In this document: positions 1 through 64,000 of the stretch, piece after piece | Layout: every line of letters starts with the position of its first letter | Position numbering within the stretch: the first letter of the stretch is position 1 | Assembly (NCBI GenBank): GCA_017643395.1 | Contig: JAEPNP010000003.1 | Location: 254,769-318,768, forward strand | DNA: 64,000 nucleotides | Direction: 5' to 3' | Source: Rhodothermales bacterium | Lineage (GTDB): Bacteria > Bacteroidota > Rhodothermia > Rhodothermales > UBA10348 | Translations under genes and position numbers: made by a program | Notes under the pieces: generated by a model | What the model was told of the DNA's origin: nothing | Databases searched by the model: none | Seen by the model: the letters and a program-made list of their open reading frames with translations, nothing else

Positions 1-1
1 G

Positions 2-616
2 CTTGTCGAGCTGATTCCACGCCTCCTCAACGCGACGTCAGGGCGGGTTCTTGTCGACGGACGCCCCGTGGACCAGTATCCGCTCGAGGTCTTGCGAACA
101 GCCATCGGCTACGTGCCGCAGGAAGTCTTTCTGTTCTCGGACACCGTGGCTGGCAACATTGCCTTCGGCCGCATGGACGCTTCGGAGGCACTGATTGACC
201 GGGCTTCCGAGGAGGCGGACCTGCTGGAGAACATCCGGCAGTTCCCCAAGGGCTTCGAGACGTTTGTCGGGGAGCGCGGCATCACGCTGTCGGGCGGTCA
301 GAAACAGCGCACGTCCATCGCCCGGGCCCTGGTGCGTGAACCCAGCATTCTGGTCATGGACGATGCGCTCTCTGCCGTGGACGTGCAGACTGAGCGTACC
401 ATTCTCGGCCACCTGCGCAAGCACTTCGGGCAGCGCACGATAGTGATCGTCAGTCACCGCATCTCGGCCGTGCAGGAGGCCGACCAGATTCTGGTTCTCG
501 ATGACGGTACGATCGCGGAAATGGGTACGCACGACGTGCTCATGGCCAGGGACGGTCTGTATGCCAACCTGTACCGCAAGCAGTTGCTGGAGGAAGAACT
601 GGCAGCGATGGCCTGA
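2..616 (+). CDS. ABC exporter subunit (permease/ATPase fusion), C-terminal NBD only; 5' end lies upstream of the window
   Basis: The frame is open from base 2: LVELIPRLLNATSGRVLVDGRPV precedes the first Met of track ORF 68..616. ABC signature LSGGQKQR, Walker B ILVMDDALSAVD, H-loop VSHR. Stop TGA 614..616 shares its A with the ATG of the next gene. Confidence 0.9.
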   Translation, partial: LVELIPRLLNATSGRVLVDGRPVDQYPLEVLRTAIGYVPQEVFLFSDTVAGNIAFGRMDASEALIDRASEEADLLENIRQFPKGFETFVGERGITLSGGQKQRTSIARALVREPSILVMDDALSAVDVQTERTILGHLRKHFGQRTIVIVSHRISAVQEADQILVLDDGTIAEMGTHDVLMARDGLYANLYRKQLLEEELAAMA

Positions 617-2403
617 TGGCAGAAGAAACCAAAAAAGAGGGCCTGGACCGCAAGCTGCTGCGGCGCATCATCCGTCTGCTGGTGCCCTACAAGTGGTGGG
701 TAACCATCGCTTTCGTGACGGTGATGACGGCCGCCTTTTTGGGGCCGCTCATTCCGAAGCTGGTGCAGGTCACCATTGACCAGTACATCGTGCCGGGTGA
801 TCTGGGCGGCATGAACCGCATGATCGGCCTGCTGGTGCTGGTCCTGATGGGGGAGGGCATCCTGTCTTTTGTAAACGCCTACCTCACCCAGTGGATTGGC
901 CAGCAGGCCATCTATGACCTGCGTACCCGCGTGCACCAGCACATCTTCCGGCAGCCACTTCGATTCTTCGACCGGCAGCCGCTGGGCAGGCTGATCACCC
1001 GGGTAACCAGCGACGTGGAGTCGCTCTCGACGGTGCTTTCGGCCGGCGTCGTGACCATCCTGGGCGACACCTTCCGCATCATCTTCATCGCCTGGTTCAT
1101 GTTCTCCCTGAACTGGGTGTTGGCGGTGGTGACGCTGGCCGTGGTGCCGATCATGCTGTACGCCACCTTCTGGTTCAAACGCAAGGTCCGGGACGCCTAC
1201 CGGGACACGCGCAAACAGGTAGCGCGACTTAACTCCTTCCTGCAGGAGCACATCACCGGCATGCGCATCGTTCAGATGTTCTCCCGGGAAGAGGAGGAGT
1301 ACCGGCGGTTCACCGACATCAACGACGACCATCGCGCCGCCCACATCAAGACCATCTTCTACTTCGCACTCTTCTGGCCGGCCATCGACATCATCGCGTC
1401 CTCCGCCCTGGGCCTGGTGATCTGGTTCGGCGGGCTGTCGGCGATGGGGGGCACGCTCACCCTGGGCGTGCTGATTGCCTTCATCCAGTACGCGCGGCGA
1501 TTCTTTGAGCCCATCCGCAACCTGTCGGACCAGTTCAACACGCTGCAGAGTGCGATGGCGGGGGCAGAGCGCATCTTCGGGCTGCTGGACCAGGACGACG
1601 CGCTACCTGAGAAAGAGGACCCAAAACCCCTCAGGGAAACGCGTGGCGAAATCGAGTTCCGCAACGTGTGGTTCGCGTACGTGGACGGGGAGGACGGCAA
1701 GCCGGACTGGATCCTGCGGGATGTCTCCTTCAAGGCTTCCACGGGCGATGTGGTCGCGATCGTAGGGGCCACCGGTGCCGGGAAGACCACCATCATCAGT
1801 CTCCTGCTGCGCTTCTACGACATACAGAAGGGCCAGATACTGGTCGATGGAGTCGACATCCGGGACTACCGGCTGGCGGATCTGCGGGACCGTATCGGCC
1901 TCGTACTGCAGGACGTCTTCCTGTTCTCCGGCTCGGTGGAGAAGAACATTTCCCTGGAGAATCCGGAGATAGACCGCGCCCGAGTCGAGGCAGCCGCCCG
2001 GGAGATCGGCGCCGACGCCTTCATCTCCAGGCTGCGGGACGGCTACGATCAGGATGTGAGGGAGCGCGGCATGTCGCTCTCGCACGGGCAGCGGCAGCTG
2101 CTGTCGTTTGCTCGGGCGCTGGCGTTCGATCCCAAGGTGCTGGTGCTGGATGAGGCGACTTCCAGCGTGGATACCGAGACGGAGCACATCGTACAGAGTG
2201 CCCTGGAGCGGCTCATGAAGGGGCGCACGTCCATTGTGATTGCGCACCGGCTGTCCACCATCCAGCATGCGGACCAGATTCTGGTGATGCATCGCGGCGT
2301 GATCCGGGAGAGCGGCACGCATCAGGAGCTGCTTGCTGCCGATGGGCTCTACCGGCGTCTGTACGAACTGCAGTACAAGGACCAGGAGGCCAGCGCGGCG
2401 TAG
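616..2403 (+). CDS. ABC exporter subunit (6-TM permease + ATPase), MdlB/ABCB-like; probable heterodimer partner of the upstream gene
   Basis: 595 aa. N-terminal TM domain, Walker A GATGAGKTT, signature LSHGQRQL, Walker B VLVLDEATSSVD, H-loop IAHRLST. Confidence 0.93.
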   Translation: MAEETKKEGLDRKLLRRIIRLLVPYKWWVTIAFVTVMTAAFLGPLIPKLVQVTIDQYIVPGDLGGMNRMIGLLVLVLMGEGILSFVNAYLTQWIGQQAIYDLRTRVHQHIFRQPLRFFDRQPLGRLITRVTSDVESLSTVLSAGVVTILGDTFRIIFIAWFMFSLNWVLAVVTLAVVPIMLYATFWFKRKVRDAYRDTRKQVARLNSFLQEHITGMRIVQMFSREEEEYRRFTDINDDHRAAHIKTIFYFALFWPAIDIIASSALGLVIWFGGLSAMGGTLTLGVLIAFIQYARRFFEPIRNLSDQFNTLQSAMAGAERIFGLLDQDDALPEKEDPKPLRETRGEIEFRNVWFAYVDGEDGKPDWILRDVSFKASTGDVVAIVGATGAGKTTIISLLLRFYDIQKGQILVDGVDIRDYRLADLRDRIGLVLQDVFLFSGSVEKNISLENPEIDRARVEAAAREIGADAFISRLRDGYDQDVRERGMSLSHGQRQLLSFARALAFDPKVLVLDEATSSVDTETEHIVQSALERLMKGRTSIVIAHRLSTIQHADQILVMHRGVIRESGTHQELLAADGLYRRLYELQYKDQEASAA

Positions 2404-2448
2404 CTACAAGGACTTTTTTCCCGACCGAGTGCAACTGACGGGTCTTTA

Positions 2449-2464
2449 ATCGTATAATTACGAT
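2449..2464. promoter_or_regulatory. 6-4-6 palindrome ATCGTA-TAAT-TACGAT, candidate ArsR operator overlapping a TATAAT-like box
   Basis: Read directly as atcgtataattacgat, ending 17 nt upstream of the ArsR-family ATG at 2481. tataat lies at 2453..2458. Confidence 0.4.
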
Positions 2465-2480
2465 ATACAATCAAACAGCC

Positions 2481-2810
2481 ATGGCAGGCAGCAAACTGAC
2501 CGCATTTACCGCAGCGCAACAGGACGTCGCACGATGGGCGAAGGCCCTCGGGCATCCCGCGCGTGTGGCCATTCTGGAAACGCTGGCGCGACGCGGTGCC
2601 TGCATCTGCGGGGAGATCGTTGACGAACTCCCTCTGGCGCAGGCTACGGTATCGCAGCATCTGAAGGCGCTGAAAGAAGCCGGGTTGGTGGAGGGCACGA
2701 TTGACGGGCCCCGATCCTGCTACTGCATCAACAAGGAGGCCTACGCACGCATGGCGGAGTACCTGCGGCAGTGGATCTACGAGCAGGGATGCGCCTGTGG
2801 CTGTTGTTGA
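2481..2810 (+). CDS. ArsR/SmtB-family metalloregulator
   Basis: 109 aa. Winged-helix core [48 protein letters not shown] with a CxC metal site. Unusual Cys-rich C-terminus GCACGCC. Confidence 0.9.
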
Positions 2811-2832
2811 TCACCAAACCAAGAGGACAACC

Positions 2833-2910
2833 ATGACCTACGAAATCGTGCTCACGCGCCCCGAGAACAACGACGGAGGCTGCTGCGGCGGCGATTGCTG
2901 CGGCGACTGA
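2833..2910 (+). CDS. 25-aa Cys-rich micro-ORF (MTYEIVLTRPENNDGGCCGGDCCGD), possible metal-binding peptide
   Basis: ATG 2833 is preceded by AAGAGGA (2821..2827, 5-nt spacer). There are 4 Cys in the last 9 residues. The stop is followed 20 nt later by a strong intrinsic terminator. It lies inside track ORF 2701..2910 but only this 3' part has a start context. Confidence 0.45.
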   Translation: MTYEIVLTRPENNDGGCCGGDCCGD

Positions 2911-2929
2911 TCCCGCTCTCTCAAGAGAA

Positions 2930-2959
2930 GGGGAGTCGCTCAAGCGGCTCCCCTTTTTT
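2930..2959 (+). terminator. Rho-independent terminator ending the arsR/micro-ORF unit
   Basis: ggggagtcgc-tcaa-gcggctcccc forms a 10-bp stem with one G.U and a 4-nt loop, followed by tttttt (2954..2959). It sits between convergent genes. Confidence 0.7.
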
Positions 2960-2968
2960 CATGGCCCA

Positions 2969-3778
2969 TCAGTAGAGCCACATGTCGAACGTGCGGCGGT
3001 GTGAGCGTGTAACGGCGTGATCCGGGCCGAGCACGGTGAAGAGCGCCACGCCGGTCTTGCGGGCAAAGTCGTCGTGGTAGTAGCGGTCCGCCTGGAGCAG
3101 AGCGAGCAATTCGAGCACCGCCGTCTCGTAGTCCTGCTGCGCGAGGGACGTGATGGCGGTCGCGGCGTGATTTCGGCCGGTCCCACCGGGGAGTGATTCC
3201 GGTCCAGACTGCATGACGTCTGCCAGGACCCGCACGGATTCACTGACCTGCACATGGCGCGGCTCGCCGGACATGCCGGTGTCCGCCAGTTCGCGCGCCC
3301 GAATCGGGTCCTCAAAGACAAGAATGCCAGATAGAAGTGCGCTGGCGGCCGGGCTGCTGGGCTCCTCGGTGAGGGCCGTCTCGAGCGCCGTGCGCGCAGC
3401 GAGTCCATCGCCCGTAACCAGCGCCTGCTCAGCCTGCTCGACCAGGTTGGAGGAGGCGGACGGCAGTGCTTTCTCCAGCCATTGCTTCACCGCGTACGCT
3501 GGAAGGGCTCCGGTGAACTCGTCTACCACCTGGCCATCCACGAAAAGTTTAACCGCCGGGATGCCGCGAATGCCGAACTGCGCGGAGATCTGCGGGTTGG
3601 CATCCGTGTTGACTTTGGCGAGTTTCCAGGCTCCGTCCGCCTCGGCGTCCAGCTTCTCCAGCACGGGCCCAAGCGTACGGCACGGGCCACACCAGGGCGC
3701 CCAGAAATCTACCAGGATGGGCGTGGTGTGGCTGGCCTCAAGGACCTCCGTATTGAAGTCAGTTACGTCGTGGCTCAT
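2969..3778 (-). CDS. Thioredoxin with C-terminal TPR-like domain (YbbN/CnoX architecture, active CGPC retained)
   Basis: 269 aa. WAPWCGPC active site lies in the first ~105 aa, followed by a ~160-aa helical domain. Confidence 0.88.
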   Translation of the reverse strand: MSHDVTDFNTEVLEASHTTPILVDFWAPWCGPCRTLGPVLEKLDAEADGAWKLAKVNTDANPQISAQFGIRGIPAVKLFVDGQVVDEFTGALPAYAVKQWLEKALPSASSNLVEQAEQALVTGDGLAARTALETALTEEPSSPAASALLSGILVFEDPIRARELADTGMSGEPRHVQVSESVRVLADVMQSGPESLPGGTGRNHAATAITSLAQQDYETAVLELLALLQADRYYHDDFARKTGVALFTVLGPDHAVTRSHRRTFDMWLY

Positions 3779-3850
3779 CGTTCTTCACTGCGGATAAACA
3801 GGGCGTCGGCGTAGTTTTTTGGTCCCCCGAAATCAAAGATTCCGACGCGC

Positions 3851-4996
3851 ATGCGTACCAGCGCTCCCATTTCCGGGTTCGCCCTGATCGTGATTTTCAC
3901 CGCGGCACTGAGCGGCTGTGCACCGGTCGGCGATGGCGACTACGAGCCGGCAGCCGACAGCCTTCGATTCGCCGGCGAGGAGCATCTGCGCAACATCCGT
4001 CAGCTGACGTTCGGCGGCAACAATGCCGAGGCCTACTGGAGCCCGGACGGCGAGCAGTTGGTGTTTCAGTCAGAGTGGTCAGCGCTGACGCAGCAGGGCT
4101 GTGATCAGATCTTCGTGATGAATGCCGACGGTACGCCGCGGGACAGTGGCAACATGTACGATCTGGTGTCGACCGACACAGGGCGTACCACATGCTCGTA
4201 TTTCATGCCGGATGGCCGGGTGGTGTTTGCGTCCACGCATGGTGCCAGTGCCGAGTGCCCGATTGCACCCATGTTTGGGCAGGGGCGCTACGTGTGGCCT
4301 GTATTTCCGGAGTACGATATCTACGTGGCGGATGCGGACGGCCAGAATGTGGAGCTCCTGATCGGCGGCCCCGGATACGACGCGGAGGCGACCGTCTCGC
4401 CCGATGGACAGTACATCATCTTCACGTCCACCCGAACCGGAGACCTGGAGTTGTGGCGGTACGAAATCGCGACCGGGGACCTGTTGCAGCTGACCGATGA
4501 ACTCGGCTACGATGGCGGGGCTTTCTTCTCGCCGGACTCGCAGATGATCGTGTGGCGTGCGGACCGACCGGAAGGCGAGCGCGCCGAGGTCTACCAGAAT
4601 CTCCTGCAGGATGACCTGGTGGAGCCGAGCGAGCTCAACATCTTTGTGGCCAACATCGACGGGTCGAACCCGCGCCAGGTGACGAATCTTCCGGGAGCGA
4701 ACTGGGCCCCGTTCTTCCATCCCTCGGGAGAAAAGGTCCTGTTTTCGACCAACCACCACGTGGACGGCGGGCGCATCTTTGACATCTTCATGGTGAACCT
4801 GGACGGCACGGACATGAAGCAGCTGACGCATTCGGGCACGTTTGACGCGTTTCCCATGTTCTCACCGGACGGCACGAAGCTGGTCTTTTCTTCAAACCGG
4901 AACGGGGCGCGCGAGCCGAGCTCGGATACGAACGTGTTCGTCGCCGACTGGGTGGAAGAGCCGGGCGAGGCGGACCGCACGTTCGGTACCGACTGA
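3851..4996 (+). CDS. TolB-like (PD40 / WD40-like) beta-propeller lipoprotein
   Basis: Signal peptide with lipobox LSGC. Repeated blades: WSPDGEQLVFQSE, VSPDGQYIIFTSTRTGDLELW, FFSPDSQMIVW, FFHPSGEKVLFSTNH, MFSPDGTKLVFSSNRNG. Confidence 0.85.
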   Translation: MRTSAPISGFALIVIFTAALSGCAPVGDGDYEPAADSLRFAGEEHLRNIRQLTFGGNNAEAYWSPDGEQLVFQSEWSALTQQGCDQIFVMNADGTPRDSGNMYDLVSTDTGRTTCSYFMPDGRVVFASTHGASAECPIAPMFGQGRYVWPVFPEYDIYVADADGQNVELLIGGPGYDAEATVSPDGQYIIFTSTRTGDLELWRYEIATGDLLQLTDELGYDGGAFFSPDSQMIVWRADRPEGERAEVYQNLLQDDLVEPSELNIFVANIDGSNPRQVTNLPGANWAPFFHPSGEKVLFSTNHHVDGGRIFDIFMVNLDGTDMKQLTHSGTFDAFPMFSPDGTKLVFSSNRNGAREPSSDTNVFVADWVEEPGEADRTFGTD

Positions 4997-5080
4997 GCGG
5001 GTCCCGAACCAGGCTAGCCGCGGCGCAGCTCCGGATCGCCGGAACGCGGCGGGGGATCCACGGCACCCACAAATGTGTTA

Positions 5081-5100
5081 TTTTTAGCCAAGGCTAAAAA
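5081..5100. promoter_or_regulatory. Perfect 9-2-9 palindrome TTTTTAGCC-AA-GGCTAAAAA, candidate metalloregulator operator of the metal-uptake operon
   Basis: Read directly. It ends 13 nt upstream of the preferred ATG (5114) of the substrate-binding protein. A half-site-like gctaaaaa recurs at 5116..5123. The TAGCC..GGCTA core is reminiscent of DtxR-family boxes. Confidence 0.5.
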
Positions 5101-5113
5101 TGACTTGTGGTCT

Positions 5114-6055
5114 ATGCTAAAAAATGTCGTGGGGCTGTTGGGCCTCGTGATGCTCGCAGGCGGTTGCGAACCCGATTCTGCCCGCGATGTCGATCTGTCC
5201 CAGCGCACGATCCGCGTGGTGGCAACCACCTCGATGATCGCGGAGATGATTCGCGAGATCGGCGGGGATCGGGTTGAGGTCTCCGGACTCATGGGGCCGG
5301 GGGTCGATCCACATCTCTACAAGGCCAGCGAAGGGGATGTGGCCCGCATGGCCCAGGCAGATGTGGTGTTCTACAACGGCCTGCATCTGGAGGGCAAGAT
5401 GGCTGAGATCTTCGAGCAGATGGGCACGCTCGGAGTGTATACGTTCGAGGTGGCGGCTGCCGTGCCGGAGGATTCCCTGCTCGAGTCGGACTACTTCACC
5501 GGCAATTATGACCCGCACATCTGGTTCGACGCCGGCTTGTGGCGACTCGCGGCCTCCAGCGCAGCCGATTACCTGACCGCGCTGGACTCCACTTCCGCCT
5601 CCGCGTATCGAGAGCGAGCCGAGGCCTATGCGGCATCTGTGGAGGATGCACACGCATACGTCCGGTCCCGGGTGTCTGAGCTGGATCCAACGCAGCGCTA
5701 TCTGGTCACCTCGCACGACGCGTTCGGCTATTTCGGCAGGGCGTACGGCTTTGAAGTGAAGGGTCTGCAGGGCCTGTCCACCGCCACGGAGGCCGGCACG
5801 GCGGATGTCCAGGAGTTGGCTGACTATGTGGCTGAGCGCCGCATCCCGGCACTGTTCATAGAGTCCTCGGTGTCTCCTCGCGGCATTGAGGCAGTCCAGG
5901 CCGCCGTGCGCGCTCGCGGGTTCGAGGTACGCATTGGGGGCACGCTCTACGGGGACGCGCTGGGGCCGGTCGGTACCAGCGCCGATACTTACGTGGGTAT
6001 GGTGCGGTCAAATATCGATACCATCGTGAACGGCCTCCTCGGTCAGGCGCCATGA
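5114..6055 (+). CDS. Metal (Mn/Zn/Fe) ABC transporter substrate-binding lipoprotein, cluster A-I TroA/ZnuA/MntC type
   Basis: Starting at ATG 5114 (in frame with track ORF 5075) gives lipoprotein signal [20 protein letters not shown]. Family motifs: [24 protein letters not shown]. Confidence 0.9.
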
Positions 6056-6786
6056 ACCACGCGGTCGACGTCCGGGACCTGACGGTAGCCTACCGGGAGC
6101 GGCCGGTACTCTGGGACATCGACATGGAAGTCCCGGAGGGCGTGCTGACGGCCATCGTCGGGCCGAACGGTGCCGGGAAGACGACGCTCATCAAGGCCAT
6201 TCTGGGCCTGGTCAAGCCGGCCGCTGGCGACGTGCTGGTCTACGGCAAGCCCTACAGGCGGCAGCAAAGTCGCGTGGGGTATGTGCCGCAGCGTGGTTCC
6301 GTGGATTGGGACTTCCCGACAAACGTGCTGGATGTCGTCACGATGGGGCTTTATGGGCGGATCGGCTGGATTCGCAGGCCGGGACGCAACGAACGCGCTC
6401 TGGCCCTGCAGGCACTTGAGAAGGTCTCGATGGCGGACTACGCGGACCGGCAGATCAGTCAGCTCTCGGGCGGACAGCAGCAGCGGGTGTTCCTGGCACG
6501 AGCGCTGGTGCAGGACGCCGATGTCTACTTCATGGATGAACCCTTCCAGGGCGTGGACGCCACGACTGAGCGTGCCATAATGGCGCTGCTCCGGGATTTG
6601 CGCTCCAACGGCAAGACCGTGGTAGTGGTGCACCATGATTTGCAGACCGTGCCGGAGTACTTCGACGAGGTGATGCTGCTCAATGTGCGGCGAATCGCAC
6701 TCGGTCCCGTGGACGAGGCCTTCACCGAGGAAAACCTGCGCCGTACCTACGGCGGCCGTGTGGGCTTCATGACGGCTCGCCGCTGA
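6052..6786 (+). CDS. Metal ABC transporter ATP-binding protein (TroB/ZnuC/MntB type)
   Basis: Walker [10 protein letters not shown], signature LSGGQQQR, Walker [14 protein letters not shown]-loop VHHDL. Its start overlaps the upstream stop by 4 nt. Confidence 0.93.
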
Positions 6787-7913
6787 TGCTGGAGCTGTTC
6801 TCCGACTACACGTTGCGCGTGGTGGCTCTGGGGGCGGCTGTGTTGGGCATGTCCAGTGGCGCGCTCGGCACGTATGCGGTCCTGCGGAGGCAGAGTCTCC
6901 TGGGAGACGCCATTTCCCACGCGGCGTTGCCGGGCATTGCGTTGGCTTTCATGCTGACCGGCAGCAAGGCGCCGTTGGTGCTTGTCCTCGGCGCGGCGCT
7001 GGCCGGATGGCTCGGCACGTTGGTCATAATGGGGGTGACCGAGACCTCGCGCATCAAATACGACAGTGCACTGGGCATGATGCTGTCCGTGTTCTTCGGA
7101 TTCGGGCTGGTCCTGCTGACGTTCCTACAGCGTCGGCCGGATGCCAATCAGGCCGGGCTCGACAGCTTCCTGTTCGGCCAGGCTGCGGCGCTGCAGGTGG
7201 CTGACGTGCTTACGATGGCCGGAATCGGAGGATTGGCGCTGGTTGTGGTCGTCCTGTTGTGGAAGGAGTTCAAGGTGTTGTCCTTCGATCCCGACTTCGG
7301 TCGAACCACCGGCCTGCCAATCCGGAAGCTGGATCTGGCGCTGACGGGGCTGCTTGTCATTTCGATCGTGATCGGGCTGCAGACCGTGGGGGTGGTCCTT
7401 ATGAGTGCAATGATCATTTCGCCCGCCGCTGCTGCCCGCCAGTGGACGGATCGACTGGGGCGCATGGTGCTGCTGTCCGCCGGATTCGGCGCTTTGGCCG
7501 GCGTGGTGGGAGCTGCCATCTCAAGTACCCAGGCCCGACTGCCGACCGGTCCCACCATTGTCGTCGCCGTCAGCGTGATCGTGGGCTTTTCGCTGTTTCT
7601 CGCTCCAAACCGCGGAATCGTCTGGGCACGCCTTCGGGCGTGGCAGGCAGGCCGTCGGCTACGCATGGACGCGGTTCTCATGGACCTGTATCTGCTGGCT
7701 ACACAGCACGAGAGCCATGAGCATCCGCATGACCGTCGTGTGCTGGATGCCATGAGTTTTCCGCGGGGTGCTACACGCCGCAACCTTCGCCTACTCAAGG
7801 AACGCGGCTATGTCCAGCGCATCGACGCCCGCCGTTGGGCCTTGACCGATACCGGAGCCGAGCGCGCGCGACGGCTGGAGACCGATCTGCCCGAGGGCTG
7901 GGTGCAGGGATGA
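6786..7913 (+). CDS. Metal ABC transporter permease (ABC-3/TroC type) fused to a C-terminal DtxR-N-like winged-helix domain
   Basis: 375 aa. Residues ~1-290 are a multi-TM ABC-3 permease. The ~80-aa tail has His-rich HESHEHPHD and ATRRNLRLLKERGYVQRIDARRWALTDTGAERARRL. This follows the pattern of the DtxR DNA-binding domain (..TVSQTVARMERDGLV....L.MTPTGR.LA). Confidence 0.85.
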   Translation: MLELFSDYTLRVVALGAAVLGMSSGALGTYAVLRRQSLLGDAISHAALPGIALAFMLTGSKAPLVLVLGAALAGWLGTLVIMGVTETSRIKYDSALGMMLSVFFGFGLVLLTFLQRRPDANQAGLDSFLFGQAAALQVADVLTMAGIGGLALVVVVLLWKEFKVLSFDPDFGRTTGLPIRKLDLALTGLLVISIVIGLQTVGVVLMSAMIISPAAAARQWTDRLGRMVLLSAGFGALAGVVGAAISSTQARLPTGPTIVVAVSVIVGFSLFLAPNRGIVWARLRAWQAGRRLRMDAVLMDLYLLATQHESHEHPHDRRVLDAMSFPRGATRRNLRLLKERGYVQRIDARRWALTDTGAERARRLETDLPEGWVQG

Positions 7914-9022
7914 TTCAGCCCCAGATCGAGATCCAGCTGATTGCCATGGTAGTGGCTGCTGCCTGCGCCATCCCGGGGGTGTTTCTCATCCTGCGCCAAA
8001 TGGCCATGATGAGTGACGCCATCAGTCATGCCATCCTGCCGGGTATTGTGATCGGGTTTCTGGTGACGGCCGATCTCGGCTCCCCGCTGCTGATTGCCGG
8101 TGCAGCTCTCACCGGCGTCCTGACGGTGGCCCTCGTGGAGCTGATCTCATCGACGCGCCTCATCAAGGAGGATGCGGCCATCGGGATCGTTTTTCCGGCG
8201 TTGTTCAGTGTCGGCGTGATTCTGATTGCCCGATTTGCGGGCGATGTGCATCTGGATGTCGATGCGGTTCTGCTGGGTGAACTGGCCTTTGCGCCGTTTG
8301 ACCGTATGGTGTGGGGCGGGACAGACGTCGGCCCACGATCGCTCTACATCATGGGCTCGATTCTGCTGGTGAATGTGCTGTTCGTGGCGCTCTTCTTCAA
8401 AGAGCTGAAGCTGGCCACATTTGATGCGGGACTGGCTGCGGCACTGGGTCTGATGCCCGGCCTGGTCCACTACCTGCTGATGGGGCTCGTCTCCGTGACG
8501 GCGGTCGGAGCGTTCGATGCGGTCGGGTCCATTCTGGTGGTTGCGCTGATGGTAGGCCCCCCATCGGCCGCCTACATGTTGACGGATCGACTCTCCGTCA
8601 TGCTGGTGTTCAGTGCAGGGCTGGGCGCCGTCAGTGCGATCGCGGGCTACTGGATGGCGCACTGGATGGATGCGTCCATCGGAGGGGCAATGGCTACCAT
8701 GGTTGGCGTCGTCTTTGGCCTGGCGTGGTTACTTGCGCCGGAGCGCGGTTGGCTGGCCAAACGTCGCCTGCGCGTTCGGCAACGGTGGCAATTCGCCACC
8801 AAGATGCTGACGGTACACCTGCTGTCACACGAGGGGCAACCGGATGCGGAACGCGAGTGCCGCGAGGATCACCTGACCGAGCACCTTCGGTGGAACAAGG
8901 CCTTCGCCGAGGAGGCTGTCCGAAATGCATTAACGCACGGACTGATCGAGCGTCAGGGGGCCCTCCTGGCGCTCACGGAAGCAGGGCGGGCGCATGCTGC
9001 CCGTGCGGTAGTGGAGATCTAG
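7910..9022 (+). CDS. Metal ABC transporter permease (ABC-3/TroD type) fused to a second C-terminal DtxR-N-like winged-helix domain
   Basis: Start moved to ATG 7910 (ATGA overlap with the upstream stop; in frame with track ORF 7835). The N-terminus is then MIQPQIEIQLIAMVV. The tail HLTEHLRWNKAFAEEAVRNALTHGLIERQGALLALTEAGRAHAARAV is wHTH-like. Confidence 0.85.
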   Translation: MIQPQIEIQLIAMVVAAACAIPGVFLILRQMAMMSDAISHAILPGIVIGFLVTADLGSPLLIAGAALTGVLTVALVELISSTRLIKEDAAIGIVFPALFSVGVILIARFAGDVHLDVDAVLLGELAFAPFDRMVWGGTDVGPRSLYIMGSILLVNVLFVALFFKELKLATFDAGLAAALGLMPGLVHYLLMGLVSVTAVGAFDAVGSILVVALMVGPPSAAYMLTDRLSVMLVFSAGLGAVSAIAGYWMAHWMDASIGGAMATMVGVVFGLAWLLAPERGWLAKRRLRVRQRWQFATKMLTVHLLSHEGQPDAERECREDHLTEHLRWNKAFAEEAVRNALTHGLIERQGALLALTEAGRAHAARAVVEI

Positions 9023-9176
9023 GGAGAGGCCCACAGGGGCGCGTGGCAATTCTGCAACGAAAAATTTCGGACGCGAATTGCGAAAAATCGGACGTACCCA
9101 CCTAATGAGCCGACTGTACCTCGCGGGTTTCCACCCAGGAGACAACCACCCCGCATTCAATTATCGCCCTCTAGCG

Positions 9177-12100
9177 ATGCACAATTCCTACGCAAAGCTG
9201 CTGATTTTGGCAGTTCTGATCGCCGCTGCTTCCATACCGGCCTCAGCGCAAACACGCTACGTGCGCACGTCCGGATCGGATGCTGCGAATGATTGCACGA
9301 CCTCCGGCAGCCCCTGCCTGACGATCGTTCACGCACTTGACCAGGCCAACTCGGGCGATACGATTGACATCGGCCCGGGCACGTATCCGGAGAGCCTGTC
9401 GCTGGAGAAGTCCATCACCTTGCAATGCGCTCAGAATGGGACGGATGTCTCTGGTCGCACGGCCGGGGGGGGCGGAGAGACAGTCATCAAACCATCCGGT
9501 TCAGCCGATTACGTGATTCAGGTCCGTACGAGCAACGTGGCGATCAACGGATGCGACATCGACGGTGATTTCGACGGTGATGTCTGGGCGGGTATCAAGA
9601 TCTGGAACTCCGGATCATCGTCGAGCCCGGACAACATCTCGAACATTGACATCCTCTACAACTTCATTCACGAAATCGACCAGCCCAACCCCAACGGTAC
9701 GTTCAATTACGCCTACGGGATCTGGGCCATCGGCGGCGGCTCCAACGGTAATCGCGGCGACGTCAGCGATCTCGTCATCGACGACAACTCGATTTACATG
9801 ATCGGCAACGGGCCGGATATCGGCTCCGCGTTGACGGGAGCTACAGAGGTAGCGGGTGCCGGCATGTACGTCAAGAGCGTGACCGGGGCGAGTGCGGGCC
9901 TGGGCACGACGATCACCGACAATACGCTGGACGACCTTTCCGATGGAGATCCCTCGTCGGCGACGACCCTTGCCGGGGGCACTCGCGAATTGGGTCTGGG
10001 CATCGCCGTGCTCCAGGACAACGAGACATCAACGAACGACAGCGGCGCCAGTGTCTCGGGCAACACCTACGGAGACGGCGACGTGGACGGCCCGTATGTG
10101 GGTGTGCTCGTGCAAACCAGCTCCAGCACCGTCGCAGAGGCACTCTCGGGCTTCGGAAGCCAGGTGGTGCCGCTCATCATCAACTTGGCGCACCCGGACA
10201 TCAGTACGTTGCCGCTGGCAACCATCGATACGTCCGATTTATCCACGGCCACGGTTCCGGTATTTTCCGTCGACGGCCTGACGTTCTCCTCTTCGGCCAA
10301 CGTGCCGAATTCGATTGGCTATTTCCGCTCCATCTCGGACGCCGCGGCGAATTCCACTACGGACGAGATCATGCCGCAGCCGCAGAACGGTACCGTTACC
10401 GGTGCCACGGTGACGCTTGGAGCAGGGCCGAGCATCGTGTTCACTTTTGCGAATGGGGACGTCTTTACCATTCTGCTGACGGACTATGGTGCTGCAACCC
10501 CGTCGATTGTAGGCACCCCGGGCGACGAGAACGTCACGATTGCCTCCGACCTGTTGGCGTCGACCAACCTGAACGTCGTGCTTGAAGGCGGCAGCGATGC
10601 CATCACGATGCAGGCGTTCACGGCGTGCACGCCTTTCGATACGACGCACAACCCCACGAGCGCCAACGACGGGACCTTCGTGTTCACGGCGGCTTGCACC
10701 GCAGGAGCCGGCACCCTGACGTATTCAGGGCTTGAGCCGATTGACGACTCGGCCAATTTCCCGGCCAACCGCACCTTCAACTTCTCCGCGAGCGCCGAAA
10801 CCATCGTGCTGAATGCCGGCACGACGGCAAACGACAACATCTCGTTCATCGACTCCGAACTGGTGGAGGAGGTGGTCTTCGGCAACCCGACCGGCAGCCT
10901 CACCATCAACGCCGGGGGCGGCGACGACACGCTGAATCTGGGCGCCCTGGACACAAGTGGTGGAACGATTCCGGCCATTACGGTGACCGTAAACGGCGAC
11001 GCTGGTGCAGACACGTTCAACGTGACTCCGGTCAATGCGTACACCAGCCATACCATCAATGGTGGTGCACCCGCGACATGCCCGGGCGATGCCCTGTCGT
11101 TCACACTGCCGACCGGCGCCACCGCTGACTATTCCACGTCCGGAACGGTAAGCTTCACCGGCGTCACCCTCGGTTCTGTCACCTACACGGGCATCGAGGC
11201 TTTCGGGGACTTCCAGGCCGACATCTCCGTCTCGGCGGCATCGACCCTGTACCCCGGCGACGTGGCGACGTACACCCTGACGGTGACCAACAACGGGCCG
11301 AATCAGGCGCAGTGCATCACGATCGCGGATGCCGTGGCCAACCTGACGTTCCAGTCGGGCCCGACCCTGTCGACAGGCATCATCGTTGGAGACGACTGGG
11401 TGATCGCATCCCTGGATTCCGGGGCCTCGGCTACGCTTACCGGCACGGTGTTCGTGAACTCGGCGACTGCGGTCACGGCAACCGCGTCAACTCAGACGAC
11501 CGATACCGATTCCTCCAACAACTCGGACGAGGTTATCGGCACGCCCTTCAAGTTTCCCGCCAAGGCACATGGCCAGGTGGGCCTGGTCTACGAGTACACC
11601 GTCGGTGGCGTCACGTTCGAGCGCATCATCCTGGGCCTGTTCCAGGGCAGCCCGGGCGGATCCAGCGCCGTGCTGTGCCGCATTCCTGAGCCGGACGGCG
11701 TGGTGTTCACGGTCAATCCAGCGTTTGTAGACGAAACCTGGCGCGAGTGTGGCACGGGACTTCCGTACCCGCTTCACGTGAACGACCTGTTCTACGACGC
11801 CTCAGCCGACCGCATCTATCTGGCCTCCTGGGGCTCTGCCGGTCTCTACTACAGTGACGACGGCGGCATTTCATGGACGGCCTCCGAGCCGAACCTGCCG
11901 GACCAGGCCACGGGTTGGGTAAACGTCTACGCCATCACCGAGGACAGCGCGGGCATCCTGTATATCTCAGCCAACAATGGCTTGTTGTTCCGCTCACTGA
12001 ACGGTGGAACGAGCTGGCAGCAGATCTCAAGTCTGCCGCACGGCTCGGCGGACACGCCGTGGGGTCTCGAAGCTGATCCGACCGATGCCGGTACCATCTA

Positions 12101-12911
12101 CGCCGGAACGCGCGGCAAGGGTGTCTGGGTTAGCGCCGACTTCGGCCTCAGTTGGGCACCTGTGGTTGCCGCCACAGGCACAGGCGGTATCCCCGTGGAC
12201 GCTCTGGCCAGCGTAGGCGCAGGAGACATCTACGACCTGAAGTTCTCTCCGGACGACTCGGACCGGCTCTATGCAGGCACGGCTGAGGGGCTGTACAGCA
12301 TTGATCTCAGTGCGGGAACGCCGGCCTGGACCAGCCAGGGCCTCACTGTGACCGTGGACGCAGGTACCGTGGTACCCGAGGTCCGAGGTTTGGCCTTCAC
12401 CGACGACGCTGGTGACGCGGACGACGACCTGTACATGGCGCTATGGGGCTTCGGAGTCTATGTGGACGGCGATCCGAATACCGATGGTTCAGACCAGGTG
12501 GAGTTCTCCCTGCGTGGATCAGACGTGACGTTCGTGGCGGTCGGCAGCAACGGGTCCGTCTATTCGGGTACGGCCGAGGGCACGTTCCACACGTCGCCGC
12601 TATCCACCCACACGAATACGGAGCCGGACGGCTCGCTGGAGGTCCCGACCGACTTCGCGCTTGAGCAGAATTATCCGAACCCGTTCAATCCGGTGACGAC
12701 GATCGACTTCTCTCTGCCTGAAGCAGCGACCGTACAGATCACGGTGCACGACATGCTCGGACGCACCGTGGGCACGCTCTCCACCGGCTCCATGACGGCC
12801 GGCCGGCATTCGGTGCAGTTTGATGCGCGCGATTTGCCGAGCGGCACCTACCTGTATCGCATGGAAGCCGGCGGCGAAGTCATGACCCGTCTCATGGTGC
12901 TGCTCAAATAA
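9177..12911 (+). CDS. Very large secreted T9SS cargo protein (beta-helix-like region, DUF11-like segment, BNR/Asp-box repeats, T9SS C-terminal sorting domain)
   Basis: Start moved to ATG 9177, giving signal peptide MHNSYAKLLILAVLIAAASIPASAQ. DUF11-like YTLTVTNNGPNQAQ. Asp-box repeats SDDGGISW, SLNGGTSW, SADFGLSW. C-terminus LEQNYPNPFNPVTTIDFSL...GTYLYRMEAGGEVMTRLMVLLK is a type-A T9SS CTD. Confidence 0.88.
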   Translation: MHNSYAKLLILAVLIAAASIPASAQTRYVRTSGSDAANDCTTSGSPCLTIVHALDQANSGDTIDIGPGTYPESLSLEKSITLQCAQNGTDVSGRTAGGGGETVIKPSGSADYVIQVRTSNVAINGCDIDGDFDGDVWAGIKIWNSGSSSSPDNISNIDILYNFIHEIDQPNPNGTFNYAYGIWAIGGGSNGNRGDVSDLVIDDNSIYMIGNGPDIGSALTGATEVAGAGMYVKSVTGASAGLGTTITDNTLDDLSDGDPSSATTLAGGTRELGLGIAVLQDNETSTNDSGASVSGNTYGDGDVDGPYVGVLVQTSSSTVAEALSGFGSQVVPLIINLAHPDISTLPLATIDTSDLSTATVPVFSVDGLTFSSSANVPNSIGYFRSISDAAANSTTDEIMPQPQNGTVTGATVTLGAGPSIVFTFANGDVFTILLTDYGAATPSIVGTPGDENVTIASDLLASTNLNVVLEGGSDAITMQAFTACTPFDTTHNPTSANDGTFVFTAACTAGAGTLTYSGLEPIDDSANFPANRTFNFSASAETIVLNAGTTANDNISFIDSELVEEVVFGNPTGSLTINAGGGDDTLNLGALDTSGGTIPAITVTVNGDAGADTFNVTPVNAYTSHTINGGAPATCPGDALSFTLPTGATADYSTSGTVSFTGVTLGSVTYTGIEAFGDFQADISVSAASTLYPGDVATYTLTVTNNGPNQAQCITIADAVANLTFQSGPTLSTGIIVGDDWVIASLDSGASATLTGTVFVNSATAVTATASTQTTDTDSSNNSDEVIGTPFKFPAKAHGQVGLVYEYTVGGVTFERIILGLFQGSPGGSSAVLCRIPEPDGVVFTVNPAFVDETWRECGTGLPYPLHVNDLFYDASADRIYLASWGSAGLYYSDDGGISWTASEPNLPDQATGWVNVYAITEDSAGILYISANNGLLFRSLNGGTSWQQISSLPHGSADTPWGLEADPTDAGTIYAGTRGKGVWVSADFGLSWAPVVAATGTGGIPVDALASVGAGDIYDLKFSPDDSDRLYAGTAEGLYSIDLSAGTPAWTSQGLTVTVDAGTVVPEVRGLAFTDDAGDADDDLYMALWGFGVYVDGDPNTDGSDQVEFSLRGSDVTFVAVGSNGSVYSGTAEGTFHTSPLSTHTNTEPDGSLEVPTDFALEQNYPNPFNPVTTIDFSLPEAATVQITVHDMLGRTVGTLSTGSMTAGRHSVQFDARDLPSGTYLYRMEAGGEVMTRLMVLLK

Positions 12912-12951
12912 TACTTCGCTTGTTTGTCCTCTGGTTCTGGCAGACAGCGTC

Positions 12952-12986
12952 GGGGCCTTCGGTTGGCGGACCGAAGGCCCCTTTTT
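12952..12986 (+). terminator. Rho-independent terminator
   Basis: ggggccttcgg-N8-ccgaaggcccc forms a perfect 11-bp stem followed by ttttt, 41 nt after the stop at 12911. Confidence 0.8.
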
Positions 12987-13037
12987 CTTGGGCGACGGGA
13001 TTGGAGCGGCATTTGCCTCAGGAAGGGCAGAGTTATC

Positions 13038-15017
13038 ATGCCGCCCATGCGCCCCCTCATCGCCCTTGTTTTCCTGACCGCCATTCCGGCGTCCGCACAG
13101 TCTTTCCTGGAGGTACCGGCACCCTTTGCCACCCCACCTGACGGATCGGCAATCATTTTCGGCTCGTCGCTTGCCGACGTCAACCGGGACGGGCGCCCCG
13201 ACTACTACCATCGAGGCCGTCTTTATCTGCAGACCGACTCCCTGGTCTTCACTGATGTCATGGGCACGGGCCGATTTCCGGCCATCGACGGCACCGAGGT
13301 GTTCGGAGGAGTCGTTGGGGATGCCGACGGAGACGGATTCCGCGACCTGTACGTCGAGGACTTTGACCCGGGCTCCCGTTTCTTTCGCAATCGCTACGGC
13401 CTTCGATGGGATCTCGCCTCCGCCGAAAGCGGCATCGACATGTCCGAGGCACAATCCCAGGGCGCCGTGTGGGGCGACTACGACCGGGACGGAGACGTAG
13501 ACCTCTTTGTGGGCGAGGAGTTTGGCGGCAACAAGCTCTTTGAGAATCTGGGCGGCGGCGTCTTCAGGGATGCCGGAATGTCCGCAATCCTGAACGAGCG
13601 CAAGTCCTACGGCGTTGCGGCGGCCGATTTTGACCGTGACGGCGATCTGGACATCTACATTGCGGCCTGCAGTCAGGGTGACCCCGCGCAGTCCCGGAAT
13701 TCGCTCTTCCGCAACGAGGGAGACGGCACGTTTGTCGATATCGGGGCAGAGGCGATGGTAGCGGACTCCCTGGCCGGCTGGGCTACGGTCTGGCTGGACT
13801 ACGACCGTGATCAGTGGCCCGACCTGTTTGTGGCCAACATGCCGATCTACGGCCCCAATGCGCGCACGGGAGTCAACAAACTCTACCGTAATCTGGGCGA
13901 TGGGACCTTCGAGGATGTCTCCGTCGCGGCGGGAGTGGCCGGCGGGGATGATGACTGGGGCTTCGGCGCGTCGGCCGGTGACTTCGACAACGACGGTTGG
14001 GAGGACATCTACCTGGCCAATGATTTCTCGAACCATCAGCTCTTTCGCAACAGAGGTGACGGCACGTTTGAAGATGTCTGGCCGGATCTGGGCGTGGATC
14101 CGTTTACCGGTACCCTCGCAGTAGCCACGGCCGATCTCAACAACGATGGATGGCTTGACCTGGCATTCGCCTCACGTGAGGGGAACCGGGTGCAGACGGG
14201 AACCGGGGACGGCAACTGGCTGCGCATGCACCTGAGAGCCGAAGGAGAGAACCGGGACGCACTCGGAGCTCTGTTAACCACGTGGGTGAACGGCAATGCG
14301 ATGATCCGCGAGGTGCATGCAGGCGACGGAATGACATCCCAGAATCACGACCTGTCGGTCCACGTGGGCCTGGGCCAGGCAAGCGTCGCAGACTCGGTTA
14401 CGGTGAGATGGCCCGCGGGTGCCACCACGCGGTTCCTGGATGTCGGCGCCAATCAGGTGCTTCACTTGTCCGAATCCAGCGGCATCGCTGACCCGCCACC
14501 CTTCCCGGAGCTCGAGGAAGGAGACCTCGGCACGCAGGCGGGCCCTGAGATCCGATTCGCGTTGACGGCCACGGAAGCCGGCGTCAGTTACCAGTTGGTG
14601 CTGGCCCATCTGGAGTCGACAACCCTGGCGGAGTATGAACTCACTGGTTCCGAACTGTCGGTTGACGTGACCGGCCTGCCTAACGGCGACTATGCCTGGA
14701 CAGTGATAGCGGAGCGTGACGGGTTTGTGCGTGCCTCGAGATCCACCGGGAGCTTCACGTGGTCTGGGGCCACGCATACCGACCGACTCGACGAGCCTTC
14801 ATTGTGGTCCATGTGGCCGAATCCGGTATCGGAGATTCTGACGATCGAGACCAACGCGCGAGACCGGCTGGTAGTATTTGACCTGCTGGGCAGGGCCGTA
14901 CTGCAGGCACAGGTCACGCCTGGCCGGAATCGCCTGGACGTGTCCGGCCTGGTGCCCGGTCTGTATGTGCTCCGGCTCGAATCGGGCCGCCTGACGCGTC
15001 CGGTTGTGCGGCGCTGA
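13038..15017 (+). CDS. FG-GAP/VCBS-repeat (ASPIC/UnbV, CRTAC1-like) secreted protein with T9SS C-terminal sorting domain
   Basis: Start moved to ATG 13038, giving signal peptide MPPMRPLIALVFLTAIPASAQS. Ca-binding repeats: VNRDGRPD, GDADGDGFRD, DYDRDGDVD, DFDRDGDLD, DFDNDGWED, DLNNDGWLD. UnbV-like RDALGALLTTWVNG...GDGMTSQN. C-terminus WPNPVSEILTIE...GLYVLRLESGRLTRPVVRR. Confidence 0.88.
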   Translation: MPPMRPLIALVFLTAIPASAQSFLEVPAPFATPPDGSAIIFGSSLADVNRDGRPDYYHRGRLYLQTDSLVFTDVMGTGRFPAIDGTEVFGGVVGDADGDGFRDLYVEDFDPGSRFFRNRYGLRWDLASAESGIDMSEAQSQGAVWGDYDRDGDVDLFVGEEFGGNKLFENLGGGVFRDAGMSAILNERKSYGVAAADFDRDGDLDIYIAACSQGDPAQSRNSLFRNEGDGTFVDIGAEAMVADSLAGWATVWLDYDRDQWPDLFVANMPIYGPNARTGVNKLYRNLGDGTFEDVSVAAGVAGGDDDWGFGASAGDFDNDGWEDIYLANDFSNHQLFRNRGDGTFEDVWPDLGVDPFTGTLAVATADLNNDGWLDLAFASREGNRVQTGTGDGNWLRMHLRAEGENRDALGALLTTWVNGNAMIREVHAGDGMTSQNHDLSVHVGLGQASVADSVTVRWPAGATTRFLDVGANQVLHLSESSGIADPPPFPELEEGDLGTQAGPEIRFALTATEAGVSYQLVLAHLESTTLAEYELTGSELSVDVTGLPNGDYAWTVIAERDGFVRASRSTGSFTWSGATHTDRLDEPSLWSMWPNPVSEILTIETNARDRLVVFDLLGRAVLQAQVTPGRNRLDVSGLVPGLYVLRLESGRLTRPVVRR

Positions 15018-15035
15018 GTCGGACGAACCTGAGGC

Positions 15036-15755
15036 TTAGCTTCGCTGAAGCACCTTGCACAAGCGGTCTCGTTCCGCACGCATGCGATTGGCAATGGCCG
15101 GAAGGTCCTTTCGGGCTCCGCGACGGACGGCGTCCTCCGCTTCCCGGGCACACGTGCTCAGGCCGGTACCGCCAAAGGCCGCACTGGTGGATTTGAGCGC
15201 GTGCGCGGCACCGGAGACGGCGTTGAGATCATCTGCCTCAAGTGCGGACTGGACCGTGCTAACCAGTTCCTCGGAGTTCTCGACGAACTCGTCCACCAGC
15301 TCGGCGAAGAAGTCGGCATCTCCCATGTTCTCGCGAAGCTCCTCCAGCGTGTGTACGTCGATAAACTCGGTGAGCTCTGACAGCGTCTGCTCCGAAGTCT
15401 CGATCAGGCCACGGATGGTGTCCATGCGGATGGGTTTGGTCACGTAGTCGTTCATGCCGGCATTCATCGCCTCGATGCGGTCTTCCGGCATCACGTTGGC
15501 GGTTACCGCGAAGATCATGGGCGGCGCCGAAGGCCGACCGTCACGAATGCGCCTGGCTGCTGCAATGCCGTCGAGTTCCGGCATCATCAGGTCCATGAAG
15601 ATGATGTCGTAGTCCTTTACCTGGGCGGCCTGCACGGCCTGCAGGCCGTTGCGAGCCACATCGGCCGTATGACCGAGGCGCTCAAGCATGCGGGTAATGA
15701 CCATCAGGTTCACCGGGTCATCTTCGACGACAAGAATGCGAGGGGGCGTGTTCAT
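15036..15755 (-). CDS. Response-regulator receiver domain fused to an HPt phosphotransfer domain
   Basis: REC: ILVVEDDPVN...DIIFMDLMMPELDG...FAVTANV. C-terminal four-helix HPt with AAHALKSTSAAFG. Start taken at MNTPPRILVV; the track ORF begins 8 codons earlier at 15779. Confidence 0.85.
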   Translation of the reverse strand: MNTPPRILVVEDDPVNLMVITRMLERLGHTADVARNGLQAVQAAQVKDYDIIFMDLMMPELDGIAAARRIRDGRPSAPPMIFAVTANVMPEDRIEAMNAGMNDYVTKPIRMDTIRGLIETSEQTLSELTEFIDVHTLEELRENMGDADFFAELVDEFVENSEELVSTVQSALEADDLNAVSGAAHALKSTSAAFGGTGLSTCAREAEDAVRRGARKDLPAIANRMRAERDRLCKVLQRS

Positions 15756-15834
15756 GACGATACATGGTTGGTAGCCCATGTATCGGCCGCTCGGCTCTGA
15801 ACTTTAGGCGCGGCCCGGAAAAGGGCGCTGTCGC

Positions 15835-18288
15835 CTATGCCGCCTCAGCGCGACGATACGCATGAGCCTGATCCTGGGCGCGCCGCACGATGGCCACAAT
15901 GAAGCCGATCGACAGCAGAATGATTCCCAGCCAGACCAGGCTGATCAGCGGCTTCTCGTAGGCCTGCACCACAACCCAGTCTGCGGGCGCGGTGCGAACG
16001 CCCTCAACCACGATGTCGATCGTGCCGGAATCGACGTTCATGGCGGCAAAGCCCAATGCCAGGCCCCAGTCGTCGATGGTTTCGGGCACGACCTGAACCC
16101 TGCGCTCCTCGTCGATGCGGTACACAGGAGTGAGAAGGCGACGCTCCCCGGTTGCCGTATTCGTCACCGCGAGGAGGGCACCAACAGCAACTTCTCCGGT
16201 GTTCGGGTTGGCGGCCTCGTGTTCGACTTCAAGGTCATACTCCAGGAAGGCGATGGCGTAGGCGCCGTCCCCAACCAGAGTCGAGTCATTGCGGGCCAGG
16301 GTAATCGTCCCCCCGTTGTCGGAGTCGTCGACGCCCAGCATGACGTTCGGCGAGACGGCCACGAAGATGTCCTTCTCCAGGAAGCGCGTCACGTCAGGGT
16401 GCTGGATCCACTGATCCTTGTTGCTTCGGTACACCACCGGAGAAACCGAGAACGACCGTCCGTCAGGATCGACGAAATCGAGCAGGTACTCCGGTCGCGC
16501 CGCGTTGCTCATGTCCTTGCCGTTGTACGTCACCGTATAGCCGTCAATGGCCACGGTTTGGCCGGCTTCCAGCACGAAGTTGTCCCGCGAGTCTCCGATT
16601 CGCACCCCGTTGCCGGAGCCCACCGCGTCAGAGAACCCGCTGGAGGCAATGATGCCCAGAATCATGAGCGAGAAGCCCACGTGGGAGACCGCGCCGCCGG
16701 CAAGCTTCGGGTTGCCCTTCCAGATTCTTAGCACCACTTCCAGATTGCCGTAAAGGGCAAAGAAGGACACAAACAGCAGCAAGAGCAGCATGAGCCCCTG
16801 GCCGTAGGTGGCCCAGAAGGTGCCCAGGCCTGCGGTCAGAGCACCTTCAGGCACGCCGACGGAGGCCAGCACGCTGGTCACCGCAGATTCCTCCACGAAG
16901 GGCGTGAGCAGCAAGACCAGCAGGGTGGAAGCCACCGACAGGGCAATCGGTCGCGTCAGAACCTTGTTGACGCTTTCGACGGACATCTTCTTCCACCAGA
17001 AGAGCTGCCCGAGTCCTGCAAGGAAGGTCAGCGCCACCGACAGCGGAAGCGTCCACTTGTTGTAGAACGCTATCGGCACGCTGGATGGATTGTCCCGGAA
17101 GAGGCGGCCGATGATGGGTGCGCTGGTCCCGAGGATCACCACGAGGGCGATGGCGCAAAGCAGCAAAGCGCCCGCGAAAATCATGAACTCCCGCGAGAGC
17201 ATTTCCGGCTCCTGGGCGGGTGTCGGCAGTTCGCGGTAGCGTACCGCGAGCAGCCCGAAGCCCACGGCTCCCATCGCCAGTATCCAGAGCAGCAATTGGT
17301 TGTACAGGCCCAGGTCCACAAAGGAGTGCACCGAGATGTCTCCCAGGATGCCGGATCGCGTGAGGAAGGTCGAGTAGATGACCAGCATGTACGCGAGGAT
17401 GTTCAGGAAGAGGGCCGCCTTCTGGCTGCGCCCGCTGCGCTTCTGAACAATCATGGTGTGGATGGCTGCCACGCCAATCAGCCAGGGTACGAGGCTGGAG
17501 TTTTCCACGGGGTCCCAGGCCCAGTATCCGCCGAACGAAAGCGTCTCGTAGGCCCAGTAGCCGCCCATGGCGATGCCGACGCCGAGGATCATGGTGGCGA
17601 ACAGCGCCCAAGGCAGGGCGGGCCGCACCCACTGCGTGTAGCGCCGCTTCCAAAGGGCCGCGACGGCAAAGGCAAACGGCACAATCATCGCCGCGAAGCC
17701 GGAGAAGAGCGTCGGCGGGTGAATGACCATCCAGTAGTTCTGAAGCAGATCATTCAGGCCCTGCCCGTCTTCGGGCACAAGGCCGGCGGCCAGCATCGGC
17801 GCGTTCGGGAATTTCTCTGACAGGAGTTGGAACGGCGACGCACCCAGCTTGATGAAGCCGAGGTCCAGCCCGATCACCATGGAGACCAGGAAGAACTGGC
17901 AGAAGCTGATGACCGCCATGACCGGCGCCTCGTACTCCCGCGCCCACTTCATCACGCTCCAGCCTACCAGGATGTTCATGAAGATCCACATCATGAACGA
18001 GCCTTCCTGGCCGGCCCAGTTGGCCGAAATCAGGTACTTGAGGCCGAGATCCCTCGCTGTGTGCTCATAGACGTACGCATACTCGAACTGGTGCGTCAGC
18101 GACAGATAGAAGAGAATGCCGTAGGCCACGATCAGGCCGACACCCATCACACTCCACGCCGCGCGACCGATGCGCAGCCAGTCCTGACCTCCGCGCTCGA
18201 TCTGCGCACTGCGGAAGTACGCCAGTCCAGCGAGTCCTGTGGCCACGAAGCCGAGCAGGATAAGCAGCTTGCCTACGACTCCAATCAT
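15835..18288 (-). CDS. ccmF: Cytochrome c biogenesis heme lyase, CcmF/NrfE/CcsA family
   Basis: Polytopic membrane protein with Trp-rich WWD heme-handling motif GGYWAWDPVENSSLVPWL. Large periplasmic domain near the C-terminus plus a final TM. Start taken at MIGVVGKLLILLGF (ATG 18288); the track ORF extends to 18369. Confidence 0.8.
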   Translation of the reverse strand: MIGVVGKLLILLGFVATGLAGLAYFRSAQIERGGQDWLRIGRAAWSVMGVGLIVAYGILFYLSLTHQFEYAYVYEHTARDLGLKYLISANWAGQEGSFMMWIFMNILVGWSVMKWAREYEAPVMAVISFCQFFLVSMVIGLDLGFIKLGASPFQLLSEKFPNAPMLAAGLVPEDGQGLNDLLQNYWMVIHPPTLFSGFAAMIVPFAFAVAALWKRRYTQWVRPALPWALFATMILGVGIAMGGYWAYETLSFGGYWAWDPVENSSLVPWLIGVAAIHTMIVQKRSGRSQKAALFLNILAYMLVIYSTFLTRSGILGDISVHSFVDLGLYNQLLLWILAMGAVGFGLLAVRYRELPTPAQEPEMLSREFMIFAGALLLCAIALVVILGTSAPIIGRLFRDNPSSVPIAFYNKWTLPLSVALTFLAGLGQLFWWKKMSVESVNKVLTRPIALSVASTLLVLLLTPFVEESAVTSVLASVGVPEGALTAGLGTFWATYGQGLMLLLLLFVSFFALYGNLEVVLRIWKGNPKLAGGAVSHVGFSLMILGIIASSGFSDAVGSGNGVRIGDSRDNFVLEAGQTVAIDGYTVTYNGKDMSNAARPEYLLDFVDPDGRSFSVSPVVYRSNKDQWIQHPDVTRFLEKDIFVAVSPNVMLGVDDSDNGGTITLARNDSTLVGDGAYAIAFLEYDLEVEHEAANPNTGEVAVGALLAVTNTATGERRLLTPVYRIDEERRVQVVPETIDDWGLALGFAAMNVDSGTIDIVVEGVRTAPADWVVVQAYEKPLISLVWLGIILLSIGFIVAIVRRAQDQAHAYRRAEAA

Positions 18289-18450
18289 GTCCTGGGGGAT
18301 GGGGCGAGGGAAGGGGGGATCCACCAAATGGATCGGGCTAAAGCACGAATCAGGATAGCCCGGGTTCATTAGGACGCCGTGAAGACCGCGCCGGCTGTCG
18401 GAATGCTGGCAAGAGGCGGGAGTGGGGCCGCCGGAGCAGTCGCGGCCCCC

Positions 18451-20160
18451 CTATTTCGCGTAGGACACCGCGCGTACCTCTCGTATCACCGTGACCTTGA
18501 CCTGTCCGGGGTACTGCATCTCGGACTGGATGCGCCGGGATATTTCCACCGCCAATTGCTCGGCCCGCCCATCGGAAATGCGATCCTGGTTGACGATCAC
18601 GCGGACCTCCCGGCCGGCCTGTATGGCGAATACCCGCTCGACACCCTCAAACGTGCGAGCCAGCTCCTCCAGCTGCTCCAAACGTTTGATGTAGCTCTCG
18701 AGCGCCTCCCGCCGGGCTCCCGGCCGCGCCCCGGAGATGGCGTCTGCCGCCTGCACAATGGGCGAGATCATCGAGGTCATCTCGATCTCGTCATGGTGGG
18801 CGCCAATCGCGTTGCAGACCTCATCGTCTTCCCCATTCCGGCGGCACAGATCCATGCCGACCAGGGCGTGCGGACGCTCGACGTCATCCTCGACGACCTT
18901 GCCGATGTCATGCAGCAGACCTCCGCGGCGGGCTTTCGCCGGGTCGAGGCCGAGTTCGGCGGCCATCATGGATGCGATGCGGGCCGTCTCAATGCTGTGC
19001 GCCAACAGATTCTGGCCGTAGCTGGACCGGTAGCGCATGCGGCCGATGTGCCGGATTACCTCCGGATGCACACCCTGCAGGTTGAGATCGATCACGGTGC
19101 GCTCGCCGATCTCGACCAGCTCCTCCTCGATCTCCTCACGGGTTTTTTCGACCACCTCTTCGATGCGCGCGGGGTGGATGCGACCGTCCTGAATCAGCTT
19201 CTCGAGGGCGATGCGGGCAATCTCGCGCCGGACCGGATTGAAGCCGGACAGGATGACGGCCTCGGGCGTGTCGTCCACAATCACCTCGATGCCGGTGGCG
19301 GCCTCGAAGGCGCGGATGTTGCGCCCCTCGCGGCCGATAATGCGGCCCTTCATTTCGTCCGAGGACAGATTCACCACGGAGACCGTGTTCTCGATGGCAT
19401 GGCTCGCCGCCGTGCGCTGGATGGCCGCCAGAATCACCCGGCGGGCCTCACGTGCAGCCTTGAGCTTGGCTTCATCCCGAATGTCCTTCACGAGCGATGA
19501 GGCCTCCAGCTCCGCCTCTGTACGGATCTGCTCTACCAACTGGTGGCGCGCCTCGTCCGCGGTCATGCCCGAGAGCTCCGCCAACTGCTCCTCGAAGCGC
19601 CGCACCAGGGCTGTTGCGCGCTCCTGCTCGGCGTTCAGCTCCACCCGCGCAAGGGCCAGCTCGGTCTGACCAGCCTTGACCTCGCCGAACTCCCGCTCGA
19701 GGTCCGCACGCATCTCGCCCAGCCGGGTGGCCTGGTCGAACAGGCTGTTCCGTTGCGACTCCGCCTCGTGGGTGAGAGCCGATAACACGTCAGACGCCTC
19801 ATGAAGAAGCGTCTCCTTGTCGTTTACGCGTCGGGTCCGCTCATTGAGGGACTCGTGCCGCTCTTCCAGTTGCTGTCGTGCGCGCCGCCAGCTGCGCCGG
19901 GACGATTCCGATTTCTCCTCAAGCTCCGCCTCGCGGCGTCTGAGGTCTGCTTCTGCCTTGACGATGCGCTCCTCACGAAGCGCTTCTATTTCACGCTCGG
20001 CATCGGCTACGAGGGTTTTGGCCTCCTCGCGGGCCTCAGCCAGCTTATTAAGTCCGACTACCTTCAGCAGGTAGCGGTCAACGATGAATCCGGTCCCGAA
20101 CGCAGCGGCGATGGCGAGCACGATTTGCAGAATCGTGACTTCCATCCCCGTTGCAGCCAA
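18451..20160 (-). CDS. rny: Ribonuclease Y
   Basis: 569 aa. N-terminal TM anchor, long coiled coil, KH domain ([20 protein letters not shown]), HD domain ([13 protein letters not shown]...GLLHDIGK). Confidence 0.95.
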
Positions 20161-20203
20161 TCAGGCTGGAGCCTGATCGACTATTTATGTGCCTCAAACA
20201 TAC

Positions 20204-20251
20204 AAAAAAGCCCCGACAGGCGGATCCGCAAACGCGGGGGCCTGTCGGGGC
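20204..20251 (-). terminator. Rho-independent terminator (minus strand) between the zapA-side transcript and rny
   Basis: On the minus strand: gccccgacaggc-N18-gcctgtcggggc (12-bp stem) followed by tttttt (plus-strand A-run 20204..20209). Confidence 0.75.
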
Positions 20252-20257
20252 CGTAGA

Positions 20258-20463
20258 GTCAGCACCACCCGAAGCGATTTGATATGAAGAACCTCCCTCA
20301 TATCACAGTGGGCACCGCTCAGGCTCTTCCGCCTTCCCCGGTTCGTCTAAGACGAGACGACGCTACAGGAGCGCCGCTGGGGCCTGGCGTCCAACCCTGA
20401 AGGATGGTTCCCGCAAGTAAATCATTAAGGTTCTTACTTACGCTCGCAACGGGCCGTGCTGAC
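20258..20463 (-). ncRNA. Candidate ~200-nt structured RNA downstream of zapA (6S/ssrS-like placement and architecture; identity unproven)
   Basis: The ends pair: 5' GUCAGCACGGCCCGUUGCGA (20463->20444) with 3' UCGCUUCGGGUGGUGCUGAC (20277->20258), as 8+5+4 bp with small internal loops. Internal hairpins lie at 20412..20442 (9 bp, one U.G) and 20281..20304 (7 bp). The G.U pairs exist only in the minus-strand transcript. A terminator follows 7 nt later. No credible ORF was seen in the 450-bp gap. Confidence 0.4.
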
Positions 20464-20611
20464 AGCAGGATAGAGTCTTCGGCCATGACCGTCAACCACT
20501 TAAGGCCGACTTGGCAGGATGCTCATGCAGGCGGCGGCAGGGCACGGCGGATCGCGTGGCGGGCGGTTGTCGAGCTTCCGTAGCGCGCCGGACCCGGACC
20601 GCCAGCTCGCG

Positions 20612-20905
20612 CTAAGGTCGCGCGGTAAGCGCCCCGGCCAGCGCCTTCTCGAGGTCTCCCAGCTGCGCATCTACCGAGTCGCGCACCTCTTCCCGTGTCG
20701 CCCGCTCCAGAAACAGCTCTTCGGCGATGGCCAGTGCAGTGATCACGGCCGCCGTGGTATCCGACTGCTCGGGATGGGAATCCCGAAAGGCGGTCATTTT
20801 GCTGTCCACATACTCAGCCAATTGCCGGGTAAGCTCGTGATTCTCCTCACGCACCCGCAGGGTGTAGTCGCGGCCCAGGATCTGTACGCGCAGCGCGGTG
20901 CCCAT
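20612..20905 (-). CDS. zapA: Cell division protein ZapA
   Basis: Start taken at MGTALRVQILGRDYTLRVREENHELTRQLAEYVDSKM (ATG 20905); the track ORF's 51-codon N-terminal extension overlaps the upstream gene. The pattern V.I.GR.Y.L......E..L...A..VD..M is typical of ZapA. Confidence 0.85.
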   Translation of the reverse strand: MGTALRVQILGRDYTLRVREENHELTRQLAEYVDSKMTAFRDSHPEQSDTTAAVITALAIAEELFLERATREEVRDSVDAQLGDLEKALAGALTARP

Positions 20906-20906
20906 T

Positions 20907-21326
20907 TCAGTCGATCCCCGCGCGTTCGCCGCGAATCTCGTCCGCCAGGTCCTCCTGCAGATACTGGTCGATGGCCTCGATGAATCCTTCCACCTTGGCG
21001 CGCAGTCCCGCGGGCGTCTCGGTGAAAACAATCGGCGTGCCTTCCACGGGGCTTCCACCGCCGGCCTTCAGGTCCTCCACCTGGCGCTGAAGCTCCGCAT
21101 TCTCTGCCCGCAACCGAGCGAGTTCGCGCGTGGTCAGCTGCACGCGATCCCTGAGCCGCTCCAGAGACTTGTAGCTCTTAAGCTGCACGGTCCGGCGTCC
21201 GCCCACATCCTCGGCCACCGAAGGACTGTCCGTGGCGGTGAACATGTCCTGCTGGCGCTGTTCGTCCGGTTCGGGGAGGGACGGAAGGTCGTCCGGGTCC
21301 TGGTCGTGAGGCGGGATTTCCGACAT
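20907..21326 (-). CDS. Coiled-coil protein of unknown function (ZapB-like position upstream of zapA)
   Basis: Acidic Pro-rich N-terminus, then coiled coil SLERLRDRVQLTTRELARLRAENAELQRQVEDLK. The stop lies 1 nt before the zapA ATG. The start is ambiguous between 21326 (MSEIPPHD) and 21347. Confidence 0.6.
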   Translation of the reverse strand: MSEIPPHDQDPDDLPSLPEPDEQRQQDMFTATDSPSVAEDVGGRRTVQLKSYKSLERLRDRVQLTTRELARLRAENAELQRQVEDLKAGGGSPVEGTPIVFTETPAGLRAKVEGFIEAIDQYLQEDLADEIRGERAGID

Positions 21327-21355
21327 GGAAGGGCGGGATGGGGCCAAATATACGC

Positions 21356-23833
21356 TCAGCCCCGCAGTTCTGCGGAGAACTGGTTGGACAGCGTCTTGAC
21401 CACCTTGGAGACGGCCTTGTCCACCTCCTGGTCTTTCAGCGTGCGGTCCGCTCCGAAGGCCATGCCGATGGCCACGCTCTTGTGTCCGTCGGGGATACCC
21501 TTGCCCTCGTACACATCGAAGACGCGCGCGTTGCGGAGCAGCTTGCCCCCGGCCCGTTGCGCGGCCTGAAGCATATCACCTACCGGGGTGCCGCCGGAGA
21601 CCAGCACCGCGATGTCGCGCTCCACCACAGGGAATCGGGACACCTCCTGGTACTGCACAGGTCGGGAAGAGTGGATGGCCGCAACCAGCGCGGAGAAGTT
21701 GATCTCCGCGAAGTACACCGCTCCCTCGATCCCGAACTCGCCGGCGACTTCCGGAGATACCGCTCCGATGGTGCCGATGGACTTCCGGTCCAGCGTCACG
21801 TTCAGATGGTAATGGGTCAGGTCCGAGCCTGTCGGCTCCGGGTTCATGCGCACCCGACGGCCCAGGCCAAGCGACTGCAGCAGCCCTTCCACAGTGCCTT
21901 TAGCTTCGAACAGGCTGGCTTCGGCGGCCGGACCGCTCCATGCGTCCAGGCCGTCCTTGCCGCTCACGAGCACAAGCAGATGCTCCTGTTCGCGGTACCC
22001 GGGAAGGATGGTGCCGCCGTCGTGCCGGTCAAACACGTGGCCGAACTCGAATGCCTGCAATCCGGGCTGTCCATGGTTCAGGTTGTGCGCCAGCACCTGA
22101 AGGGCACCGGGCAGGAGGGAGGGTCGAAGCGCGGCCATCTCCTGTGAGATGGGATTCAGTGTGCCCACCGGGGCCCCAACAGGTTCGCCACCACGCAGCC
22201 CGGCCGAAGCGAACTGCTCCGCTCGATCCAGCCGCATCATGCTGTTGGTGTACAACTCCCGATAGCCTAGACCCACCAGCCGGTCGGCGACCCGGATGCG
22301 CAGCGGCAACGGCTTCGGCGGAGCGAGGCGTGCGTTGGGCACCGTGCCGTGGCTCGGCTCTTCGATGCGGTCCAGTCCGTACAGTCGGGCCACCTCTTCG
22401 ATGAGGTCGATTTCCCGTTCCACATCCGGGCGATGCGGTGGCACTGTCACCAACCATCCGTCGTCGGTGGCTTCGGTGACGAATCCGATGGCGTTCAGCA
22501 GGCGCTGGGCCTCAGCGTCCGGAACGGAAACGCCCAGTACCAGCGTGATGCGGTCCCGCCGGAGCGTCACGCGGGAAGGCTGCCAGCGCACCGGGTGTGC
22601 GTCCACCATGCCGGGCACGATGGTACCGCCCGCCAGATCACGCATCAGCTCCGCGGCCCGCGCCGCCGCCCAGGCCTGCCCGGTCGGGTCAACGCCGCGC
22701 TCGAATCGGTAGGAGGCGTCGGTTTGCAGGCCCAGTTTCTTGGAGGCACGCCGCACATCGCCCGGATCGAACCATGCGGACTCGATCAGCACGTTGGTCG
22801 TGGAGTCAGACACCTCAGAGTTCTGGCCGCCCATGACGCCGGCGATGGCCACGTCGCGCTGGCCGTCGGTGATCATCAGGGTGCCCACCGGAAGCTCCCG
22901 CTCCTGGTCGTCGAGCGTGGTGAACTTCTCCGGCCCGTTTGTGCGGCGCACGCGGATGGTCGCGTCCGCAAGGAGGTCGAAATCGAACGCGTGCAGCGGC
23001 TGGCCGCACTCCATCATCACGTAGTTGGTGATGTCTACCACGTTGTTGAGCGGCCGCAGCCCGGCGGATTCCAGGCGCGACTTCATCCATGCCGGAGAGT
23101 CGCCGATGGTTACGCCGCGCACCAGGATGCCCACGTAGCGGTTGCAGCCTTCAGGGTCCAGGATCTCAACCGTGACCTGGGAAGCGGCATCACCGCCCGC
23201 CTCCGGTACCGCCACGTCGGGCCGCGAGAGCGCCACGTCTGCGAGGGCCGCCACATCCCGGGCCACGCCGATGTGGGAAATGGCGTCCGGGCGGTTCGGC
23301 GTAATGGCGATGTCGATGGACTGGTCCGAGACGGCCACGCCCTGCGAAGCGAGGTACTCGGCAAACGGGCGGCCGAGCGGCGCGTCATCTGCGAGCACCA
23401 TGATGCCGTCGTGGTCGTCTCCCAGGCCGAGTTCGTCCTCGGCGCAGATCATGCCGTTGGACTCTTCACCACGGATTTTGGAGCGCTTGAGCGTCACCGG
23501 CACAAGCGTGTCGGGGTCCTTGCGGTCCGGCAGATGCAAGGCGGTGCCGACCGTAGCCACGGGTACGCGCTGTCCGCCTGCCACATTCGGGGCACCGCAG
23601 ACAATCTGCACCGGGACCCCATCGCCCAGATCAACGCTGCAGACTCGCAGGCGGTCTGCATTCGGGTGCTGCTTGACGTCCAGCACGTGACCGACCACCA
23701 CGCCGGTCATGTCACGTCCCATCTGGTCGACAGACTCGACCTCGAGGCCGCTCATGGTCAGCCGGTCCGCGAGCTCGTCCGCGGACCATCCCGGCTGCAC
23801 GTAGTCGGCGATCCAGTTGTAACTGATTCTCAT
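21356..23833 (-). CDS. pheT: Phenylalanine--tRNA ligase beta subunit
   Basis: 825 aa. N-terminal tRNA-binding OB domain (VVGHVLDVKQHPNADRLRVCSVDLG), B5 domain (DLIEEVARLYGLDRI), C-terminal FDX-ACB (YQEVSRFPVVERDIAVLV). Confidence 0.96.
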   Translation of the reverse strand: MRISYNWIADYVQPGWSADELADRLTMSGLEVESVDQMGRDMTGVVVGHVLDVKQHPNADRLRVCSVDLGDGVPVQIVCGAPNVAGGQRVPVATVGTALHLPDRKDPDTLVPVTLKRSKIRGEESNGMICAEDELGLGDDHDGIMVLADDAPLGRPFAEYLASQGVAVSDQSIDIAITPNRPDAISHIGVARDVAALADVALSRPDVAVPEAGGDAASQVTVEILDPEGCNRYVGILVRGVTIGDSPAWMKSRLESAGLRPLNNVVDITNYVMMECGQPLHAFDFDLLADATIRVRRTNGPEKFTTLDDQERELPVGTLMITDGQRDVAIAGVMGGQNSEVSDSTTNVLIESAWFDPGDVRRASKKLGLQTDASYRFERGVDPTGQAWAAARAAELMRDLAGGTIVPGMVDAHPVRWQPSRVTLRRDRITLVLGVSVPDAEAQRLLNAIGFVTEATDDGWLVTVPPHRPDVEREIDLIEEVARLYGLDRIEEPSHGTVPNARLAPPKPLPLRIRVADRLVGLGYRELYTNSMMRLDRAEQFASAGLRGGEPVGAPVGTLNPISQEMAALRPSLLPGALQVLAHNLNHGQPGLQAFEFGHVFDRHDGGTILPGYREQEHLLVLVSGKDGLDAWSGPAAEASLFEAKGTVEGLLQSLGLGRRVRMNPEPTGSDLTHYHLNVTLDRKSIGTIGAVSPEVAGEFGIEGAVYFAEINFSALVAAIHSSRPVQYQEVSRFPVVERDIAVLVSGGTPVGDMLQAAQRAGGKLLRNARVFDVYEGKGIPDGHKSVAIGMAFGADRTLKDQEVDKAVSKVVKTLSNQFSAELRG

Positions 23834-23835
23834 GG

Positions 23836-24861
23836 TTAGCTGAACTGCTCGAGGAAGCGCACGTCGTTTTCGTACAGCACGCGGATGTCTGAGATGTTGT
23901 AGCGCAGCATGGCGATGCGCTCGACGCCCATGCCGAACGCGTAGCCGGTGTATTCCTCCGGGTCTACGTTCACGGCCTTGAGGACCTCAGGATCTACCAT
24001 GCCACTGCCGAGGATTTCCATCCAGCGGCCGCCGTCCGGCAGGGAATCATCCTTCCACCAGATGTCGACTTCGGCGCTGGGTTCGGTGAAGGGGAAGAAG
24101 GAGGGACGGAAGCGCATGCGCACATCGTCCCCGAAGATCTCGCGTGCGAACGCGTGCAGGACCTGCTTGAGGTCCGCGAGCGAAACGCCCTTGTCCACGT
24201 AAAGGCCTTCCACCTGATGGAACAGGCAGAACGACTTGTAGGAGATGGCCTCGTTGCGGTAGACCCGGCCCGGTGCAATGATGCGGATGGGCGGCGGGTT
24301 CTGCTGCATGACGCGGATCTGCACTGGTGAGGTGTGGGTGCGCAGGAGCACACCCTTGCCTGCGTCATCCGGGGCGTCCAGCCAGAACGTGTCCTGCATG
24401 TCCCTGGCCGGATGATCCGGCGGGAAGTTCAGGGCACCGAAGTTGTGCCAGTCGTCCTCGATCTCCGGACCCTCGGCCACGGCAAAGCCGAAGGACTCGA
24501 GCACCCTGCGGATCTCGCGTTCGGTCTGCGTGATGGGATGCAGGCTTCCGAGGCTGCGGCTGATGCCGGGTAGCGACAGGTCGATGTCCACCGGCGCGGC
24601 GCGCTCGGCTGCCTTGAGGGCCTCCTGTGCATCCGCGATGCGCGATTCCACCGTGCGCTTGAGAGCGTTGACCCGTTGGCCGTAGGCCTTGCGGTTCTCG
24701 GGCGCCACCGACGGGATGCCTTTCAGCAGTTCGGTGATCTTGCCCTGCTTCTTGCTCAGGTAGCGGATGCGGAACGCGTCGATCTGCTCGGCCGAGTCCA
24801 GCGCTTCCTGCTGCACGGCGCCTTCAAGTTCGGCGAAGGTGCTGTCGAGGGGGTCTGACAT
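23836..24861 (-). CDS. pheS: Phenylalanine--tRNA ligase alpha subunit
   Basis: Class II core motifs: [16 protein letters not shown] and [16 protein letters not shown]. Start taken at [14 protein letters not shown] (ATG 24861); the track ORF starts 13 codons earlier. Confidence 0.95.
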
Positions 24862-24882
24862 GGATTGATGCGATAAAACAGA

Positions 24883-24916
24883 AAATCCCGCCGTGGCCAT
24901 GGCCGCGACGGGATTT
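24883..24916 (-). terminator. Imperfect hairpin with U-rich tail between rplT and pheS (terminator/attenuator candidate)
   Basis: Minus strand: aaatcccgtcgcggcc-at-ggccacggcgggattt (16-nt arms, 2 mismatches) followed by tctgttttat. Confidence 0.4.
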
Positions 24917-24999
24917 CCGAAACACTCAGAGTCCGGCAGGCGGCAATGACTAGCTAAGCCGCCCGATAAATCGTGTCGAGTGCCGGGTCTTGGTCATGA

Positions 25000-25347
25000 C
25001 TACTTCGATGCGGTCTCAACCACTTTGGAAAACGCCTTGGGATCGTTCATGGCGAGATCAGCCAGCACCTTGCGGTTCAGCGTGATGTCGGCCTTGCGGA
25101 GCGAGCCCAGGAAACGCGAATACGACGTGCCGTTAAGGCGAGCCGCAGCGTTGATGCGGGTGATCCAGAGGCGGCGGAACTGACGCTTGCGCTGCCGGCG
25201 GTCCCGGTACTGGTACTGGAGCGCCTTCTCGACGGCGTTCTTGGCGACGGTGTAAATGTTGCGGCGGCGGCCCCAATAGCCTTTGGCCATGGCCATGATC
25301 CGCTTCCGGCGGGCGCGGCTCGCAACTCTATTCTTTGCGCGTGGCAT
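25000..25347 (-). CDS. rplT: 50S ribosomal protein L20
   Basis: 115 aa. [30 protein letters not shown]... is a typical L20 N-terminus. Confidence 0.97.
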
Positions 25348-25361
25348 GCTGCTCTATCTGT

Positions 25362-25556
25362 TTACGACTGGATGAGCCGCTTCATGCGGGGCTCGTCCGC
25401 CTTGTCGACCAGAGTCGTCTCCCGAAGATTTCTCTTCCGCTTGGGGCTCTTCTTGGTCAGAATGTGGCTGTGAAACGCCTTCTTTCGCTTCAGACGGCCC
25501 GAACCGGTCACTGAGAACCGCTTCTTGGCGCCGCTGTTGCTCTTCATTTTCGGCAT
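25362..25556 (-). CDS. rpmI: 50S ribosomal protein L35
   Basis: 64 aa. [42 protein letters not shown]. Confidence 0.97.
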
Positions 25557-25743
25557 GATATCTATCCGGCTGGAGGCCGTTTTGTGCAGTTGCCGAGGGG
25601 CAATTGCGCTTTATCCAGAGCCGACTAAAGTACGAATCCAGGCTTGGTTTCGCCAAGATCGTATGAGGCTCCGGCGGGAAGAAGCAGTGAAGCAGGGGGG
25701 CGTTCGGCCTCGGGCTCGGCGACCGCTTCAGCGCGGCTATGCG

Positions 25744-26262
25744 CTACGGCTTCTTCTTGTTCGGACTCAGGATGGTCGCCATGCGGCGGCCCTCCATGCG
25801 CGGCTCCTGGTCAATCCGGGCCAGGTCCTGCAGTTCGCTCATGAACCGCGCCAGGATTTCCATGCCGTGGTCCTTGTACACGATGTCTCGACCGCGGAAC
25901 TGTACGTATGCGCGCACCTTGTGACCGTGCTCAAGGAAATTCTTGGCGTGCTTGACCTTGAACTCGAAGTCGTGCGTGTCGGTGTGCGGGCGGAAGCGGA
26001 TCTCCTTGAGCTCCGCGTTATGCGACTTCTTGCGCATCTCCTTTTCCCGCTTCTGCTGCTCGTACTTGTACTTGCCGTAATCCATGATCTTGCAGACCGG
26101 TGGATCGGCGTTCGGGGAGATTTCGACCAGGTCGAGCTGCTGGTCCTGGGCCATCCGAAGGGCTTCACGGGTTTCGTAGACGCCGTGGTTGCCTTTGGGA
26201 TCAACGACGCGGACCCGCGGGGCGCGGATGCCGTCGTTCACTCGTACTCGTTGCTTGGAGAT
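25744..26262 (-). CDS. infC: Translation initiation factor IF-3; probable non-canonical ATC start at 26262 (track ORF begins at GTG 26241)
   Basis: IF-3 N and C domains: VNDGIRAPRVRVVDPKGNHGVY...LDLVEISPNADPPVCKIMDYGKYKYEQQK. The frame opens after TGA as T-K-T-I-S-K-Q-R-V-R-V-N-D. An ATC start gives the 7-residue lead-in before the (I/V)N..IR motif that IF-3 proteins normally have. Confidence 0.9.
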   Translation of the reverse strand: MSKQRVRVNDGIRAPRVRVVDPKGNHGVYETREALRMAQDQQLDLVEISPNADPPVCKIMDYGKYKYEQQKREKEMRKKSHNAELKEIRFRPHTDTHDFEFKVKHAKNFLEHGHKVRAYVQFRGRDIVYKDHGMEILARFMSELQDLARIDQEPRMEGRRMATILSPNKKKP

Positions 26263-26391
26263 AGTCTTCGTTCAGTTAGTGATCGGGCGGGCGGAAACAG
26301 GCCTGGAAGCAAAAGCCTCGCCAAACACCGTGATACCGCAGGCGATACCCCGGAGTTTCGCACGCATATTACGCGCTGGAGGCTATTTCCA

Positions 26392-28341
26392 CTATGAGGC
26401 CGCCTGCGCCGTCACCTGATTCTCACGGGCGATGTGGTCCAGGAATGCCTGGATGTCCATCGAGCCCTGATCGCCTTCGCCGTGCCGGCGCACCGCGACC
26501 GTACCGGATTCCATCTCACGGCCACCGACAACAAGCATGTAGGGGACCTTCTGCATTTCGGCCGAGCGGATTTTGTAGCCCACTTTTTCGTTGCGCAGAT
26601 CGGTCTCCACGCGGATGCCGGCTTCCTGCAGTTTGGCCGCCACTTCCTGGGCGTACCCCTCGAAATCCTGCCCCACGGGCAGTACGGCAACCTGCACGGG
26701 GGCCAGCCATACCGGGAAGTTGCCGCCGCAATGCTCGATCAGTACGCCGATGAAGCGCTCGAGCGAGCCGAACGGAGCGCGGTGGATCATCACGGGGCGA
26801 TGCTTCTCGTTGTCCGCGCCGGTGTACCAGAGGTCGAAGCGCTCCGGCAGGTTGTAGTCGATCTGGATCGTGCCCAGCTGCCAGGAGCGACCAAGCGCGT
26901 CCTTGACCATGAAGTCCAGCTTGGGGCCGTAGAAGGCGGCCTCGCCGACCTCCTCTACCGTGTCCAGGCCCATCTCCTGAGCGGCCTCGCGGATGCTCTG
27001 CTCGGCGACGTCCCACAGTTCGGCACTGCCGACATACTTGTCCGGGTTGTCCGGGTCGCGCAGGGACACCTGTGCCGTGAAGTCGGAAAATCCGAGCGAA
27101 CGGAAGACGAGCAGTGTGAGGTCGATAACGTCCTTGAACTCGGCCTTCACCTGATCGGGCATGCAGAAGAGGTGGGCGTCGTCGACGGTGAAGCCCCGCA
27201 CGCGGGTGAGGCCGCCCAGCTCACCGGACTGCTCGTACCGGTAGACGGTGCCGAACTCCGCCAGACGTACTGGCAGCTCGCGATAGGAACGCGGCCGCGC
27301 ATCGTACACCTGGGTGTGGTGCGGACAGTTCATGGGCTTGAGGAGGTAGCCGTCCTCCTCGTCATCCATCATGGGTGGGAACTGCGAGTCGCTGTAATAC
27401 GGGTAGTGGCCTGAAGTCCGGTACAGGTCCAATCGCCCGATATGCGGCGTGATGACTGGCAGGTACCCGCGGCGAAGCTGCTCCTGCTTGAGGAAATCCA
27501 CCAGCGTCTCGCGCACCATCGTGCCCTTGGGCAACCAGAGCGGCAGGCCGGAGCCGACCTTCTGGCTGAAGGTGAAAAGCTCCAGCTCCTTGCCCAGCTT
27601 GCGATGGTCGCGCTGGCGGGCGAGCTCCAGCATCTCCAGAAACTCGTCCAGCTGCGCCTTCTTGGGGAAGGTGATGCCGTAGAGGCGGGTCAGCTGCGGG
27701 CGATCCGAGTCGCCGCGCCAGTAGGCCCCGGCTACATTCAGGATCTTCGGGTTCTTGAGGTTCTTGCTGGAACGCACGTGCGGACCCCGGCAGAGGTCCA
27801 CGAAATCACCCTGCTGGTAGAAGGTGATCGTGCCGTCCTCGAGCTCCTCGATCAGCTCCAGCTTGTACTCGTCGCCTTTTTCGGAGAAGTAGGCGTGGGC
27901 CTCGTCCTTGGAGACCTCGCGGCGCTCGAACTCCACGTTCCGGCGCGCGAGTCCCGTCATCTTCTTCTCGATGGCTTCCAGGTCCTCCGGGCCGAGGGTG
28001 CGGTCTCCGAGGTCCACGTCATAGTAGAAGCCCTTATCGATCGAGGGTCCGATGCCGAACTTGACACCCGGGTACAGCGCTTCGAGCGCCTCTGCCATGA
28101 GATGCGCGCTGGAGTGCCAGTACGTGGCACGGCCCTGATCGTCATTCCAGGTGAAGACCTGGAAATCGGCGTCCTCTTCAATGGGCCGGTTGAGGTCCCG
28201 CGTCTCGCCGTTAACGCCGACGGAAAGCGCATTGCGGGCCAGTCCCTCCGAGATGGAGCGGGCCACATCGAATCCCGTCACGCCGCTGTCAAAGGAGCGT
28301 TGGGAGCCGTCGGGAAAAGTCAGGGTGATGGTGTTTGCCAT
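26392..28341 (-). CDS. thrS: Threonine--tRNA ligase
   Basis: 649 aa. TGS domain, editing-domain motif WHSSAHLMAEA, class II motifs (RGFTVDDAHLF, HRAPFGSLERFIGVLIEH), C-terminal anticodon-binding domain. Confidence 0.96.
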   Translation of the reverse strand: MANTITLTFPDGSQRSFDSGVTGFDVARSISEGLARNALSVGVNGETRDLNRPIEEDADFQVFTWNDDQGRATYWHSSAHLMAEALEALYPGVKFGIGPSIDKGFYYDVDLGDRTLGPEDLEAIEKKMTGLARRNVEFERREVSKDEAHAYFSEKGDEYKLELIEELEDGTITFYQQGDFVDLCRGPHVRSSKNLKNPKILNVAGAYWRGDSDRPQLTRLYGITFPKKAQLDEFLEMLELARQRDHRKLGKELELFTFSQKVGSGLPLWLPKGTMVRETLVDFLKQEQLRRGYLPVITPHIGRLDLYRTSGHYPYYSDSQFPPMMDDEEDGYLLKPMNCPHHTQVYDARPRSYRELPVRLAEFGTVYRYEQSGELGGLTRVRGFTVDDAHLFCMPDQVKAEFKDVIDLTLLVFRSLGFSDFTAQVSLRDPDNPDKYVGSAELWDVAEQSIREAAQEMGLDTVEEVGEAAFYGPKLDFMVKDALGRSWQLGTIQIDYNLPERFDLWYTGADNEKHRPVMIHRAPFGSLERFIGVLIEHCGGNFPVWLAPVQVAVLPVGQDFEGYAQEVAAKLQEAGIRVETDLRNEKVGYKIRSAEMQKVPYMLVVGGREMESGTVAVRRHGEGDQGSMDIQAFLDHIARENQVTAQAAS

Positions 28342-28407
28342 GAGTGCCGTTCGATCAAGCCGGCGAAATCTAGCCGATTGGGAGGGGGGAGTCTGTGGAT
28401 CTTCGGG

Positions 28408-28881
28408 TCAGAATCCGAAGCCGGAGGTGCCGGTGCCCCGGCTGGGCGGCGTTCGGCGCGGCACTTCCTCATCGTCCAGAATGCGATTCAGGATGGCGGG
28501 CGTGATCTGGTGTTCGGCGCAGATCTCCTCGCGCGTCATGTCGGAGTCCAGATAATCCGCGACGACAGCGCGGACCAGTTCCTGATCCAGGGGCTGCTTG
28601 CGCGGGCGCGGCGGCTCGCCGTGCACCTTGAGCACCTTGATGAGCAGGCTCACCGGGATGTGGAACTGGTCGCAGATTTCCTTCTGTGTCAGGCCTTCCC
28701 GGGCGGCATCGATCAGGCGATAGTCACGCACGCCGTACTCATACTGCCGCTCCAGCGCGCCGGACTCCAGCAGAATCCTGCGCACCTTGTATTCCTGCAT
28801 GCCAATAAGGCGGGCGATGCTGGCCGCGCCGAGTCCTTCGCCGTGCAGTCGGTGGATTTTATGCCACGTTTCGCTTCGCAT
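28408..28881 (-). CDS. Protein with three tandem helix-turn-helix-like modules, unknown function
   Basis: Start taken at MRSETWHKIHRLHGEGLGAASIARLIGMQEYKVRRIL (ATG 28881). Second module: EGLTQKEICDQFHIPVSLLIKVLK. Third module: SDMTREEICAEHQITPAILNRILD. The track ORF extends to 29160 through a GC-rich repeat encoding Pro/Ala/Arg-rich sequence; which start is real is unresolved. Confidence 0.6.
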   Translation of the reverse strand: MRSETWHKIHRLHGEGLGAASIARLIGMQEYKVRRILLESGALERQYEYGVRDYRLIDAAREGLTQKEICDQFHIPVSLLIKVLKVHGEPPRPRKQPLDQELVRAVVADYLDSDMTREEICAEHQITPAILNRILDDEEVPRRTPPSRGTGTSGFGF

Positions 28882-28957
28882 AGAAAACGGGAAACGCGTG
28901 AGCGTGGCGGAGGTGCCGGGGAGTTTTCCACAGGGGGGCGCTGTGGCGCTCGGGCGG

Positions 28958-29031
28958 GGCGTGGCGCTGGCGCGGGGTGCGGGCGGTCCGTGGCGCGGGG
29001 CGCGCGGCGTGGCACTGGCGCGGGGTGCGGG
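28958..29031. repeat. Direct repeat of a 26-nt GC-rich unit (GGCGTGGCRCTGGCGCGGGGTGCGGG), two copies 48 nt apart
   Basis: Copy 1 is 28958..28983 and copy 2 is 29006..29031, with one mismatch. A degenerate third copy lies near 28938. Confidence 0.8.
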
Positions 29032-29397
29032 GCCCGCCGCGATCGATCCGCCGCCGAACTGGAATCGGGGGGCTGGATTCCACATCTTCGGCACCCAGGC
29101 AGGCCGAGATGTCGAAGAGTGCCCCCGTTTTCGATATCGAGACCAGACGCGGAGGATCAATTATGGAAACAGGAGGGTGATTCCATGTCGTGTCACTCGG
29201 TTGGGCGCCATCGGGAGGTGCCCGTCAGCCGAACCGCATCAGTCACTTCTACGCCGCTGGCGTTGTACGGGTACGAATCCAGGGTAGACGGCTGCACGAG
29301 CCGGAGCCGTGGTCGGTAAGCGAACTCGTCAGCTATTGCCTGATGCAGGAGCCGTGAGGGTCTTGGGGCGATGCCTAAACCTGATCAGGGACCTGGT

Positions 29398-31389
29398 TCA
29401 GTGTGTCCCTTCGGCCGGCTTCAGGTACCGGTCGTACCACTCCAGATAGCGCTCGTACCGGTCCTTCTGATAGGACGGCACCCGTAGTCCGTGCCCCTGC
29501 CGGGGATAGACCACGAGCTGCGTCGGCACGCCGAGCTTGCGCAGCGCCTGGTACAACTGCTCCGAGTTCTGAATCGGCACGTTCCAGTCATCCTGCCCGC
29601 CCATGAGCAGCGTCGGCGTGGTTACGCGGTCCACGTAGTTGAAGGGGCTGATGCGCTCCCAATTCTCGGCCGTTTCCCCCCATGGCACCCCGAGCTCAGC
29701 CACCCATTGCCGCTGGTAGTGGTCGTGGCCGTAGTTGGCCCGGTACAGCACCTCGGAAGCCCCGGAAATGGCTGCCTTGAAGCGATCGGTCTTCGTGATC
29801 ACATGGTCAGTCAGGATGCCGCCGTAAGACCAGCCCCCGACGCCCAGCCGATCGGGATCGGCCCATCCACGGGCGATGGCGTGGTCAACGCCCGCCATGA
29901 CGTCCATGAAGTCCGGACCGCCCCAGTCCGCCCAAAGCGCCTGGGAGAAGTCCTGCCCATACCCGCTGGACCCGCGTGGATTGGTCTGCACCACGAGGTA
30001 GCCATGCGCGGCAAACAACTGCGCCTCGAAGCTGAAGCGATGCGCGTACTGCGACACGGGGCCACCGTGGATCCGCAGCAGGGTGGGGTAGCGTTGCCCG
30101 CTGTCGTATCCAATCGGAAAGGTCACGAAGCCTTCCACGGGGGTGCCATCGGGACTCTCGAACTGGATGTCCTCCACCCGGGCAAGCTCAATGCCGCCCA
30201 GAAAATCGGCGTTGACCTGCGACAGCTGCCGAAACGTACCGTCCTCGAGCACGTGGATCTCACCCGGCAGGTCCATCCTGGAAACCAGGGCTGCCGTGAC
30301 ACCGCCGGATACATCGACGCTCGAGACACTCATGGGCCCATCGGCCATGCGCGTGACCCTTCCGGTGCGCGCATCCGCAGAGGCCAGATGGAAGTCTCCC
30401 GAGTCCTCCAGAATGAAGCGGATTCTGCTCCCGTCTTCGGTGAACTCCGGCGAGCGGGCGTTGCGGTCCAGCCGGCCGGTGATGCTTCGGGATTCGGCAG
30501 TGGCCACATCTACCACCGCGATCTCGTTCACGTCATACCAGATGATTTCGGGCTCCAGGTTGCGCAGGTAGGCGATGTGGGATCCGTCGGGACTCCAGGA
30601 AGGCCACCAATCCGAGCCCGGCTGCGTGGTCAGCCGGCGTGCCTCGGCGCCGGGCTCGGCAGCAATCACAAAAATGTCGGAGTTGCTGTTGGTGTCGGGA
30701 TCGTCGGTGCGGTTCGACACAAAGGCAATGTGGCTGCCGTCAGGACTCCACTCGGGCGACGACTCGTCCCAGCGCCCATCGGTCAGCTGCGTGACCTCAC
30801 GGCTTGCCACATCGAACAGGTAGAGGTGTGTCTTGCGATTCCCGGTGAGGTAGCCGGCGTAGTCCCGCTTGAACTGCAGCCGGTCAATCACATACGGCTT
30901 GGTGGTCTTGGCCCGCGCACCTGACAGAGTATCGGGCTCCTCAGGATCGGTGATGGTCAGGACCAGCTTCGACGCATCCGGACTCCAGGCGTAACTGCCG
31001 ATGCCCTGTTCGACTTCCGTGAGTTGCTGGGCCTCGCCGCCGCGACGATCCAGCAGCCAGACCTGATTCTTGCTGCCGTCCCGGGACGCAGTGAACGAGA
31101 TGTACCGGCCGTCCGGGCTCCACGCCACGCTGCCGGCGGATCCGCCCTTGGCCGTGAGCGGAATGGCCTCGCCGCCTGCGGTCGGCATCATCCAGAGCCG
31201 GGTCTCGCTGGATTCCTCCTCCAGACTGGTCTCGCGCACGGAATACGCCACCCATTCGCCATCCGGGCTGACGGCTGGGCTGCCGACGGAGTGGATCTCA
31301 AACAGATCATCCACGGTGAGGGCGCGACGCTCCTGCGCGGAGGCAGTCGACACGAGCAGGGCAAGAACGATGGCAGGGAGAGCTTTCAC
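29398..31389 (-). CDS. S9-family serine peptidase (prolyl oligopeptidase / acylaminoacyl-peptidase type) with N-terminal TolB-like propeller
   Basis: Signal peptide MKALPAIVLALLVSTASAQ. PD40 blades: VSPDGEWVAYS, WSPDGRYISFTASRDG, WSPDGSHIAFVSNR, WSPDGSHIAYL. Nucleophile elbow GGWSYGG. C-terminal GHGL. Confidence 0.92.
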   Translation of the reverse strand: MKALPAIVLALLVSTASAQERRALTVDDLFEIHSVGSPAVSPDGEWVAYSVRETSLEEESSETRLWMMPTAGGEAIPLTAKGGSAGSVAWSPDGRYISFTASRDGSKNQVWLLDRRGGEAQQLTEVEQGIGSYAWSPDASKLVLTITDPEEPDTLSGARAKTTKPYVIDRLQFKRDYAGYLTGNRKTHLYLFDVASREVTQLTDGRWDESSPEWSPDGSHIAFVSNRTDDPDTNSNSDIFVIAAEPGAEARRLTTQPGSDWWPSWSPDGSHIAYLRNLEPEIIWYDVNEIAVVDVATAESRSITGRLDRNARSPEFTEDGSRIRFILEDSGDFHLASADARTGRVTRMADGPMSVSSVDVSGGVTAALVSRMDLPGEIHVLEDGTFRQLSQVNADFLGGIELARVEDIQFESPDGTPVEGFVTFPIGYDSGQRYPTLLRIHGGPVSQYAHRFSFEAQLFAAHGYLVVQTNPRGSSGYGQDFSQALWADWGGPDFMDVMAGVDHAIARGWADPDRLGVGGWSYGGILTDHVITKTDRFKAAISGASEVLYRANYGHDHYQRQWVAELGVPWGETAENWERISPFNYVDRVTTPTLLMGGQDDWNVPIQNSEQLYQALRKLGVPTQLVVYPRQGHGLRVPSYQKDRYERYLEWYDRYLKPAEGTH

Positions 31390-31481
31390 GACATCAGGGC
31401 GGGATAGGTGGACGCAATCTAGTTGATCCGGCAGCCCGCGGGGAGGTACTCTGGCTCCGATCCACGCTCGACCCTACTGTC

Positions 31482-31928
31482 ATGTCCCCCGACGCAGCCT
31501 TCAGCATGGCCGGCACCCTTGTGATGCCGTGCTGGCTCCTCCTCATCTTTGCGCCCCGCTGGTCCTGGACCACACGGCTCATCACAACCGTCGCCGTGCC
31601 GGCCCTATTGGCGGTGGCCTACATCTACTTCCTGGCCAGCGGGTTTGGAGAGACCGACGGTGGATTCGGCTCGCTCGATGAGGTGGCTACGCTGTTCTCG
31701 GACCCCCGCAACCTGCTGGCGGGCTGGTTGCACTATCTGGCGTTCGACCTCCTCGTCGGCAGCTGGATCGTGCGCGATGCGGCCCGTGTGGGGGTCAACC
31801 ACCTGCTCATCGTCCCGTGCCTGGTGCTGTGTTTCCTTGCCGGGCCGGTCGGCTACCTGCTCTACCTGTTACTGCGCGCGGGCATCAAGCGGCAGATCCT
31901 TATGGATCCAATGCCGAAAAAGGGATGA
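31482..31928 (+). CDS. ABA4-like / DUF4281 small membrane protein
   Basis: 148 aa, about 4 TM. FSMAGTLVMPCWLLLIFAPRW and LLAGWLHYLAFDLLVGSWI match what I recall as the DUF4281 signature. Confidence 0.7.
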   Translation: MSPDAAFSMAGTLVMPCWLLLIFAPRWSWTTRLITTVAVPALLAVAYIYFLASGFGETDGGFGSLDEVATLFSDPRNLLAGWLHYLAFDLLVGSWIVRDAARVGVNHLLIVPCLVLCFLAGPVGYLLYLLLRAGIKRQILMDPMPKKG

Positions 31929-32713
31929 TCAAGCAGTTCTACGCACGCAGCAAGCCGCTGACAGTCGGTGGCCTGATATTCGTTGTCGGGTTCGTCGTTG
32001 CGGTGGTGCTCTCGTTCTTCGACGACCGCATCATCACCGGCCTCAACGCGTGGTACAAGCCCATCAAGTTCGCTGCGTCGCTGGCCATCTACATGTTGAC
32101 GCTGGCGTGGCTGGTGACGCACCTAAGGGAGTTCGCGCCGCGCTCCATCAAGGCGATCGAGTGGGTGATTGCCCTCGTGATGACCGCAGAGGGCGCCGCG
32201 ATCTTCTTGCAGGCCGCCCGGGGCGTGCCGAGTCATTTCAACTTCTCCACGCCCCTCGACGGCAGCATCTTCGGCATCATGGGGCTGCTCATCATCGTCA
32301 ATACGGTGACCGCCGCCTGGTTGACGATCCTGTATTTCCGGTATTCCCCACCGCTTCCGACCGCCTATTTGTGGGGCATTCGACTCGGTCTGGTGGTATT
32401 CCTGTTTTTCAGCATGGAAGGCTATCTGATGATCCAGCGCATGGCGCACGCCGTGGGCGCTCCGGACGACGCCGCCGGACTCCCGATCCTTGGCTGGAGT
32501 CGGGTAGGAGGTGATTTGCGATGGGCTCATTTCATCGGTATGCATGCGTTGCAGCTCCTCCCGCTCACCGGCTGGTTCCTGAACCGGCGCGCTGACCGAC
32601 TGCCCTTTCGGCCGGTCCTGGGAGTCGTCGTCGTGGCCCTGCTACATACGGCTCTGGCCGTCTGGGCGACTCTGCATGCGTTGGCCGGCAAACCCGTAAT
32701 TCCCCTCCCGTGA
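31925..32713 (+). CDS. Polytopic membrane protein, unknown function
   Basis: Start moved to ATG 31925 (ATGA overlap with the upstream stop; in frame with track ORF 31817). About 7 hydrophobic segments. No motif I can name. Confidence 0.65.
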   Translation: MIKQFYARSKPLTVGGLIFVVGFVVAVVLSFFDDRIITGLNAWYKPIKFAASLAIYMLTLAWLVTHLREFAPRSIKAIEWVIALVMTAEGAAIFLQAARGVPSHFNFSTPLDGSIFGIMGLLIIVNTVTAAWLTILYFRYSPPLPTAYLWGIRLGLVVFLFFSMEGYLMIQRMAHAVGAPDDAAGLPILGWSRVGGDLRWAHFIGMHALQLLPLTGWFLNRRADRLPFRPVLGVVVVALLHTALAVWATLHALAGKPVIPLP

Positions 32714-34149
32714 TGATCCGAGTTGTTTGTCTGGGCATGATGATCTTGCCGTTGGCTGCCCAGGCCCAGCAGGGCAAGTCGTTTGTCTCCGAACACATCG
32801 ACGCCCATGCAGCGGCATTCTCCGAGACCGCCCAGACCATCTGGGACCTCGCCGAGGTCGGCTATCAGGAAACCGAGAGTGCTGCACTGCTTGCGGTGCA
32901 CCTGGACGAGGCCGGTTTCCGCATCGAAATGGGAGTGGCCGAGATTCCGACCGCGTTCGTTGCCGAGTGGGGCTCGGGCTCGCCGGTTATCGGCATCATG
33001 GGTGAGTACGATGCGCTGCCGGGCATCGTGCAGGACCGGGTGCCCGAACGTTCCGTCATCGAGGGCATGGGCGCGGGACACGCGTGCGGTCATCACCTGT
33101 TCGGTGCCGGATCTGCAGCGGCCGCTGTGGCCGTCAAGGCCTGGCTGGAGGCCAGTGGCACTCCGGGGACCGTTCGCTTCTATGGCACGCCGGCCGAGGA
33201 AGGTGGAGCGGGCAAGGTCTATATGGTGCGCGCCGGTCTCATGGACGATGTAGACGTGATGCTGCACTGGCATCCGGGCGATGGGAACTCTGCCGGGGCG
33301 GAAAGCACGCTTTCCAACAAGTCAGCCAAGTTTCGCTTTCACGGCGTCTCGGCGCACGCAGCTGCTGCCCCGGAACGTGCGCGCAGTGCGCTGGACGGCG
33401 TGGAGGCCATGAACCACATGGTCAACATGTTGCGGGAGCACGTTCCGCAGGAGACGCGCATCCACTATGTGATCACTGCGGGCGGTCACGCGCCGAACGT
33501 TACCCCGGATTTCGCCGAGGTCTTCTACTACGTGCGCAATCCGGACCCGGAAAACGTGCGGTCCATTTTTGACCGCGTGGCTGCTGCGGCCGAGGGTGCG
33601 GCCTTGGGCACCGGCACGCGCGTCGAGTTCGAGGTGATCCACGGGCTGTACAACATGCTGCCCAACGAGACGCTGCAGGAGGTGATGCACGCCAACCTGG
33701 AACGTGTCGGCGGGGTGCACTACACCGCCTCCGAACGCGACTTTGCCCAGGCCATCCAGGCCACCCTTCCGGACCCGCCGTCACTGGCCACCGCCGCCGA
33801 AGTGCAGGCGTTTTACGTCACGGACCGCGCTTCTCCCGGCAGCACGGACGTTGCCGATGTGTCCTGGATGGTGCCCACGGCCGGCATGAGTGCCGCCACC
33901 TGGGTGCCGGGCACGTCGGCACACTCCTGGCAGGCGGTGGCGGCCGGCGGGACCTCCATCGGCAACAAGGGCATGGTCGTCGCGGCCAAGACCCTTGCCA
34001 TGACCGCGATTGACCTGTTCCTGGATCCTGATCTGCGACAGGCTGCCATGGCTGAGTTTCAGGTCCGGCGCGGAGACGACTTCGAGTACCAGCCGTTGCT
34101 GGGAGATCGGGACCCTCCCCTGAACTATCGAAAGCCGGCAGGACAGTGA
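32710..34149 (+). CDS. M20-family amidohydrolase (AbgB / aminobenzoyl-glutamate utilisation-like), secreted
   Basis: Signal peptide MMIRVVCLGMMILPLAAQAQQ. Motifs: GEYDALPG, HACGHHLFG, GTPAEEGGAGKVYM. Its start overlaps the upstream stop. Confidence 0.85.
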   Translation: MMIRVVCLGMMILPLAAQAQQGKSFVSEHIDAHAAAFSETAQTIWDLAEVGYQETESAALLAVHLDEAGFRIEMGVAEIPTAFVAEWGSGSPVIGIMGEYDALPGIVQDRVPERSVIEGMGAGHACGHHLFGAGSAAAAVAVKAWLEASGTPGTVRFYGTPAEEGGAGKVYMVRAGLMDDVDVMLHWHPGDGNSAGAESTLSNKSAKFRFHGVSAHAAAAPERARSALDGVEAMNHMVNMLREHVPQETRIHYVITAGGHAPNVTPDFAEVFYYVRNPDPENVRSIFDRVAAAAEGAALGTGTRVEFEVIHGLYNMLPNETLQEVMHANLERVGGVHYTASERDFAQAIQATLPDPPSLATAAEVQAFYVTDRASPGSTDVADVSWMVPTAGMSAATWVPGTSAHSWQAVAAGGTSIGNKGMVVAAKTLAMTAIDLFLDPDLRQAAMAEFQVRRGDDFEYQPLLGDRDPPLNYRKPAGQ

Positions 34150-34184
34150 ATCCCTCTATTCGACCGAGGCGGAGGCACCCTTCG

Positions 34185-35180
34185 CTACGATTCGGGTGAC
34201 GATTCGCCGGCGCTCTCAGGGCGCATGTATACGGTTCGGCGCGGGAAGGGGATTTCGATGCCACGCTCGTCGAATCGTTGCTTGATCAGCTTGAGCATGC
34301 TGCGTTCGGCGATCCACTGCTCTCCCGGCAGGACGCGAACGACCACACGCAAGCGCACGGAGGAGTCGGTCAGCCGCAACACCGAATGCACTTCCGGCTC
34401 CTCATCGAGCATGATGGAACGGTTGGTCTCGGACCACTCGGCCGCGATTTCTCCCAGCGCGTCGGTGACCTGATTGATGTCGGCCTCGTAGGCCGTGTCC
34501 ACTTCACACACCACGCGCGCGAAGTCAATGCTGCGATTGCCGAAGATGCGTAACTCTCCGGCCGGGATCATGACCAGTTCCCCATTGAACCGGCGCATCT
34601 TGATGAGACGCAGGCCGATGTCTTCTATGATGCCCTCCTGACCGTTGACGGTGATGACGTCGCCAACGTGCACCGTATCGTCAAACAGCAGGAAGAAGCC
34701 GGCGATGACGTCTCGCACCAGCGTTTGGGCCCCGAAACCCAAAGCGATGCCCGCGATGCCGGCCGTTGCCAGCAGTGCGTTGAGGTTGAATCCGAACTCT
34801 GTCAGGATCAGCACGACGGCTGCGGGCCACAGGAGATAGCGTGCCGTCGAGCTGAACAGGGCAGCGAGCGTGGTAGCCCGCTGTTTTCTCGGATTGCCGT
34901 GTGGCAGATCCTCAAACTGGCGCATGGAGGCGCGTGCCACCCGATCGATAATGCGGATCAGGATGAGCGTGGCCACAAGCAGCACGACGACGCGGGCTCC
35001 CATCCATGCGAGATCGGTGGCCGTCAGGTCGTCGGGAAGGCCTTCAAACCAGACAGGAGCATCTGAGGCGGCCGTGGTATCCGTTTGCGCCGAGGGGCTG
35101 CCGGATGTTGCGGTCGTATCGGCCGCCGCCGCGCCGGCGACGGCGCTGCTATCCTGGAAAAAAAGGTTCATTTCTGCCAT
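34185..35180 (-). CDS. Mechanosensitive ion channel, MscS family
   Basis: 331 aa. TM helices, then the conserved MscS beta domain VHVGDVITVNGQEGIIEDIGLRLIKMRRFNGELVMIPAGEL. Confidence 0.9.
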   Translation of the reverse strand: MAEMNLFFQDSSAVAGAAAADTTATSGSPSAQTDTTAASDAPVWFEGLPDDLTATDLAWMGARVVVLLVATLILIRIIDRVARASMRQFEDLPHGNPRKQRATTLAALFSSTARYLLWPAAVVLILTEFGFNLNALLATAGIAGIALGFGAQTLVRDVIAGFFLLFDDTVHVGDVITVNGQEGIIEDIGLRLIKMRRFNGELVMIPAGELRIFGNRSIDFARVVCEVDTAYEADINQVTDALGEIAAEWSETNRSIMLDEEPEVHSVLRLTDSSVRLRVVVRVLPGEQWIAERSMLKLIKQRFDERGIEIPFPRRTVYMRPESAGESSPES

Positions 35181-35225
35181 GCAGAATAGTCATTTGACAC
35201 TATTGAGATTCTCCGGAAAGGAACG

Positions 35226-35492
35226 ATGTTGGTGGTCATGGCGGAAGAGGAACGGACCAGAATGGCGTTCGAAGAGGTGTTTGTAATCCAAATGGGACGA
35301 TTCGTACCCATGTTGACTGTCCGGGTGGGTACCGAGACCCTGGAGAAGGGACATCCCGTGCACGGCTCCTACAAGCTGGACGGCATCCCGTTGTACGCAC
35401 TCATGGGTACCGAGTTGGAGTTGGTCCGGCTCATGGATTCCGTGCCCGAATTGCGAGTGCCTGGGCTCGAGCTCGGAGAGACGTCCGCCTAA
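35226..35492 (+). CDS. Hypothetical small protein (88 aa)
   Basis: This is the only ORF in a ~300-bp gap. No recognisable motif. It overlaps the convergent response-regulator stop by 4 nt. Weak call. Confidence 0.3.
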   Translation: MLVVMAEEERTRMAFEEVFVIQMGRFVPMLTVRVGTETLEKGHPVHGSYKLDGIPLYALMGTELELVRLMDSVPELRVPGLELGETSA

Positions 35493-36220
35493 CTCTTGTT
35501 CTTGCGGACGAACTCGGCCTCCTCGAAGGTCTTTTCGTACTCGTAGACGTCTATTTCAAAGACCCCCAGGCGCCACGCCCAGGCCACGATGGCCGGCCGC
35601 CAGCGCACTCCGCTGGCGGCCTTGAGGCGGTCTACCTGGTTGCGCACCGTGTGCTCGGACTTGAACATCTTCTCTGCAATCTGGGCATTGTTCTGCCCCT
35701 GCGCGACCTGAAGAAGAATGCGCAACAGCTTGGGAGTGATGCCGAGCTTGAGCAGTTGCTGTGTGGCGTTCTCGATCTCCTTTTCGCGATTGTGACTGTT
35801 CATCTGACGTGTCACAATCTGCTGAGAGACCCGCGGGCTGATGTAGACGCCGCCACGCAGCACTTCCTTGACGGCGTTCACGATGGTCGACAGCGACTCG
35901 TTCTTCATCACATAGCCTGAGGCTCCCGCCTCAAGCGTGCCCATGACGTACTCCGGGTCGGCATGACCGGAGAGAGGCAGGACCTTGGACTCGACACCGC
36001 GCTGATGGAGAAAACGCACCACTTCAAGCCCCGTCATAAGGGGCATGTCCATGTCGATTAGCAGGAGGTCCGGCGGGTTGGCCGTAACCAGTTCCAGCGC
36101 CTCTTCGCCATTATACGCGCGTCCAACGATCTTGAGGTTCGTCTCTCGCTCAAGCTTCATGGACACTCCTTCCATGAAGGCAGGGTGGTCGTCTGCCAGG
36201 ACAATGCTGTGGATCGACAT
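35489..36220 (-). CDS. NarL/LuxR-family response regulator
   Basis: Start taken at MSIHSIVLADDHPAF (ATG 36220, 1-nt overlap with the kinase TGA). REC: DLLLIDMDMPLMTG. LuxR HTH: NAQIAEKMFKSEHTVRNQVDRL. Confidence 0.92.
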   Translation of the reverse strand: MSIHSIVLADDHPAFMEGVSMKLERETNLKIVGRAYNGEEALELVTANPPDLLLIDMDMPLMTGLEVVRFLHQRGVESKVLPLSGHADPEYVMGTLEAGASGYVMKNESLSTIVNAVKEVLRGGVYISPRVSQQIVTRQMNSHNREKEIENATQQLLKLGITPKLLRILLQVAQGQNNAQIAEKMFKSEHTVRNQVDRLKAASGVRWRPAIVAWAWRLGVFEIDVYEYEKTFEEAEFVRKNKS

Positions 36221-39200
36221 CAGTCGGTCACTACGGGGATGGTCAACGTGAGCCGGGTACCGCTGCCGCGGGAGGATAACACCTGCAGGGTGCCTCCGGC
36301 GCGCTTGGCCCATTCATGCATGCCCAGCAAGCCAAAGTGTCGGTTCCTGGCGAGGGCCACGAGCGATGTGCTCGAGTCGAACCCGCGGCCGTTGTCGTAC
36401 ACCGAGACCTCCAGGGCGTTTCCGACTCGTCTCAGTGCCACATCCACGGCGGAGGCGGCGGAGTGGCGCGCCACATTGCCCAGGGCACTCTGCAAGACAC
36501 GATAGGCGGTAACGGCCACCGGTTCCTCCATCATGCCGACCGCTTCCAGGTCGGTCTGGACCTGGATATCCTCATGGTCCAGCTGGAAGTCCTGGCAGTA
36601 AGCGCGGAACGTGCGTTCGAGCGGGGTAGTGAGCAGGCCGGACGGCCGCAGGTTGGCGCAAATGCGGCGCAATTCTTCGATCGTGGAATCGGTGCGCTTC
36701 TGGATCTCCTCCAGCGTCTCCTCCGACCCGTCCTCATGCAGCATTTCCGCCAGGTGCCGGAACGTATACAGAGCTTGCAGCGGCCCGTCGTGGATGTGTC
36801 GCTGCAGCGTTTTTCGTTCGTCCTCCCGGCTTTCCGCAAGCGCTGTCTGTATCTCGAGCGCCTCTCGACGGCGGCGTTGCGTTCTTGTGAGGATGCTGCC
36901 TCCGACCGTGCCGAGTATGAGGCCTCCAGCCAGGAGCTGGAACCAGAGCGTCTGGATCAGCGGACGCCGCACGACTACGTCGTACAGAAAGCGGCCGGTC
37001 TGGCCGTTCCCGGCAAGCGTGCGGATCTCCAGGCGATAGGGCTCACGACGGGGCGGGATGTCGCGGAAGACCTGGCTCACCATCGACTGCCGGTATTCTC
37101 TCGGCAAATCGTCGTCGCCGTGGAGCTGGGTCCATATCCGAAGATGTTCCAGTCCGCCGAGGTCAGCCAGGGTGATGTTGGCCTCGAATTCGTAGGCACC
37201 GCGGCGGAGCTCAAGACGTGAACCCTGTAGCGTGCCGCCGGAGGCAACCAGGGTGATCTCCGGCTCTGGTGCGGGAGGAATCTCAAGGTCCGGATCGAAA
37301 CTCCAAAGGCCGTTCTCGCGGGCGGCGACCATGCGATCGCCGACACGGATGAGCTGCTTCTGGATGAATTGTCCGGCTCCATCCCTTGGGTCAGGCCGAA
37401 TGGTGCGCCATCCCATTTCCGGGCGCAGGGGATCGAAGCGTGAGGCTGCCGAGCTGCTCAGGGCCCAAATCCGACCCAGGTGGTCAGCTTCTACGGCGAT
37501 CTGCCCGCCCGGCGGGAGCCCCTGATTGGTGTCGAAAAGGGAGGATGTTTCGGATTCGGGGTCCCAGCGGAGGACGCCGCCGTCAGTGGCAGCGAAGATT
37601 TCTCCCCCGCGGGCCTCGGTTAAGTCGTTGGTGGTGAAGAATGCGCCCGCCAACGTGTCCGTCGCCCAGGGCCCCACCAAATCCCATTCGCTGCTGTCTG
37701 ACCGGGCTTCCGTAAGTCCTCCCGTACCCGGGCGTGCGTACAGCTGCCCAGACGAGTGGGCAAGCAGTTCAAGCATGTTCGCACCCGCTGCGAAGGACTC
37801 CACACTCAAGTCACGTACTATGCCGATACCCTCTCCAACGGTAGAGACAGCAATCGCACCCTGCCATGCCGCCAGGTCCATCACGCTGAAATCGGTCGGA
37901 AAGGCTCCTGCTAGGGACAGCTTCTCGATCGGGCGATCTCTCGGAATTCGGAAGAGTCCGTGCTGCGCAGTTCCCATGGTAACTGCGCCGTCTTGCTCCA
38001 GCATTGCAGTAGGTTCTCGGGGGCGCCCTTGGGACGGCTGCGGAATGGGTTCACTACGTTTGAGGTCGCCGTCGAGCGCGAGCTTTTGAATACCTTCTGT
38101 TGTGGCAGACCACAAGGTCCCGTTTTCCGACGCCGGAGCAATCGCTGTAAGGGGTGCCACGCGATACTCACGGATGGTGTACCCGTAGCGAGTTCGTGAG
38201 ACGCCACAAACACCGTTGTCTGTGGCAGCCCACAACATGCCGAAGGCATCGGCGTGGAGCTTTCCGACGTCGTCGTTGCATAAGCTCGAATCGTCGCCGG
38301 GTCGATGACGGTACTCCACCAGCCTACCCGTCTGTTGAAGGAAGACGTAGAGGCCTTTCTGGTTGCCGATCCAGAGTTCGCCGTCAGCAAGCAGGAGGTT
38401 CCAGACCACGGTGTCGGCCATTCCGGTGCCGTCGAAGGTCAGCGTCTTCAGCCGGGCAATTTCTCCGCTTGCGAGGTCAAGTCGCTGGACACCCATGCCG
38501 GAGGTCCCCAGCCATAGATATCCAGCCGGGTCGTAAACGAGGTCGTTAACGTCCAGACTGACGCCCGGTACCGATTCTAGGCCACTCAACTGACCGTCCT
38601 CCCACTTGAAGCGGATAAGCCCGGCTCCGCGGGTGCCCATGTAGACGGCTCCGTCGGGCGTGCGCACCAGCCGGGTCGGGTTCGTGGCCACTTCACTTTC
38701 TTCAACGCTGGCGAACGGCACCGGGCAGAGGCGACCGTCCCGAATCGAGATGACACCGGCGCGTGAGGTCGTCACCCAGACTTCTCCAGGAACAACGCGG
38801 TCCAGAGAGCGAGGTCGGCCGAGCTCTACTGGGATGGGATCGCAGGCTGGATCCACCGGGATCGCTGCAAGCGATCGGGTAGTCGGGTCAAGCCGAAGAG
38901 GGTGGCCGTCCAATACTGCGACGAGGATGCCCTCGTCGGTTTGGAGCAGGGAATAAACCCACGGGTTCGCAAGCAGAGAGTTGCTCTCATTGAACGTGGT
39001 CCTGACCTGCCCGCCTTCCCACTCCTGCAGGCCCTGCTTTGAGCCAATCCAGAGGCTGCCGTTCTCGGTTCGGAGTGCAACCCAGGTCTCGGGGCTTGCC
39101 AAGCCCCCCTCGACTCCGATCCGAACAAATCGATCGCCCTCCTGGGCCGCTGTTGTTGTCGAAAAAAACGGCCAGAGGAGCAGCAGGATCAGGTATTTGC

Positions 39201-39237
39201 GAGGAATCAGGGACAGGGGATGCAATGGGGAGAGCAA
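36220..39237 (-). CDS. Sensor histidine kinase with large periplasmic two-component-regulator-propeller / Y_Y_Y-type domain, HisKA_3 + HATPase_c
   Basis: 1005 aa. Signal/TM at the N-terminus, ~700-aa repeat-rich ectodomain, TM (LWFQLLAGGLILGTVGG), HisKA_3 (RHIHDGPLQAL), ATPase (YDNGRGF...GLLGMHEWAKRAGGTLQV). Confidence 0.9.
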   Translation of the reverse strand: MLSPLHPLSLIPRKYLILLLLWPFFSTTTAAQEGDRFVRIGVEGGLASPETWVALRTENGSLWIGSKQGLQEWEGGQVRTTFNESNSLLANPWVYSLLQTDEGILVAVLDGHPLRLDPTTRSLAAIPVDPACDPIPVELGRPRSLDRVVPGEVWVTTSRAGVISIRDGRLCPVPFASVEESEVATNPTRLVRTPDGAVYMGTRGAGLIRFKWEDGQLSGLESVPGVSLDVNDLVYDPAGYLWLGTSGMGVQRLDLASGEIARLKTLTFDGTGMADTVVWNLLLADGELWIGNQKGLYVFLQQTGRLVEYRHRPGDDSSLCNDDVGKLHADAFGMLWAATDNGVCGVSRTRYGYTIREYRVAPLTAIAPASENGTLWSATTEGIQKLALDGDLKRSEPIPQPSQGRPREPTAMLEQDGAVTMGTAQHGLFRIPRDRPIEKLSLAGAFPTDFSVMDLAAWQGAIAVSTVGEGIGIVRDLSVESFAAGANMLELLAHSSGQLYARPGTGGLTEARSDSSEWDLVGPWATDTLAGAFFTTNDLTEARGGEIFAATDGGVLRWDPESETSSLFDTNQGLPPGGQIAVEADHLGRIWALSSSAASRFDPLRPEMGWRTIRPDPRDGAGQFIQKQLIRVGDRMVAARENGLWSFDPDLEIPPAPEPEITLVASGGTLQGSRLELRRGAYEFEANITLADLGGLEHLRIWTQLHGDDDLPREYRQSMVSQVFRDIPPRREPYRLEIRTLAGNGQTGRFLYDVVVRRPLIQTLWFQLLAGGLILGTVGGSILTRTQRRRREALEIQTALAESREDERKTLQRHIHDGPLQALYTFRHLAEMLHEDGSEETLEEIQKRTDSTIEELRRICANLRPSGLLTTPLERTFRAYCQDFQLDHEDIQVQTDLEAVGMMEEPVAVTAYRVLQSALGNVARHSAASAVDVALRRVGNALEVSVYDNGRGFDSSTSLVALARNRHFGLLGMHEWAKRAGGTLQVLSSRGSGTRLTLTIPVVTD

Positions 39238-39395
39238 CTTCCGGGTAAAAAAAGGTCATTTTTGACCACCCACAATAAGGTGAAACGACTATTCGTAAGT
39301 CGGAATGACCGGCGAGATTGGTGCAAATCGGGCCGAAAAACGAGCAATTCTGCTCTTGATTCGCTCCTCAACTCCACCAAAGCCCCCGCTGCACA

Positions 39396-39611
39396 ATGCA
39401 GGTATTCTCTCGCCTCCAAGTCCTCTGCGTCGCTGCGCTCATCGCCTTCACACTGACCGCCTGTGATTCGAATCCTGTCGGTCCTATAGACCACTCTGAG
39501 CGCGTTCAGCCAGTCGAAGAGTACGCCCCGGTTCCAACCGGTACGATTCTGAACATTGACGTGGTGGACCGTACACCCCAGGTTGCTGCGAAAGACACTC
39601 TCAACGGCTAG
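39396..39611 (+). CDS. Small lipoprotein (71 aa), unknown function
   Basis: Signal peptide plus lipobox: LCVAALIAFTLTAC-DSNPV. The post-Cys context (CDSN) is the same as in two other lipoproteins of the window. Confidence 0.5.
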   Translation: MQVFSRLQVLCVAALIAFTLTACDSNPVGPIDHSERVQPVEEYAPVPTGTILNIDVVDRTPQVAAKDTLNG

Positions 39612-39713
39612 CACATTACCCAAAGGCTGCTCGGTCCCGGCTATCACCCTCGACAGTTCCGGTGCCAGTCCGGTTGGGTTTCGCGGCCCAGTCAGGGAGG
39701 GACGAGCGGGTAA

Positions 39714-40613
39714 TCAGGTGAGCGAGTCCCCCGCGCTCTGGCGCGGGGGCATCGCCTGACTGATCTCCTTTGCCCATGACTCGAATCGAGTCATGGCGGA
39801 GAAGAGCGCAGGGCGGCATGGCAGGCTGTCACCGGAGACGGCATCCAGCCCGGCGCCCCCAAATGCGAGCCGGAATGGGGCCTGACCCGCGATGCGCTCG
39901 AGGCTCAGGCCGACTTGCCGAATTTCCGGAATCACGGGCGCAAGCGTGATAGACACGCAAACCAGGTCGGCCCGATAGTCGAGTTGTGCAGACGCGATGT
40001 CCTCGGGGGGCACGTTCAGCCCGAGGTAATGAACCTGCCAACCCAGTCTTCGCAGCACGAGCCGCGCCATCAGTGCGCCCAGTTCGTGGCCTTCCCCTCG
40101 CGCGCACGTCACGAGCGCCCGAGGTCCGAGCGTGTGCGGCAGCGCGACAGTCCGCGCGACGACGAGGTCCCGCAACAGATAGGACACCGCATGTTCGTCC
40201 GCGATGCCCATGCGGCCTTCGTGATAGGCCTGGTCGACTCGAGCCATGACACCGGCCACTACGCCGTCCAGAAACGGCCCGGCCGCTGCAGCCTGCAACT
40301 GGTGATCCAGCATGGCTAGTAGCGATCTGCCATCTCCCCCAAGGGCCCAGTAGTACGCGAGTCTGGCGAGCGCCTCAAAGTCGTCCTCCTGGTGCCGCAG
40401 TTCCTCAGCCTCGAGGTAATCCCGCAGACGGTCGCCAAAAACCGCCAAGGCGAGCCCCTCGCGACTGATCAGAGCCGCAAGGTGGCGGGGACCAATTCGC
40501 CGGTGGCCCCCGCGGGTCACTTCATGCGGTAGTTCGCCCCCGTCGCACCACCGCTTGACGGTGGACTCGTGAACGCCGCATAAGTCGGCGGCTCGACCGG
40601 TGGTGATCAGCAT
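39714..40613 (-). CDS. HTH (MerR/excisionase-type) + cobalamin-binding-domain regulator, CarH/LitR-like candidate photoreceptor
   Basis: N-terminal MLITTGRAADLCGVHESTVKRWCDGGELP...GGHRRI. Middle helical region. C-terminal Rossmann B12-binding domain ALVTCARGEGHELGALMARLVLRRLGWQVHYLGLNVPPEDI...ADLVCVSITL, with an (D/E)xHxxG lower-ligand motif. Confidence 0.8.
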   Translation of the reverse strand: MLITTGRAADLCGVHESTVKRWCDGGELPHEVTRGGHRRIGPRHLAALISREGLALAVFGDRLRDYLEAEELRHQEDDFEALARLAYYWALGGDGRSLLAMLDHQLQAAAAGPFLDGVVAGVMARVDQAYHEGRMGIADEHAVSYLLRDLVVARTVALPHTLGPRALVTCARGEGHELGALMARLVLRRLGWQVHYLGLNVPPEDIASAQLDYRADLVCVSITLAPVIPEIRQVGLSLERIAGQAPFRLAFGGAGLDAVSGDSLPCRPALFSAMTRFESWAKEISQAMPPRQSAGDSLT

Positions 40614-40624
40614 GTCGCGAAATA

Positions 40625-40658
40625 AAAAACGATCATGGTAATACGTATGATCGTTTTT
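40625..40658. promoter_or_regulatory. Perfect 12-nt inverted repeat AAAAACGATCAT-N10-ATGATCGTTTTT in the regulator/rhodopsin divergent intergenic region
   Basis: Read directly. It starts 12 nt upstream of the regulator start (40613). Two further half-site copies lie at 40763..40773 (gtgatcgtttg) and 40806..40815 (aaacgatctc), closer to the rhodopsin start. Confidence 0.55.
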
Positions 40659-40861
40659 GGGTCCGTTCGTGGCGACTAGTGGAGTAGGGAAGCGATCGCG
40701 GAGGTTGGATCGTGCGCGACGGCAGTCGACTTTTGCAACTGGATTCGTTCAGATGTGGTTCCGTGATCGTTTGTCATACCCGATAGGCTCTTGGCGAACC
40801 CGCGGAAACGATCTCTGGACGAGCCTCCACGTTGTTTTAAACTTGAATTGCGGGTCCAATC

Positions 40862-41647
40862 ATGGAGCTCCCAACCCTCACTCCAGGCGAATACAGTCTC
40901 GTCTACAACTTTTTCTCGCTCACGATCGCCTCAATGCTCGCAGCGTTCGTGTTTTTCATCATGGGTCAGTCCCGCGTGGCACCGAAGTATCGGATTTCGC
41001 TGATGGTCTCGGCCCTGGTCGTAGGTATTGCCGCCTACCACTACTTCCGAATCAGTTCCTCCTGGGCCGGAGCGTACGTGATGGCTGACGGACTCTACAC
41101 GGCCAGCGGCGCTCCCTTCAACGATGCCTACCGCTACGTGGACTGGCTGCTGACAGTGCCACTCCTGCTTGTCGAGTTGGTGCTCGTGCTGCAGCTGACG
41201 CGCGAGAAGAGCGGTCCGATGCTGACCAAATTGGTCATTGCCGCGACGGCCATGATCGCGCTCGGCTACCCAGGCGAGATCACGACGGACGTCACCGCAC
41301 GAGCCATCTGGGGTGCGCTCTCCACGGTGCCGTTCATCTACATCCTCTATGTCCTCTGGGTGGAGCTGGGCAAAGTTCTGGTGACGCAGCCGGAGCGTGT
41401 GCGCATCCTGACACGCAACATCCGCCTGCTACTTCTGGCTACATGGGGTTTCTATCCCATTGCCTACCTCGGCCCCATGCTGGGCTTCGGGGGTGGTGAA
41501 GCGGTGGTCTTCCTGCAGGTCGGCTACTCGCTCGCAGATGTGCTTGCGAAGGCCGGCTTTGGCGTCATGATCTATGCGATTGCGCGTGCAAAGTCCGATG
41601 CCGACGGCTGGGACCTGAACGCCCAGCCCGCGATCCTGCGCGCCTGA
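40862..41647 (+). CDS. Xanthorhodopsin-type light-driven proton pump (microbial rhodopsin, DTE motif)
   Basis: 261 aa, 7 TM. Helix C is RYVDWLLTVPLLLVEL (D94, T98, E105). Schiff-base Lys is in SLADVLAKAGFG (K230, counter-ion D226). It is collinear with Salinibacter XR as I recall it: LPTLTPG.YSLV, APKYRIS.MVSALVV, NDAYRYVDWLLTVPLL, LLLATWGFYPIAY. Confidence 0.95.
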   Translation: MELPTLTPGEYSLVYNFFSLTIASMLAAFVFFIMGQSRVAPKYRISLMVSALVVGIAAYHYFRISSSWAGAYVMADGLYTASGAPFNDAYRYVDWLLTVPLLLVELVLVLQLTREKSGPMLTKLVIAATAMIALGYPGEITTDVTARAIWGALSTVPFIYILYVLWVELGKVLVTQPERVRILTRNIRLLLLATWGFYPIAYLGPMLGFGGGEAVVFLQVGYSLADVLAKAGFGVMIYAIARAKSDADGWDLNAQPAILRA

Positions 41648-41660
41648 AAACCGCGATAGC

Positions 41661-42629
41661 GTGTCGTACACGACACATATTGCCTCGGGTGTTCCCGATG
41701 CGGCCATGTCCCGCCAGGCCGACTACCTCCCGGTAGTCGCTGCCCTGGCGGGACTGGCCGCATCCGGCGCCCTCGCCGGTGGACCGATCTGGACGCTCCT
41801 GCTGCCTCTGGCAGTCAGCGCCGTCTGGTTCGGACTGCCCCATGGAGGCGCAGATCACATCGTTGCTGCTGCTCTGCGCCAGCGACTCTGGGGACCCATC
41901 GCCGCCTACCTGGCAGCGATCGGTCTCTTCCTCGCAGTCTGGTGGATCAAAGCGCCTCTGGCGTTCTGGCTGTTCATCGCCATGACGGTCTTTCACTGGG
42001 GTACGGGCGATGCCCATTTCGCGATTTCCAGAGGGTGGGTGCCTCGTTTCGCGGCACCGACCTCCGCGTTGGTCAGAGGAGCGCTGCCGATGCTTGGCCC
42101 GCTGGCATTCTTTCCAGGGCGCTTTGCCGAGGTCGAGCGCGCAGCAACTTCCCTCTTTGGAGGGTCCGGGGTTGTCGCAGGTCCCATCGCCCAGATGGTT
42201 GCACTGGGGATGTTGGCGATGATCATTCTCGCGCACGTCGGGCACCTGTACCATCGAGGAGCCTTGCGGCATTCCGGGCGTGACGTGATGGAGCTGGCCG
42301 TTCTGCTGGTCCTGTTTGCTGTCGTCGATCCGCTGGTGTCTGTCGGGGTGTATTTCACGTTCTGGCACAGTGTGCGCCATCTGGACAGGCTCGGAGGCTT
42401 CTATGAGCGGAGACTGAATGGGCGCAGTCTGCTCCGGGACGTGATTCCAACCACCCTAATCTCTTTGGTCGGCATCGCTGGTCTTGCCATTCTGGTGCCT
42501 CAGACGCCCGATTCGGGGTTTGCCTTGCTGGGTGTGTACCTGGTGGCGATTTCCGCGCTCACATTCCCTCACATGCTGGTCGTCCACCTGATGGACCGCG
42601 CTGAACACGCATTTCCGTGGAACGGCTAG
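41661..42629 (+). CDS. blh: Beta-carotene 15,15'-dioxygenase, Brp/Blh family (retinal synthesis)
   Basis: Membrane protein with the four His-containing motifs of the family: FGLPHGGADH, VFHWGTGD, FTFWHSVRH, LTFPHM. It lies 13 nt after the rhodopsin stop. The GTG start at 41661 is uncertain; an in-frame ATG lies at 41706. Confidence 0.9.
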   Translation: MSYTTHIASGVPDAAMSRQADYLPVVAALAGLAASGALAGGPIWTLLLPLAVSAVWFGLPHGGADHIVAAALRQRLWGPIAAYLAAIGLFLAVWWIKAPLAFWLFIAMTVFHWGTGDAHFAISRGWVPRFAAPTSALVRGALPMLGPLAFFPGRFAEVERAATSLFGGSGVVAGPIAQMVALGMLAMIILAHVGHLYHRGALRHSGRDVMELAVLLVLFAVVDPLVSVGVYFTFWHSVRHLDRLGGFYERRLNGRSLLRDVIPTTLISLVGIAGLAILVPQTPDSGFALLGVYLVAISALTFPHMLVVHLMDRAEHAFPWNG

Positions 42630-43507
42630 AGACTTGGTATCAGGACCACTTTCTCGGTCCCGAAGCAAAGGAGCAATGGGAGCGCCGGATCGTGTGGCTC
42701 GCCATCGGCGGTTTTCTGGTGCACCTCGCGCTGATCTTCCTCACCCGGGCAGAGTGGGTAGTGCTCCCGCCTGAGTCGAGGCTTCTGGGAAGCCCCATAG
42801 CAGCCATATACACCCCGTTCTCGTTCATCTTGCTGTACGAGGTGTATCTGCTCATTTACTACCTGCCGCACTCGATCAGCACGTACATCGGCAAGCAGTA
42901 TGAGATCGTCGCGCTGATTGTCATCCGGCGCATATTCAAGGACATCTCGAACCTGGACCTGACGACCGAGTGGTTTTCAAACCCGGACGACCTGCAGTTC
43001 ACGTACGACGTCGTGTCGACCGTACTGCTTTTTGCGCTGATTCTCGTGTTCTATTGGCTGAACAAGAGGCGCCACGTCATCGAAGGGAAGGGCGGCGAGC
43101 TGACTCCGAAGCTGCAGCGTTTCATTCGCATAAAGACCGGACTTGCGATGGTGTTGATACCGGTCTTCATCGGTCTCGCAGTCTACACGCTCGGCGACTG
43201 GCTGTTGACCATCTTCTCAGACGCTTCAGTCGAGCGCAGCCTCTACGATCTGAATACCATCTTTTTCGATGAGTTCTTTTCGGTGCTGATCGTGACCGAT
43301 GTGCTGTTGTTGCTGGTTTCGCTGATTCACACGGACCGCTTCCGCAAGGTGATCCGCAACTCCGGGTTCATCATTTCCACCATCCTGATCAAGCTGTCCT
43401 TCAGTGCCGTGGGTCTGTTGAATGCGGCGCTGACTACGGCAGCGGTGCTGTTCGGAGTGCTCATTCTTGGCCTTCACAACCTGTACGCCCGACTTGAAAA
43501 TGACTGA
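42617..43507 (+). CDS. Polytopic membrane protein of unknown function, overlapping the blh stop (rhodopsin operon member?)
   Basis: 296 aa, about 7-8 hydrophobic segments, one of them charged and amphipathic (YEIVALIVIRRIFKDISNL). The start overlaps blh by 13 nt. It is locally less GC-rich than its neighbours. Confidence 0.7.
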   Translation: MERLETWYQDHFLGPEAKEQWERRIVWLAIGGFLVHLALIFLTRAEWVVLPPESRLLGSPIAAIYTPFSFILLYEVYLLIYYLPHSISTYIGKQYEIVALIVIRRIFKDISNLDLTTEWFSNPDDLQFTYDVVSTVLLFALILVFYWLNKRRHVIEGKGGELTPKLQRFIRIKTGLAMVLIPVFIGLAVYTLGDWLLTIFSDASVERSLYDLNTIFFDEFFSVLIVTDVLLLLVSLIHTDRFRKVIRNSGFIISTILIKLSFSAVGLLNAALTTAAVLFGVLILGLHNLYARLEND

Positions 43508-43685
43508 TACCAGAGTTTCTCCACTTACTCCCTCCGCAGCGGTGGCGTTGGGGATGGTCTTCATGGCGGCGCTGGCCGTGTCTTTCCGACACGGAGCGTT
43601 CATTTCCCCTCCGGTCGTATTGGGTGTCGGGCTGGCCCTCCTGTGGATCTTCCGGCCTCGGTCAGTCGAGGCGGCCAAGCGTTAG
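43500..43685 (+). CDS. Small 2-TM membrane protein (61 aa), hypothetical
   Basis: Begins MTDTRVSPLTPSAAVALGMVFMAALAVSF...VVLGVGLALLWIF. The ATG overlaps the upstream stop region. The 3' end overlaps the convergent LRR gene stop by 4 nt. Confidence 0.4.
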   Translation: MTDTRVSPLTPSAAVALGMVFMAALAVSFRHGAFISPPVVLGVGLALLWIFRPRSVEAAKR

Positions 43686-45850
43686 CGCGACACGACCAGG
43701 ATGCGCGAGAGGCGTTGCCCGGCGGCCTCCAAGTGCACCACGCACATGCCCGCCGAGAGGTCGGCTGTGCGTAGCGACGTTTCGTAACTGCCTGAGGAGT
43801 GATGCCCCTGTTCGATGGCCATCAGCCTTCGCCCCAGGATGTCATACAGGCTCAGGACAACGGGGCCTGGCTCGGAGAGCGAATAACGCAGCCGGGCTTC
43901 ACCCTTGGCAGGGTTGGGATAGGGCGACTCCAGCGTGACGGCGATGGCAGGCCGCTCCGGCTCAATGGTCGTGGCTGTCTCGCACTCGACCCCCGTCACT
44001 TCTCCCGGGCCGCCGGGGCCGTCAAACGCCGGCCCCATGGCGAATGCCCAGTCCCGCATGGACTCCGTCGGCGGCAGACACAGGCTGGTAAAGTTGAACC
44101 GGAAGTTGGACATGGAGAGATTCAGGAACGTCTCGGGGATGGGACCGCTCAGGTCCGCGTTGTAAAACACCTCCAGCGAGCGCAGCTGTGACAGCGAGCC
44201 AAGAGACGACGGAAGTCCACCGGTCAGATTATTCGTTCCGAGATCCAGGCCGCTGAGCTTCGCGGCGTTCCCAAGCGAGTCAGGTATGGGCCCGGAGAGT
44301 TGGTTGTCTCCAAGGTTGATGTAGCGAATCTGGGGAAGCATGCCCAACTCTGACGGAATCCCGCCGGACAACTCGTTGTTGTTCAAAAGCAGAATGCGCA
44401 GTTGGGGCATGTCTCCGTATTCCGACGGAATCGGCCCTGTAATGCGGTTGTGCTCGAGGTTCAGCTCGGACAATCGTTCCAGGCGACCCAGTTCTGGCGG
44501 GAGAGGCCCGTCGAGGCGGTTCATGCTCAGGTCCAACTCGGAAAGGTTGTCCAGATCGCCAAGCGAGCCTGGAATCGCCCCGGTCAATTGGTTATTGAAC
44601 AGATTGAGGCTGGTCAGACCTGACATGCCCCCGAGGCCCTCCGGCAACGTCTCAATCAGGTTCTGGTGCAGGTCGAGGGACTGCAGCGTAGTGAGCGCAC
44701 CAAACTCCGGTGGAATGGTCGTAAAGAAGTTTCGCGACAGGTCCATAACCCGCACGCTGGCCAGTTGACCGAATTGACCGGGAATCGGCCCAGACAGGTA
44801 GTTGCCGCGGACGTCGAGCACGCGCAGTGCGCTCAGAGCGCCGAGTTCCGGGGGCAGGGGTCCTCCCAGACGATTGGCACCAAGGTCCAGGTAAGTCAGT
44901 TGCTTGAGATTGCCGAGTTCAGGAGGCACCGTGCCTTCCAACTCATTTCGCCGCAGGGTGAGATACTCCAGGTTCAGCAACTGACCGAGCTGCGGAGGAA
45001 TGGCACCTGAGAGGCGGTTGTCGTCCAGCCGCAGCACTTTGAGAGCGGACAGTCCACCGATCTCAGCAGGAAGGCCGGTCAGCTTGTTGTCGCCTGCATC
45101 GAGGTGTTGCAGCGAGCTCAGGTTGCCGAACTCGGCCGGAAAGGAGCCCGAGAAACTGTTGTCGTGGAGGTCGAGAAACTCCAGCGCCGATAGCTGCCCA
45201 ATCTCCGGCGGCAGACGACTGTACAGGTTGTTGCCCAGGTGCCATTCCCTCAGCGCAACCAGGCCGCCAATGTTGGTCGGCAGCGTGCCGCCGAGCAGGT
45301 TGTCATTCAGCCAGGCGACTTCCAGGCTGGCCAGCGTGCCGAAGCCTGCTCCAAGGTTGATCAGCCGGTTGCGCGAGAGATAAAGGTGGGTCAGTGCCTG
45401 AAGGCCTGCCAGGCTGTCGGGTAGGCGACCTGTCAGGCGGTTGTGCTGTAGCCTCAACTCCGTCAGCTTGGTGAGCCGTCCAATCTCCGACGGGATGGTT
45501 CCGTGCAGGTCGTTGCTGGGGAGATACAGAAAGACCAACTCCGTCAATTCCCCGATCTCGGGCGGCAATTCGCCGGAAAGGTTTCGTCCTCCCAGATTCA
45601 GGCCTGCCACGCGTCCGGAGATCATCACAACTCCCGACCACGAGATCAGAGGTCCGGTCAACCAGTTGGTATTCACGTGCCAGTTTGCACCTCCGGTGGA
45701 CCGGTAGAGCGCGACCAGCGCGAGAGAGTCCGCCTGATTGGCGGCCGATGGGAGCGAAGGTCGCGCCGGCGTGTTCACAGTGGCCCCGACCGCCAGGGCC
45801 AACGTCAGCGCAGCGGCCAGGCCTGTAACCTTGTGAGGGAGTCGTTTCAG
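43682..45850 (-). CDS. Leucine-rich-repeat protein (about 20 plant-specific-type 24-residue LRRs) with T9SS C-terminal sorting domain; probable CTG start
   Basis: Repeats follow L..L..L.L..N.L.G.IP..LG (e.g. LTELVFLYLPSNDLHGTIPSEIGR). C-terminus YPNPAKGEARLRYSL...GMCVVHLEAAGQRLSRILVVSR. The track ORF starts at TTG 45802 without a signal peptide. Extending 16 codons to CTG 45850 gives (M)KRLPHKVTGLAAALTLALAVGA. Confidence 0.85.
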   Translation of the reverse strand: MKRLPHKVTGLAAALTLALAVGATVNTPARPSLPSAANQADSLALVALYRSTGGANWHVNTNWLTGPLISWSGVVMISGRVAGLNLGGRNLSGELPPEIGELTELVFLYLPSNDLHGTIPSEIGRLTKLTELRLQHNRLTGRLPDSLAGLQALTHLYLSRNRLINLGAGFGTLASLEVAWLNDNLLGGTLPTNIGGLVALREWHLGNNLYSRLPPEIGQLSALEFLDLHDNSFSGSFPAEFGNLSSLQHLDAGDNKLTGLPAEIGGLSALKVLRLDDNRLSGAIPPQLGQLLNLEYLTLRRNELEGTVPPELGNLKQLTYLDLGANRLGGPLPPELGALSALRVLDVRGNYLSGPIPGQFGQLASVRVMDLSRNFFTTIPPEFGALTTLQSLDLHQNLIETLPEGLGGMSGLTSLNLFNNQLTGAIPGSLGDLDNLSELDLSMNRLDGPLPPELGRLERLSELNLEHNRITGPIPSEYGDMPQLRILLLNNNELSGGIPSELGMLPQIRYINLGDNQLSGPIPDSLGNAAKLSGLDLGTNNLTGGLPSSLGSLSQLRSLEVFYNADLSGPIPETFLNLSMSNFRFNFTSLCLPPTESMRDWAFAMGPAFDGPGGPGEVTGVECETATTIEPERPAIAVTLESPYPNPAKGEARLRYSLSEPGPVVLSLYDILGRRLMAIEQGHHSSGSYETSLRTADLSAGMCVVHLEAAGQRLSRILVVSR

Positions 45851-45969
45851 GGGAGCTTCGGGAGAATGCCCTGCAAGCTATCCGATCGAACGAGGTCAGG
45901 CCGAACCCTTCCGGGCGGGTCGCCTGCGCACGCCTCCCGCCCGCGTCTGCGAGATGTCGAACCGCACAT

Positions 45970-46440
45970 CTACCCCAGCACATCGACCGGGTCGCCGACC
46001 CGAATCAGCCCGTCCGAAAGAATCTGCACCCGCAAACCCCCGCGCCCGATCATGGCGGGGAGCACGGTGATGCCGGTTTTCCGCTCCAGGTATTTGCAAG
46101 GCTGGCAGAGGCGCACTCCCTTGACGTCGATCTCTCCAAGGCGAATGCGCTGTTTGACCAGCGCATTCAGTTCAATGCCGGAGACCAGCACGTTGCGCCG
46201 ACTGTCGGCCGCAGTCAAGGGAACGCCTTGCCGATTCAATTCCTCGAGAGCCTCGGTAGAGATCAGCGTCAACTCTCGTTTGGGTCCGGCCCAGCGAGAA
46301 AGCGAGCCGGCATTGGCATAGTACCGGTCTCCCACCAGACCGCGGCCTGCGACGGCCCGGGCCTCCGCGACCGATTGCATCGGAGCGCCGCGATCGGCGG
46401 CGATGAAGATGGCTTCGATGCGGCCGGGAGGGACCGTCAC
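45970..46440 (-). CDS. MOSC-domain protein
   Basis: 156 aa. The pattern GDRY...ELTLISTEALEEL...RRNVLVSGI.LN......IRLGEI...GVRLCQPC is typical of the MOSC beta-barrel with its conserved Cys. The GTG start overlaps the upstream stop (GTGA). Confidence 0.85.
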   Translation of the reverse strand: MTVPPGRIEAIFIAADRGAPMQSVAEARAVAGRGLVGDRYYANAGSLSRWAGPKRELTLISTEALEELNRQGVPLTAADSRRNVLVSGIELNALVKQRIRLGEIDVKGVRLCQPCKYLERKTGITVLPAMIGRGGLRVQILSDGLIRVGDPVDVLG

Positions 46441-48842
46441 CTGTCGAGCACGACGCTTGTGACACGAACCCCTCCCGACTCCACGAGTCGGATGAAATAC
46501 ATCCCGGGAGCAAGGTGTGACAGATCCAGGCCAGTCGGCCCTCCGCTCGTCTCATGCCGGGTCATCACGCGTCGTCCCAGAAGGTCCACCACCTCAATGG
46601 TGACTGGCGCCTGGTGGCTGCCCGCGACGAGGGTCGTCCGGCCATGTGTCGGATTCGGAAACACGTGCAGACCGTCTTCGGAAGGTGAGTCGGGTGGTGC
46701 AACGGACGTGGGCGATGTCTCAGGTGCCCAAAAGGTGGAGTCTGTGGCCCAAATAAACAGGCGGTCGCTGGGCGCCCAGGAGACGAGTTTGTCGGCCCGC
46801 ATCCCTCCGCGTGCCATCAGCCGACCTTCAGCGCCAATCGTGCCCACGGCGCCTGCCGCGTCAACGGGCTGCCCGAGCGTGCCGTCTTCGGACCGGGCAT
46901 ACCAATAAGCTGTCCGGTGGCCGATGGCCGAGAGCCAGGCCTCAGAAGGGGGCATGACGATACGCAAGACGGACTTGCCATCCGGGGAGTCGAAATGTGT
47001 CGGGTCTGAAAGGGCCCCTGTAGCGGGATCGACCTGCCATCGCGAGAAGCCGCCTGCTCGACCGGTGAAAGCTTCGTCGCCGGCCGCGGTGAGCGTGATC
47101 GACGACATATCGTCATCCTGAACGACAAAGGAAAGCGCGAGCGATCCGTCTGCAGAATTACGAGTCCAGATTCGCATCTGCACATCGCCCTCGTCATACA
47201 CCGTATAGACATGCGCTCCATCCGGAGATACGGCGATGTCGGAGGCCCGTCCCTGGTACTGCTCTCCCGCGCTGAGCCTGCCGGTGACCGCGTCCCGACT
47301 CAGGACACCGATGGGTCTCCCGGAATACAGGTGGTTCCAGTCCGGGCTGAATGCCACGGCTCTCGCAGATAGGGGAAAGTCGGCGTTGTTGTAGGACTCG
47401 ATCAGGGACGGGACGCCGCTGTCGTCGTCCACGGCGTACACCGCGATTTCGTCATCGTTCGTGTGGGGGAACTGCCAGAACAGGTAGAGAAAGCGATCGT
47501 CGGGGCTGACCCGCACGGACGTCAGGATGTTCGGCCATCGCGCTCCCGAGTCAGCCACCTGGGTCGACGTCCATCGAAATGGCGCATGAGCATCAGTCCG
47601 CACAAACGTGTCCAGCGTATTGTTCTCCGTGATGGCCCAAACCCGGTTGCCGGAGTGCGCGATGGCAACGTCCGACACACGCCGCAGGCCCCAGCCCGGG
47701 TAGTCAACGCCTGAAACGGTCTTGACCAGCGTCAGCTGGCCATTCTGCTTGTCTCGTGCATAGATCGCCCATCGATTCACGTCGGGCATGGCTCCGAGCA
47801 GGTATTGGTCGTCGAGCACCGAACGTATCCATTCCAGGCTCCAGAGCCCATCGTCCGCCACCACCTGGTGGGCTTCGAGCCCTCCGTCTGCAGCAACGCT
47901 GTAGCCGTGAATCCGGCCGGTTTCGGACTCCAGCGCGTAGACGAAACGCTGATCCATGGACCCCGCCACTGCCGCAATCCTCACCCCTGCCAGGAGGCGA
48001 TCGGTCGTAGTGCCCGTGCCGGACCCATCTGCGGCGAGAATGGAGAATCCCCAGTAGTGGTAGACGGGTTGGCTCAACCCTTCCGGCACGTGCAAGTCGA
48101 TTTCGTCCGTCATGGGAACCGGAAACTCGACCAGAGTCGGGGTACCCAGTTTCCCCGTGGTCTGGTCGATGGGAATCCAGTGGTAGCGCATGGTTCTGTG
48201 GCCACTGAAACCCGCAGCGACCGACGTATTCACGTAGACACCCTGGTCGCCGGCGCGGTAGAAAACCGACGCGTGTTCGTTGTGGGCATACGAAATCTGA
48301 TCCGTCTCGACGAGGGATCCGTTGTCGGAGGCGCGCCGGAAAATGCGAACCGGCCCTCCTCCCGGGTAACCGAGAATCGTCGTGACCAGGAAGTCACCGA
48401 CGACCGCAAAGTCGCTCATTTCGGCCTCCAGGCGCTGCACCAGAGCCGGCGGGTCCGAGCGGCCTGCCTGCCTCCACACTTGGAGTCCATCGGCGGTGCG
48501 CAGGTAGATGGTGTGGCCATCGTCCGCAAGCTCCAACTGCTCAAGGTCGGCAGGACCGACGTCGGTGCTGAGACGGTGCTCCGGCACGCCGTCGGTTCCC
48601 AACTCAAACAGTCTGAGTTCACCTCGCGTGGCCGACAGGGCCCAGAGATAATCGCCGCTCTCGGTCAGTGCCCAATGGGTAAGGCCCGCCGACGGATTGC
48701 TCCGCCCGTCCGCGGTATCTCCGTAGCCGAAGACGGCCGGCGCTTCCAAGTTTGGGGCAACCTGTCCCGTCGCCCATGGCGGAAGGCTGAGCAGAGCCGC
48801 TGCGCACAAAAGGACGGTCCGTGCCCTCGTGCGACAAGTCAT
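46437..48842 (-). CDS. Secreted lactonase-like beta-propeller repeat protein with T9SS C-terminal sorting domain
   Basis: Start taken at MTCRTRARTVLLCAAALLSLPPWATGQ (ATG 48842). Recurrent blade motif: VSPDDRFLYLF, FSPDWNHLYSG, VSPDGAHVYTV, DDGHTIYLR. C-terminus VFPNPTHGRTTLV...GMYFIRLVESGGVRVTSVVLDR. Confidence 0.85.
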   Translation of the reverse strand: MTCRTRARTVLLCAAALLSLPPWATGQVAPNLEAPAVFGYGDTADGRSNPSAGLTHWALTESGDYLWALSATRGELRLFELGTDGVPEHRLSTDVGPADLEQLELADDGHTIYLRTADGLQVWRQAGRSDPPALVQRLEAEMSDFAVVGDFLVTTILGYPGGGPVRIFRRASDNGSLVETDQISYAHNEHASVFYRAGDQGVYVNTSVAAGFSGHRTMRYHWIPIDQTTGKLGTPTLVEFPVPMTDEIDLHVPEGLSQPVYHYWGFSILAADGSGTGTTTDRLLAGVRIAAVAGSMDQRFVYALESETGRIHGYSVAADGGLEAHQVVADDGLWSLEWIRSVLDDQYLLGAMPDVNRWAIYARDKQNGQLTLVKTVSGVDYPGWGLRRVSDVAIAHSGNRVWAITENNTLDTFVRTDAHAPFRWTSTQVADSGARWPNILTSVRVSPDDRFLYLFWQFPHTNDDEIAVYAVDDDSGVPSLIESYNNADFPLSARAVAFSPDWNHLYSGRPIGVLSRDAVTGRLSAGEQYQGRASDIAVSPDGAHVYTVYDEGDVQMRIWTRNSADGSLALSFVVQDDDMSSITLTAAGDEAFTGRAGGFSRWQVDPATGALSDPTHFDSPDGKSVLRIVMPPSEAWLSAIGHRTAYWYARSEDGTLGQPVDAAGAVGTIGAEGRLMARGGMRADKLVSWAPSDRLFIWATDSTFWAPETSPTSVAPPDSPSEDGLHVFPNPTHGRTTLVAGSHQAPVTIEVVDLLGRRVMTRHETSGGPTGLDLSHLAPGMYFIRLVESGGVRVTSVVLDR

Positions 48843-48877
48843 TGCAGCCGTTTCGAGCACCCCCAGGCAACCCATGT

Positions 48878-49471
48878 TTAGTCCCGTGCCGGAGTGATCA
48901 TCACGTGGGCGCCCGCAGTCCCTGGATACATCAGCCACGGTTGCAGCGGCCCGGCCGGGGAGGTAGCCAGGCCCGTGGATTCCGCTGTGGCGTACGGCGT
49001 GTAGATGACATAGCGGAGGAATCGATTCTCGACCGTTCCGGTAGCAGCATCGAAACTGTCGCCTGTCAGCACATAGAGCGCCGCGGGCGTTTCCGGCATG
49101 GGCAACTCCCCCGAATCTGCGGCGGCGTAGCGCCTGGTTCGCACGGTCTGGTTGTCCATGCCCTGGGCGCGAAGCTCGCGTCCCATCGCCATGAAGGGCT
49201 CAATGGAGGCGTGATAGCAGGCTACGTTGAAGCCATCTCGGCTGGGGTCGTCCGCGAGACAGACCAGTTCATTTTCTCCGACGCGCAGGTCGGTATAGGC
49301 ACCGTTCGCGTCGAAACCAATCACCCTCGCGCCGTCACGCAGATCTTCCGGGGCGGCCTGAACGGCCCCCGCAATCTGGTCGGCGGCAGGGACCATCTGG
49401 GCGCTGCTCGTTGCGGGGTTGCAATGCAGGAGAAGCAGACCGAGCAGTGAGGTCAGCAGGACGGCTTTCAT
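48878..49471 (-). CDS. Secreted protein of unknown function
   Basis: 197 aa. Signal peptide MKAVLLTSLLGLLLLHCNPATSSAQ. No motif I can name. Confidence 0.65.
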   Translation of the reverse strand: MKAVLLTSLLGLLLLHCNPATSSAQMVPAADQIAGAVQAAPEDLRDGARVIGFDANGAYTDLRVGENELVCLADDPSRDGFNVACYHASIEPFMAMGRELRAQGMDNQTVRTRRYAAADSGELPMPETPAALYVLTGDSFDAATGTVENRFLRYVIYTPYATAESTGLATSPAGPLQPWLMYPGTAGAHVMITPARD

Positions 49472-49546
49472 GGATTACGCAGGGGACGTGTCTGGTGTCA
49501 TTTGAACGAAGTCTACGGGTGTGAATTCGTTCCGCGCCAGGCACGT

Positions 49547-51520
49547 TCAGGCGGCCGGGACAAGGCGGCCGATTACCCCTCGCAATTCCTCGATATAAAC
49601 CGGCTTACTCAGGTACGCGTCTGCCCCTGCGGCGAGGTATTCCTCCCGGGCCCCGCTCAGTGCGTTGGCGGTGACGACGATGATGGGTACGCGTGCCGCG
49701 AGCGTGCCGGACATCCGGATCCGCTGGATAGCCTCATCTCCGGTCATCTCCGGCATCTGGATGTCCATGATGACCAGGTCGTATTCGCCGCTGCACGCCA
49801 GCTTGAACGCGTCACGGCCGTTAGTCACGGTGTCGACGCGGTCGAAGCCGTCGACCCGCAGGAATTTTTCGATCACCCGCTGGTTCAACTCATTGTCCTC
49901 TGCCAACAGCACACACCGACCGGTGGGTCCCCTGTCCACTTCCGGGATCGACACAGGCGCCGCGGTTGCCCGGGGTTCGAGCTCGACATAGAGCCCGCCT
50001 GTCGGCACGTCTACGCTGAATGTCGTTCCCCGCCCGATCTCGCTTTCCACCGCGATGCTGCCTCCCATCAGTTCGACGAGGTTCTTTACGATGGAAAGTC
50101 CAAGTCCGGCGCCGCCGTGTCGGCGGGTGTGGGAGCCATCGGTTTGATAGAACCGCTCGAAGATGTTCGACAACTCCTCCTGCGGAATACCGGGTCCGGT
50201 GTCGACGATTTCGAAGCGAACGGTCTGCTGATCAAGCGGGATGGTGCGCACCGACACCGAGCCCTGTTCGGTGAACTTTGCGGCGTTACCCAGCAGGTTG
50301 ACAAGAATCTGCTTCAGCCGGTCCGGATCCGTGTTGAAGCGGGCGTTGCGTATCTCTCCGGTCTCGATTGAGAGCCCTTTATGCTCCACGGTGCCTCGTA
50401 CCGTATCGACTGCCTCCGAAACGATTGTGGCCAGCTCGGCCTCCCGCTGATCGATGGTTACGTAGCCGGCCTCGATGCGAGCGATATCAAGCACATCGTC
50501 GATAAGGCTGAGCAGGGTGGTCGAGGACGCCTTGATCACGTCGAGCCAATCCTGCTGGGCCGAGTCGGGGCCCATCGCCTGAAGCACCTGGCAACCACCC
50601 ACAACACCGTTGAGCGGTGTTCGAATCTCGTGACTCATGGTCGCGAGGAATTCCGACTTGAGGCGAGACGCCCTTTGGGCTTCTGCGGTCTGTTGTTTGA
50701 GCTCTTCTCGCACGGCAATGTCGTCAGACACGTCGTAGTTGACTCCCGTCAGTCTGTAGTCACCCTGTTCACCGGTGCGCTGGGCCTGAGTTCGAATGTG
50801 CCGAACCTGCCCGTCCGGGTGGTGAACCCGGAACATGCCGTGGAACTCGCCTCCGAGCTCCATGACATCGGCGACCTTGCCCTGCACCCGTTCCAGATCC
50901 TCCGGATAGACCCGCTTGGACCAGAACTCGTACGACCCGTCAAACGCCTCCGGGTCTGCCCCGTAGAGTTCGAACATGGTCTCGTCCCAGCTCAGTTTGC
51001 CCGTTTCAGGATTCCATTCCCAAATGCCGATCTGACCTGCCGTCGTGGCCAGCGACAGCCTCTCGGACAGCTTGCGGGACTCACGCTCCGCCTCGGATCG
51101 CGATTCGATTTCTGACTGGAGAAGCTCGTTCTGATCGCGGTAGTGCTGGGGACCCGGAATGGCCAGTGCATCTGGCAGCAGCTTCCAGAGCATTGCCGCC
51201 GTAATCAGGGAGACGATGCCCGTAACGGCCTTCAGAAGGCCGTCTGGACCGTAGAGGGGGTTCCAGACCAGATAGATATTGAACAGGTGGGTCGCACCGC
51301 AGAGCAGTATGAACGCAGTGAACAGGTAGAACACGCTCTTGAAACCCAGGTCCTTCCGCCGTTTGGTGAAGAGGTAGAGGGCGATGGGAATCGAGAAGTA
51401 CGACAGCGCGATGACGGCATCGGATATCACATGCAGCCAGAGGATTTCTGGCTTCCAGAGGTAGCACATGCCGTGTGGCATGAACGAGCCGGACTGGAAG
51501 AATTCGGCGATCTTTTCCAT
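49547..51520 (-). CDS. Hybrid sensor histidine kinase: ETR1-like ethylene-binding transmembrane domain + PAS + HisKA + HATPase_c + REC
   Basis: 657 aa. N-terminal 3-TM domain: [20 protein letters not shown]...[15 protein letters not shown]...[20 protein letters not shown] (see finding). Coiled coil; PAS ([16 protein letters not shown]). H-box [11 protein letters not shown]-boxes DTGPGI and [13 protein letters not shown]: [10 protein letters not shown]...[14 protein letters not shown]. Confidence 0.9.
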
Positions 51521-51787
51521 GAGACGGAAAAACGGTCAATTTGAGGGTAGGAGGCCGGTTTTTGACAATCGGCCCTTGGTGCGTCGAAATGGGGCGCCTA
51601 CCTCTCGTTCGTCGCGCCGAAGCACGGGGGATGCTCCGTGGGAATGCGTGGGGCCACCATCATGCCAGTTGGAGCCTGCGGGGCGCACCGGGGCGCATCA
51701 ATGCGACAAGCGGCTGTCGCGGCACCGTAACGAGAAAGCCAGAAACAACTCGTAGAGCCGACTTCCATCTAGTACAGGTTCTACAGC

Positions 51788-52687
51788 ATGCAACGCATAC
51801 TCATAACAGGAAGCAGCAGCGGATTTGGATTCCTTGCGGCACAAACACTGACAAAAGCCGGCCATGTGGTTTTTGCGACCATGCGGGACCCCGCCGGGCG
51901 CAACTCCGAGGCGGCAGCCAGGCTGACCGAGTCTTCCTCTCAGCAGGACGGCAGATTGCACGTGCTTGATCTCGATGTGACGAGTGATGCGTCCGTCGAG
52001 GCGGCCGTGGAGCAGGCAAATGAGTTGGAGGGAGGCATTGATGTTCTGGTGAACAACGCCGGATTCGGCGGCGGTGGCCTGACGGAGACATTCACGCCGG
52101 CGCAGTTCAGCCGGATGTTTGAAGTCAACGTGTTTGGTGTTCAGCGCATGAATCGCGCCGTACTGCCGGCGATGCGGCAGCGGGGTTCCGGGCTGCTCAT
52201 CCACATCTCCAGCACCATGGGCCGCATCGTGATCCCGTTTGCCGGTGCCTACACGGCCACCAAGTTTGCCCTGGAAGGGCTCTCTGAAACCTACCGGTAC
52301 GAGCTGGCGCCCCACGGCATTGAGTCGGTCATCATCCAGCCCGGCGGGTTCGGCACCGACTTCTTTGGATCCATGCTCCAGCCGGAAGACGCTGCCCGGG
52401 TCGAGACCTATGGAGAGGCGGCCGCCATGCCCCAGCAACTCTGGTCCGGCATGGGCGAGATGATCGCGAGCGGGCAGGCCCCGGATCCGCAGATTGTCGC
52501 CGACGCCATCCTGGAGGTGATTTCGGCTGAGCCCGGCGCCCGACCGGCGCGCATGGTTGTCGATCCAATGACGGGCGGCGAGGGTCCCAAGGCGCTGAAC
52601 CAGACTGCAGCAGCCGTTCAGGAGCAACTACTCTCCGGGTTCGGCATGGAATCGTTGCTGCACGTGGCGGAATCAAGCGAAGTCTGA
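51788..52687 (+). CDS. Short-chain dehydrogenase/reductase (SDR) family oxidoreductase
   Basis: TGSSSGFG cofactor motif, NNAG, catalytic S...YTATK. Confidence 0.9.
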   Translation: MQRILITGSSSGFGFLAAQTLTKAGHVVFATMRDPAGRNSEAAARLTESSSQQDGRLHVLDLDVTSDASVEAAVEQANELEGGIDVLVNNAGFGGGGLTETFTPAQFSRMFEVNVFGVQRMNRAVLPAMRQRGSGLLIHISSTMGRIVIPFAGAYTATKFALEGLSETYRYELAPHGIESVIIQPGGFGTDFFGSMLQPEDAARVETYGEAAAMPQQLWSGMGEMIASGQAPDPQIVADAILEVISAEPGARPARMVVDPMTGGEGPKALNQTAAAVQEQLLSGFGMESLLHVAESSEV

Positions 52688-52740
52688 TCCCGCCTCCGGA
52701 TAGACAGACACCCATCCGCCGGGTGCTGGTCACAGCCAAA

Positions 52741-52781
52741 AACAGGGGACGACCGGCAGGGTCGTCCCCTGTTCTGATTTT
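52741..52781 (+). terminator. Rho-independent terminator
   Basis: aacaggggacgacc-ggcag-ggtcgtcccctgtt forms a perfect 14-bp stem followed by ctgatttt. Confidence 0.8.
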
Positions 52782-52905
52782 GTGCGCCTCTGACAGCGAC
52801 GGGCGGCGTGTTTCCCTCCGCATGGCCTTCTTCGAGTGGGCCGCCCCGACAGGGCAGTTGCAGCTACCACACTGAATCCTGTCAGGCCAGCATGCGTAGG
52901 GACGC

Positions 52906-53274
52906 GTGATGCGCAGATTCCGCGCCATAGCTTCCATCAGCCTGCTCGCCAGCCTTTTGCTGGGCACGCTGGTAGCTCCGCTGGCCCACCTGGGCTGGAT
53001 GGAGATGGGCGGCATGGAAATGACGGCCATGTCCCACTCGATGGACATGGAGTCTGCGGCCGAAGACGGGGACTTCTTTAGCCCGTTCGAGGAGTGCATC
53101 GAGGAATGTCCGTACCTCCAGCTTCTGCAGACCCAGTCGCCCGGACTGGCCGATCTGGCCGCCCGGGACCGGGGTGCCGAGGCCGTGGAAAAGGAATTCT
53201 CGGAACAGGGAAGGCAGGATGACGGCCGGTTGGACCGCACCATCCGGCCACGTGGACCGCCAGCAGTGGCCTGA
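52906..53274 (+). CDS. Small membrane-anchored Met/His/Cys-containing protein (paralog of 61289..61633), head of TonB-receptor locus A
   Basis: 122 aa. N-terminal TM MMRRFRAIASISLLASLLLGTLVAPLAHL. Met-rich MEMGGMEMTAMSHSMDM. Cys pair ECIEEC. C-terminal IRPRGPPAVA resembles the IRGPPVAA end of the paralog. Confidence 0.6.
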   Translation: MMRRFRAIASISLLASLLLGTLVAPLAHLGWMEMGGMEMTAMSHSMDMESAAEDGDFFSPFEECIEECPYLQLLQTQSPGLADLAARDRGAEAVEKEFSEQGRQDDGRLDRTIRPRGPPAVA

Positions 53275-53407
53275 ATGGTGCCGCTCGGCACCTTGATTTA
53301 GGTAATTCGCGCTCCCGGACGCGTGTCCGGGCTCGCCATTGGCATTCGGCCCCACGAGTTGGACGATCCGCTGCTAGCGGTTCGCGTCCGCATATCCCCT
53401 TGATTCC

Positions 53408-54250
53408 ATGTCTCGTCTCGTTCTGCTTCCGCTCTTTCTGGCTCTGCTCATCACTGCCTGTGACTCGAATGTCATGGACGATGAGGACATGATGGCCATG
53501 ACTACCCTGCGCCTGGAGCCCGTATTCGACGGTCAGCCGCTGGTCATGGGCAGCACATACACCCACAACGGCACGGCCATCAATTTCTCCGCCGCTCGTG
53601 TCTACATCTCTGACATCACCCTCATCGCCGAGGATGGCACCGAGACGGTGATTCAAAGCGATCCGCTGACGGTCCCGGCCAAGGCCGCCGATGACTCGGA
53701 TGTGACGCACACAGTCTCGAACCGGGTAATTTTCGCCAAGCACGACCACGCGCATCACGAATACGATCTGGGTCACGTGCCGGTCGGCGAGTACCACGGC
53801 GTGGAATTCAACGTCGGCATTGCCGGTACGGACAACCGCATCGACGCGACGCAGGTGCCTGCAAGCCACCCGTTGGCCAAGCAGACCGACCTCAACAACC
53901 ACTGGAGCTGGTCCAACGGCTACATCTTCGTGCGCCTGGACGGCCAGGTAGATTCCGACGGCGACGGCACGCCGGATACGGCCTGGGAGACCCACCTTGG
54001 CAAGGACAACTTCCTGCGCGAAGTGCACCTGCACGCAGACTTTGAAGTGGATCAGGAAGGCACGACGCAGATCCATGTGATGCTGGACTACCACAAGCTG
54101 CTGGAGGGCGTGGACCTCGCTGACCCGGTCCAGCGCATCTGCCACACGGGCAACAATCTGCCGGTGGCCAACGCGGTTGCCAGTGAGATCTCGGGCTCCT
54201 TCATGTTCCACGGCGTGCACGACTCCGACCACGACGGACACGACCACTGA
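53408..54250 (+). CDS. MbnP-like lipoprotein (metal-binding partner of a di-heme peroxidase), His-rich C-terminus
   Basis: Lipobox LLITAC followed by acidic DSNVMDDEDMM. ARVYISDITLIAEDG, GEYHGVEFNVGIAG, and HPLAKQTDLNNHWSWSNGYIFVRLDG...THLGKDN match the MbnP pattern I recall (RFYVS..L...DG; G.Y.G..F.LGVP; PL....M.W.W..GY.F; HLGS). Tail HGVHDSDHDGHDH. A di-heme CCP gene follows immediately. Confidence 0.7.
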   Translation: MSRLVLLPLFLALLITACDSNVMDDEDMMAMTTLRLEPVFDGQPLVMGSTYTHNGTAINFSAARVYISDITLIAEDGTETVIQSDPLTVPAKAADDSDVTHTVSNRVIFAKHDHAHHEYDLGHVPVGEYHGVEFNVGIAGTDNRIDATQVPASHPLAKQTDLNNHWSWSNGYIFVRLDGQVDSDGDGTPDTAWETHLGKDNFLREVHLHADFEVDQEGTTQIHVMLDYHKLLEGVDLADPVQRICHTGNNLPVANAVASEISGSFMFHGVHDSDHDGHDH

Positions 54251-55212
54251 TGCGAGCCTGGACTGCGCTCATAGCGGTCCTGGTGTCGGGTTGTGTGTTG
54301 GCGGGGCCGGAAGGCTCGGAATCGCTGTCGGTGCCTGATGACCTGCCGGCCGGCTTCGAGCCGATTCCGGTGCCCGCCCACACACCCCTGACAGCCTCGC
54401 GGGTGTCGCTCGGTGAACGCCTGTTCTTCGATCCGTCGCTCTCGGCGGATGGCAGCGTTTCCTGTGCGTCCTGCCACAAACCCGAACTGGCGTTCGCGGA
54501 TGACGTGGCCGTCAGCCCGGGAGTGGAAGGACGAACCGGCATTCGCAACGCACCTTCCCTGGTCAATGTGGCATGGCAGGACCTGCTGTTCTGGGACGGA
54601 GGGGCCTTTACGCTGGAGCTACAGGCCGTCGGGCCACTGGAGGCCAGGGACGAAATGGACCGGCCCCTCGCCGAGGTACTGGAGCAACTGAACGGCGACC
54701 CTTCCTACCGGGAGGCCTTTTTGGACGCGTTCGGCGATGAGGCCACGGTGCAGACGTTCACGCAGGCACTCGGCGCGTACCAGCGCACTATTCGCAGCGG
54801 GGGATCCCGCTTCGACCGGGAGGCGCTGACGCCCCACGAGGACGCGGGTCGTGCGCTTTTTTTCGGCCGGGCAAACTGCGCCTCCTGTCACAGCGGGTTT
54901 CTGCTGACGGATCAGAGCTTCCGCAGCAACGGACTGTCCGTCGCTGCGGACTCCGGCCGGGCACGCATCACGCTGCGTCCGGAGGATCGCGGCCTGTTCA
55001 AGGTCCCTTCCCTTCGAAATGTGAGCCTCACGGCACCCTACATGCACGACGGCCGCTTTGAGTCCATCGAAGATGTGATCGAGCACTACGACAAGGGGGG
55101 CGAGACCGCATCGCCCGGCATCCGGCCGCTGAATCTGACCGCGGCGGAGAAGCGGCAGCTCGAGGCGTTCTTGCGCGCGCTGGAGGACACCTCAATTCGC
55201 ACGGGACTATGA
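54250..55212 (+). CDS. Di-heme cytochrome c peroxidase / MauG-family enzyme (MbnH-like)
   Basis: 320 aa. Two CxxCH heme sites (SCASCHKPE, NCASCHSGF). Family motifs: RNAPSLVN, LFWDG, FKVPSLRNV, APYMHDG. The ATG shares one base with the upstream TGA. Confidence 0.9.
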   Translation: MRAWTALIAVLVSGCVLAGPEGSESLSVPDDLPAGFEPIPVPAHTPLTASRVSLGERLFFDPSLSADGSVSCASCHKPELAFADDVAVSPGVEGRTGIRNAPSLVNVAWQDLLFWDGGAFTLELQAVGPLEARDEMDRPLAEVLEQLNGDPSYREAFLDAFGDEATVQTFTQALGAYQRTIRSGGSRFDREALTPHEDAGRALFFGRANCASCHSGFLLTDQSFRSNGLSVAADSGRARITLRPEDRGLFKVPSLRNVSLTAPYMHDGRFESIEDVIEHYDKGGETASPGIRPLNLTAAEKRQLEAFLRALEDTSIRTGL

Positions 55213-55985
55213 AACGAATCCTGTTGACCCTATTCGGCCTGTCGCTGGTCGGATGTGCCCCTGACATCACGGAGACGGACTTCTTCAGCCGTCACCCGGA
55301 CGCACCGGTGGGGGACGAGAGTGTTGAGGTAACGTCGGTGCAGGACGGTGCCCTGGAGCTTCGGGTCACGGCGCCTCGCCCATTACAATGGGGTCACAAC
55401 CTGATATCACTGGAAGCCTTTGCGGGCGGCGACCCTGCCGGCGCGGAGGCAACCGTCACGCCCTACTTCCTTGTTGAGGGCGACCGTATTCCGGTGCCTT
55501 TTGATCCCGTAACGCTCAGGAGCGGGGACGAACCAGCGGTCCTTTATCTGCTTGAGCCTGTTGAGCTCGATGGGCGCTGGGTGCTGGATGTGGTCTGGCA
55601 AAGTGCCGGCAGCTCGGGGACGCGCACGGTCGATGTCACAGTCCGCCCCGGTCTCTGGGTGGGCACGGTGCCCGGAACCGGAGAGTACCTGACGTGGGTC
55701 CGTCCCACGGAGCCGCGCACCGGGCAGGACGTGCTCGAGCTAGCGCTGCATCGCTTCATTGAGGGCCGCTTCCAGCCAGTTGAGGGCGTGCCGTTCGACC
55801 TCTATCCGTATATGGACATGGGCGGGGGAGAGGGTCACAGCACGCCGTATGCGCCCCCCGGAAGTGTCGGAAATGGACGGTATAGGGGCGAGATCAACTT
55901 CATTATGTCCGGCGGTTGGGACCTGACTGTGTATGTGGGCGCCAACCGGACGGCGGTGCTCTTTGAAGGATTTGAGGTGCGATGA
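55209..55985 (+). CDS. Lipoprotein with YtkA/FixH-like domain
   Basis: Lipobox LSLVGC. C-terminal GRYRGEINFIMSGGWDLTVYV matches the (Y.....F.M.G.W.L.V.V) ending I associate with YtkA-like domains. ATGA overlaps on both sides. Confidence 0.55.
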   Translation: MKRILLTLFGLSLVGCAPDITETDFFSRHPDAPVGDESVEVTSVQDGALELRVTAPRPLQWGHNLISLEAFAGGDPAGAEATVTPYFLVEGDRIPVPFDPVTLRSGDEPAVLYLLEPVELDGRWVLDVVWQSAGSSGTRTVDVTVRPGLWVGTVPGTGEYLTWVRPTEPRTGQDVLELALHRFIEGRFQPVEGVPFDLYPYMDMGGGEGHSTPYAPPGSVGNGRYRGEINFIMSGGWDLTVYVGANRTAVLFEGFEVR

Positions 55986-58216
55986 TGATGAGACTCATTC
56001 TCCTACTCGTTTTGCTGACGCCGGCGCAGGTGATCGCGCAGTCGCTGCATGGTCGCGTGCTGGATCACGCCACCATGGAGGGCATCCCGCTGGCCACCCT
56101 GCTTGTGGTAGGTACCGATCAGGGCACGGCGGCCGACATCGACGGACACTTCCACCTGGATCTGCCCGAGGGCGCGCGCGAACTCCGCGTCTCTGCCGTT
56201 GGTTACACGTCGGAGCGCTTCCTGATTACGGACGCCATGCGTTCCGGCGAGCCCTTCCACCTGCATCTGCATCCCAACGTGATTCAGCATCAGGAGGTGG
56301 TGGTGAGTGCAGACGGCGGTGCGGTGCGGGACCCAGCGGCATCGCCCCATGTGCAGCGCGCCACCGAAGATCTGATGGATCGCGTGCCGGGTGCCGACTT
56401 CATTCAGCGCGCCAATTTTGCCTGGGAGCCCGTGATACGCGGCATGAGTGGCGGCCAGATTGGCCTGGTGATAGACGGCATCAAGGTCATCGGCGCCTGC
56501 ATCGATGAGATGGACCCCACCTCAGCGTACGTGGAGGTGGAAAACCTGGAGCGCCTCGATCTGACCAAGGGCGGGTTTGATCTGAGCAGCGGCTCCCAGA
56601 TTGGTGGTGCAATCAATCTGGTTACCCAGAAGCCGTCACTTTCTGACCCGTTCAGCCTGTCCAGCGAAGCCGGCTTCGAGTCGGCCTCCGGGCTTCGGCG
56701 CGGGCGCGTGGTAGCATCCGCCTCCGAAGGTGACGTCGGTGTGCGTTTCAGCTATTCGTACAAGCGAGCGGCGGATTTCCGGCCCGGGGGCGGCGCAGCC
56801 GACGTGGCCGGTTCGGGGTACGAAAAGAACAATTACAAGGCGGACGTCGCGTGGCAACCGCACCATGCCCATCGTCTGGAGGCCTCATTTCTCGGGGACA
56901 ATGCGTGGGGCGTCGGCTATCCGGTTCTTCTGATGGACGCCACGCTTGCCAAGGCCCGGATTTACAGCCTGACGCACACGCTGACGCCCCATAGCGGTGG
57001 CGCGCCGCATCATGTCGAGACCAAGGTGTATCACAACACCGTGGATCACTGGATGGACGATTTCGGCCGCGATGTGCTGGAGCGCCAGGTTATGCGCGGC
57101 ATGAATATGCCCATGTATGGCCTCACGCGCACGAGCGGTTTGATCAGCACCGCGGACATCCGGCTTGATGGGGGCAATCGCGTGGGGGTGACCCTCGATG
57201 CCTATCGCACGAAGAGTTTCGGTGACATGTGGATGTTCAGTGTCTTCGAGGGCATCCAGGACATGTACCTGTTGAATCTGGGCGATGTGGTGGTCAACCA
57301 TGCGGCCCTCGCAGTGAACGGTACGTACCACCTTTCAGAGCGGCTGTCGCTGCGGGCCGACGCCCGAATGGACGTGTCGCCTCGAGATGTGAAGCGGGAG
57401 GAATCCCGGTCGATTCTCGAAGGACGATGGGACACGGATGATCTTTCCCGCACGTACGTGCTGGGCAATCTCAGCACAACGCTGGAGTATGCGTTTTCGC
57501 CGGCCACGCGGGTGCGGTTCGGCATGGCCAACGTCAGCCGTCTGCCCACACACATCGAGAACTACGGCCACTACGTGTACAACTACGTGGACGGCTACTT
57601 CTATACCGGAAATCCCGATCTGAAGCCGGAGCGTTCGAGGCAAGCGGAAATCGGCATCGATCATTGGGGGCAACGAGCAGGATTGCGCGCCAGCGTATTC
57701 GCCAACCACGTGCGCAACTACATCATCGGTGAGGGGGACACCGGTCTGACGGAGGGGTCATCTACCTACCGGTTTCGGGTGTACCGCAACGCGGACGCAG
57801 CGCTATTGATGGGCGGCGAAGTGTCTGCGGTTGCCGAGTTGGGCAAGGGCATCTCAATCGCAGGCGCGGGGTCGTACACGTGGGGGCAGAACCTGGAGTT
57901 CGACGAGCCGCTTTACCTGATGCCGCCCCTCAGCGGCATGCTCAGCCTGCGGGCTGATCGGGGGAGACGCTGGGCGGAGCTCGAAGCACGCATGGCCATG
58001 CCCCAGAACCGCGTGTCCCGCCAGGTTGCCCGGGAGGACGGCACGGACGGCTACTTCATCCTGAATGTGCGTGGCAGTCTGCCGGTGCCGGGTGGCGCCG
58101 AGCTGAAGGTGGGTGTGGAGAACCTGCTCGACACCTTCTACCAGGAGCACCTCAGCTTCGGCAATCTGCCGAACGAGGGGCGCAACCTGTACGTAGCGCT
58201 CGCCTGGGCGTACTAG
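55982..58216 (+). CDS. TonB-dependent receptor with N-terminal CarboxypepD_reg domain (locus A)
   Basis: 744 aa. Signal peptide MMMRLILLLVLLTPAQVIAQ. CarboxypepD_reg: LHGRVLDHATMEGIPLATLLVVGT...DGHFHL. Plug: PVIRGMSGGQIGLVIDG. Beta-barrel with terminal aromatic ...LYVALAWAY. Confidence 0.92.
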   Translation: MMMRLILLLVLLTPAQVIAQSLHGRVLDHATMEGIPLATLLVVGTDQGTAADIDGHFHLDLPEGARELRVSAVGYTSERFLITDAMRSGEPFHLHLHPNVIQHQEVVVSADGGAVRDPAASPHVQRATEDLMDRVPGADFIQRANFAWEPVIRGMSGGQIGLVIDGIKVIGACIDEMDPTSAYVEVENLERLDLTKGGFDLSSGSQIGGAINLVTQKPSLSDPFSLSSEAGFESASGLRRGRVVASASEGDVGVRFSYSYKRAADFRPGGGAADVAGSGYEKNNYKADVAWQPHHAHRLEASFLGDNAWGVGYPVLLMDATLAKARIYSLTHTLTPHSGGAPHHVETKVYHNTVDHWMDDFGRDVLERQVMRGMNMPMYGLTRTSGLISTADIRLDGGNRVGVTLDAYRTKSFGDMWMFSVFEGIQDMYLLNLGDVVVNHAALAVNGTYHLSERLSLRADARMDVSPRDVKREESRSILEGRWDTDDLSRTYVLGNLSTTLEYAFSPATRVRFGMANVSRLPTHIENYGHYVYNYVDGYFYTGNPDLKPERSRQAEIGIDHWGQRAGLRASVFANHVRNYIIGEGDTGLTEGSSTYRFRVYRNADAALLMGGEVSAVAELGKGISIAGAGSYTWGQNLEFDEPLYLMPPLSGMLSLRADRGRRWAELEARMAMPQNRVSRQVAREDGTDGYFILNVRGSLPVPGGAELKVGVENLLDTFYQEHLSFGNLPNEGRNLYVALAWAY

Positions 58217-58227
58217 AGTCAGTCTGC

Positions 58228-58506
58228 CTACCCATCGCCCAATTTTTGAAAGGCCCAGTAGCCGATGCCCGCGATGCCGGCGAGTTGCAGTAAGTGCAGC
58301 CACCACAGACGGGTGCCCTCAAGCAGCACATAGCGGGAGCCCATCAGGGCCTCTATGCGCTGGGCCTGCACCTCCACCGGGCCCCGGTAGAAAGGGGCCC
58401 ACATGAGGTCGCCGGAGGGTTCGACCTGCCAGGGGATGTAGAAGACGGCAACGATGAGAAAGGCGATAACCGCCGTGCCCAGGGCGCCGCGCTGGTTGTG
58501 GTTCAT
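58228..58506 (-). CDS. Small 2-TM membrane protein (92 aa) immediately downstream of TonB receptor B
   Basis: Start taken at MNHNQRGALGTAVIAFLIVAVFYIPW (ATG 58506), 2 nt after the receptor stop. The track ORF's longer N-terminus overlaps the receptor gene. Confidence 0.45.
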   Translation of the reverse strand: MNHNQRGALGTAVIAFLIVAVFYIPWQVEPSGDLMWAPFYRGPVEVQAQRIEALMGSRYVLLEGTRLWWLHLLQLAGIAGIGYWAFQKLGDG

Positions 58507-58508
58507 GG

Positions 58509-60707
58509 CTACAGGTAGACGCGATAGACCAGACGCACGTTGCGACCGGGTTCCGGCATCACACTCTTGACACGGGACAAGTGGTCCCGGTACTCCGTAT
58601 TCGAGACGTTGTCGATGGCCAACGTCAGACTGTGGAGTGAGGTGCGGGAGCTGAACAGGTACTCCAGGAACAGATCTGGGACCAGATAGCCGCTGGTCGG
58701 CTCCTCGAACTCGCCCAGGCGCTCCTGCCGGGCCGAGCCGCGCAGGGTCGCCCCGACGGTCAGCGGCGAGCGATCGTAGCGAACCGACAGGCTTTGCCGA
58801 AACGGCGGTGTCCACGGAATTGGCTCGTCCAGCTCAGTCAGGGTGCCACGCACGAAGCTCAGGTTGCTGGAAACGGACCAGATATTGGACAGTCGGATGT
58901 CCACACTGCCTTCGGCGCCCTCCATCCTGGCATCGGAGCCGGCGTACTGGAAGATGGGCAGGTAGATGCGCGTGTTGAGCTCTCCGGTGTTCCTGGGAAA
59001 GATGTATCCCGAGAAGCGGTTCAGGTAGGCGGCCGCGTACCAGGAGACCCGGGGGCCTTCCCATCGGGACGATAGTTCGAAGCCGGTACCAGACTCCACC
59101 CCCAGGTCCGGATTGCCCACCTCGAAGGAATAAGCCGCAAGGTGCGGGCCCTCGGAGAAGAGTTCTTCGATGCCGGGCAGGCGAATGGAGCGCATACCGG
59201 ACGCGGCGAGGGTGAGTCTGGGATTGAGGGGCCACTTCAGGGCCGCTGATGCCGAGACTCCTCCGAACTTTTTCTGGGCGATGAGGCCGATGTCGGACAT
59301 GAACTCCCGGCTGGGCGTCACCTGGCGGAGATCGTAGCGCGCTCCGACTTCGAGTGAGGTGCCGCCCAGATCCACCGTCTGGTGACCGAAGCCGGCAACA
59401 GACCATTCGGTCGTCGCAGGCGTGGACGAGAACCCTCCCGATGCGTAATCGCGATGCTCGACCCAGAACCCGACAGCTCCATCCGTCAGGCGCCCGCGTC
59501 CTGCCGTGTGGGCGATGGCCGTCGCGTGATAGGAGAGGAGGCCGAATTCAATACCAACCGAGCCGTTGGATTCGAACTCCTGGTGGAAGTACCTGGAATA
59601 GCTTCCTTTTGCTTCCAGATGTCGAATGCCGCGGATTGGTGTGATCCACTCGCCCCTGGTCCGAAAGTGGCGTCGGTTGAGCTCGATGGAGACTCCTTCC
59701 GGGTGTGCACCTACAAATCCCCCGGGGATACCGTAGTGCGAATCATACAGGGACCCTGAGACTCCCAGGTAGCCCCAGGACCGGACAAGACTGGCGCCCA
59801 GGGACGCGGTACCCGTGTCCAGGGCGGTGTTGCCTAGTCGACCGTCGGGTGTGGCTACATCACCAGCAGCTCGATATGCGCCGTCCGCCCGGACCACGGC
59901 GCTGGTGCCTATCGGAGCCACGACCACGGCGCCGCCCGCCAGGCCTCGACTGGCACTCTGTCCCTGTCCCGAGAGGGTTGTGCGGACTTTGGAAGGCACG
60001 GAGCTCGGCACGTAGTCTCGCACCACGTTCACCGCACCGCCCAGCGTATTGGGGCCGTAAATGAGCGCGGCAGGTCCGCGCACGATTTCTATGCGGTCCG
60101 CGGTGATCGGGTCTACCACGAGGGCATGGTCCGATGTAGTGGCCGACAGGTCACCCGTGCGGCCTCCATCCTCGAGCACGAGCAGGCGCTCCCCGCCCAA
60201 CCCGCGCAGCACCGGTCGGGCGGGCGCGGGGCCCATCGACCGCATGGAAAGTCCCGGCTCCTGGTCCAGAGTTTCGGCGATCGTCGTGCCGAGCTGTTGC
60301 CTCAGTCGGCCGCCCCGCAGTTCGGAGGCAGCTTCGACAGTTTGCGCACCAAGTCCTTCGTCTACGACTACGACCTCAGCCGATTCGATGACGGAATCGC
60401 GCATGCGCAGCGTCAGTTCGAGCGTGTCCCCGGTAGCCACCGTGATGGTGGTTTCGAAGGGGAAGAAGCCGATGCGGAAGGCCTTGAGGGTGAACTGGCC
60501 CGCAGGCATTCTCCTGAGCAGGAACGCACCGTTCCCATCCGAAGTGGTGGAACGGTGCGCTTCCTGCACCAGGATCTGAGCAAACTCGACCGGCTCGCCT
60601 GAGGACGCACTAACTACGCGGCCCGTCAGCACGCCGGATTGCGCTCTTGCCGGAGCGCTGATCATCCAGATCGCCAGTAGGGCTATGGCGATCCGGATTG
60701 TTCTCAT
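58509..60707 (-). CDS. TonB-dependent receptor with N-terminal CarboxypepD_reg domain (locus B)
   Basis: 732 aa. Signal peptide MRTIRIAIALLAIWMISAPARAQ. CarboxypepD_reg: LTGRVVSASSGEPVEFAQILV...DGNGAFLL. Plug: PVLRGLGGERLLVLEDG and IEIVRGPAALIYGPNTLGGAVNVV. Confidence 0.92.
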   Translation of the reverse strand: MRTIRIAIALLAIWMISAPARAQSGVLTGRVVSASSGEPVEFAQILVQEAHRSTTSDGNGAFLLRRMPAGQFTLKAFRIGFFPFETTITVATGDTLELTLRMRDSVIESAEVVVVDEGLGAQTVEAASELRGGRLRQQLGTTIAETLDQEPGLSMRSMGPAPARPVLRGLGGERLLVLEDGGRTGDLSATTSDHALVVDPITADRIEIVRGPAALIYGPNTLGGAVNVVRDYVPSSVPSKVRTTLSGQGQSASRGLAGGAVVVAPIGTSAVVRADGAYRAAGDVATPDGRLGNTALDTGTASLGASLVRSWGYLGVSGSLYDSHYGIPGGFVGAHPEGVSIELNRRHFRTRGEWITPIRGIRHLEAKGSYSRYFHQEFESNGSVGIEFGLLSYHATAIAHTAGRGRLTDGAVGFWVEHRDYASGGFSSTPATTEWSVAGFGHQTVDLGGTSLEVGARYDLRQVTPSREFMSDIGLIAQKKFGGVSASAALKWPLNPRLTLAASGMRSIRLPGIEELFSEGPHLAAYSFEVGNPDLGVESGTGFELSSRWEGPRVSWYAAAYLNRFSGYIFPRNTGELNTRIYLPIFQYAGSDARMEGAEGSVDIRLSNIWSVSSNLSFVRGTLTELDEPIPWTPPFRQSLSVRYDRSPLTVGATLRGSARQERLGEFEEPTSGYLVPDLFLEYLFSSRTSLHSLTLAIDNVSNTEYRDHLSRVKSVMPEPGRNVRLVYRVYL

Positions 60708-61213
60708 TGAACGGTGATCTGAATGGCGTTGCTTGCGCTGACCGGCGGCGTGGTGAAGTCCGCGTGGTCATTGTGAAGCAGGCGCAACTGGAATCCAGTC
60801 GTTCCGGCGGATTCACCGTGCAGGTGGAAGGCCCATTTGCCGTCTTCGGAGTGCTGCTCGAATTCGGCGATGCCCTCTGTGGCAAACGCGTGGCCGAGGG
60901 AGAACTCCGCTCCGAGATCCTCGGAATGAATCTCCTCACCTTCGTGGCCGAGGAATTCGACCGAGATCAGCGGGGTCTCTTCACCCGCCGAGATGGCGAA
61001 ACCGCACTGTGCGGTGGCACAGGTGACTTCGCCCTCCAGGACGCGCCAGACTTCGGCGCCATTCATCATGACGGCGATGCCTTCAATTTCGTCTGCATGA
61101 TCGTCGTGGTCGTCATCATCCACGGGGTTGCTGTCACATGCAGCAAGAAAGAGGACAGCGGGGAGTACAAAAAGGGTGGCCCAGCCGCGGGCCGTAAGGA
61201 ACGTGGGTTTCAT
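60704..61213 (-). CDS. His/Asp/Glu-rich lipoprotein, unknown family, translationally coupled to TonB receptor B
   Basis: Lipobox LFLAAC followed by DSNPVDDDDHDDHADE. Further His pairs: FLGHEGEEIHSED, WAFHLHGE, LLHNDHADF. ATGA overlap with the receptor start. Confidence 0.7.
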   Translation of the reverse strand: MKPTFLTARGWATLFVLPAVLFLAACDSNPVDDDDHDDHADEIEGIAVMMNGAEVWRVLEGEVTCATAQCGFAISAGEETPLISVEFLGHEGEEIHSEDLGAEFSLGHAFATEGIAEFEQHSEDGKWAFHLHGESAGTTGFQLRLLHNDHADFTTPPVSASNAIQITVQ

Positions 61214-61288
61214 TGTTTCCTGTTCGCAAAGCTTGAGTCAATCGGATCGTTGGGGCGATGGGCTCCGCAACGATCACGTTGCAGAGGC

Positions 61289-61633
61289 TCAAGCGGCGAC
61301 AGGGGGGCCACGTATCGGCGCGCGGTCACGTGTGAGCGCACCGGAGGTCTCATGGGATGTCAACCAGGCCTTGCCGAGTCCGCTCAGGTCAACGAGGTCC
61401 TCCGCTGTCCCGGATTCGGCGACGGTGCGGGTTACGCAAAGCGTGCAGTCGTCCGGAGAGGCCGCGGACAGGTCGTGCCCATCGCTGAAGCCGCCTTCCG
61501 GGCCGTGGTGGTGCTCGGTGCCGGCCCATTCGAGCGCATGCTCAATCTGGTGCAGTGGCGGCGCGAGCACCCACCCGAAGACCAGGAGGGCGAGCAGGGT
61601 CAGGGCGCTATGTCGGCGGTGGCTGGAGGCCAT
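61289..61633 (-). CDS. Small membrane-anchored His/Cys-containing protein (paralog of 52906..53274), head of TonB-receptor locus B
   Basis: Start taken at MASSHRRHSALTLLALLVFGWVLAPPLH (ATG 61633). His-rich EHALEWAGTEHHHGPE. Cys pair DDCTLC. C-terminus APIRGPPVAA. Confidence 0.6.
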   Translation of the reverse strand: MASSHRRHSALTLLALLVFGWVLAPPLHQIEHALEWAGTEHHHGPEGGFSDGHDLSAASPDDCTLCVTRTVAESGTAEDLVDLSGLGKAWLTSHETSGALTRDRAPIRGPPVAA

Positions 61634-61796
61634 GGATACAGGATCTCGGCTAAAGCCCGCCTCCGTGAAGGGGTTCCCGAGTTCGCGGCCGATGGCCATG
61701 TTATCCGGGGGCCGGGGCCGCGCTGTTGGCATTGCCACCCGTATACTTCCGGTCACCCCGGTTTGCTTCCCATCGCCTTATCTCGTGATCCCACCC

Positions 61797-64000
61797 ATGT
61801 CTCGATTCGGACCCCTTGTTCTGCTGCTTGCGCTGAGCCTGACGTCCTGCACGACCGTCAACGTAGACCCAGGCATGCAGGCCGCTTCCACTCCGACTGC
61901 GACGACCGCAAGTCGCCCGGCCACCCCTTCCTCAGCGACTGCTGCGAAGAGTCCATTCAAGAAGGCTTCCGAAGTACTCAAGGACACCCGCAAGGTGGAC
62001 GGATTTCTGACCTTCAACGTCAAGCGGGACCAGACGACGTATCTGACGCTGCCGCCGAGCCGCATGGACGCCGACATGGGTCTGGTCATGCATTACTCGT
62101 CCGGCAACGGCACGTTTGGTATTCAGGAGGGGCTGTACCTCTTCGATACCCGGTTGATGCGTTTCGAACGCGCGGCGGACAAGATCCATCTGGTGCACCG
62201 CAATACGCGGTTCATCGCCGATGAGGGCACCGGCATGCAACGCGCGCTGGAGGACAACATCGGACACTCGATTGTGCAGACATTCGACATCGCCGGTTTC
62301 GACTCCACGTCGGGCGCCTATGTGATCGACTTCACGCCTTTCCTGGTGTCCGACTATGCCGACATCGCGAGAGGCACCCGCTTCTACTTTCAGAGCCAGC
62401 GGGAGGCGCGGTTCGACAAAGGATCGAGCTGGGTGGAGCGCGTGCAGTCTTTCCCGAACAACTCGGAAATAGACGCGATGCTGACATTCCGGCCGACCGC
62501 TCCGGCCACCGCACAGGCGATCGGGATGGCGGATGCACGCTCGTTCTCGGCAGGGGTCCGGTACTCCTTCTTTGGACTGCCGGAGGTGCCCATGGCTGCC
62601 CGCGCCGCGGACAATCGCATTGGCTACTTCATCGATGCGGCGAAGGATTTCTCACAGGACAAGGCCTTCGATCCCATGGTGCGCCACATCAATCGGTGGC
62701 GACTTGAGAAAAAGGACCCGAGTGCCGAACGGTCGGAGCCGGTCACGCCGATCACCTTCTACATCGACTGGTCGGTGCCGGAAGAGTATCGGCCGTATGT
62801 GCACGAAGGTGTTGAGGCCTGGAACAAGGCGTTCGACGCGGCCGGATTCATCAACGCGATTCGCGCCGTGGACCCGCCGAAGGATGATTCCACGTGGAGT
62901 GCAGAGGACATTCGTTACTCGACCATCCGCTGGACCGCGGCATATCGCATGGGGTTTGCAATCGGCCCATCGCAGACCGACCCCCGCACCGGTGAAATCC
63001 TGAACGCAGACATCCTGCTCTCCAGCGAGTTTGTGAGCGGTTGGAGCAGCGAGTACGACGAGCTTCTGGAGACCAGGAGTTTCGAGCAGATGGAGGCGGA
63101 AATGGCCGAGTCGCTGGCGTTCGGTCTCCATGAGCGGATCTGCACCAACCAGATAGGGCGCCAGCAGTCCATGGGCTTGCTGAACGCCACGCTGCTGAGC
63201 GACGGTGTGGTTGCGAAGACCGGCGACATTCCGCTGGAGCTGATCGGAGTGCAGCTGCGTGACCTCACCATGCACGAGGTGGGGCACACGCTCGGTCTCA
63301 TGCACAATTTCGAGTCCTCATCGGCGATCGACTTCGGCATGCTGCAGGACAAGGACTACACGCGGCAGAACGGCGTGTACTCGTCGGTCATGGACTACGC
63401 CATCGTCAACATCAATCCCGACCGGGAGCGTCAGGGCTACTACGTCAACCCGGAGCCGGGTGCGTATGACGTGTTTGCCATTCGCTTTGGCTACACCCCG
63501 GAGGAAGACAAGATTCCAGGCATCCTTGCCGAGTCGGCCAACCCGCTGCACATCTACGGCTCGCACGAGGACGGGCCCAACACCGGAATCGACCCTTACG
63601 TGAACACCTGGGATCTGTCGAGTGACCTGCTGGCTCACGCGCGGACACGCGCTGAGCTCGTCTCGGACATTGAGCCGAACCTGACCGAGCGCATGGTGGC
63701 CGATGGAGAGTATTTCGATGCCCTCCGCGGTGCGTACGCCGGGCTGCTGTTCGAGCGCTACAACACCGTGAACCACGCCACCAAGCTCGTCGGCGGTGTG
63801 CGGCTGAACCGCCTGCACAAAGGGCAGGGGATGGAGCCTATGGTGCCGCTGTCCGCGGCTGAGCAACGGGAGGCCGTTGAGTTCGTCATGAGCCAGTTCA
63901 TAGACGATGGGGTCATCGTGCCGAACGAGACGCTGCTGAACCGGTCGGTCCCGAGCATGCATCTGGACTTCGAGCGGCGCCCGACGGGGGCGCGCGACAT
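61797..64000 (+). CDS. Zinc-dependent metalloprotease lipoprotein (DUF4953/DUF5117-type), 3' end beyond the window
   Basis: Not in the ORF track because it has no stop in the window. ATG 61797 gives MSRFGPLVLLLALSLTSC (lipobox). I read the frame codon by codon to base 64000 without a stop. Zinc site HEVGHTLGLMHNF is encoded from 63273, followed by SSVMDY. Confidence 0.88.
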   Translation, partial: MSRFGPLVLLLALSLTSCTTVNVDPGMQAASTPTATTASRPATPSSATAAKSPFKKASEVLKDTRKVDGFLTFNVKRDQTTYLTLPPSRMDADMGLVMHYSSGNGTFGIQEGLYLFDTRLMRFERAADKIHLVHRNTRFIADEGTGMQRALEDNIGHSIVQTFDIAGFDSTSGAYVIDFTPFLVSDYADIARGTRFYFQSQREARFDKGSSWVERVQSFPNNSEIDAMLTFRPTAPATAQAIGMADARSFSAGVRYSFFGLPEVPMAARAADNRIGYFIDAAKDFSQDKAFDPMVRHINRWRLEKKDPSAERSEPVTPITFYIDWSVPEEYRPYVHEGVEAWNKAFDAAGFINAIRAVDPPKDDSTWSAEDIRYSTIRWTAAYRMGFAIGPSQTDPRTGEILNADILLSSEFVSGWSSEYDELLETRSFEQMEAEMAESLAFGLHERICTNQIGRQQSMGLLNATLLSDGVVAKTGDIPLELIGVQLRDLTMHEVGHTLGLMHNFESSSAIDFGMLQDKDYTRQNGVYSSVMDYAIVNINPDRERQGYYVNPEPGAYDVFAIRFGYTPEEDKIPGILAESANPLHIYGSHEDGPNTGIDPYVNTWDLSSDLLAHARTRAELVSDIEPNLTERMVADGEYFDALRGAYAGLLFERYNTVNHATKLVGGVRLNRLHKGQGMEPMVPLSAAEQREAVEFVMSQFIDDGVIVPNETLLNRSVPSMHLDFERRPTGARD

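Follow-up and report, generated by a model that had tools for sequence, protein, structure and literature searches.

A candidate B12-binding light regulator of the CtMerR-like family divergent from a xanthorhodopsin–blh operon in a Rhodothermales bacterium

We report on a locus in a 64,000-nucleotide stretch of Rhodothermales DNA (hereafter the window) in which the gene for a predicted cobalamin-binding regulator and a xanthorhodopsin–blh–membrane-protein operon (40862-43507) are arranged divergently. The features are, in window coordinates:

39714..40613, (-) strand: regulator gene, 299 aa (ORF list, Pfam and AF2 model).
40614..40861: divergent intergenic region, 248 bp, containing both candidate operators and presumably both promoters.
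40625..40658: candidate operator O1, inverted repeat (core 40629-40654; 14/14 match to the motif given below).
40690-40697: additional half-site copy AAGCGATC.
40745..40770: candidate operator O2 (12/14 match).
40806..40813: isolated half-site copy AAACGATC, ~50 bp 5' of the rhodopsin ATG.
40862..41647, (+) strand: xanthorhodopsin-type proton pump, 261 aa (3DDL match).
41661..42629, (+) strand: Blh/Brp beta-carotene 15,15'-dioxygenase (retinal-forming), 322 aa (TIGR03753 and PF15461).
42617..43507, (+) strand: multi-pass membrane protein, 296 aa, with no family match in Pfam or NCBIfam.

The divergent orientation of the regulator and rhodopsin–blh genes, as given in a preliminary description of this DNA, was confirmed by the ORF coordinates, and the spacer that it called AT-richer is exactly 248 bp long with a GC content of 0.512, below that of the regulator gene (0.66) and of the window (0.626). 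A scan of this region with the sigma-70 consensus predicted no promoter, and inspection by eye for Bacteroidota-type elements (-7/-33) placed none with certainty. At gathering thresholds the window has no cobalamin riboswitch or other RNA family, and no crt, cob or other photoreceptor genes were found elsewhere within the 64 kb; the rest consists of housekeeping genes, transporters and two-component systems.

The identification of the operon as xanthorhodopsin-blh was upheld by the match of the rhodopsin to Salinibacter xanthorhodopsin (XR; 3DDL, E=3.8e-94) and by the Blh scores of 180.1 bits on TIGR03753 (cutoff 95.25) and 182.7 bits on PF15461 (cutoff 28). Specifically, the rhodopsin has the features of an XR-type pump, i.e. 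the DTE motif (D94-T98-E105) and the Schiff-base lysine K230, and its G151 occupies the position of the carotenoid-pocket Gly156 in Salinibacter XR. The blh gene starts 13 nt past the rhodopsin stop, and the 13-nt overlap between the blh stop and the start of the membrane-protein gene makes the latter probably the last gene of the operon. Homologues of the membrane protein flank the closest XR genes, in loci L016, L018 and L095. This fourth gene lies beyond the interval covered by the preliminary description.

The regulator is identical to an NCBI protein annotated as "MAG: cobalamin-dependent protein [Rhodothermales bacterium]". Its proposed architecture, 299 aa with an N-terminal HTH and a C-terminal cobalamin-binding domain (CBD), agrees with Pfam, which placed HTH_17 (PF12728; 33.3 bits, cutoff 27) over residues 3-51 and B12-binding (52 bits, cutoff 32.1) over residues 165-255; a four-helix bundle (about residues 55-157) lies between HTH_17 and the Rossmann CBD, bundle and CBD being the pair that sandwiches the corrin in CarH. 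Two further profiles that had been suggested for this protein, PF13411 (18.6 bits, cutoff 21.6) and B12-binding_2 (18.1 bits, cutoff 23), remained sub-threshold, as did the canonical MerR profile PF00376 (23.0 bits, cutoff 28.2) and NCBIfam BldC (27.6 bits), while the score on the CarH equivalog NF052513 was 61.6 bits where 400 are required. The recognition helix has the sequence HESTVKRWC, and the canonical MerR RxWERRY is missing. For the AF2 model (pLDDT 92.8), the top 50 Foldseek matches in PDB were all TtCarH or CtMerR, and the modelled CBD superimposed on that of CtMerR with a TM of 0.80 (3.2-3.5 Å). CtMerR of Chloracidobacterium thermophilum (PDB 8JBS/8JBT; Yu et al., FEBS J 2024, PMC11796333), an experimentally validated adenosylcobalamin (AdoCbl) photoreceptor, was also the best PDB sequence match (phmmer vs 8JBS, E=1.2e-13 over residues 4-255, HTH_17-type DNA-binding domain included).

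The lower-ligand motif GEGHELG noted earlier is present as E174-G-H176-E-L-G179 with His176 intact, and the classic B12 motif reads ExHx2G-x41-S221-I-T223-x28-G252-G253, its last spacer (x28) being one residue over the range of the reference (D/ExHx2G/P-x41-SxT/V-x22-27-GG). Of the light-responsive CBD signature (SignatureFinder GxxW, EH, GxxH and GxxxP), the regulator has EH (E140-H141), GxxH (G173-E-G-H176) and GxxxP (G198-L-N-V-P202). In place of GxxW it has D127-Q-A-Y130 and its Tyr-clade relatives have GxxY; Asp for Gly is seen in the window regulator alone. The preliminary description had looked for the Wx9EH motif of CarH in a W...DH stretch, which proved to be the wrong segment: HMMER alignments to TtCarH and CtMerR put the motif at Tyr130-x9-Glu140-His141, in QAYHEGRMGIADEH, and thereby exclude AYYWALGG...LDH (residues 86-104) as a degenerate Wx9EH. 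Of the residues corresponding to TtCarH W131, E141, H142 and H177, the last three are kept (E140, H141 and H176) and the Trp is replaced by Tyr130, which is followed by H131. A compensatory relocation of the Trp to W89 was ruled out, W89 being equally common in Trp-type relatives (74/127).

The family profile found 201 clusters at E<1e-30; among the best 150, 127 have the full Trp signature. The Tyr clade falls within a group of close Trp-type relatives having the full signature, and the window regulator sits on a long branch with at most 43% identity to any relative. Y130, D139, E140, H141, E174, H176, G198 and P202 are invariant across 32 relatives; R148 and R172 are clade-specific and covary with Tyr. 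Genes for photolyase, a photolyase-like flavoprotein, PTPS, GTP cyclohydrolase I, Dps, ECF sigma factors and tetrapyrrole genes neighbour the relatives. The ECF sigma factor recurs (L001, L004, L010, L096 and L097), and none is encoded within ±10 kb of the regulator in the window.

Wx9EH is stated to define CarH homologues, and its Trp is described there as conserved without exception and as critical both to the binding of AdoCbl and to head-to-tail dimer packing (PMC8156234). The regulator is not CarH because this Trp and the canonical MerR DNA-binding domain are both missing, and membership in CarH/LitR proper is excluded by four features (Trp motif, canonical MerR DNA-binding domain, NF052513 score and direct-repeat operator). 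The earlier label CarH/LitR-like holds for the domain architecture, the B12-photoreceptor fold and the His and EH residues, but not for CarH/LitR in the strict sense (61.6 vs 400 bits, HTH_17, a palindrome, Tyr and Asp). The regulator belongs to the CtMerR-like HTH_17–CBD family within the B12-photoreceptor superfamily, as a member of Tyr type.

How the altered motif is to be read bears on the function of the protein. The regulator might bind O1/O2 and control the locus and yet not be a photoreceptor itself, as for CarA, a B12-independent paralogue that lost the Trp and retains the B12 motif and EH (PMC9304148). The upper-face pocket would then have been altered by W→Y, G→D and the clade-specific Arg148 and Arg172; the protein could be B12-independent, bind another corrinoid (e.g. 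hydroxocobalamin formed by photolysis elsewhere) or report B12 status, and any light signal would arrive via a partner, for instance an antirepressor, or via an ECF-sigma cascade. The absence of the defining Trp and of the published GxxW light-response element (PMC11796333), the covariation of the two arginines with Tyr and the frequent ECF sigma partners of the clade are all in keeping with this. However, CarA deleted the Trp plus four flanking residues, whereas the regulator has a conservative aromatic swap in an exactly spaced Y-x9-EH; moreover, the invariance of the Tyr, the nesting of its clade among Trp-type relatives and the strongly light/UV related genomic context of the clade argue against a CarA-like loss, which we consider unlikely although deserving serious attention.

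Turning to the intergenic region, we identified the inverted repeat ACGATCA-N12/13-TGATCGT as a candidate operator motif. O1 is a perfect inverted repeat, AAAAACGATCAT-n10-ATGATCGTTTTT, with 12-nt arms (100% complementary), and its core, ACGATCA-N12-TGATCGT (14/14), begins 15 nt from the regulator ATG. O2 (TCGTTCA-N12-TGATCGT, 12/14) is located 92-117 bp 5' of the rhodopsin ATG and its right arm abuts a TTGTCA hexamer. The centres of O1 and O2 are 116 bp apart (~11 helical turns), and these two are the only matches at ≥12/14 in the 64 kb. The motif lies 5' of the regulator in 13/15 independent related loci: it was found ≤200 bp upstream in 8/9 independent loci (41-fold enriched, P=2e-13, 0/1000 shuffles; 147-fold for the same nine loci at ≥12/14, P=6e-12), in three of four additional loci, and also in L024 and L027. 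Related loci repeatedly have two sites spaced 62-63 bp apart, and a -10-like hexamer (e.g. TATAAT in L008, TATACT in L099) is common within the spacer of the regulator-proximal site or adjacent to it. ACGATCA-N12-TGATCGT is probably the operator of the regulator, present twice in the shared intergenic region. Upstream of 80 XR genes it occurs at background frequency except in L024 and L027, and it is absent at XR genes without an adjacent regulator; this background frequency excludes a trans-acting regulon over XR genes in general.

The adjacency, which the preliminary description had proposed to survey, was examined in related loci. Regulators divergent from an XR–lycopene cyclase–blh cassette recur in L001, L024 and L027 (28-37% identical to each other and to that of the window), and in L017 the gene divergent from XR encodes a canonical CarH-like protein; the arrangement is nevertheless a minority one and general to neither family (2/14 regulator loci, 3/61 XR loci). 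The regulator could be an autoregulator only, O1/O2 being the usual paired operator of the family for its own promoter and possibly for distant targets, with an independent rhodopsin operon placed next to it as a by-product of gene order or by insertion of a mobile XR cassette. Consistent with this, paired sites occur 5' of the regulator regardless of the divergent gene, it is the regulator rather than the rhodopsin that the perfect site O1 adjoins, L016 and L018, whose XRs are the closest (72% identity), carry the membrane-protein gene upstream and neither regulator nor operator, and the XRs of the window and L001 are 75% identical but their regulators just 37%. On the other hand, divergent pairing recurs in three or more regulator lineages that are deeply separated, which is far above expectation for two single-copy genes, a second site lies on the rhodopsin side both in the window (O2) and in L001 (position 9577, some 50-77 bp away from the XR ATG), and two sites in short divergent intergenic regions necessarily cover both promoters. 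We regard autoregulation alone as quite improbable.

The reading that we prefer, with a probability of about 0.5, is that the regulator acts at O1/O2 as a dark repressor of itself and of the xanthorhodopsin–blh–membrane-protein operon, relieved by light. In the dark it would carry AdoCbl with His176 as the ligand below and Tyr130/Glu140/His141 as a cap above, oligomerise via its B12 domains and bind the palindromic O1 and O2. Repression of its own promoter is proposed because O1 is 15 nt from the regulator ATG, and the bound regulator would also repress the divergent operon. UV-to-green light would cleave the Co–C bond and loosen the oligomer, with His131 free to take part in a bis-His light state like that of TtCarH; the operators would be vacated, and the pump and the retinal-forming enzyme would be made solely under light. 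B12 binding, this photochemistry, the oligomer state, repression over activation and control of the rhodopsin promoter by O2 are what we infer for the protein; overlap of O2 with that promoter is unproven because no promoter was located and O2 lies 92-117 bp from the ATG. The gene arrangement, domain content, fold, ligand residues, conserved operator motif and light-related context of the relatives are observed; light sensing and rhodopsin control by the regulator are plausible. We counted against this reading the changes Trp to Tyr and Gly to Asp, the 12/14 relatives without a rhodopsin neighbour, the 58/61 XR genes without a regulator, the background frequency of the operator at the other XR genes and the long branch of the window regulator.

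The direction of control could also be the reverse, the regulator remodelling the rhodopsin promoter under light as a MerR-/BldC-like activator. HTH_17 resembles BldC (despite the sub-threshold NCBIfam score) and excisionase-type MerR-like domains, and the far-upstream position of O2 (-92 to -117 from the ATG) is more typical of an activator. All characterised B12-photoreceptor regulators are dark repressors, though (PMC8156234), and the -10-like hexamers in or abutting the regulator-proximal sites are as expected for occlusion; activation would surprise us. Extending light-relieved repression to the clade, it is possible, but we hold it somewhat short of likely, that HTH_17–CBD proteins of the Tyr type function as B12 photoreceptors and make up, with XR–(lycopene cyclase)–blh, a phototrophy cassette that is self-contained and gated by light.

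Several bacteria are reported to express proton-pumping rhodopsins in response to light, and to our knowledge the sensor behind this is generally unknown. If our reading is correct, a back-to-back B12 photoreceptor with operator sites in the shared promoter region provides a concrete, testable mechanism, in which a UV-to-green cobalamin sensor turns on a retinal pump and chromophore-making enzymes in light alone. Retinal phototrophy would be a new output besides carotenoid and photolyase photoprotection, and would be conditional on the availability of vitamin B12. Moreover, the defining Trp might be a Tyr, such that published filters (Wx9EH, GxxW) miss a clade, the palindrome would be the first DNA target for the CtMerR-like branch, and optogenetics would gain a compact switch that responds to green light and whose operator is known. 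The preliminary description was aware of no characterised CarH-type control of a rhodopsin operon; a full-text literature search, with subscription-only papers outside its scope, turned up no earlier case of a rhodopsin paired with a regulator of CarH/LitR type, the matches being optogenetics reviews or unrelated.

Among known systems, CtMerR has the same HTH_17-type DNA-binding domain, four-helix bundle and Rossmann CBD, and EH, GxxH and GxxxP are common to both proteins. It differs in having GxxW where the window regulator has DxxY, and Arg after the Trp where the regulator has His after the Tyr, as TtCarH does. The DNA target and regulon of CtMerR are unreported in PMC11796333, whereas the window gives a candidate operator and target genes. 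Class I CarH/LitR proteins (TtCarH 5C8D/E/F, MxCarH and BmCarH/LitR) resemble the regulator in fold, in the logic of a DNA-binding domain joined to an AdoCbl-binding domain, in the lower-axial His in ExHx2G, the EH cap and the His after the aromatic residue, and in lying beside light-protective or light-using genes with autoregulation likely from an adjacent operator. They have, however, a canonical MerR winged helix (RxWERRY) instead of HTH_17, tandem 11-bp direct repeats (nAnnTnnACAn) instead of a palindrome with a 12-13-nt spacer, Trp instead of Tyr, and crt genes as targets, where the candidate target here is a rhodopsin/retinal operon.

CarA of Myxococcus xanthus likewise keeps the B12 motif and EH and is missing the Trp, but it lost four flanking residues as well, whereas the regulator has a single W→Y change with the spacing kept and an invariant Tyr; CarA also has a canonical MerR DNA-binding domain and the antirepressor partner CarS. 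In LitR–LitS of Streptomyces and CarQ-type ECF light circuits, the pairing of LitR with LitS is paralleled by the ECF sigma factors beside relatives of the regulator, while the divergent partner in the window is the rhodopsin operon itself and not an ECF sigma factor. Finally, proteorhodopsin-bearing Flavobacteriia (e.g. Sediminicola YIK13, PMC4732338) have a MerR-superfamily regulator before crtI, linked to carotenoid-to-retinal supply; there the regulator is located by crt genes with PR–blh elsewhere, whereas in the window, L001, L024 and L027 it is directly divergent from the rhodopsin.

The gene arrangement previously read from the sequence alone, a regulator divergent from a xanthorhodopsin (XR) gene and its downstream blh (beta-carotene 15,15'-dioxygenase gene), was confirmed; the regulator's database entry is named only 'cobalamin-dependent protein'.

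39714-40613 (-), regulator, 299 aa
40862-41647 (+), rhodopsin, 261 aa
41661-42629 (+), blh, 322 aa
42617-43507 (+), membrane-protein ORF, 296 aa, start overlapping the blh stop by 13 nt

The regulator-rhodopsin intergenic region is exactly 248 bp and, as had been described, AT-richer (GC 0.512; regulator gene 0.66, whole window 0.626). The rhodopsin matched the Salinibacter xanthorhodopsin 3DDL (E=3.8e-94) and carries D94/T98/E105 and K230, with G151 as the carotenoid-pocket Gly, and blh passed the TIGR03753 cutoff. The 296-aa multi-pass membrane protein is translationally coupled to blh via the overlap and had no match among Pfam or NCBIfam families. In three metagenomic loci, genes for homologues with 33-40% identity lie beside the closest XR genes, and the protein seems to represent an uncharacterised family of membrane proteins linked to rhodopsins.

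L016 1219-2091 (-), homologue of the 296-aa protein
L018 10-375 (-), homologue of the 296-aa protein
L095 6810-7613 (-), homologue of the 296-aa protein

On the other side, a 476-bp gap of lower GC (39238-39713; 0.51-0.57), in which the gene callers put no gene and Rfam gave no match, separates the regulator stop from the start of a 1005-aa Reg_prop/HisKA_3 histidine kinase, beyond which lies a LuxR-type response regulator (35489-36313). About 8 kb from the rhodopsin locus, a 148-aa ABA4-like protein (PF14108, a family with ties to neoxanthin synthesis in plants) is encoded at about 31482-31928 (+), corresponding to 18686-19132 of comparison locus L014; a carotenoid link for the rhodopsin locus is possible.

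The regulator is a member of a CtMerR-like family combining HTH_17 with a cobalamin-binding domain (CBD), and it carries a variant cap. In Pfam, residues 3-51 were assigned to HTH_17 (33.3 bits against a cutoff of 27) and residues 165-255 to B12-binding (52 bits); B12-binding_2 at residues 91-146 was sub-threshold (18.1 bits, cutoff 23), and canonical MerR models fell below their cutoffs. The best solved relative was CtMerR of Chloracidobacterium thermophilum (PDB 8JBS; E=1.2e-13, the alignment spanning residues 4-255 with the HTH), an AdoCbl photoreceptor by experiment (PMC11796333), followed by the classic CarH, TtCarH (about 1e-11). An AlphaFold2 model built on 32 relatives was confident (pLDDT 92.8, pTM 0.89); its 50 best solved-structure matches were exclusively TtCarH and CtMerR, and its CBD fitted CtMerR with TM 0.80 (3.2-3.5 Å).

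The light-response signature set by the CtMerR authors comprises GxxW, EH, GxxH and GxxxP (PMC11796333). GxxH (G173..H176), GxxxP (G198..P202) and the classic ExHx2G-x41-SxT-x28-GG are intact in the regulator, and the B12-ligand His, whose absence would have counted against the preliminary description, is retained as H176. The Wx9EH equivalent, formerly sought in a W...DH segment, was placed by alignment to CtMerR and TtCarH at QAYHEGRMGIADEH, i.e. Y130-x9-E140-H141. D127 precedes Y130 where the family has Gly, and His131, directly after Y130, is at the bis-His position of TtCarH. CarH homologues are defined by two signature motifs together, with an 'absolutely conserved' Trp (PMC8156234), and by these criteria the regulator is not a CarH; taken strictly, the earlier CarH/LitR-like label does not apply. 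With the NCBIfam CarH equivalog model it scored 61.6 bits (cutoff 400).

Tyr at the cap position is a lineage trait rather than a sign of decay. A word-index search gave 52 homologues; 32 of them (36-43% identity with the regulator) all have GxxY-x9-DEH, E[VG]HELGALM and YLGLNVPTE, and their alignment shows no variation at Y130, D139, E140, H141, E174, H176, G198 and P202. Trp is found in CtMerR, in TtCarH and in more distant relatives. An exhaustive profile search (1.84 billion representatives) gave 201 clusters at E<1e-30, and the best 150 of these included 127 with Trp and the full signature and 17 with Tyr. Two residues adjoining the pocket, both present in the window regulator, follow the cap: R148 occurs in 100% of Tyr-type vs 10% of Trp-type proteins, and R172 in 76% vs 3%, where Trp-type proteins usually have Glu. 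This covariation points to changes in the shape of the upper-face pocket or of the dimer interface. An Asp at the Gly128 position was seen in the window regulator only. In a crude neighbour-joining tree without support values, the main Tyr clade is nested among Trp-type relatives, the window regulator forms its own long branch, and L024 and L027 form a third, deeper Tyr branch.

These data bear on the main competing reading, in which the regulator resembles CarA or acts as a ligand sensor; CarA lost the Trp and turned B12-independent, although it retained EH and the B12 motif (PMC9304148). The loss in CarA was a five-residue deletion, however, whereas the Tyr here is conservative, preserves the spacing and is invariant in its clade, and that clade is nested among full-signature relatives. 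We regard this reading as unlikely.

The intergenic region contains a perfect inverted repeat with 12-nt arms, AAAAACGATCAT-n10-ATGATCGTTTTT, and a second, related copy; these are the candidate operators O1 and O2.

40629-40654, O1 core, ACGATCA-N12-TGATCGT, starting 15 nt from the regulator ATG
40745-40770, O2, TCGTTCA-N12-TGATCGT, 116 bp from O1 and 92-117 bp from the rhodopsin ATG

Within the 64 kb covered by regulon scanning in the window genome, O1 and O2 were the only matches at ≥12/14 (2 observed vs 0.36 expected with ≤2 mismatches). Since the motif had been read from the window, nine non-redundant loci of the Tyr clade, all from species-representative genomes, served as an independent test. 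Eight of the nine had a match of ≥11/14 within 200 bp upstream of the regulator, with 10 matches in 1890 bp upstream vs 18 in the other 138.8 kb (41-fold enrichment, P=2e-13; reached in 0/1000 shuffles); at ≥12/14 the upstream enrichment was 147-fold (P=6e-12). The motif was also present in 3/4 further loci, and in L024 and L027 it abuts the regulator start. Several loci have paired sites.

Starts of paired operator sites and start-to-start spacing
L005, 9906/9968, 62-63 bp
L008, 9837/9899, 62-63 bp
L096, 5742/5804, 62-63 bp
L099, 5858/5921, 62-63 bp
Window, 40629/40745, 116 bp
L010, 958/1084, 126 bp

Spacings of 62, 116 and 126 bp all fall near whole helical turns, and that of L001 (264 bp) fits more poorly. 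CarH and CtMerR form tetramers (dimers of dimers) in the dark, and by analogy a single oligomer may bind the two palindromes together on one face of the DNA. The spacer of the regulator-proximal site often contains a -10-like hexamer (TATAAT in L008, TATACT in L099), which suggests autorepression by promoter occlusion; a sigma-70 consensus scan located no promoters in the window intergenic region. That the regulator controls its own gene only is in our view improbable.

We put at about one half the probability that this member of the CtMerR-like family is a repressor that depends on AdoCbl and is released by light, and that, by binding O1 and O2, it would gate the XR–blh–membrane-protein operon as well as the regulator gene. 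Light-dependent activation seems very improbable.

Pairing of regulator and rhodopsin is a minority arrangement, because a rhodopsin lies within the flanks in only 2/14 non-redundant regulator loci (the window and L001), and, among the 61 of 80 XR-type metagenomic loci with at least 1.2 kb of upstream sequence, an HTH–CBD regulator is directly upstream and divergent in three. Two of these (L024, L027) have HTH_17, Tyr-type regulators. The third (L017; XR gene 64% identical to the window's) has a canonical MerR_1 + B12-binding_2 + B12-binding protein with GAGW-x9-EH and an extra C-terminal extension of ~150 aa.

L017 4436-5845 (-), CarH-like protein, divergent from XR
L017 5846-6000, intergenic region, with a perfect TTGACA-17-TATTAT promoter facing the rhodopsin, then TGTACA repeats

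L001, L024 and L027 have in common the cassette regulator ⇄ XR – lycopene cyclase – blh; their cyclases are 45% identical, and their regulators share only 28-37% identity, both among themselves and with that of the window. Adjacency, suggested earlier as a point to survey, is thus infrequent, yet it recurs across deep divergence and with two regulator types, a pattern that favours functional coupling at the loci concerned. A general XR regulon under the candidate operator was ruled out, since XR genes that have no regulator beside them are preceded by the motif at background frequency only; in the closest XR loci (L016, L018) the gene for the 296-aa membrane protein holds the upstream position instead. 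Two other XR loci have an adjacent MerR_1-HTH protein (L019 565-1524 (-); L053 4991-5944 (+)) whose C-terminal domain of ~240 aa lacks a Pfam match; the two have a CECP(R/N)(N/H)LA motif in common, and these may be another class of rhodopsin-linked regulator.

The sensor class is already known. What appears to be new is the variant cap residue, the output module and the palindromic candidate operator, previously undescribed for the CtMerR-like branch. The published signature filter requires GxxW (PMC11796333) and would therefore exclude the Tyr clade. In agreement with the preliminary description, the full-text literature searched, which covers few subscription journals, yielded no CarH/LitR/CtMerR-type regulator paired with a rhodopsin gene. 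The nearest case is a MerR regulator in proteorhodopsin-carrying flavobacteria (PMC4732338), which lies ahead of crtI, whereas the window regulator is divergent from the rhodopsin gene itself.

In the relatives, sampled mostly from MAG or metagenome contigs, the genes beside Tyr-clade regulators are of kinds typical of light responses.

Neighbours of Tyr-clade regulators
L008, DNA photolyase directly downstream
L003, L005, L006, L009, photolyase-like/FAD-oxidoreductase fusion
L003, L005, L006, PTPS and SOUL haem-binding protein, divergent
L007, GTP cyclohydrolase I
L009, Dps/ferritin
L097, haem and protoporphyrin genes
L002, L098, L099, ABC/FtsX, SDR, Omp85 (uninformative)
L001 11180-11848, ECF sigma factor
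L004 9028-9843, ECF sigma factor
L010 273-965, ECF sigma factor
L096 4933-5610, ECF sigma factor
L097 5127-5867, ECF sigma factor

ECF sigma factors are the commonest neighbours and are usually divergent; none lies within ±10 kb of the window regulator. This pairing resembles the LitR–LitS and CarQ light circuits, and the neighbour genes as a whole form a regulon of the same kind as that of CarH/LitR, which supports a light-related role for the Tyr clade despite the Tyr.

Follow-up and report, generated by a model that had tools for sequence, protein, structure and literature searches.

A hybrid sensor histidine kinase gene of a Rhodothermales bacterium raises the question of whether the N-terminal membrane domain of its product is an ethylene-binding domain of the type found in plant ETR1 and, if so, what the kinase would sense in such a host. 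Here we report a computational analysis of the gene, its relatives and its surroundings in the window, i.e. the whole stretch of 64,000 nucleotides that was analysed. The gene product, predicted to be an inner-membrane hybrid histidine kinase, exactly matches NCBI entry MBO6575683.1 from the Rhodothermales bacterium MAG GCA_017642665.1, where its label is 'response regulator' and nothing more. The Pfam domains follow one another in the order ETR1_N, PAS_3, HisKA, HATPase_c and Response_reg. The gene and its parts are as follows.

49547..51520, (-) strand: whole gene, 657-aa hybrid sensor histidine kinase (ORF and translation, five Pfam domains)
51146..51520, (-) strand: ethylene-binding-type transmembrane domain (EBD), residues 1-125 (PF25487, binding residues, AF2 model)
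51455..51484, (-) strand: PHGxCxxW motif, residues 13-22, on the predicted periplasmic side before helix 1 (outside the Pfam model)
51158-51445, (-) strand: Pfam ETR1_N match, residues 26-121 (PF25487, E = 1.8e-36)
51359..51451, (-) strand: predicted TM helix 1, residues 24-54, with D34, Y41, I44 and P45 (AF2, hydropathy peak near 38-42)
51263..51340, (-) strand: predicted TM helix 2, residues 61-86, with I71, the putative Cu(I) ligands C74/H78, and T77 (AF2, hydropathy)
51161..51253, (-) strand: predicted TM helix 3, residues 90-120, with K97, the equivalent of ETR1 Lys91 (AF2)
50741..50995, (-) strand: PAS_3, residues 176-260, cytoplasmic linker or second sensor (PF08447, E = 3e-16)
50465..50659, (-) strand: HisKA dimerisation/phospho-acceptor domain, residues 288-352, with H297 in SHEIRTPLN (PF00512, E = 9.7e-19)
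50000..50332, (-) strand: HATPase_c catalytic domain, residues 397-507 (PF02518, E = 4.3e-32)
49577..49912, (-) strand: fused receiver (Response_reg), residues 537-648 (PF00072, E = 1.4e-25)

Judged by homology, the N-terminal domain truly belongs among the ETR1-type ethylene-binding domains. The original prediction had placed such a domain at 51146-51520, which is exactly residues 1-125, and all three peptide stretches that it quoted occur in the translation; the PF25487 match (124.7 bits against a gathering threshold of 27, model positions 2-97 of 97) and the residue mapping bear out the assignment. Residues were mapped in a MAFFT alignment with the plant ethylene-receptor fragments P0203, P0204, P0207, P0216 and P0243 and an ETR1 sequence that shares 85-91% identity with the best of the plant fragments. 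The seven residues that ETR1 needs in order to bind ethylene (from the alanine scan of Wang et al. 2006, cited in PMC11819568; also PMC10266040) have identical counterparts at a constant offset of +9, so that their predicted identical spacing holds (D25 to D34, Y32 to Y41, I35 to I44, P36 to P45, I62 to I71, C65 to C74 and H69 to H78). ETR1 K91 corresponds to K97 (offset +6), and D34/K97 thus align with the Asp25-Lys91 polar pair; the roles of ETR1 Asp25, Lys91, Cys65 and His69 are described in PMC10266040. The equivalent of ETR1 T68 is also kept (T77 on helix 2). The first ~125 residues had been said to align with ETR1 without gaps: the relationship stands (40% identity over 97 residues with a plant 'ethylene receptor' fragment, E = 4e-18, BLASTP), but the loop between helices 2 and 3 is 3 residues shorter than the plant loop and residues 1-25 have no alignment to plant receptors.

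Each of the seven binding residues is kept in at least 148 of the 150 nearest representatives, C74 and H78 in all 150 and K97 in 148; T77 is near-invariant among them as well. The AF2 model of the EBD (mean pLDDT 88.2) has three helices, and the hydropathy profile likewise has three peaks. Helices 1 and 2 are joined by a positively charged TKRRKD loop which, as read from the sequence, suits an N-out, kinase-in topology. A PDB sequence search with residues 1-151 gave no match at E <= 10, and Foldseek, run with the AF2 model on the PDB, returned generic three-helix membrane subunits only (e.g. NuoK), at E > 0.4.

The catalytic motifs of a hybrid kinase are all intact: H297, the N, G1, F and G2 boxes of HATPase_c (positions 408, 440, 454 and 472) and, in the receiver, the phospho-acceptor D586 and K639, together with E541/D542 and T617. 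With its PHGxC motif, its PAS domain and a HisKA/HATPase_c core that has the catalytic residues, the protein has the features of the bacterial EBD-PAS-histidine kinases of the AzoEtr1 type. It departs from plant-type receptors in having PAS_3 instead of GAF (a GAF domain was not found by Pfam anywhere in the kinase) and PHGMC at the N-terminus, without the CxC motif. The proposal that the architecture mirrors ETR1 with PAS in place of GAF is correct as to domain order, although the protein is closer to the AzoEtr1 type with a fused receiver added.

Among 1.84 billion representative proteins searched, 8,519 representative clusters were related to the EBD. Among the 86 nearest relatives, 69 have the kinase ATPase domain and 31 a receiver (hybrid kinases). 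The architecture ETR1_N-PAS-HK-REC was seen again in P0288 and P0354, and relatives without PAS are numerous (ETR1_N-HisKA-HATPase, e.g. P0051). The best full-length relative scored 435 bits against 1484 for the protein itself, so no orthologue with known biology is available. When genome contigs were scanned with the full-length protein, kinase-core matches dominated the 80 loci recovered; an EBD gene was present in only one of them (L028, Anaerolineales), the top locus (L001, Dongiaceae) had a different membrane domain, and a Rhodothermales orthologue was not among the 80.

These numbers, and the dedicated Pfam family, contradict the supposed novelty of a homologue outside the cyanobacteria. 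Nor are functional non-plant receptors confined to cyanobacteria, as had been supposed, since the proteobacterial EBD-PAS-kinase AzoEtr1 (Azospirillum brasilense / A. baldaniorum; PLoS Genet 2025, PMC11819568) binds 14C-ethylene and direct ethylene-binding evidence for the fungus Rhizophagus irregularis is cited there. With thousands of bacterial EBD proteins and an Azospirillum member shown to bind ethylene, the kinase is an ordinary addition to a known family; because a mere handful of these thousands have been assayed, ligand specificity across the family is an assumption.

The host is, as predicted, not a cyanobacterium: the sequence belongs to a Rhodothermales MAG, and neighbouring genes encode T9SS sorting domains (Bacteroidota-type) and CarboxypepD_reg TonB-dependent receptors. 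A rhodopsin and a carotenoid oxygenase are encoded as well, and the host is therefore not obviously plant-associated; it is probably a free-living, marine-type Rhodothermales bacterium. A literature search for the assembly and run accessions gave no match. The G + C content (0.58-0.65) is uniform over 40-62 kb, with no sign of recent horizontal transfer. The search for a sigma-70-like promoter in 48700-53500 was negative, which is expected for this phylum and uninformative. The 10 kb on either side of the kinase contain neither an Hpt gene nor a REC gene; elsewhere in the window, REC-like ORFs occur only at 15039-15803 and 35492-36313. The downstream 197-aa gene was considered as an Hpt partner and rejected (signal-peptide protein, no Pfam match, not Hpt-like).

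We consider it reasonably probable (about 0.65) that the kinase senses ethylene, or a small alkene like it, in a Cu(I)-dependent way, acting through its bacterial-type three-helix EBD and feeding a His-Asp phosphorelay. By homology with ETR1, SynEtr1 and AzoEtr1, C74 and H78 on helix 2 would hold Cu(I) in the outer-leaflet half of the membrane, and D34 on helix 1 would either coordinate the copper or orient H78. Ethylene or a similar small alkene would partition into the membrane and then bind the copper, and the signal might pass by way of the polar link between D34 and K97 to helix 3, a coiled linker, the PAS domain and the kinase core. Autophosphorylation of H297 would thereby be modulated, the phosphoryl group being transferred to D586 of the fused receiver and presumably onward to an Hpt protein and a response regulator with genes elsewhere. 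The analysis shows the identity of the domain, the conservation of all residues known to matter for binding, the three-helix topology and the intact catalytic motifs of kinase and receiver; what we infer is the copper loading, ligand, response sign and output of the kinase. PAS, for its part, could sense independently or even be the dominant sensor.

The same Cu(I) site could instead have a physiological ligand other than ethylene, such as propene, isoprene-type alkenes, CO, isocyanides or another small pi-acceptor or alkene open to a marine or saline heterotroph, with the signalling path unchanged. The copper of plant receptors also takes other olefins, CO, isocyanides and cyclopropenes, the PHGxCxxW motif and the shorter loop between helices 2 and 3 could tune bacterial specificity, and the lack of obvious plant association of the host points the same way. 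We nevertheless regard such a ligand as a possibility of the second rank, since all ethylene-binding residues are kept and AzoEtr1, with the same motif (MPHGFC) and loop length, binds ethylene at ppb-range doses (PMC11819568). Far less probable is that the three helices are a mere membrane anchor or dimerisation module, with the ETR1-like residues retained by descent without ligand function and PAS as the real sensor. PAS domains are indeed common sensors, but conservation of intramembrane polar Asp, Cys, His and Lys in 148-150 of 150 relatives indicates strong selection for the site, and in the many relatives that lack any PAS (e.g. P0051) the EBD must be the sensor.

The surroundings of the gene bear on a further reading, in which Cu(I) occupancy of C74/H78, with or without H16/C19, is itself the signal and the kinase regulates a nearby MbnP-MbnH-TonB-receptor copper-uptake cluster. 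The cluster lies 1.4-6.7 kb upstream of the kinase on the opposite strand, with the following features.

52906..58216, (+) strand: copper-type cluster, context only, no demonstrated link to the kinase (Pfam, translation)
52906-53274, (+) strand: Met/His-rich secreted 122-aa protein (translation)
53408-54250, (+) strand: MbnP (Pfam)
54250-55212, (+) strand: MbnH/MauG-like di-haem peroxidase (Pfam)
55209-55985, (+) strand: YtkA-like protein (Pfam)
55982-58216, (+) strand: TonB-dependent receptor (Pfam)
51788-52687: SDR gene, between the kinase and the copper-type cluster
52741-52773: strong terminator-like hairpin, between the kinase and the copper-type cluster

That this cluster, with its Met/His-rich secreted protein, begins 1.4 kb from the kinase start on the opposite strand, that the EBD requires copper, and that the periplasmic face has a further invariant His/Cys pair would all fit a copper-status sensor. 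The SDR gene and the strong hairpin, however, separate the kinase from the cluster, and conserved synteny between the two was rejected: none of 80 metagenomic EBD loci (756 kb in total) had a homologue of MbnP, MbnH, the YtkA-like protein, the SDR or either hypothetical protein, and neither did any of the five contexts read gene by gene (P0051, P0052, P0288, P0354 and P0304). Known bacterial copper sensor kinases (CusS/CopS type), moreover, use periplasmic domains and not the EBD fold. ETR1 binds its copper tightly as a cofactor, and the ion does not act as an exchangeable signal there (PMC10266040); we consider the copper-status reading improbable, if slightly less so than that of a mere anchor. 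The copper-type neighbours that had been suggested to make this kinase a good test case are real, but adjacency that is not conserved is by itself no mark of a special one.

The PHGxCxxW motif before helix 1 is an observation in its own right. It is invariant in bacterial EBDs and missing in plants, where the Cys4/Cys6 region occupies its place. In the 150 nearest representatives, P15 is kept in 148, H16, G17 and W22 in 149 each and C19 in all, so that the H16/C19 pair matches the Cu ligands C74 and H78 in conservation; with plant ETR1 as query, the motif was present in 4/4 bacterial-type and 0/59 eukaryote-type matches. Cyanobacterial EBDs also have it in the form PHGxCYLW (e.g. the Phormidesmis protein P0042). 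A full-text literature search for the motif strings, a weak test of prior description, found nothing relevant. We tentatively suggest, as an idea more likely wrong than right, that the H16/C19 pair could load the ethylene pocket from the periplasm, either as a bacterial-specific site of Cu(I) capture or hand-off or as a second site of coordination; the nearby MbnP/MbnH/TonB-receptor cluster could then be the copper supply, and plants would have switched to RAN1-dependent loading and the Cys4/Cys6 disulfide. The motif, which could be mutated cheaply in AzoEtr1 or SynEtr1, is the more useful by-product of this analysis.

If functional, the kinase would extend testable sensing of ethylene or small alkenes to the Rhodothermota/Bacteroidota and to a probably free-living, rhodopsin-bearing bacterium, and ethylene would be a general environmental cue (e.g. 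from dissolved-organics photochemistry or algae) beyond its part as a plant-microbe signal. This general-cue idea is already current in the field. Given a domain in Pfam, thousands of bacterial homologues and a validated proteobacterial receptor, a single gene is a data point and not a new concept.

Saturable 14C-ethylene binding has been shown for the first 130 residues of AzoEtr1 (at ppb-range doses), for SynEtr1 and for ETR1 (PMC11819568, PMC10266040). AzoEtr1 governs the formation of biofilms and the colonisation of roots; two mutant forms of its gene (D35A and C75A), both predicted non-binders, were tried for rescue of biofilm formation (PMC11819568). Residues 7-126 of the kinase align without gaps (120 residues) to P0264, a 525-aa EBD-PAS-kinase of Azospirillum sp. 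whose numbering (D35, C75, H79, K98) is that of AzoEtr1, and the EBD is 55% identical to P0158, the representative of the 90%-identity cluster of P0264. AzoEtr1 shares with the kinase the PHGxC motif (MPHGFC), the length of the loop between helices 2 and 3, the site residues (D35/C75/H79/K98 against D34/C74/H78/K97) and the succession of EBD, PAS and HisKA/HATPase kinase. It differs in its length of 525 aa without a fused receiver, the response regulator being the next gene, whereas here the receiver is fused and there is no adjacent partner; its host is a root-associated alphaproteobacterium and not a Rhodothermales MAG, and identity outside the EBD is ~25-30%.

SynEtr1 (UirS/PixA, slr1212; Synechocystis sp. 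PCC 6803), which we compared by its literature description, is likewise a bacterial EBD with a histidine kinase and true His-Asp phosphotransfer, but it has a phytochrome-like photosensory domain between EBD and kinase and is also a light sensor, in place of the PAS_3 domain and receiver found here (PMC11819568). Arabidopsis ETR1 and ERS1 (subfamily I) share the three-helix EBD with the seven binding residues identically spaced, and ETR1 also the kinase and receiver at the C-terminal end. Both differ in having GAF rather than PAS, Cys4/Cys6 disulfide dimerisation rather than PHGxC, and 3 more residues in the loop between helices 2 and 3; published accounts place them in the ER, with signalling that runs through CTR1/EIN2 and not by an obligatory phosphorelay.

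The predicted EBD, 51146-51520, corresponds to codons 1-125 of the following hybrid histidine kinase (all features on the minus strand; domains by Pfam):

49547-51520, kinase open reading frame, 657 codons
51455-51484 (residues 13-22), PHGxCxxW motif, predicted on the periplasmic side just before helix 1
Residues 26-121, ETR1_N (PF25487; E = 1.8e-36, 124.7 bits; cut-off 27 bits)
Residues 176-260, PAS_3
Residues 288-352, HisKA
Residues 397-507, HATPase_c
Residues 537-648, Response_reg

H297 and the N, G1, F and G2 boxes of the kinase are intact, as are D586 and K639 of the receiver; in NCBIfam, all matches (generic hybrid kinases such as TorS, BarA and ArcB) stayed below threshold. An identical protein exists in NCBI (MBO6575683.1 / MBO6780332.1, 'response regulator [Rhodothermales bacterium]', 1.04-Mb contig, MAG GCA_017642665.1); this record, and neighbours with T9SS sorting domains and CarboxypepD_reg-type TonB-dependent receptors, bear out the phylum that had been guessed.

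A query of the protein database with the ETR1 N-terminus retrieved plant sequences of up to 91% identity, annotated as 'ethylene receptor', 'ethylene response sensor 1' or 'EIN4'. Alignment with several plant proteins confirmed the equivalence of the seven binding residues (D25/Y32/I35/P36/I62/C65/H69 to D34/Y41/I44/P45/I71/C74/H78) at a constant offset of +9 and matched ETR1 Lys91 to K97; one plant fragment was 40% identical over 97 residues (BLASTP, E = 4e-18). The claimed homology to ETR1 held, but BLASTP opened one gap, of three residues, in the loop joining helices 2 and 3, so that 'without gaps' was slightly overstated. Residues 1-25 have no counterpart in the aligned plant receptors. 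The triad of the putative copper site (D34, C74, H78) is intact, as are T77 and K97. Judged from sequence, the ETR1-type EBD was recognized correctly in substance, with a likeness far beyond chance.

The AlphaFold2 model of residues 1-130 (mean pLDDT 88.2, pTM 0.75) contains three long helices (24-54, 61-86, 90-120), in agreement with three hydropathy peaks, and helices 1 and 2 are joined by a positively charged loop (TKRRKD), which implies an N-out, kinase-in topology. Neither sequence search nor fold search found a solved structure resembling the EBD. The PHGxCxxW motif, which the original prediction left out, lies outside the Pfam ETR1_N model, in a non-helical, lower-confidence segment of the AlphaFold2 model. 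Among bacterial relatives it is as invariant as the copper ligands (of the best 150, P15 in 148, H16, G17 and W22 in 149 each, C19 in 150); in the same 150, conservation of the seven residues required for binding, and of K97, is 148-150. As a search pattern, the motif alone retrieved at least 600 metagenomic stretches, 591 of which encode EBD relatives. With the plant ETR1 query, which cannot favour the motif, PHGxCxxW was present in 4/4 bacterial-type and 0/59 eukaryote-type matches. Since an Azospirillum protein (MPHGFC) and a cyanobacterial protein (IPHGHC) carry the motif, it is compatible with ethylene binding. The motif may serve to capture copper, form a second metal site or mediate dimer contact. 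A string search found no literature mention of the motif, which is weak evidence.

With residues 1-130 as query, a phmmer search of 1.84 billion representative proteins yielded 8,519 EBD relatives at E <= 1e-3, 6,160 at <= 1e-10 and 1,341 at <= 1e-30. The 86 nearest all contain ETR1_N, combined with HATPase_c (69), HisKA (61), Response_reg (31), each of five PAS families (25-32), HWE_HK (8), Hpt (6) and GGDEF (3). The exact architecture of the window kinase recurs in P0288 (667 aa) and P0354 (684 aa), and named relatives include Coleofasciculaceae and Phormidesmis (cyanobacteria), Amaricoccus, Exilibacterium and Azospirillum. No close orthologue was found (top full-length relative 435 bits vs 1484 for self), and the 90% cluster of the protein has one member. 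The nearest EBD relative, P0051 (L084 1-9300; 70% identity in the EBD), is an ETR1_N-HisKA-HATPase protein with an adjacent response regulator. Some loci (L170 5001-6432; L171 4669-6728; L172 2242-4301) carry a stand-alone ETR1_N gene (127-137 aa) followed by a sensor-less histidine-kinase gene, abutting or overlapping by a few bases; one such stand-alone gene (P0017) is on at least 24 contigs. This split arrangement is real in some lineages, and assembly error was rejected as its source.

Upstream of the kinase lie the following features:

51788-52687, plus strand, SDR gene, opposite in strand to the kinase
52741-52773, strong terminator-like hairpin after the SDR gene
52906-53274, plus strand, 122-aa signal-peptide protein with Met/His-rich run MEMGGMEMTAMSHSMDME, directly upstream of MbnP
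Within 53408-58216, plus strand, MbnP (Pfam E = 3.2e-34)
Within 53408-58216, plus strand, MauG-like di-haem peroxidase of MbnH type (Pfam E = 6.8e-54)
Within 53408-58216, plus strand, YtkA-like protein, then TonB-dependent receptor (Pfam)
58509-60707, minus strand, second TonB-dependent receptor, CarboxypepD_reg-type, convergent

MbnH makes a kynurenine-containing copper site in MbnP, and thus the 'copper-acquisition' label is reasonable by family membership. MbnP, MbnH and the YtkA-like gene form an operon, with the first TonB-dependent receptor after it; no methanobactin biosynthesis genes were seen, which makes this a non-methanotroph MbnPH copper module. The 122-aa protein, which has no Pfam match, appears to be a Met-motif protein that binds Cu(I) and belongs to this cluster. 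Across 80 metagenomic loci with EBD relatives (756 kb; EBD reading frame in 80/80), homologues of MbnP, MbnH, the YtkA-like protein, the SDR and both hypothetical proteins occurred in 0/80, and likewise in none of five contexts whose genes were inspected one at a time (P0051, P0052, P0288, P0354, P0304). Copper adjacency was accordingly rejected as a feature of EBD kinases, and the link is treated as coincidental or lineage-specific. Around P0051 (L084) there are zinc-type genes (ZrgA, ZIP transporter, CobW, ABC transporter), a metal context unlike that of the window.

By homology, ethylene would be bound in a Cu(I)-dependent manner in the outer-leaflet half of the membrane; the signal may pass via D34-K97, helix 3 and the linker to the PAS domain and then modulate H297 to D586 phosphotransfer. 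No Hpt or response regulator partner was found within 10 kb of the kinase, and the only two other REC-like reading frames in the window are ~14 and ~34 kb away. Directly downstream is a 197-aa secreted protein of no recognised family. Also downstream, on the strand of the kinase (43682-48938, minus), are genes for a leucine-rich-repeat protein of 706 aa and a lactonase-type beta-propeller of 833 aa, each bearing a T9SS sorting domain at its C-terminus, and for a small MOSC-domain protein; none of these secreted or surface proteins is evidently linked to the kinase. Farther along, three genes (Pfam, from the precomputed table of the source contig) appear to form a module that harvests light and is regulated by it:

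39714-40613, minus strand, HTH_17 + B12-binding regulator, divergent, adjoining rhodopsin
40862-41647, plus strand, microbial rhodopsin
41661-42629, plus strand, BCD-family carotenoid oxygenase, directly after rhodopsin

The original prediction was right about the domain (ETR1_N, conserved residues) but not about its rarity, given 8,519 relatives and the proven AzoEtr1. EBDs are widespread, prokaryotes included (PMC10266040), several bacterial phyla have putative ethylene receptors, and residues 1-130 of AzoEtr1 from Azospirillum brasilense (525 aa, EBD-PAS-HK), expressed in Pichia, showed saturable 14C-ethylene binding (PLoS Genet 2025, PMC11819568); the statement that functional non-plant receptors are known only from cyanobacteria is therefore out of date. 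AzoEtr1 controls biofilm formation and root colonisation; the wild-type gene restored biofilm formation, and the D35A and C75A genes, predicted non-binders of ethylene, were tried for the same rescue (PMC11819568). The window kinase will not surprise a specialist; it is a reasonable additional test case for ethylene sensing beyond plant-associated bacteria. It is an uncharacterised member of a very large known group, the bacterial ETR1_N sensor kinases of AzoEtr1 type, with a fused receiver. The Azospirillum sp. protein P0264 (525 aa), which has the architecture and numbering of AzoEtr1 (D35, C75, H79, K98), aligns gaplessly with the window kinase over residues 7-126 of the latter; P0158, which represents the 90%-identity cluster of P0264, shares 55% identity with the window EBD.

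Follow-up and report, generated by a model that had tools for sequence, protein, structure and literature searches.

Operon layout and boundaries

The 64-kb window (the whole stretch of DNA that was analysed) derives from an uncultured organism represented by a MAG, and contains a five-gene operon downstream of an SDR gene.

51788..52687: SDR gene upstream of the operon (family assignment)
52741..52773, + strand: terminator-like hairpin of 14 pairs, then CTGATTTTGT, downstream of the SDR gene
52906..53274, + strand: leader ORF, 122 aa, GTG start at 52906 (ORF call, family alignment)
53275..53407, + strand: leader-mbnP gap, 133 nt
53277..53292, + strand: hairpin GGTGCC-GCTC-GGCACC, then TTGATTT, within the gap
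53408..54250, + strand: MbnP-family lipoprotein, 280 aa (PF20243, fold match)
54250..55212, + strand: MbnH/MauG-type di-heme enzyme, 320 aa, lipobox LVSGC (PF03150, PDB match)
55209..55985, + strand: YtkA/CtaK-like lipoprotein, 258 aa (PF13115, model)
55982..58216, + strand: predicted OprC/NosA-type TonB-dependent copper transporter, 744 aa; CarboxypepD_reg domain at the N-terminus

The hairpin at 52741..52773 marks the 5' boundary of the operon. An earlier note on this DNA had described its last four genes as coupled by stop/start overlaps of 1-4 nt, and ORF calling together with the junction letters bore this out (TGATG with a 1-nt overlap at 54250, ATGA at 55209..55212 and ATGA at 55982..55985). 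The order of leader, MbnP, MbnH, YtkA and TonB-dependent transporter (TBDT) was kept across Rhodothermales/Rhodothermia loci, 17 of which were complete. No operon component reached its NCBIfam equivalog cutoff in profile searches, and no inner-membrane copper importer is encoded within the operon.

MbnP-family lipoprotein and its di-heme partner

53459..53461, + strand: lipobox Cys18 of the MbnP-like lipoprotein
53900..53911, + strand: H165-W166-S-W168 of the same protein (alignment)
53993..53995, + strand: its invariant H196 (alignment)
54209..54247, + strand: its His-rich tail, HGVHDSDHDGHDH
54463..54477 and 54877..54891, + strand: CxxCH motifs of the di-heme enzyme, residues 72 and 210
55087..55089, + strand: Tyr280 of the di-heme enzyme, at the MauG Tyr294 heme-ligand position (alignment)

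Membership of the lipoprotein in the MbnP family, previously proposed from sequence, was upheld by its PF20243 score (118.9 bits, GA 27), an invariant WxW motif and an AF2 model (pLDDT 87.9) whose sole significant PDB fold match was MbnP 7L6G (prob 1.0, E 6e-11), although the TIGR04052 cutoff was missed (64.3 bits vs 140). The family profile put WxW and the VHxG strand onto 7L6G, and NHWxW and H196 were invariant among 28 homologues. Alignment also located the conserved Trp that the note had proposed to look for: W166 of the invariant W166-x-W168 is the counterpart of the Trp that MbnH converts to kynurenine, and Kyn174 falls inside the WxW motif (PMC11951088). The Met of the aligned M-V-H strand is replaced by Glu, Ala or Asp in this clade. 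Judged by sequence and model, the protein is a real but divergent member of the MbnP family.

Three peculiarities had been claimed for this protein. The four-Cys motif is indeed missing (the only cysteines are Cys18 and C245, in RICHTG), but this is the rule among Bacteroidota/Rhodothermales relatives, 57 of which all had WxW and mostly 0-2 Cys in the mature part, with 3-6 Cys in a few Bacteroidia ORFs. The His-rich tail is present, and is missing from roughly 40% of close orthologues. The mature N-terminus, CDSNVMDDEDMM, is acidic as described, but its acidic residues (+2 and +7..+10) are out of register with the Bacteroidota export signal, which needs an acidic pair at +3..+5 and whose position is critical (PMC5080379); surface exposure is therefore possible but unsupported.

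The MbnH/MauG-like identity of the di-heme enzyme also held, with MbnH 6E1C as its top PDB match (9e-46) and two CxxCH motifs. It scored 183 bits against PF03150 and 223 bits against TIGR04039 MbnH, the latter below the cutoff of 362.85. Of 48 orthologues, 40 carry Tyr where the window's enzyme has Tyr280, and the alignment predicts a MauG-type His/Tyr ligation.

YtkA-like lipoprotein and TonB-dependent transporter

55812..55838, + strand: YtkA-like invariant motif Y-P-Y-M202-D-M204-G-G-G-E-G-H210 (alignment)
56498..56512, + strand: plug motif C173-x-x-x-M177 of the transporter (alignment to OprC)
57047..57055, + strand: barrel motif H356-x-M358 of the transporter (alignment to OprC)

The YtkA-like call was confirmed by a PF13115 score of 27.9 bits, just above the GA of 25.9. 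The protein was modelled as two tandem Ig-like domains and carries a second invariant motif, N-F-I-M233-S-G-G-W; MDMGGGEGH and FIMSGGW may together make up a Cu(I) site of Met and His ligands. The lipoprotein CtaK/YtkA has been linked to CuA assembly (PMC13344008).

The last gene encodes a TonB-dependent receptor, as previously stated (Plug plus TonB beta-barrel in profile searches), but the analogy then drawn to MbnT was wrong in kind. Its top PDB match was OprC (E 2e-33) and its top NCBIfam match TonB-copper TIGR01778 (167 bits, cutoff 472). C173/M177/H356/M358 align with C143/M147/H323/M325, the copper site of OprC, which binds ionic copper directly and without a partner (PMC8610252). Because all four ligands (CxxxM...HxM) occur here and none of them varies among 18 orthologues, this outer-membrane transporter of the OprC/NosA type should take up ionic copper. 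A domain search detected neither an STN signalling domain in the transporter nor FecIR-like genes nearby.

The reported lack of methanobactin genes was borne out for the biosynthesis families: none of DUF692/MbnB, MbnC or the others was detected among ~45 ORFs scanned in the window, a test that would miss a 20-30-aa MbnA. The suggestion that the system is about copper is supported.

A leader ORF with a putative arrest motif

52987..53001, + strand: leader codons H28..M32, family motif A-P-L-S/A-H-x-x-x-M (alignment)
53095..53109, + strand: leader codons C64-I-E-E-C68 (alignment)
53251..53262, + strand: CGT GGA CCG CCA = R116-G-P-P119, putative ribosome-arrest motif, three codons ahead of the stop (53272..53274)

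The earlier note took 52906 as its start, which is the first base of this fifth conserved ORF, yet did not list the ORF itself; the leader it missed is the most informative element of the locus. NCBI annotates the gene from an ATG at 52909 (121 aa, 'hypothetical protein JJ896_11830'). From its N-terminus, the leader has a signal anchor, invariant P25, H28 and M32, a Met-rich stretch and C64-IEE-C68, followed by 47 residues, R116-G-P-P119, AVA and the stop codon. H28 and M32, both invariant in the family, are candidate metal ligands, and C68 is the family's invariant Cys, most relatives having H-x-x-C at the same place.

A leader was present in 22 of 22 informative Rhodothermales loci, with the pattern Cys-(47/48 aa)-R(G/A/D)PP placed 2-7 codons ahead of the stop. 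An exhaustive search yielded 103 cluster representatives. Among 106 relatives carrying the arrest motif, RxPP always lay 1-8 codons from the stop, the RGPP form occurred in 81, and the spacing from Cys to R(G/A/D)PP was 46-48 residues in 102. This stretch is almost unconserved in sequence while its length is fixed, which fits a ruler from sensor to peptidyl-transferase centre rather than a folded domain. Stalling is strongest with RGPP and RAPP, and both motifs are enriched ahead of TBDT genes (PMC12992588).

The only recurrent Pfam match of the leader family was DUF2946 (13/18 and 27/101 members); the window's own leader gave no DUF2946 match in the Pfam profile search. In Bordetella pertussis, the operon cruR-crtA(bfrG)-bp2921 is led by CruR (Bp2923, DUF2946; Roy et al. 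2022, PMC9426467). Its CXXC is followed after 45 aa by RAPP, three residues short of the C-terminus, and a long intergenic region lies downstream; leaders of its type head TBDT and MbnPH operons and give Cu-dependent termination (PMC9426467). On these sequence features, we interpret the Rhodothermales leader as a divergent CruR/DUF2946-type copper-sensing arrest peptide, which predicts copper-repressed expression.

An untranslated gap of 109-417 nt follows the leader among loci, while the other four genes overlap. In the window, about 115 nt separate the hairpin after the leader stop from the mbnP start, too great a distance for it to mask the mbnP ribosome-binding site. The 3' part of the window's leader, in contrast to that of most orthologues, is not C-rich/G-poor and so offers no obvious rut-like site.

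Proposed mechanism and alternative explanations

We consider it likely that the locus is a five-gene copper-starvation uptake operon, combining copper sensing and stalling by the leader, OprC-like import, an MbnH-matured MbnP and lipoprotein acceptors. Under copper scarcity, a ribosome on the leader ORF would stall at R-G-P-P while P118 occupies the P site, which would allow downstream transcription and translation to continue, as shown for Bordetella CruR. The OprC-like transporter would capture ionic Cu at Cys173/Met177/His356/Met358 and import it with TonB energy. In the MbnP-like lipoprotein, Trp166 would be oxidised to kynurenine by the lipid-anchored MbnH-like enzyme, and a Cu(I) site would thereby arise. 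This lipoprotein and the YtkA-like one would serve as copper acceptors or relays tethered to the membrane, most likely facing the periplasm, and would supply cuproenzymes (cytochrome oxidase, for example) in the manner of CtaK. When copper suffices, Cu would bind the nascent leader (C68, perhaps H28/M32) at the ribosome tunnel exit, releasing the stall; translation of the leader would then run to its end, and premature termination would silence the operon. The leader peptide probably switches the operon off under copper-plentiful conditions; since CutF, another DUF2946 protein, works in the opposite sense, we infer this direction only from the downstream genes being importers.

The earlier note instead favoured surface capture, which we regard as possible but rather unlikely. 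The MbnP-like lipoprotein, and perhaps the YtkA-like one, would be flipped to the cell surface to hand copper to the transporter, much as Bacteroidota TBDTs are served by partners of the SusD/BtuG/HmuY type; the remaining steps of the scheme would be unchanged. The invariant C-D of the acidic mature N-terminus is consistent with this, and many Bacteroidia MbnP relatives come near the export signal (e.g., CDDDDN, CSNNDDDE, CSEDSDDQ); in the window's protein, however, the acidic residues are misplaced, and the SusD-like lipoprotein of a related Rhodothermales locus shows a canonical C-T-D-D-F. A lipoprotein starting CDSNPVDDDDHDDH also precedes the neighbouring ZnuD-like transporter, and the CarboxypepD_reg N-terminal domain recalls SusC-like transporters, but OprC needs no partner for ionic copper (PMC8610252). 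MopE, another copper protein that contains kynurenine and has a di-heme partner, is associated with the cell surface (PMC3621798), whereas maturation by a heme enzyme must happen in the periplasm. Metal capture would suit the His-rich tail, which so many close orthologues lack. It is improbable that the leader is instead a functional small membrane-anchored copper-binding protein (a chaperone or metallophore-like peptide) that cooperates with the transporter and in which RGPP is structural or incidental. Its signal anchor, with invariant His/Met/Cys and stretches rich in His or Met behind it, its annotation as a normal CDS and the chaperone role first proposed for CutF (PMC9426467) would suit such a protein; the fixed length of an unconserved C68-RGPP stretch, the constant proximity of RxPP to the stop, the untranslated gap and the experimentally regulatory nature of the CruR uORF argue against it.

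A copper-induced detoxification operon, with a CutF-type leader that switches the genes on at high periplasmic copper and the di-heme enzyme acting as a peroxidase, is very unlikely. CutF, the second characterised DUF2946 protein, turns on its downstream gene, CutO, through Cu-induced stalling (bioRxiv 2025.02.05.636593), a stem-loop directly follows the leader's stop codon, and di-heme CCPs remove H2O2 (PMC11892367). However, the last gene encodes a TonB-dependent importer with the OprC uptake site, copper represses the OprC/NosA and CruR operons, the enzyme carries Tyr, as in MauG, at the ligand position where peroxidases have Met, the stem-loop lies too far from mbnP to mask its ribosome-binding site, and neither an efflux pump nor a multicopper oxidase is encoded. 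We give equally little credence to import of a chalkophore (a methanobactin-like copper chelate) in the manner of MbnT, with MbnPH acting on the chelate or its release. The first MbnPH pairs to be noticed lay beside TBDTs in methanobactin operons (PMC3621798) and the CrtA family takes in chelated copper (PMC12914433), but no MbnB/MbnC or other biosynthesis gene was detected among the ORFs scanned in the 64 kb, the closest relatives of the transporter are OprC proteins with the ionic-copper CxxxM-HxM fully conserved, and the STN domain and FecIR-like genes are lacking.

Comparison with known systems

The Rhodothermales operon varies on systems that are already known from Proteobacteria and does not represent a new kind. 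Like CruR, the leader opens a TBDT operon for copper uptake, combines an N-terminal export signal with a Cys-containing metal motif, keeps a near-fixed spacer (45 aa in CruR, 47-48 here) to R-x-P-P three residues from the C-terminus, and precedes a long gap to the next gene; such operons have been noted with MbnPH-like genes and OprC-type TBDTs. It differs in having mostly RGPP rather than RAPP, one invariant Cys (usually H-x-x-C-[PEDT]-Y) rather than CXXC, with CxxxC in the window's copy, and invariant His28 and Met32 at the end of the anchor. Most members of the leader family fall under the Pfam DUF2946 threshold, CruR was described mainly in Proteobacteria, mbnP rather than the TBDT gene lies directly downstream here, and copper-dependent regulation is a prediction.

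The Methylosinus trichosporium OB3b MbnP/MbnH (PDB 7L6G, 6E1C) likewise form an adjacent pair in a copper context with a TBDT nearby, sharing the MbnP fold, the WxW whose Trp becomes kynurenine, and a di-heme partner that resembles MauG and has Tyr as a heme ligand. However, identity is only 16-19% (TM-score about 0.5), the window pair falls below the TIGR04052 and TIGR04039 cutoffs, and both window proteins are lipoproteins, the MbnP-like one Cys-poor without the four-Cys motif, with an extra invariant His just before the Trp (NHWxW vs MAWNW) and a His-rich C-terminal tail. No methanobactin biosynthesis gene was detected in the window, and the partner TBDT is of OprC rather than MbnT type. 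The transporter shares with OprC (Pseudomonas aeruginosa) and NosA (P. stutzeri) a plug, a 22-strand barrel and the CxxxM (plug) and HxM (barrel) site (PMC8610252), and a cruR homologue precedes OprC in Pseudomonas; it differs in its sub-cutoff TIGR01778 score, its Bacteroidota-style CarboxypepD_reg domain and its translational coupling to a YtkA-like lipoprotein gene.

Bacillus subtilis CtaK (YtkA), which supports CuA assembly when copper is limited, and the YtkA domain of YcnJ resemble the window protein, likewise a lipoprotein tethered to the membrane that bears a YtkA domain and belongs to a copper-supply setting. In the window protein, by contrast, the Pfam match is marginal and confined to the C-terminal domain, an N-terminal Ig-like domain is added, and the setting is Gram-negative and operon-linked to a TBDT, with the putative MDMGGGEGH site. 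MopE/CorA (Methylococcus, Methylomicrobium) are copper-repressed, kynurenine-containing copper binders encoded beside a di-heme CCP-like gene, which resembles what is proposed here, but they fold differently and their sequences show no detectable similarity to the MbnP family.

Operon layout and conservation

The four coupled genes described in the earlier note, encoding an MbnP-like lipoprotein, a di-heme enzyme, a YtkA-like lipoprotein and a TonB-dependent transporter (TBDT), were borne out by ORF coordinates and junction sequences (TGATG, ATGA and ATGA, i.e. overlaps of 1, 4 and 4 nt). Their family assignments likewise agreed with HMM searches, though scores lay below the NCBIfam equivalog cutoffs where such models matched. 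The start coordinate then given, 52906, marks a real ORF start, but it is that of a fifth gene, which the four-gene description omits.

Genes of the putative copper operon (ORFs, with Pfam support)
52906..53274, + strand, leader ORF of 122 aa, JJ896_11830 (NCBI: hypothetical protein)
53408..54250, + strand, MbnP-like lipoprotein gene (PF20243)
54250..55212, + strand, MbnH/MauG-type di-heme enzyme gene (PF03150)
55209..55985, + strand, YtkA-like lipoprotein gene (PF13115)
55982..58216, + strand, TBDT gene (Plug and barrel)

The MbnP-like protein is identical to JJ896_11835 ('MAG: Rhodothermales bacterium'), and G+C content is ~62% all along the window. A strong terminator-like hairpin closes the preceding SDR gene, and the leader ORF begins 130 nt downstream.

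We compared the window with related loci fetched from 50 genomes. The order leader-MbnP-MbnH-YtkA-TBDT was kept in Rhodothermales/Rhodothermia (the class Rhodothermia lies within Bacteroidota sensu GTDB), and adjacency of MbnP- and MbnH-type genes was kept in 46 of the 50 related loci. Overlaps of 1-4 nt between the ytkA-like and transporter genes were found in most loci, counted where start calls were unambiguous. The leader is separated from mbnP by a gap of 133 nt in the window and 109-417 nt across 22 loci, while the other junctions overlap. In related Bacteroidia loci, neither the YtkA gene nor the OprC-like TBDT accompanied the MbnP-MbnH pairs; the leader was missing as well, no such ORF being detected upstream by motif or HMM. 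Neighbors of the Bacteroidia pairs, which are sometimes tandemly duplicated, include a Phenol_MetA_deg-like outer-membrane barrel, a DJ-1/YHS-domain protein with a TBDT, or DUF4625 (contexts in L045, 8873..9823; L047, 9894..13246; L028, 6520..6969; also L026, L034, L037 and L047).

The MbnP-like lipoprotein and its di-heme partner

The previously proposed assignment to the MbnP family was supported by Pfam (PF20243, 118.9 bits; GA 27), while the score against the NCBIfam equivalog TIGR04052 was below cutoff (64.3 vs 140 bits). A single-sequence phmmer search of the PDB missed MbnP and returned His-tag artefacts only; a family profile was needed to reach 7L6G, the M. trichosporium MbnP structure. 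The profile of 28 close homologues, among which N164, H165, W166, W168 and H196 are invariant, aligned H-W-x-W-x-x-G-Y onto A-W-N-W-Q-A-G and W-E-x-H-x-G onto W-M-V-H-V-G of 7L6G. This placed the conserved Trp at W166 of the WxW motif (W166-S-W168; kept in 57/57 Bacteroidota/Rhodothermales relatives) and paired H196 with the His in the MVHVG strand, of which the Met is not conserved in the MbnP-like family. In M. trichosporium MbnP, a Trp of the WxW motif gives rise to Kyn174, which copper binding requires (PMC11951088). An AlphaFold2 model built from the homologue alignment (pLDDT 87.9) had the six 7L6G chains as its sole Foldseek matches in the PDB at E<=1e-3 (prob 1.0, E 6e-11 to 8e-10, TM 0.46-0.53; next-best match E 0.07); in this model the protein keeps the MbnP fold.

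The absence of a four-Cys motif, which the earlier note had singled out, is real, as the only Cys are the lipobox Cys18 and C245. However, it does not set this gene apart: most of the 57 relatives are Cys-poor (mostly 0-2 in the mature part, with 3-6 in a few Bacteroidia ORFs), all of them with WxW, and the TIGR04052 model is nowadays named for WxW, not Cys. The His-rich tail and acidic mature N-terminus are present in the sequence as described.

The di-heme enzyme (CxxCH at residues 72 and 210) matched PF03150 (CCP_MauG, 183 bits). It scored below the NCBIfam cutoffs for both MbnH (TIGR04039, 223 vs 362.85 bits) and MauG (TIGR03791, 213.6 vs 443.85 bits), both members of the pair thus being too divergent for equivalog cutoffs. 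Its best PDB match was the MbnH structure 6E1C (9e-46). Tyr280 aligns exactly with MauG residue 294 and with the corresponding Tyr of 6E1C, and Tyr occupies the equivalent position in 40 of 48 orthologues. Tyr294 of MauG is the axial ligand of the six-coordinate heme; canonical peroxidases have a Met ligand in its place. Given the WxW motif, the MbnP fold, MbnH as best match and the MauG-type Tyr, the two proteins look like an MbnP and an MbnH that modifies it.

An OprC-type transporter and a YtkA-like lipoprotein

The transporter combines Plug and barrel domains with an N-terminal CarboxypepD_reg domain. Its top NCBIfam model was TIGR01778 (TonB-copper), although the cutoff was not reached (167.2 vs 472.45 bits), and its best PDB match was Pseudomonas aeruginosa OprC (E 2e-33). 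In the alignment, the plug sequence IGAC173IDEM177D falls on LGACPNRMD of OprC and the barrel sequence VDH356WM358D on ADHIMD, such that C173/M177 and H356/M358 correspond to OprC C143/M147 and H323/M325. Both motifs, CxxxM and HxM, are invariant in 18 orthologues. The CxxxM-HxM site of OprC (Cys143/Met147/His323/Met325) is a binding site for ionic Cu(I)/Cu(II) (PMC8610252), and the transporter is accordingly predicted to be an OprC-type importer of ionic copper. The analogy with the methanobactin receptor MbnT, drawn previously, was not borne out, since all four OprC copper ligands are present; an MbnT-like chalkophore receptor is very unlikely. The reported absence of methanobactin maturation genes did hold across the whole window, with no DUF692/MbnB, MbnC or related gene among the ~45 ORFs scanned.

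The YtkA-like protein matched PF13115 over residues 189-241 (27.9 bits; GA 25.9) and no NCBIfam model. Nearly all of its 85 relatives carry the PF13115 annotation, and the few that are named are mostly 'FixH family protein'. The lipobox C16 and the region C-A-P-D-I-T-E-T-D-F are invariant among relatives, as are two Met/His motifs (Y-P-Y-M-D-M-G-G-G-E-G-H-S-T-P and N-F-I-M-S-G-G-W). The structural model (pLDDT 91.7) comprises two tandem Ig-like sandwiches, and a fold search with it returned generic tandem Ig-like domains only, with no informative solved neighbor and hence no functional lead. The lipoprotein YtkA (CtaK), from which the domain takes its name, contributes to CuA assembly under scarce copper, and YcnJ shares the YtkA domain (PMC13344008).

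A leader peptide family probably related to CruR

The leader has a basic N-terminus followed by a hydrophobic anchor, the sequence A-P-L-A-H28-L-G-W-M32 and a Met-rich stretch; then come C64-I-E-E-C68-P-Y and, later, R116-G-P-P119-A-V-A before the stop, placing RGPP at residues 116-119 of 122. A leader-type small ORF was found in each of the 22 loci whose upstream sequence was long enough, apart from L015, where a different ORF lies. Eight residues are invariant (G20, P25, H28, M32, C68, R116, P118 and P119) and the remainder is poorly conserved, yet Cys and R-x-P-P stand 47 residues apart in the window leader and 47 or 48 apart in 22/22 loci. The window leader is atypical of its own family in having 2 His (vs 6-15 in orthologues) and a Met-rich sequence, MEMGGMEMTAMSHSMDMES.

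An exhaustive leader-profile search covering 1.84 billion cluster representatives recovered only 103 relatives. The arrest motif was present in 106 leader relatives (RGPP in 81, RAPP in 22, RDPP in 3) and absent in two others. It lies 1-8 residues from the C-terminal end, and its spacing from Cys is 46-48 residues in 102/106. One Cys is invariant, with H-x-x-C in 60/106 and CxxC in 4/106; the window leader has C64-xxx-C68 and so is without CXXC. DUF2946 was matched by 13 of 18 leader orthologues at E<=10 (best 1.9e-5; no match for the window leader) and by 27 of 101 relatives at E<=0.01 (best 1.1e-7), and no other Pfam family recurs among the relatives.

CruR is a DUF2946 protein of Bordetella. 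Its nascent peptide causes a ribosome stall at RAPP, with three residues left to its end; when a CXXC 45 (+/- 2) residues before RAPP senses copper, the stall is released, after which Rho terminates transcription ahead of the TBDT gene (PMC9426467). Roy et al. further reported that cruR operons include MbnPH-like genes and OprC-type TBDTs (PMC9426467). The stall has been demonstrated in vitro, RAPP and RGPP being the two strongest motifs and enriched upstream of TBDT genes (PMC12992588). Based on RGPP near the end, the fixed Cys spacing and the recurrence of DUF2946 among relatives, the window leader appears to be a divergent CruR. The survey in EMBO J found no uORFs upstream of copper-related genes in Bacteroidota (PMC12992588); a leader family upstream of an MbnP annotated as 'hypothetical' would, we infer, have escaped an annotation-based survey.

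Termination and direction of control

For most orthologues, the last 150 nt of the leader have the C-rich, G-poor composition expected at a rut site (mean C-G +0.11). The window leader does not, and this rut-like skew was therefore not used as evidence for the window locus. The 3' half of the window leader has G>C, while orthologue leaders in L001-L022 have C>G. A perfect 6-bp G+C hairpin (GGTGCC GCTC GGCACC, 53277..53292) starts 3 nt past the leader stop and is followed by TTGATTT; candidate roles are pause site, terminator or stabiliser. Similar post-stop hairpins occur in many orthologous loci, but they exceed shuffled sequences in stability only slightly (mean z -1.0, 22 loci), and terminator-like sites in the sequence are not enriched (7 vs 4.6 +/- 2.4 expected). 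An intrinsic-terminator attenuator at 53277..53292 was rejected on the basis of the weak T tract, the lack of site enrichment and this mean z. In addition, a ribosome stalled at RGPP covers to ~53272 only and would leave the hairpin unmelted. Nor does the geometry suit a simple masking model. No credible RNA element was recovered from 52500..62300 by an Rfam search.

The direction of control is suggested by the importer function of the downstream genes, with copper presumably repressing the operon; CutF, also a DUF2946 protein, follows the opposite regulatory logic (bioRxiv 2025.02.05.636593).

A second leader-led operon and its neighborhood

A second operon of three genes (61756..58509, - strand) is convergent with the copper operon.

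Genes of the second operon
61756..61289, - strand, second leader ORF (likely true start M42 at 61633)
61213..60704, - strand, 169-aa lipoprotein starting CDSNPVDDDDHDDH
60707..58509, - strand, ZnuD-like TBDT (PDB 4RDR, 1.8e-39; plug 'DH' kept)

The second leader has C-T-L-C, 41 residues and then R-G-P-P three residues before the stop. Its match to the leader-family HMM has E 5e-7, and that to DUF2946 is weak. No family match was found for the 169-aa lipoprotein in an HMM search. An apparently CruR-like leader ahead of a zinc-type receptor is unexpected. Locus L001 also has a leader (461..850, C-T-S-C-41-RAPP) immediately before a TBDT. As two leader-led operons adjoin, one copper-related and one ZnuD-like, the region can be read as a small metal-acquisition island with two putative arrest-peptide leaders.

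Other features in the window
5075..9022, + strand, ZnuA-type substrate-binding lipoprotein, ABC ATPase and two ABC-3 permeases
9078..15017 and 43682..48938, four large proteins with Por_Secre_tail (type IX sorting domains): DUF11; FG-GAP/ASPIC; leucine-rich-repeat; lactonase-like beta-propeller
39714..40613, - strand, B12-binding MerR/HTH protein
40862..41647, + strand, bacteriorhodopsin-like protein
41661..42629, + strand, beta-carotene 15,15'-dioxygenase
49547..51520, - strand, hybrid histidine kinase/response regulator
61785..64000, + strand, lipoprotein (738 aa or longer) carrying DUF5117 and Met-zincin (DUF4953), extending past the window end

The genes at 5075..9022 probably encode an ABC importer for Zn/Mn and so add another metal-uptake locus to the window. 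Those at 39714..42629 resemble a light-driven rhodopsin module that includes an enzyme for making retinal and what may be a light/B12 regulator. The DUF5117/Met-zincin gene and the second leader ORF point away from each other. The type IX sorting domains are consistent with a Bacteroidota-type envelope. The N-terminus of the hybrid kinase, 1.4 kb from the copper operon, matches ETR1_N (1.8e-36), the ethylene-receptor membrane domain, which has Cu(I) as a cofactor. A link between kinase and operon was rejected because the kinase was not found beside orthologous operons, so its proximity may be coincidental.

Proposed function and alternative readings

We consider it likely that the genes form a copper-starvation uptake operon. 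Copper starvation would switch the operon on, and the OprC-type transporter would import ionic copper. The MbnH-like enzyme would mature the MbnP-like protein into a kynurenine copper protein, and the MbnP-like and CtaK-like lipoproteins would pass the metal onward as a relay. Once copper suffices, the CruR-type RGPP arrest peptide would switch the operon off.

The earlier note instead suggested that the MbnP-like protein is exposed at the cell surface, likening its acidic N-terminus to a lipoprotein export signal. The mature protein does begin C-D-S-N-V-M-D-D-E-D, with C-D invariant, and several Bacteroidia relatives look canonical for export (CDDDDN, CSNNDDDE). However, the experimentally defined signal needs acidic residues at +3..+5, with position critical (PMC5080379), and those in the window protein are out of this register; moreover, a Rhodothermales SusD-like protein carries a canonical C-T-D-D-F signal. 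Surface exposure of the MbnP-like lipoprotein therefore seems unlikely. Less probable still is a more elaborate scheme, in which the leader would be a mechanistically distinct copper sensor (H28/M32/C68 without CXXC, stalling at RGPP) and surface-exposed MbnP-like and/or YtkA-like lipoproteins would partner the OprC-type transporter in a 'Sus-like' copper-utilisation system, with a capture protein displaying an enzymatically made kynurenine cofactor at the cell surface. Overall, the observation made in the earlier note was confirmed and its interpretation was borne out in part only.

Relevance and comparison with known systems

These results bear on what MbnP/MbnH pairs, which are widespread, do outside methanotrophs. 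Through gene overlaps the pair is tied to an OprC-type importer of ionic copper and to a CtaK-like lipoprotein, and a leader predicted to sense copper precedes the four genes. This arrangement argues that kynurenine-copper proteins have a part in trafficking ionic copper after its import, rather than in methanobactin chemistry. The operon thus offers a compact five-gene system for testing such trafficking. The leader family would also bring CruR-type arrest peptides to a lineage where copper-related RAPP/RGPP uORFs were reported absent. Within it, CXXC can apparently be replaced by one Cys, whether or not a His accompanies it, and a 46-48-residue ruler stricter than sequence conservation constrains how metal binding could free the stalled ribosome.

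Each part of the operon belongs to an already described kind, and what is new lies at the level of variants: how the genes are combined, the lipoprotein forms and the single-Cys/RGPP leader subfamily. Like CruR, the leader is the first gene of a copper-related operon, with a long intergenic gap behind it, and has a near-fixed spacing between metal motif and arrest motif (45 +/- 2 in CruR, 47 in the window leader). It differs from CruR in that just one Cys is invariant across its family, mostly within H-x-x-C and in the window leader within CxxxC, where CruR has CXXC; that its arrest motif is RGPP instead of RAPP, and that it carries additional invariant His/Met residues.
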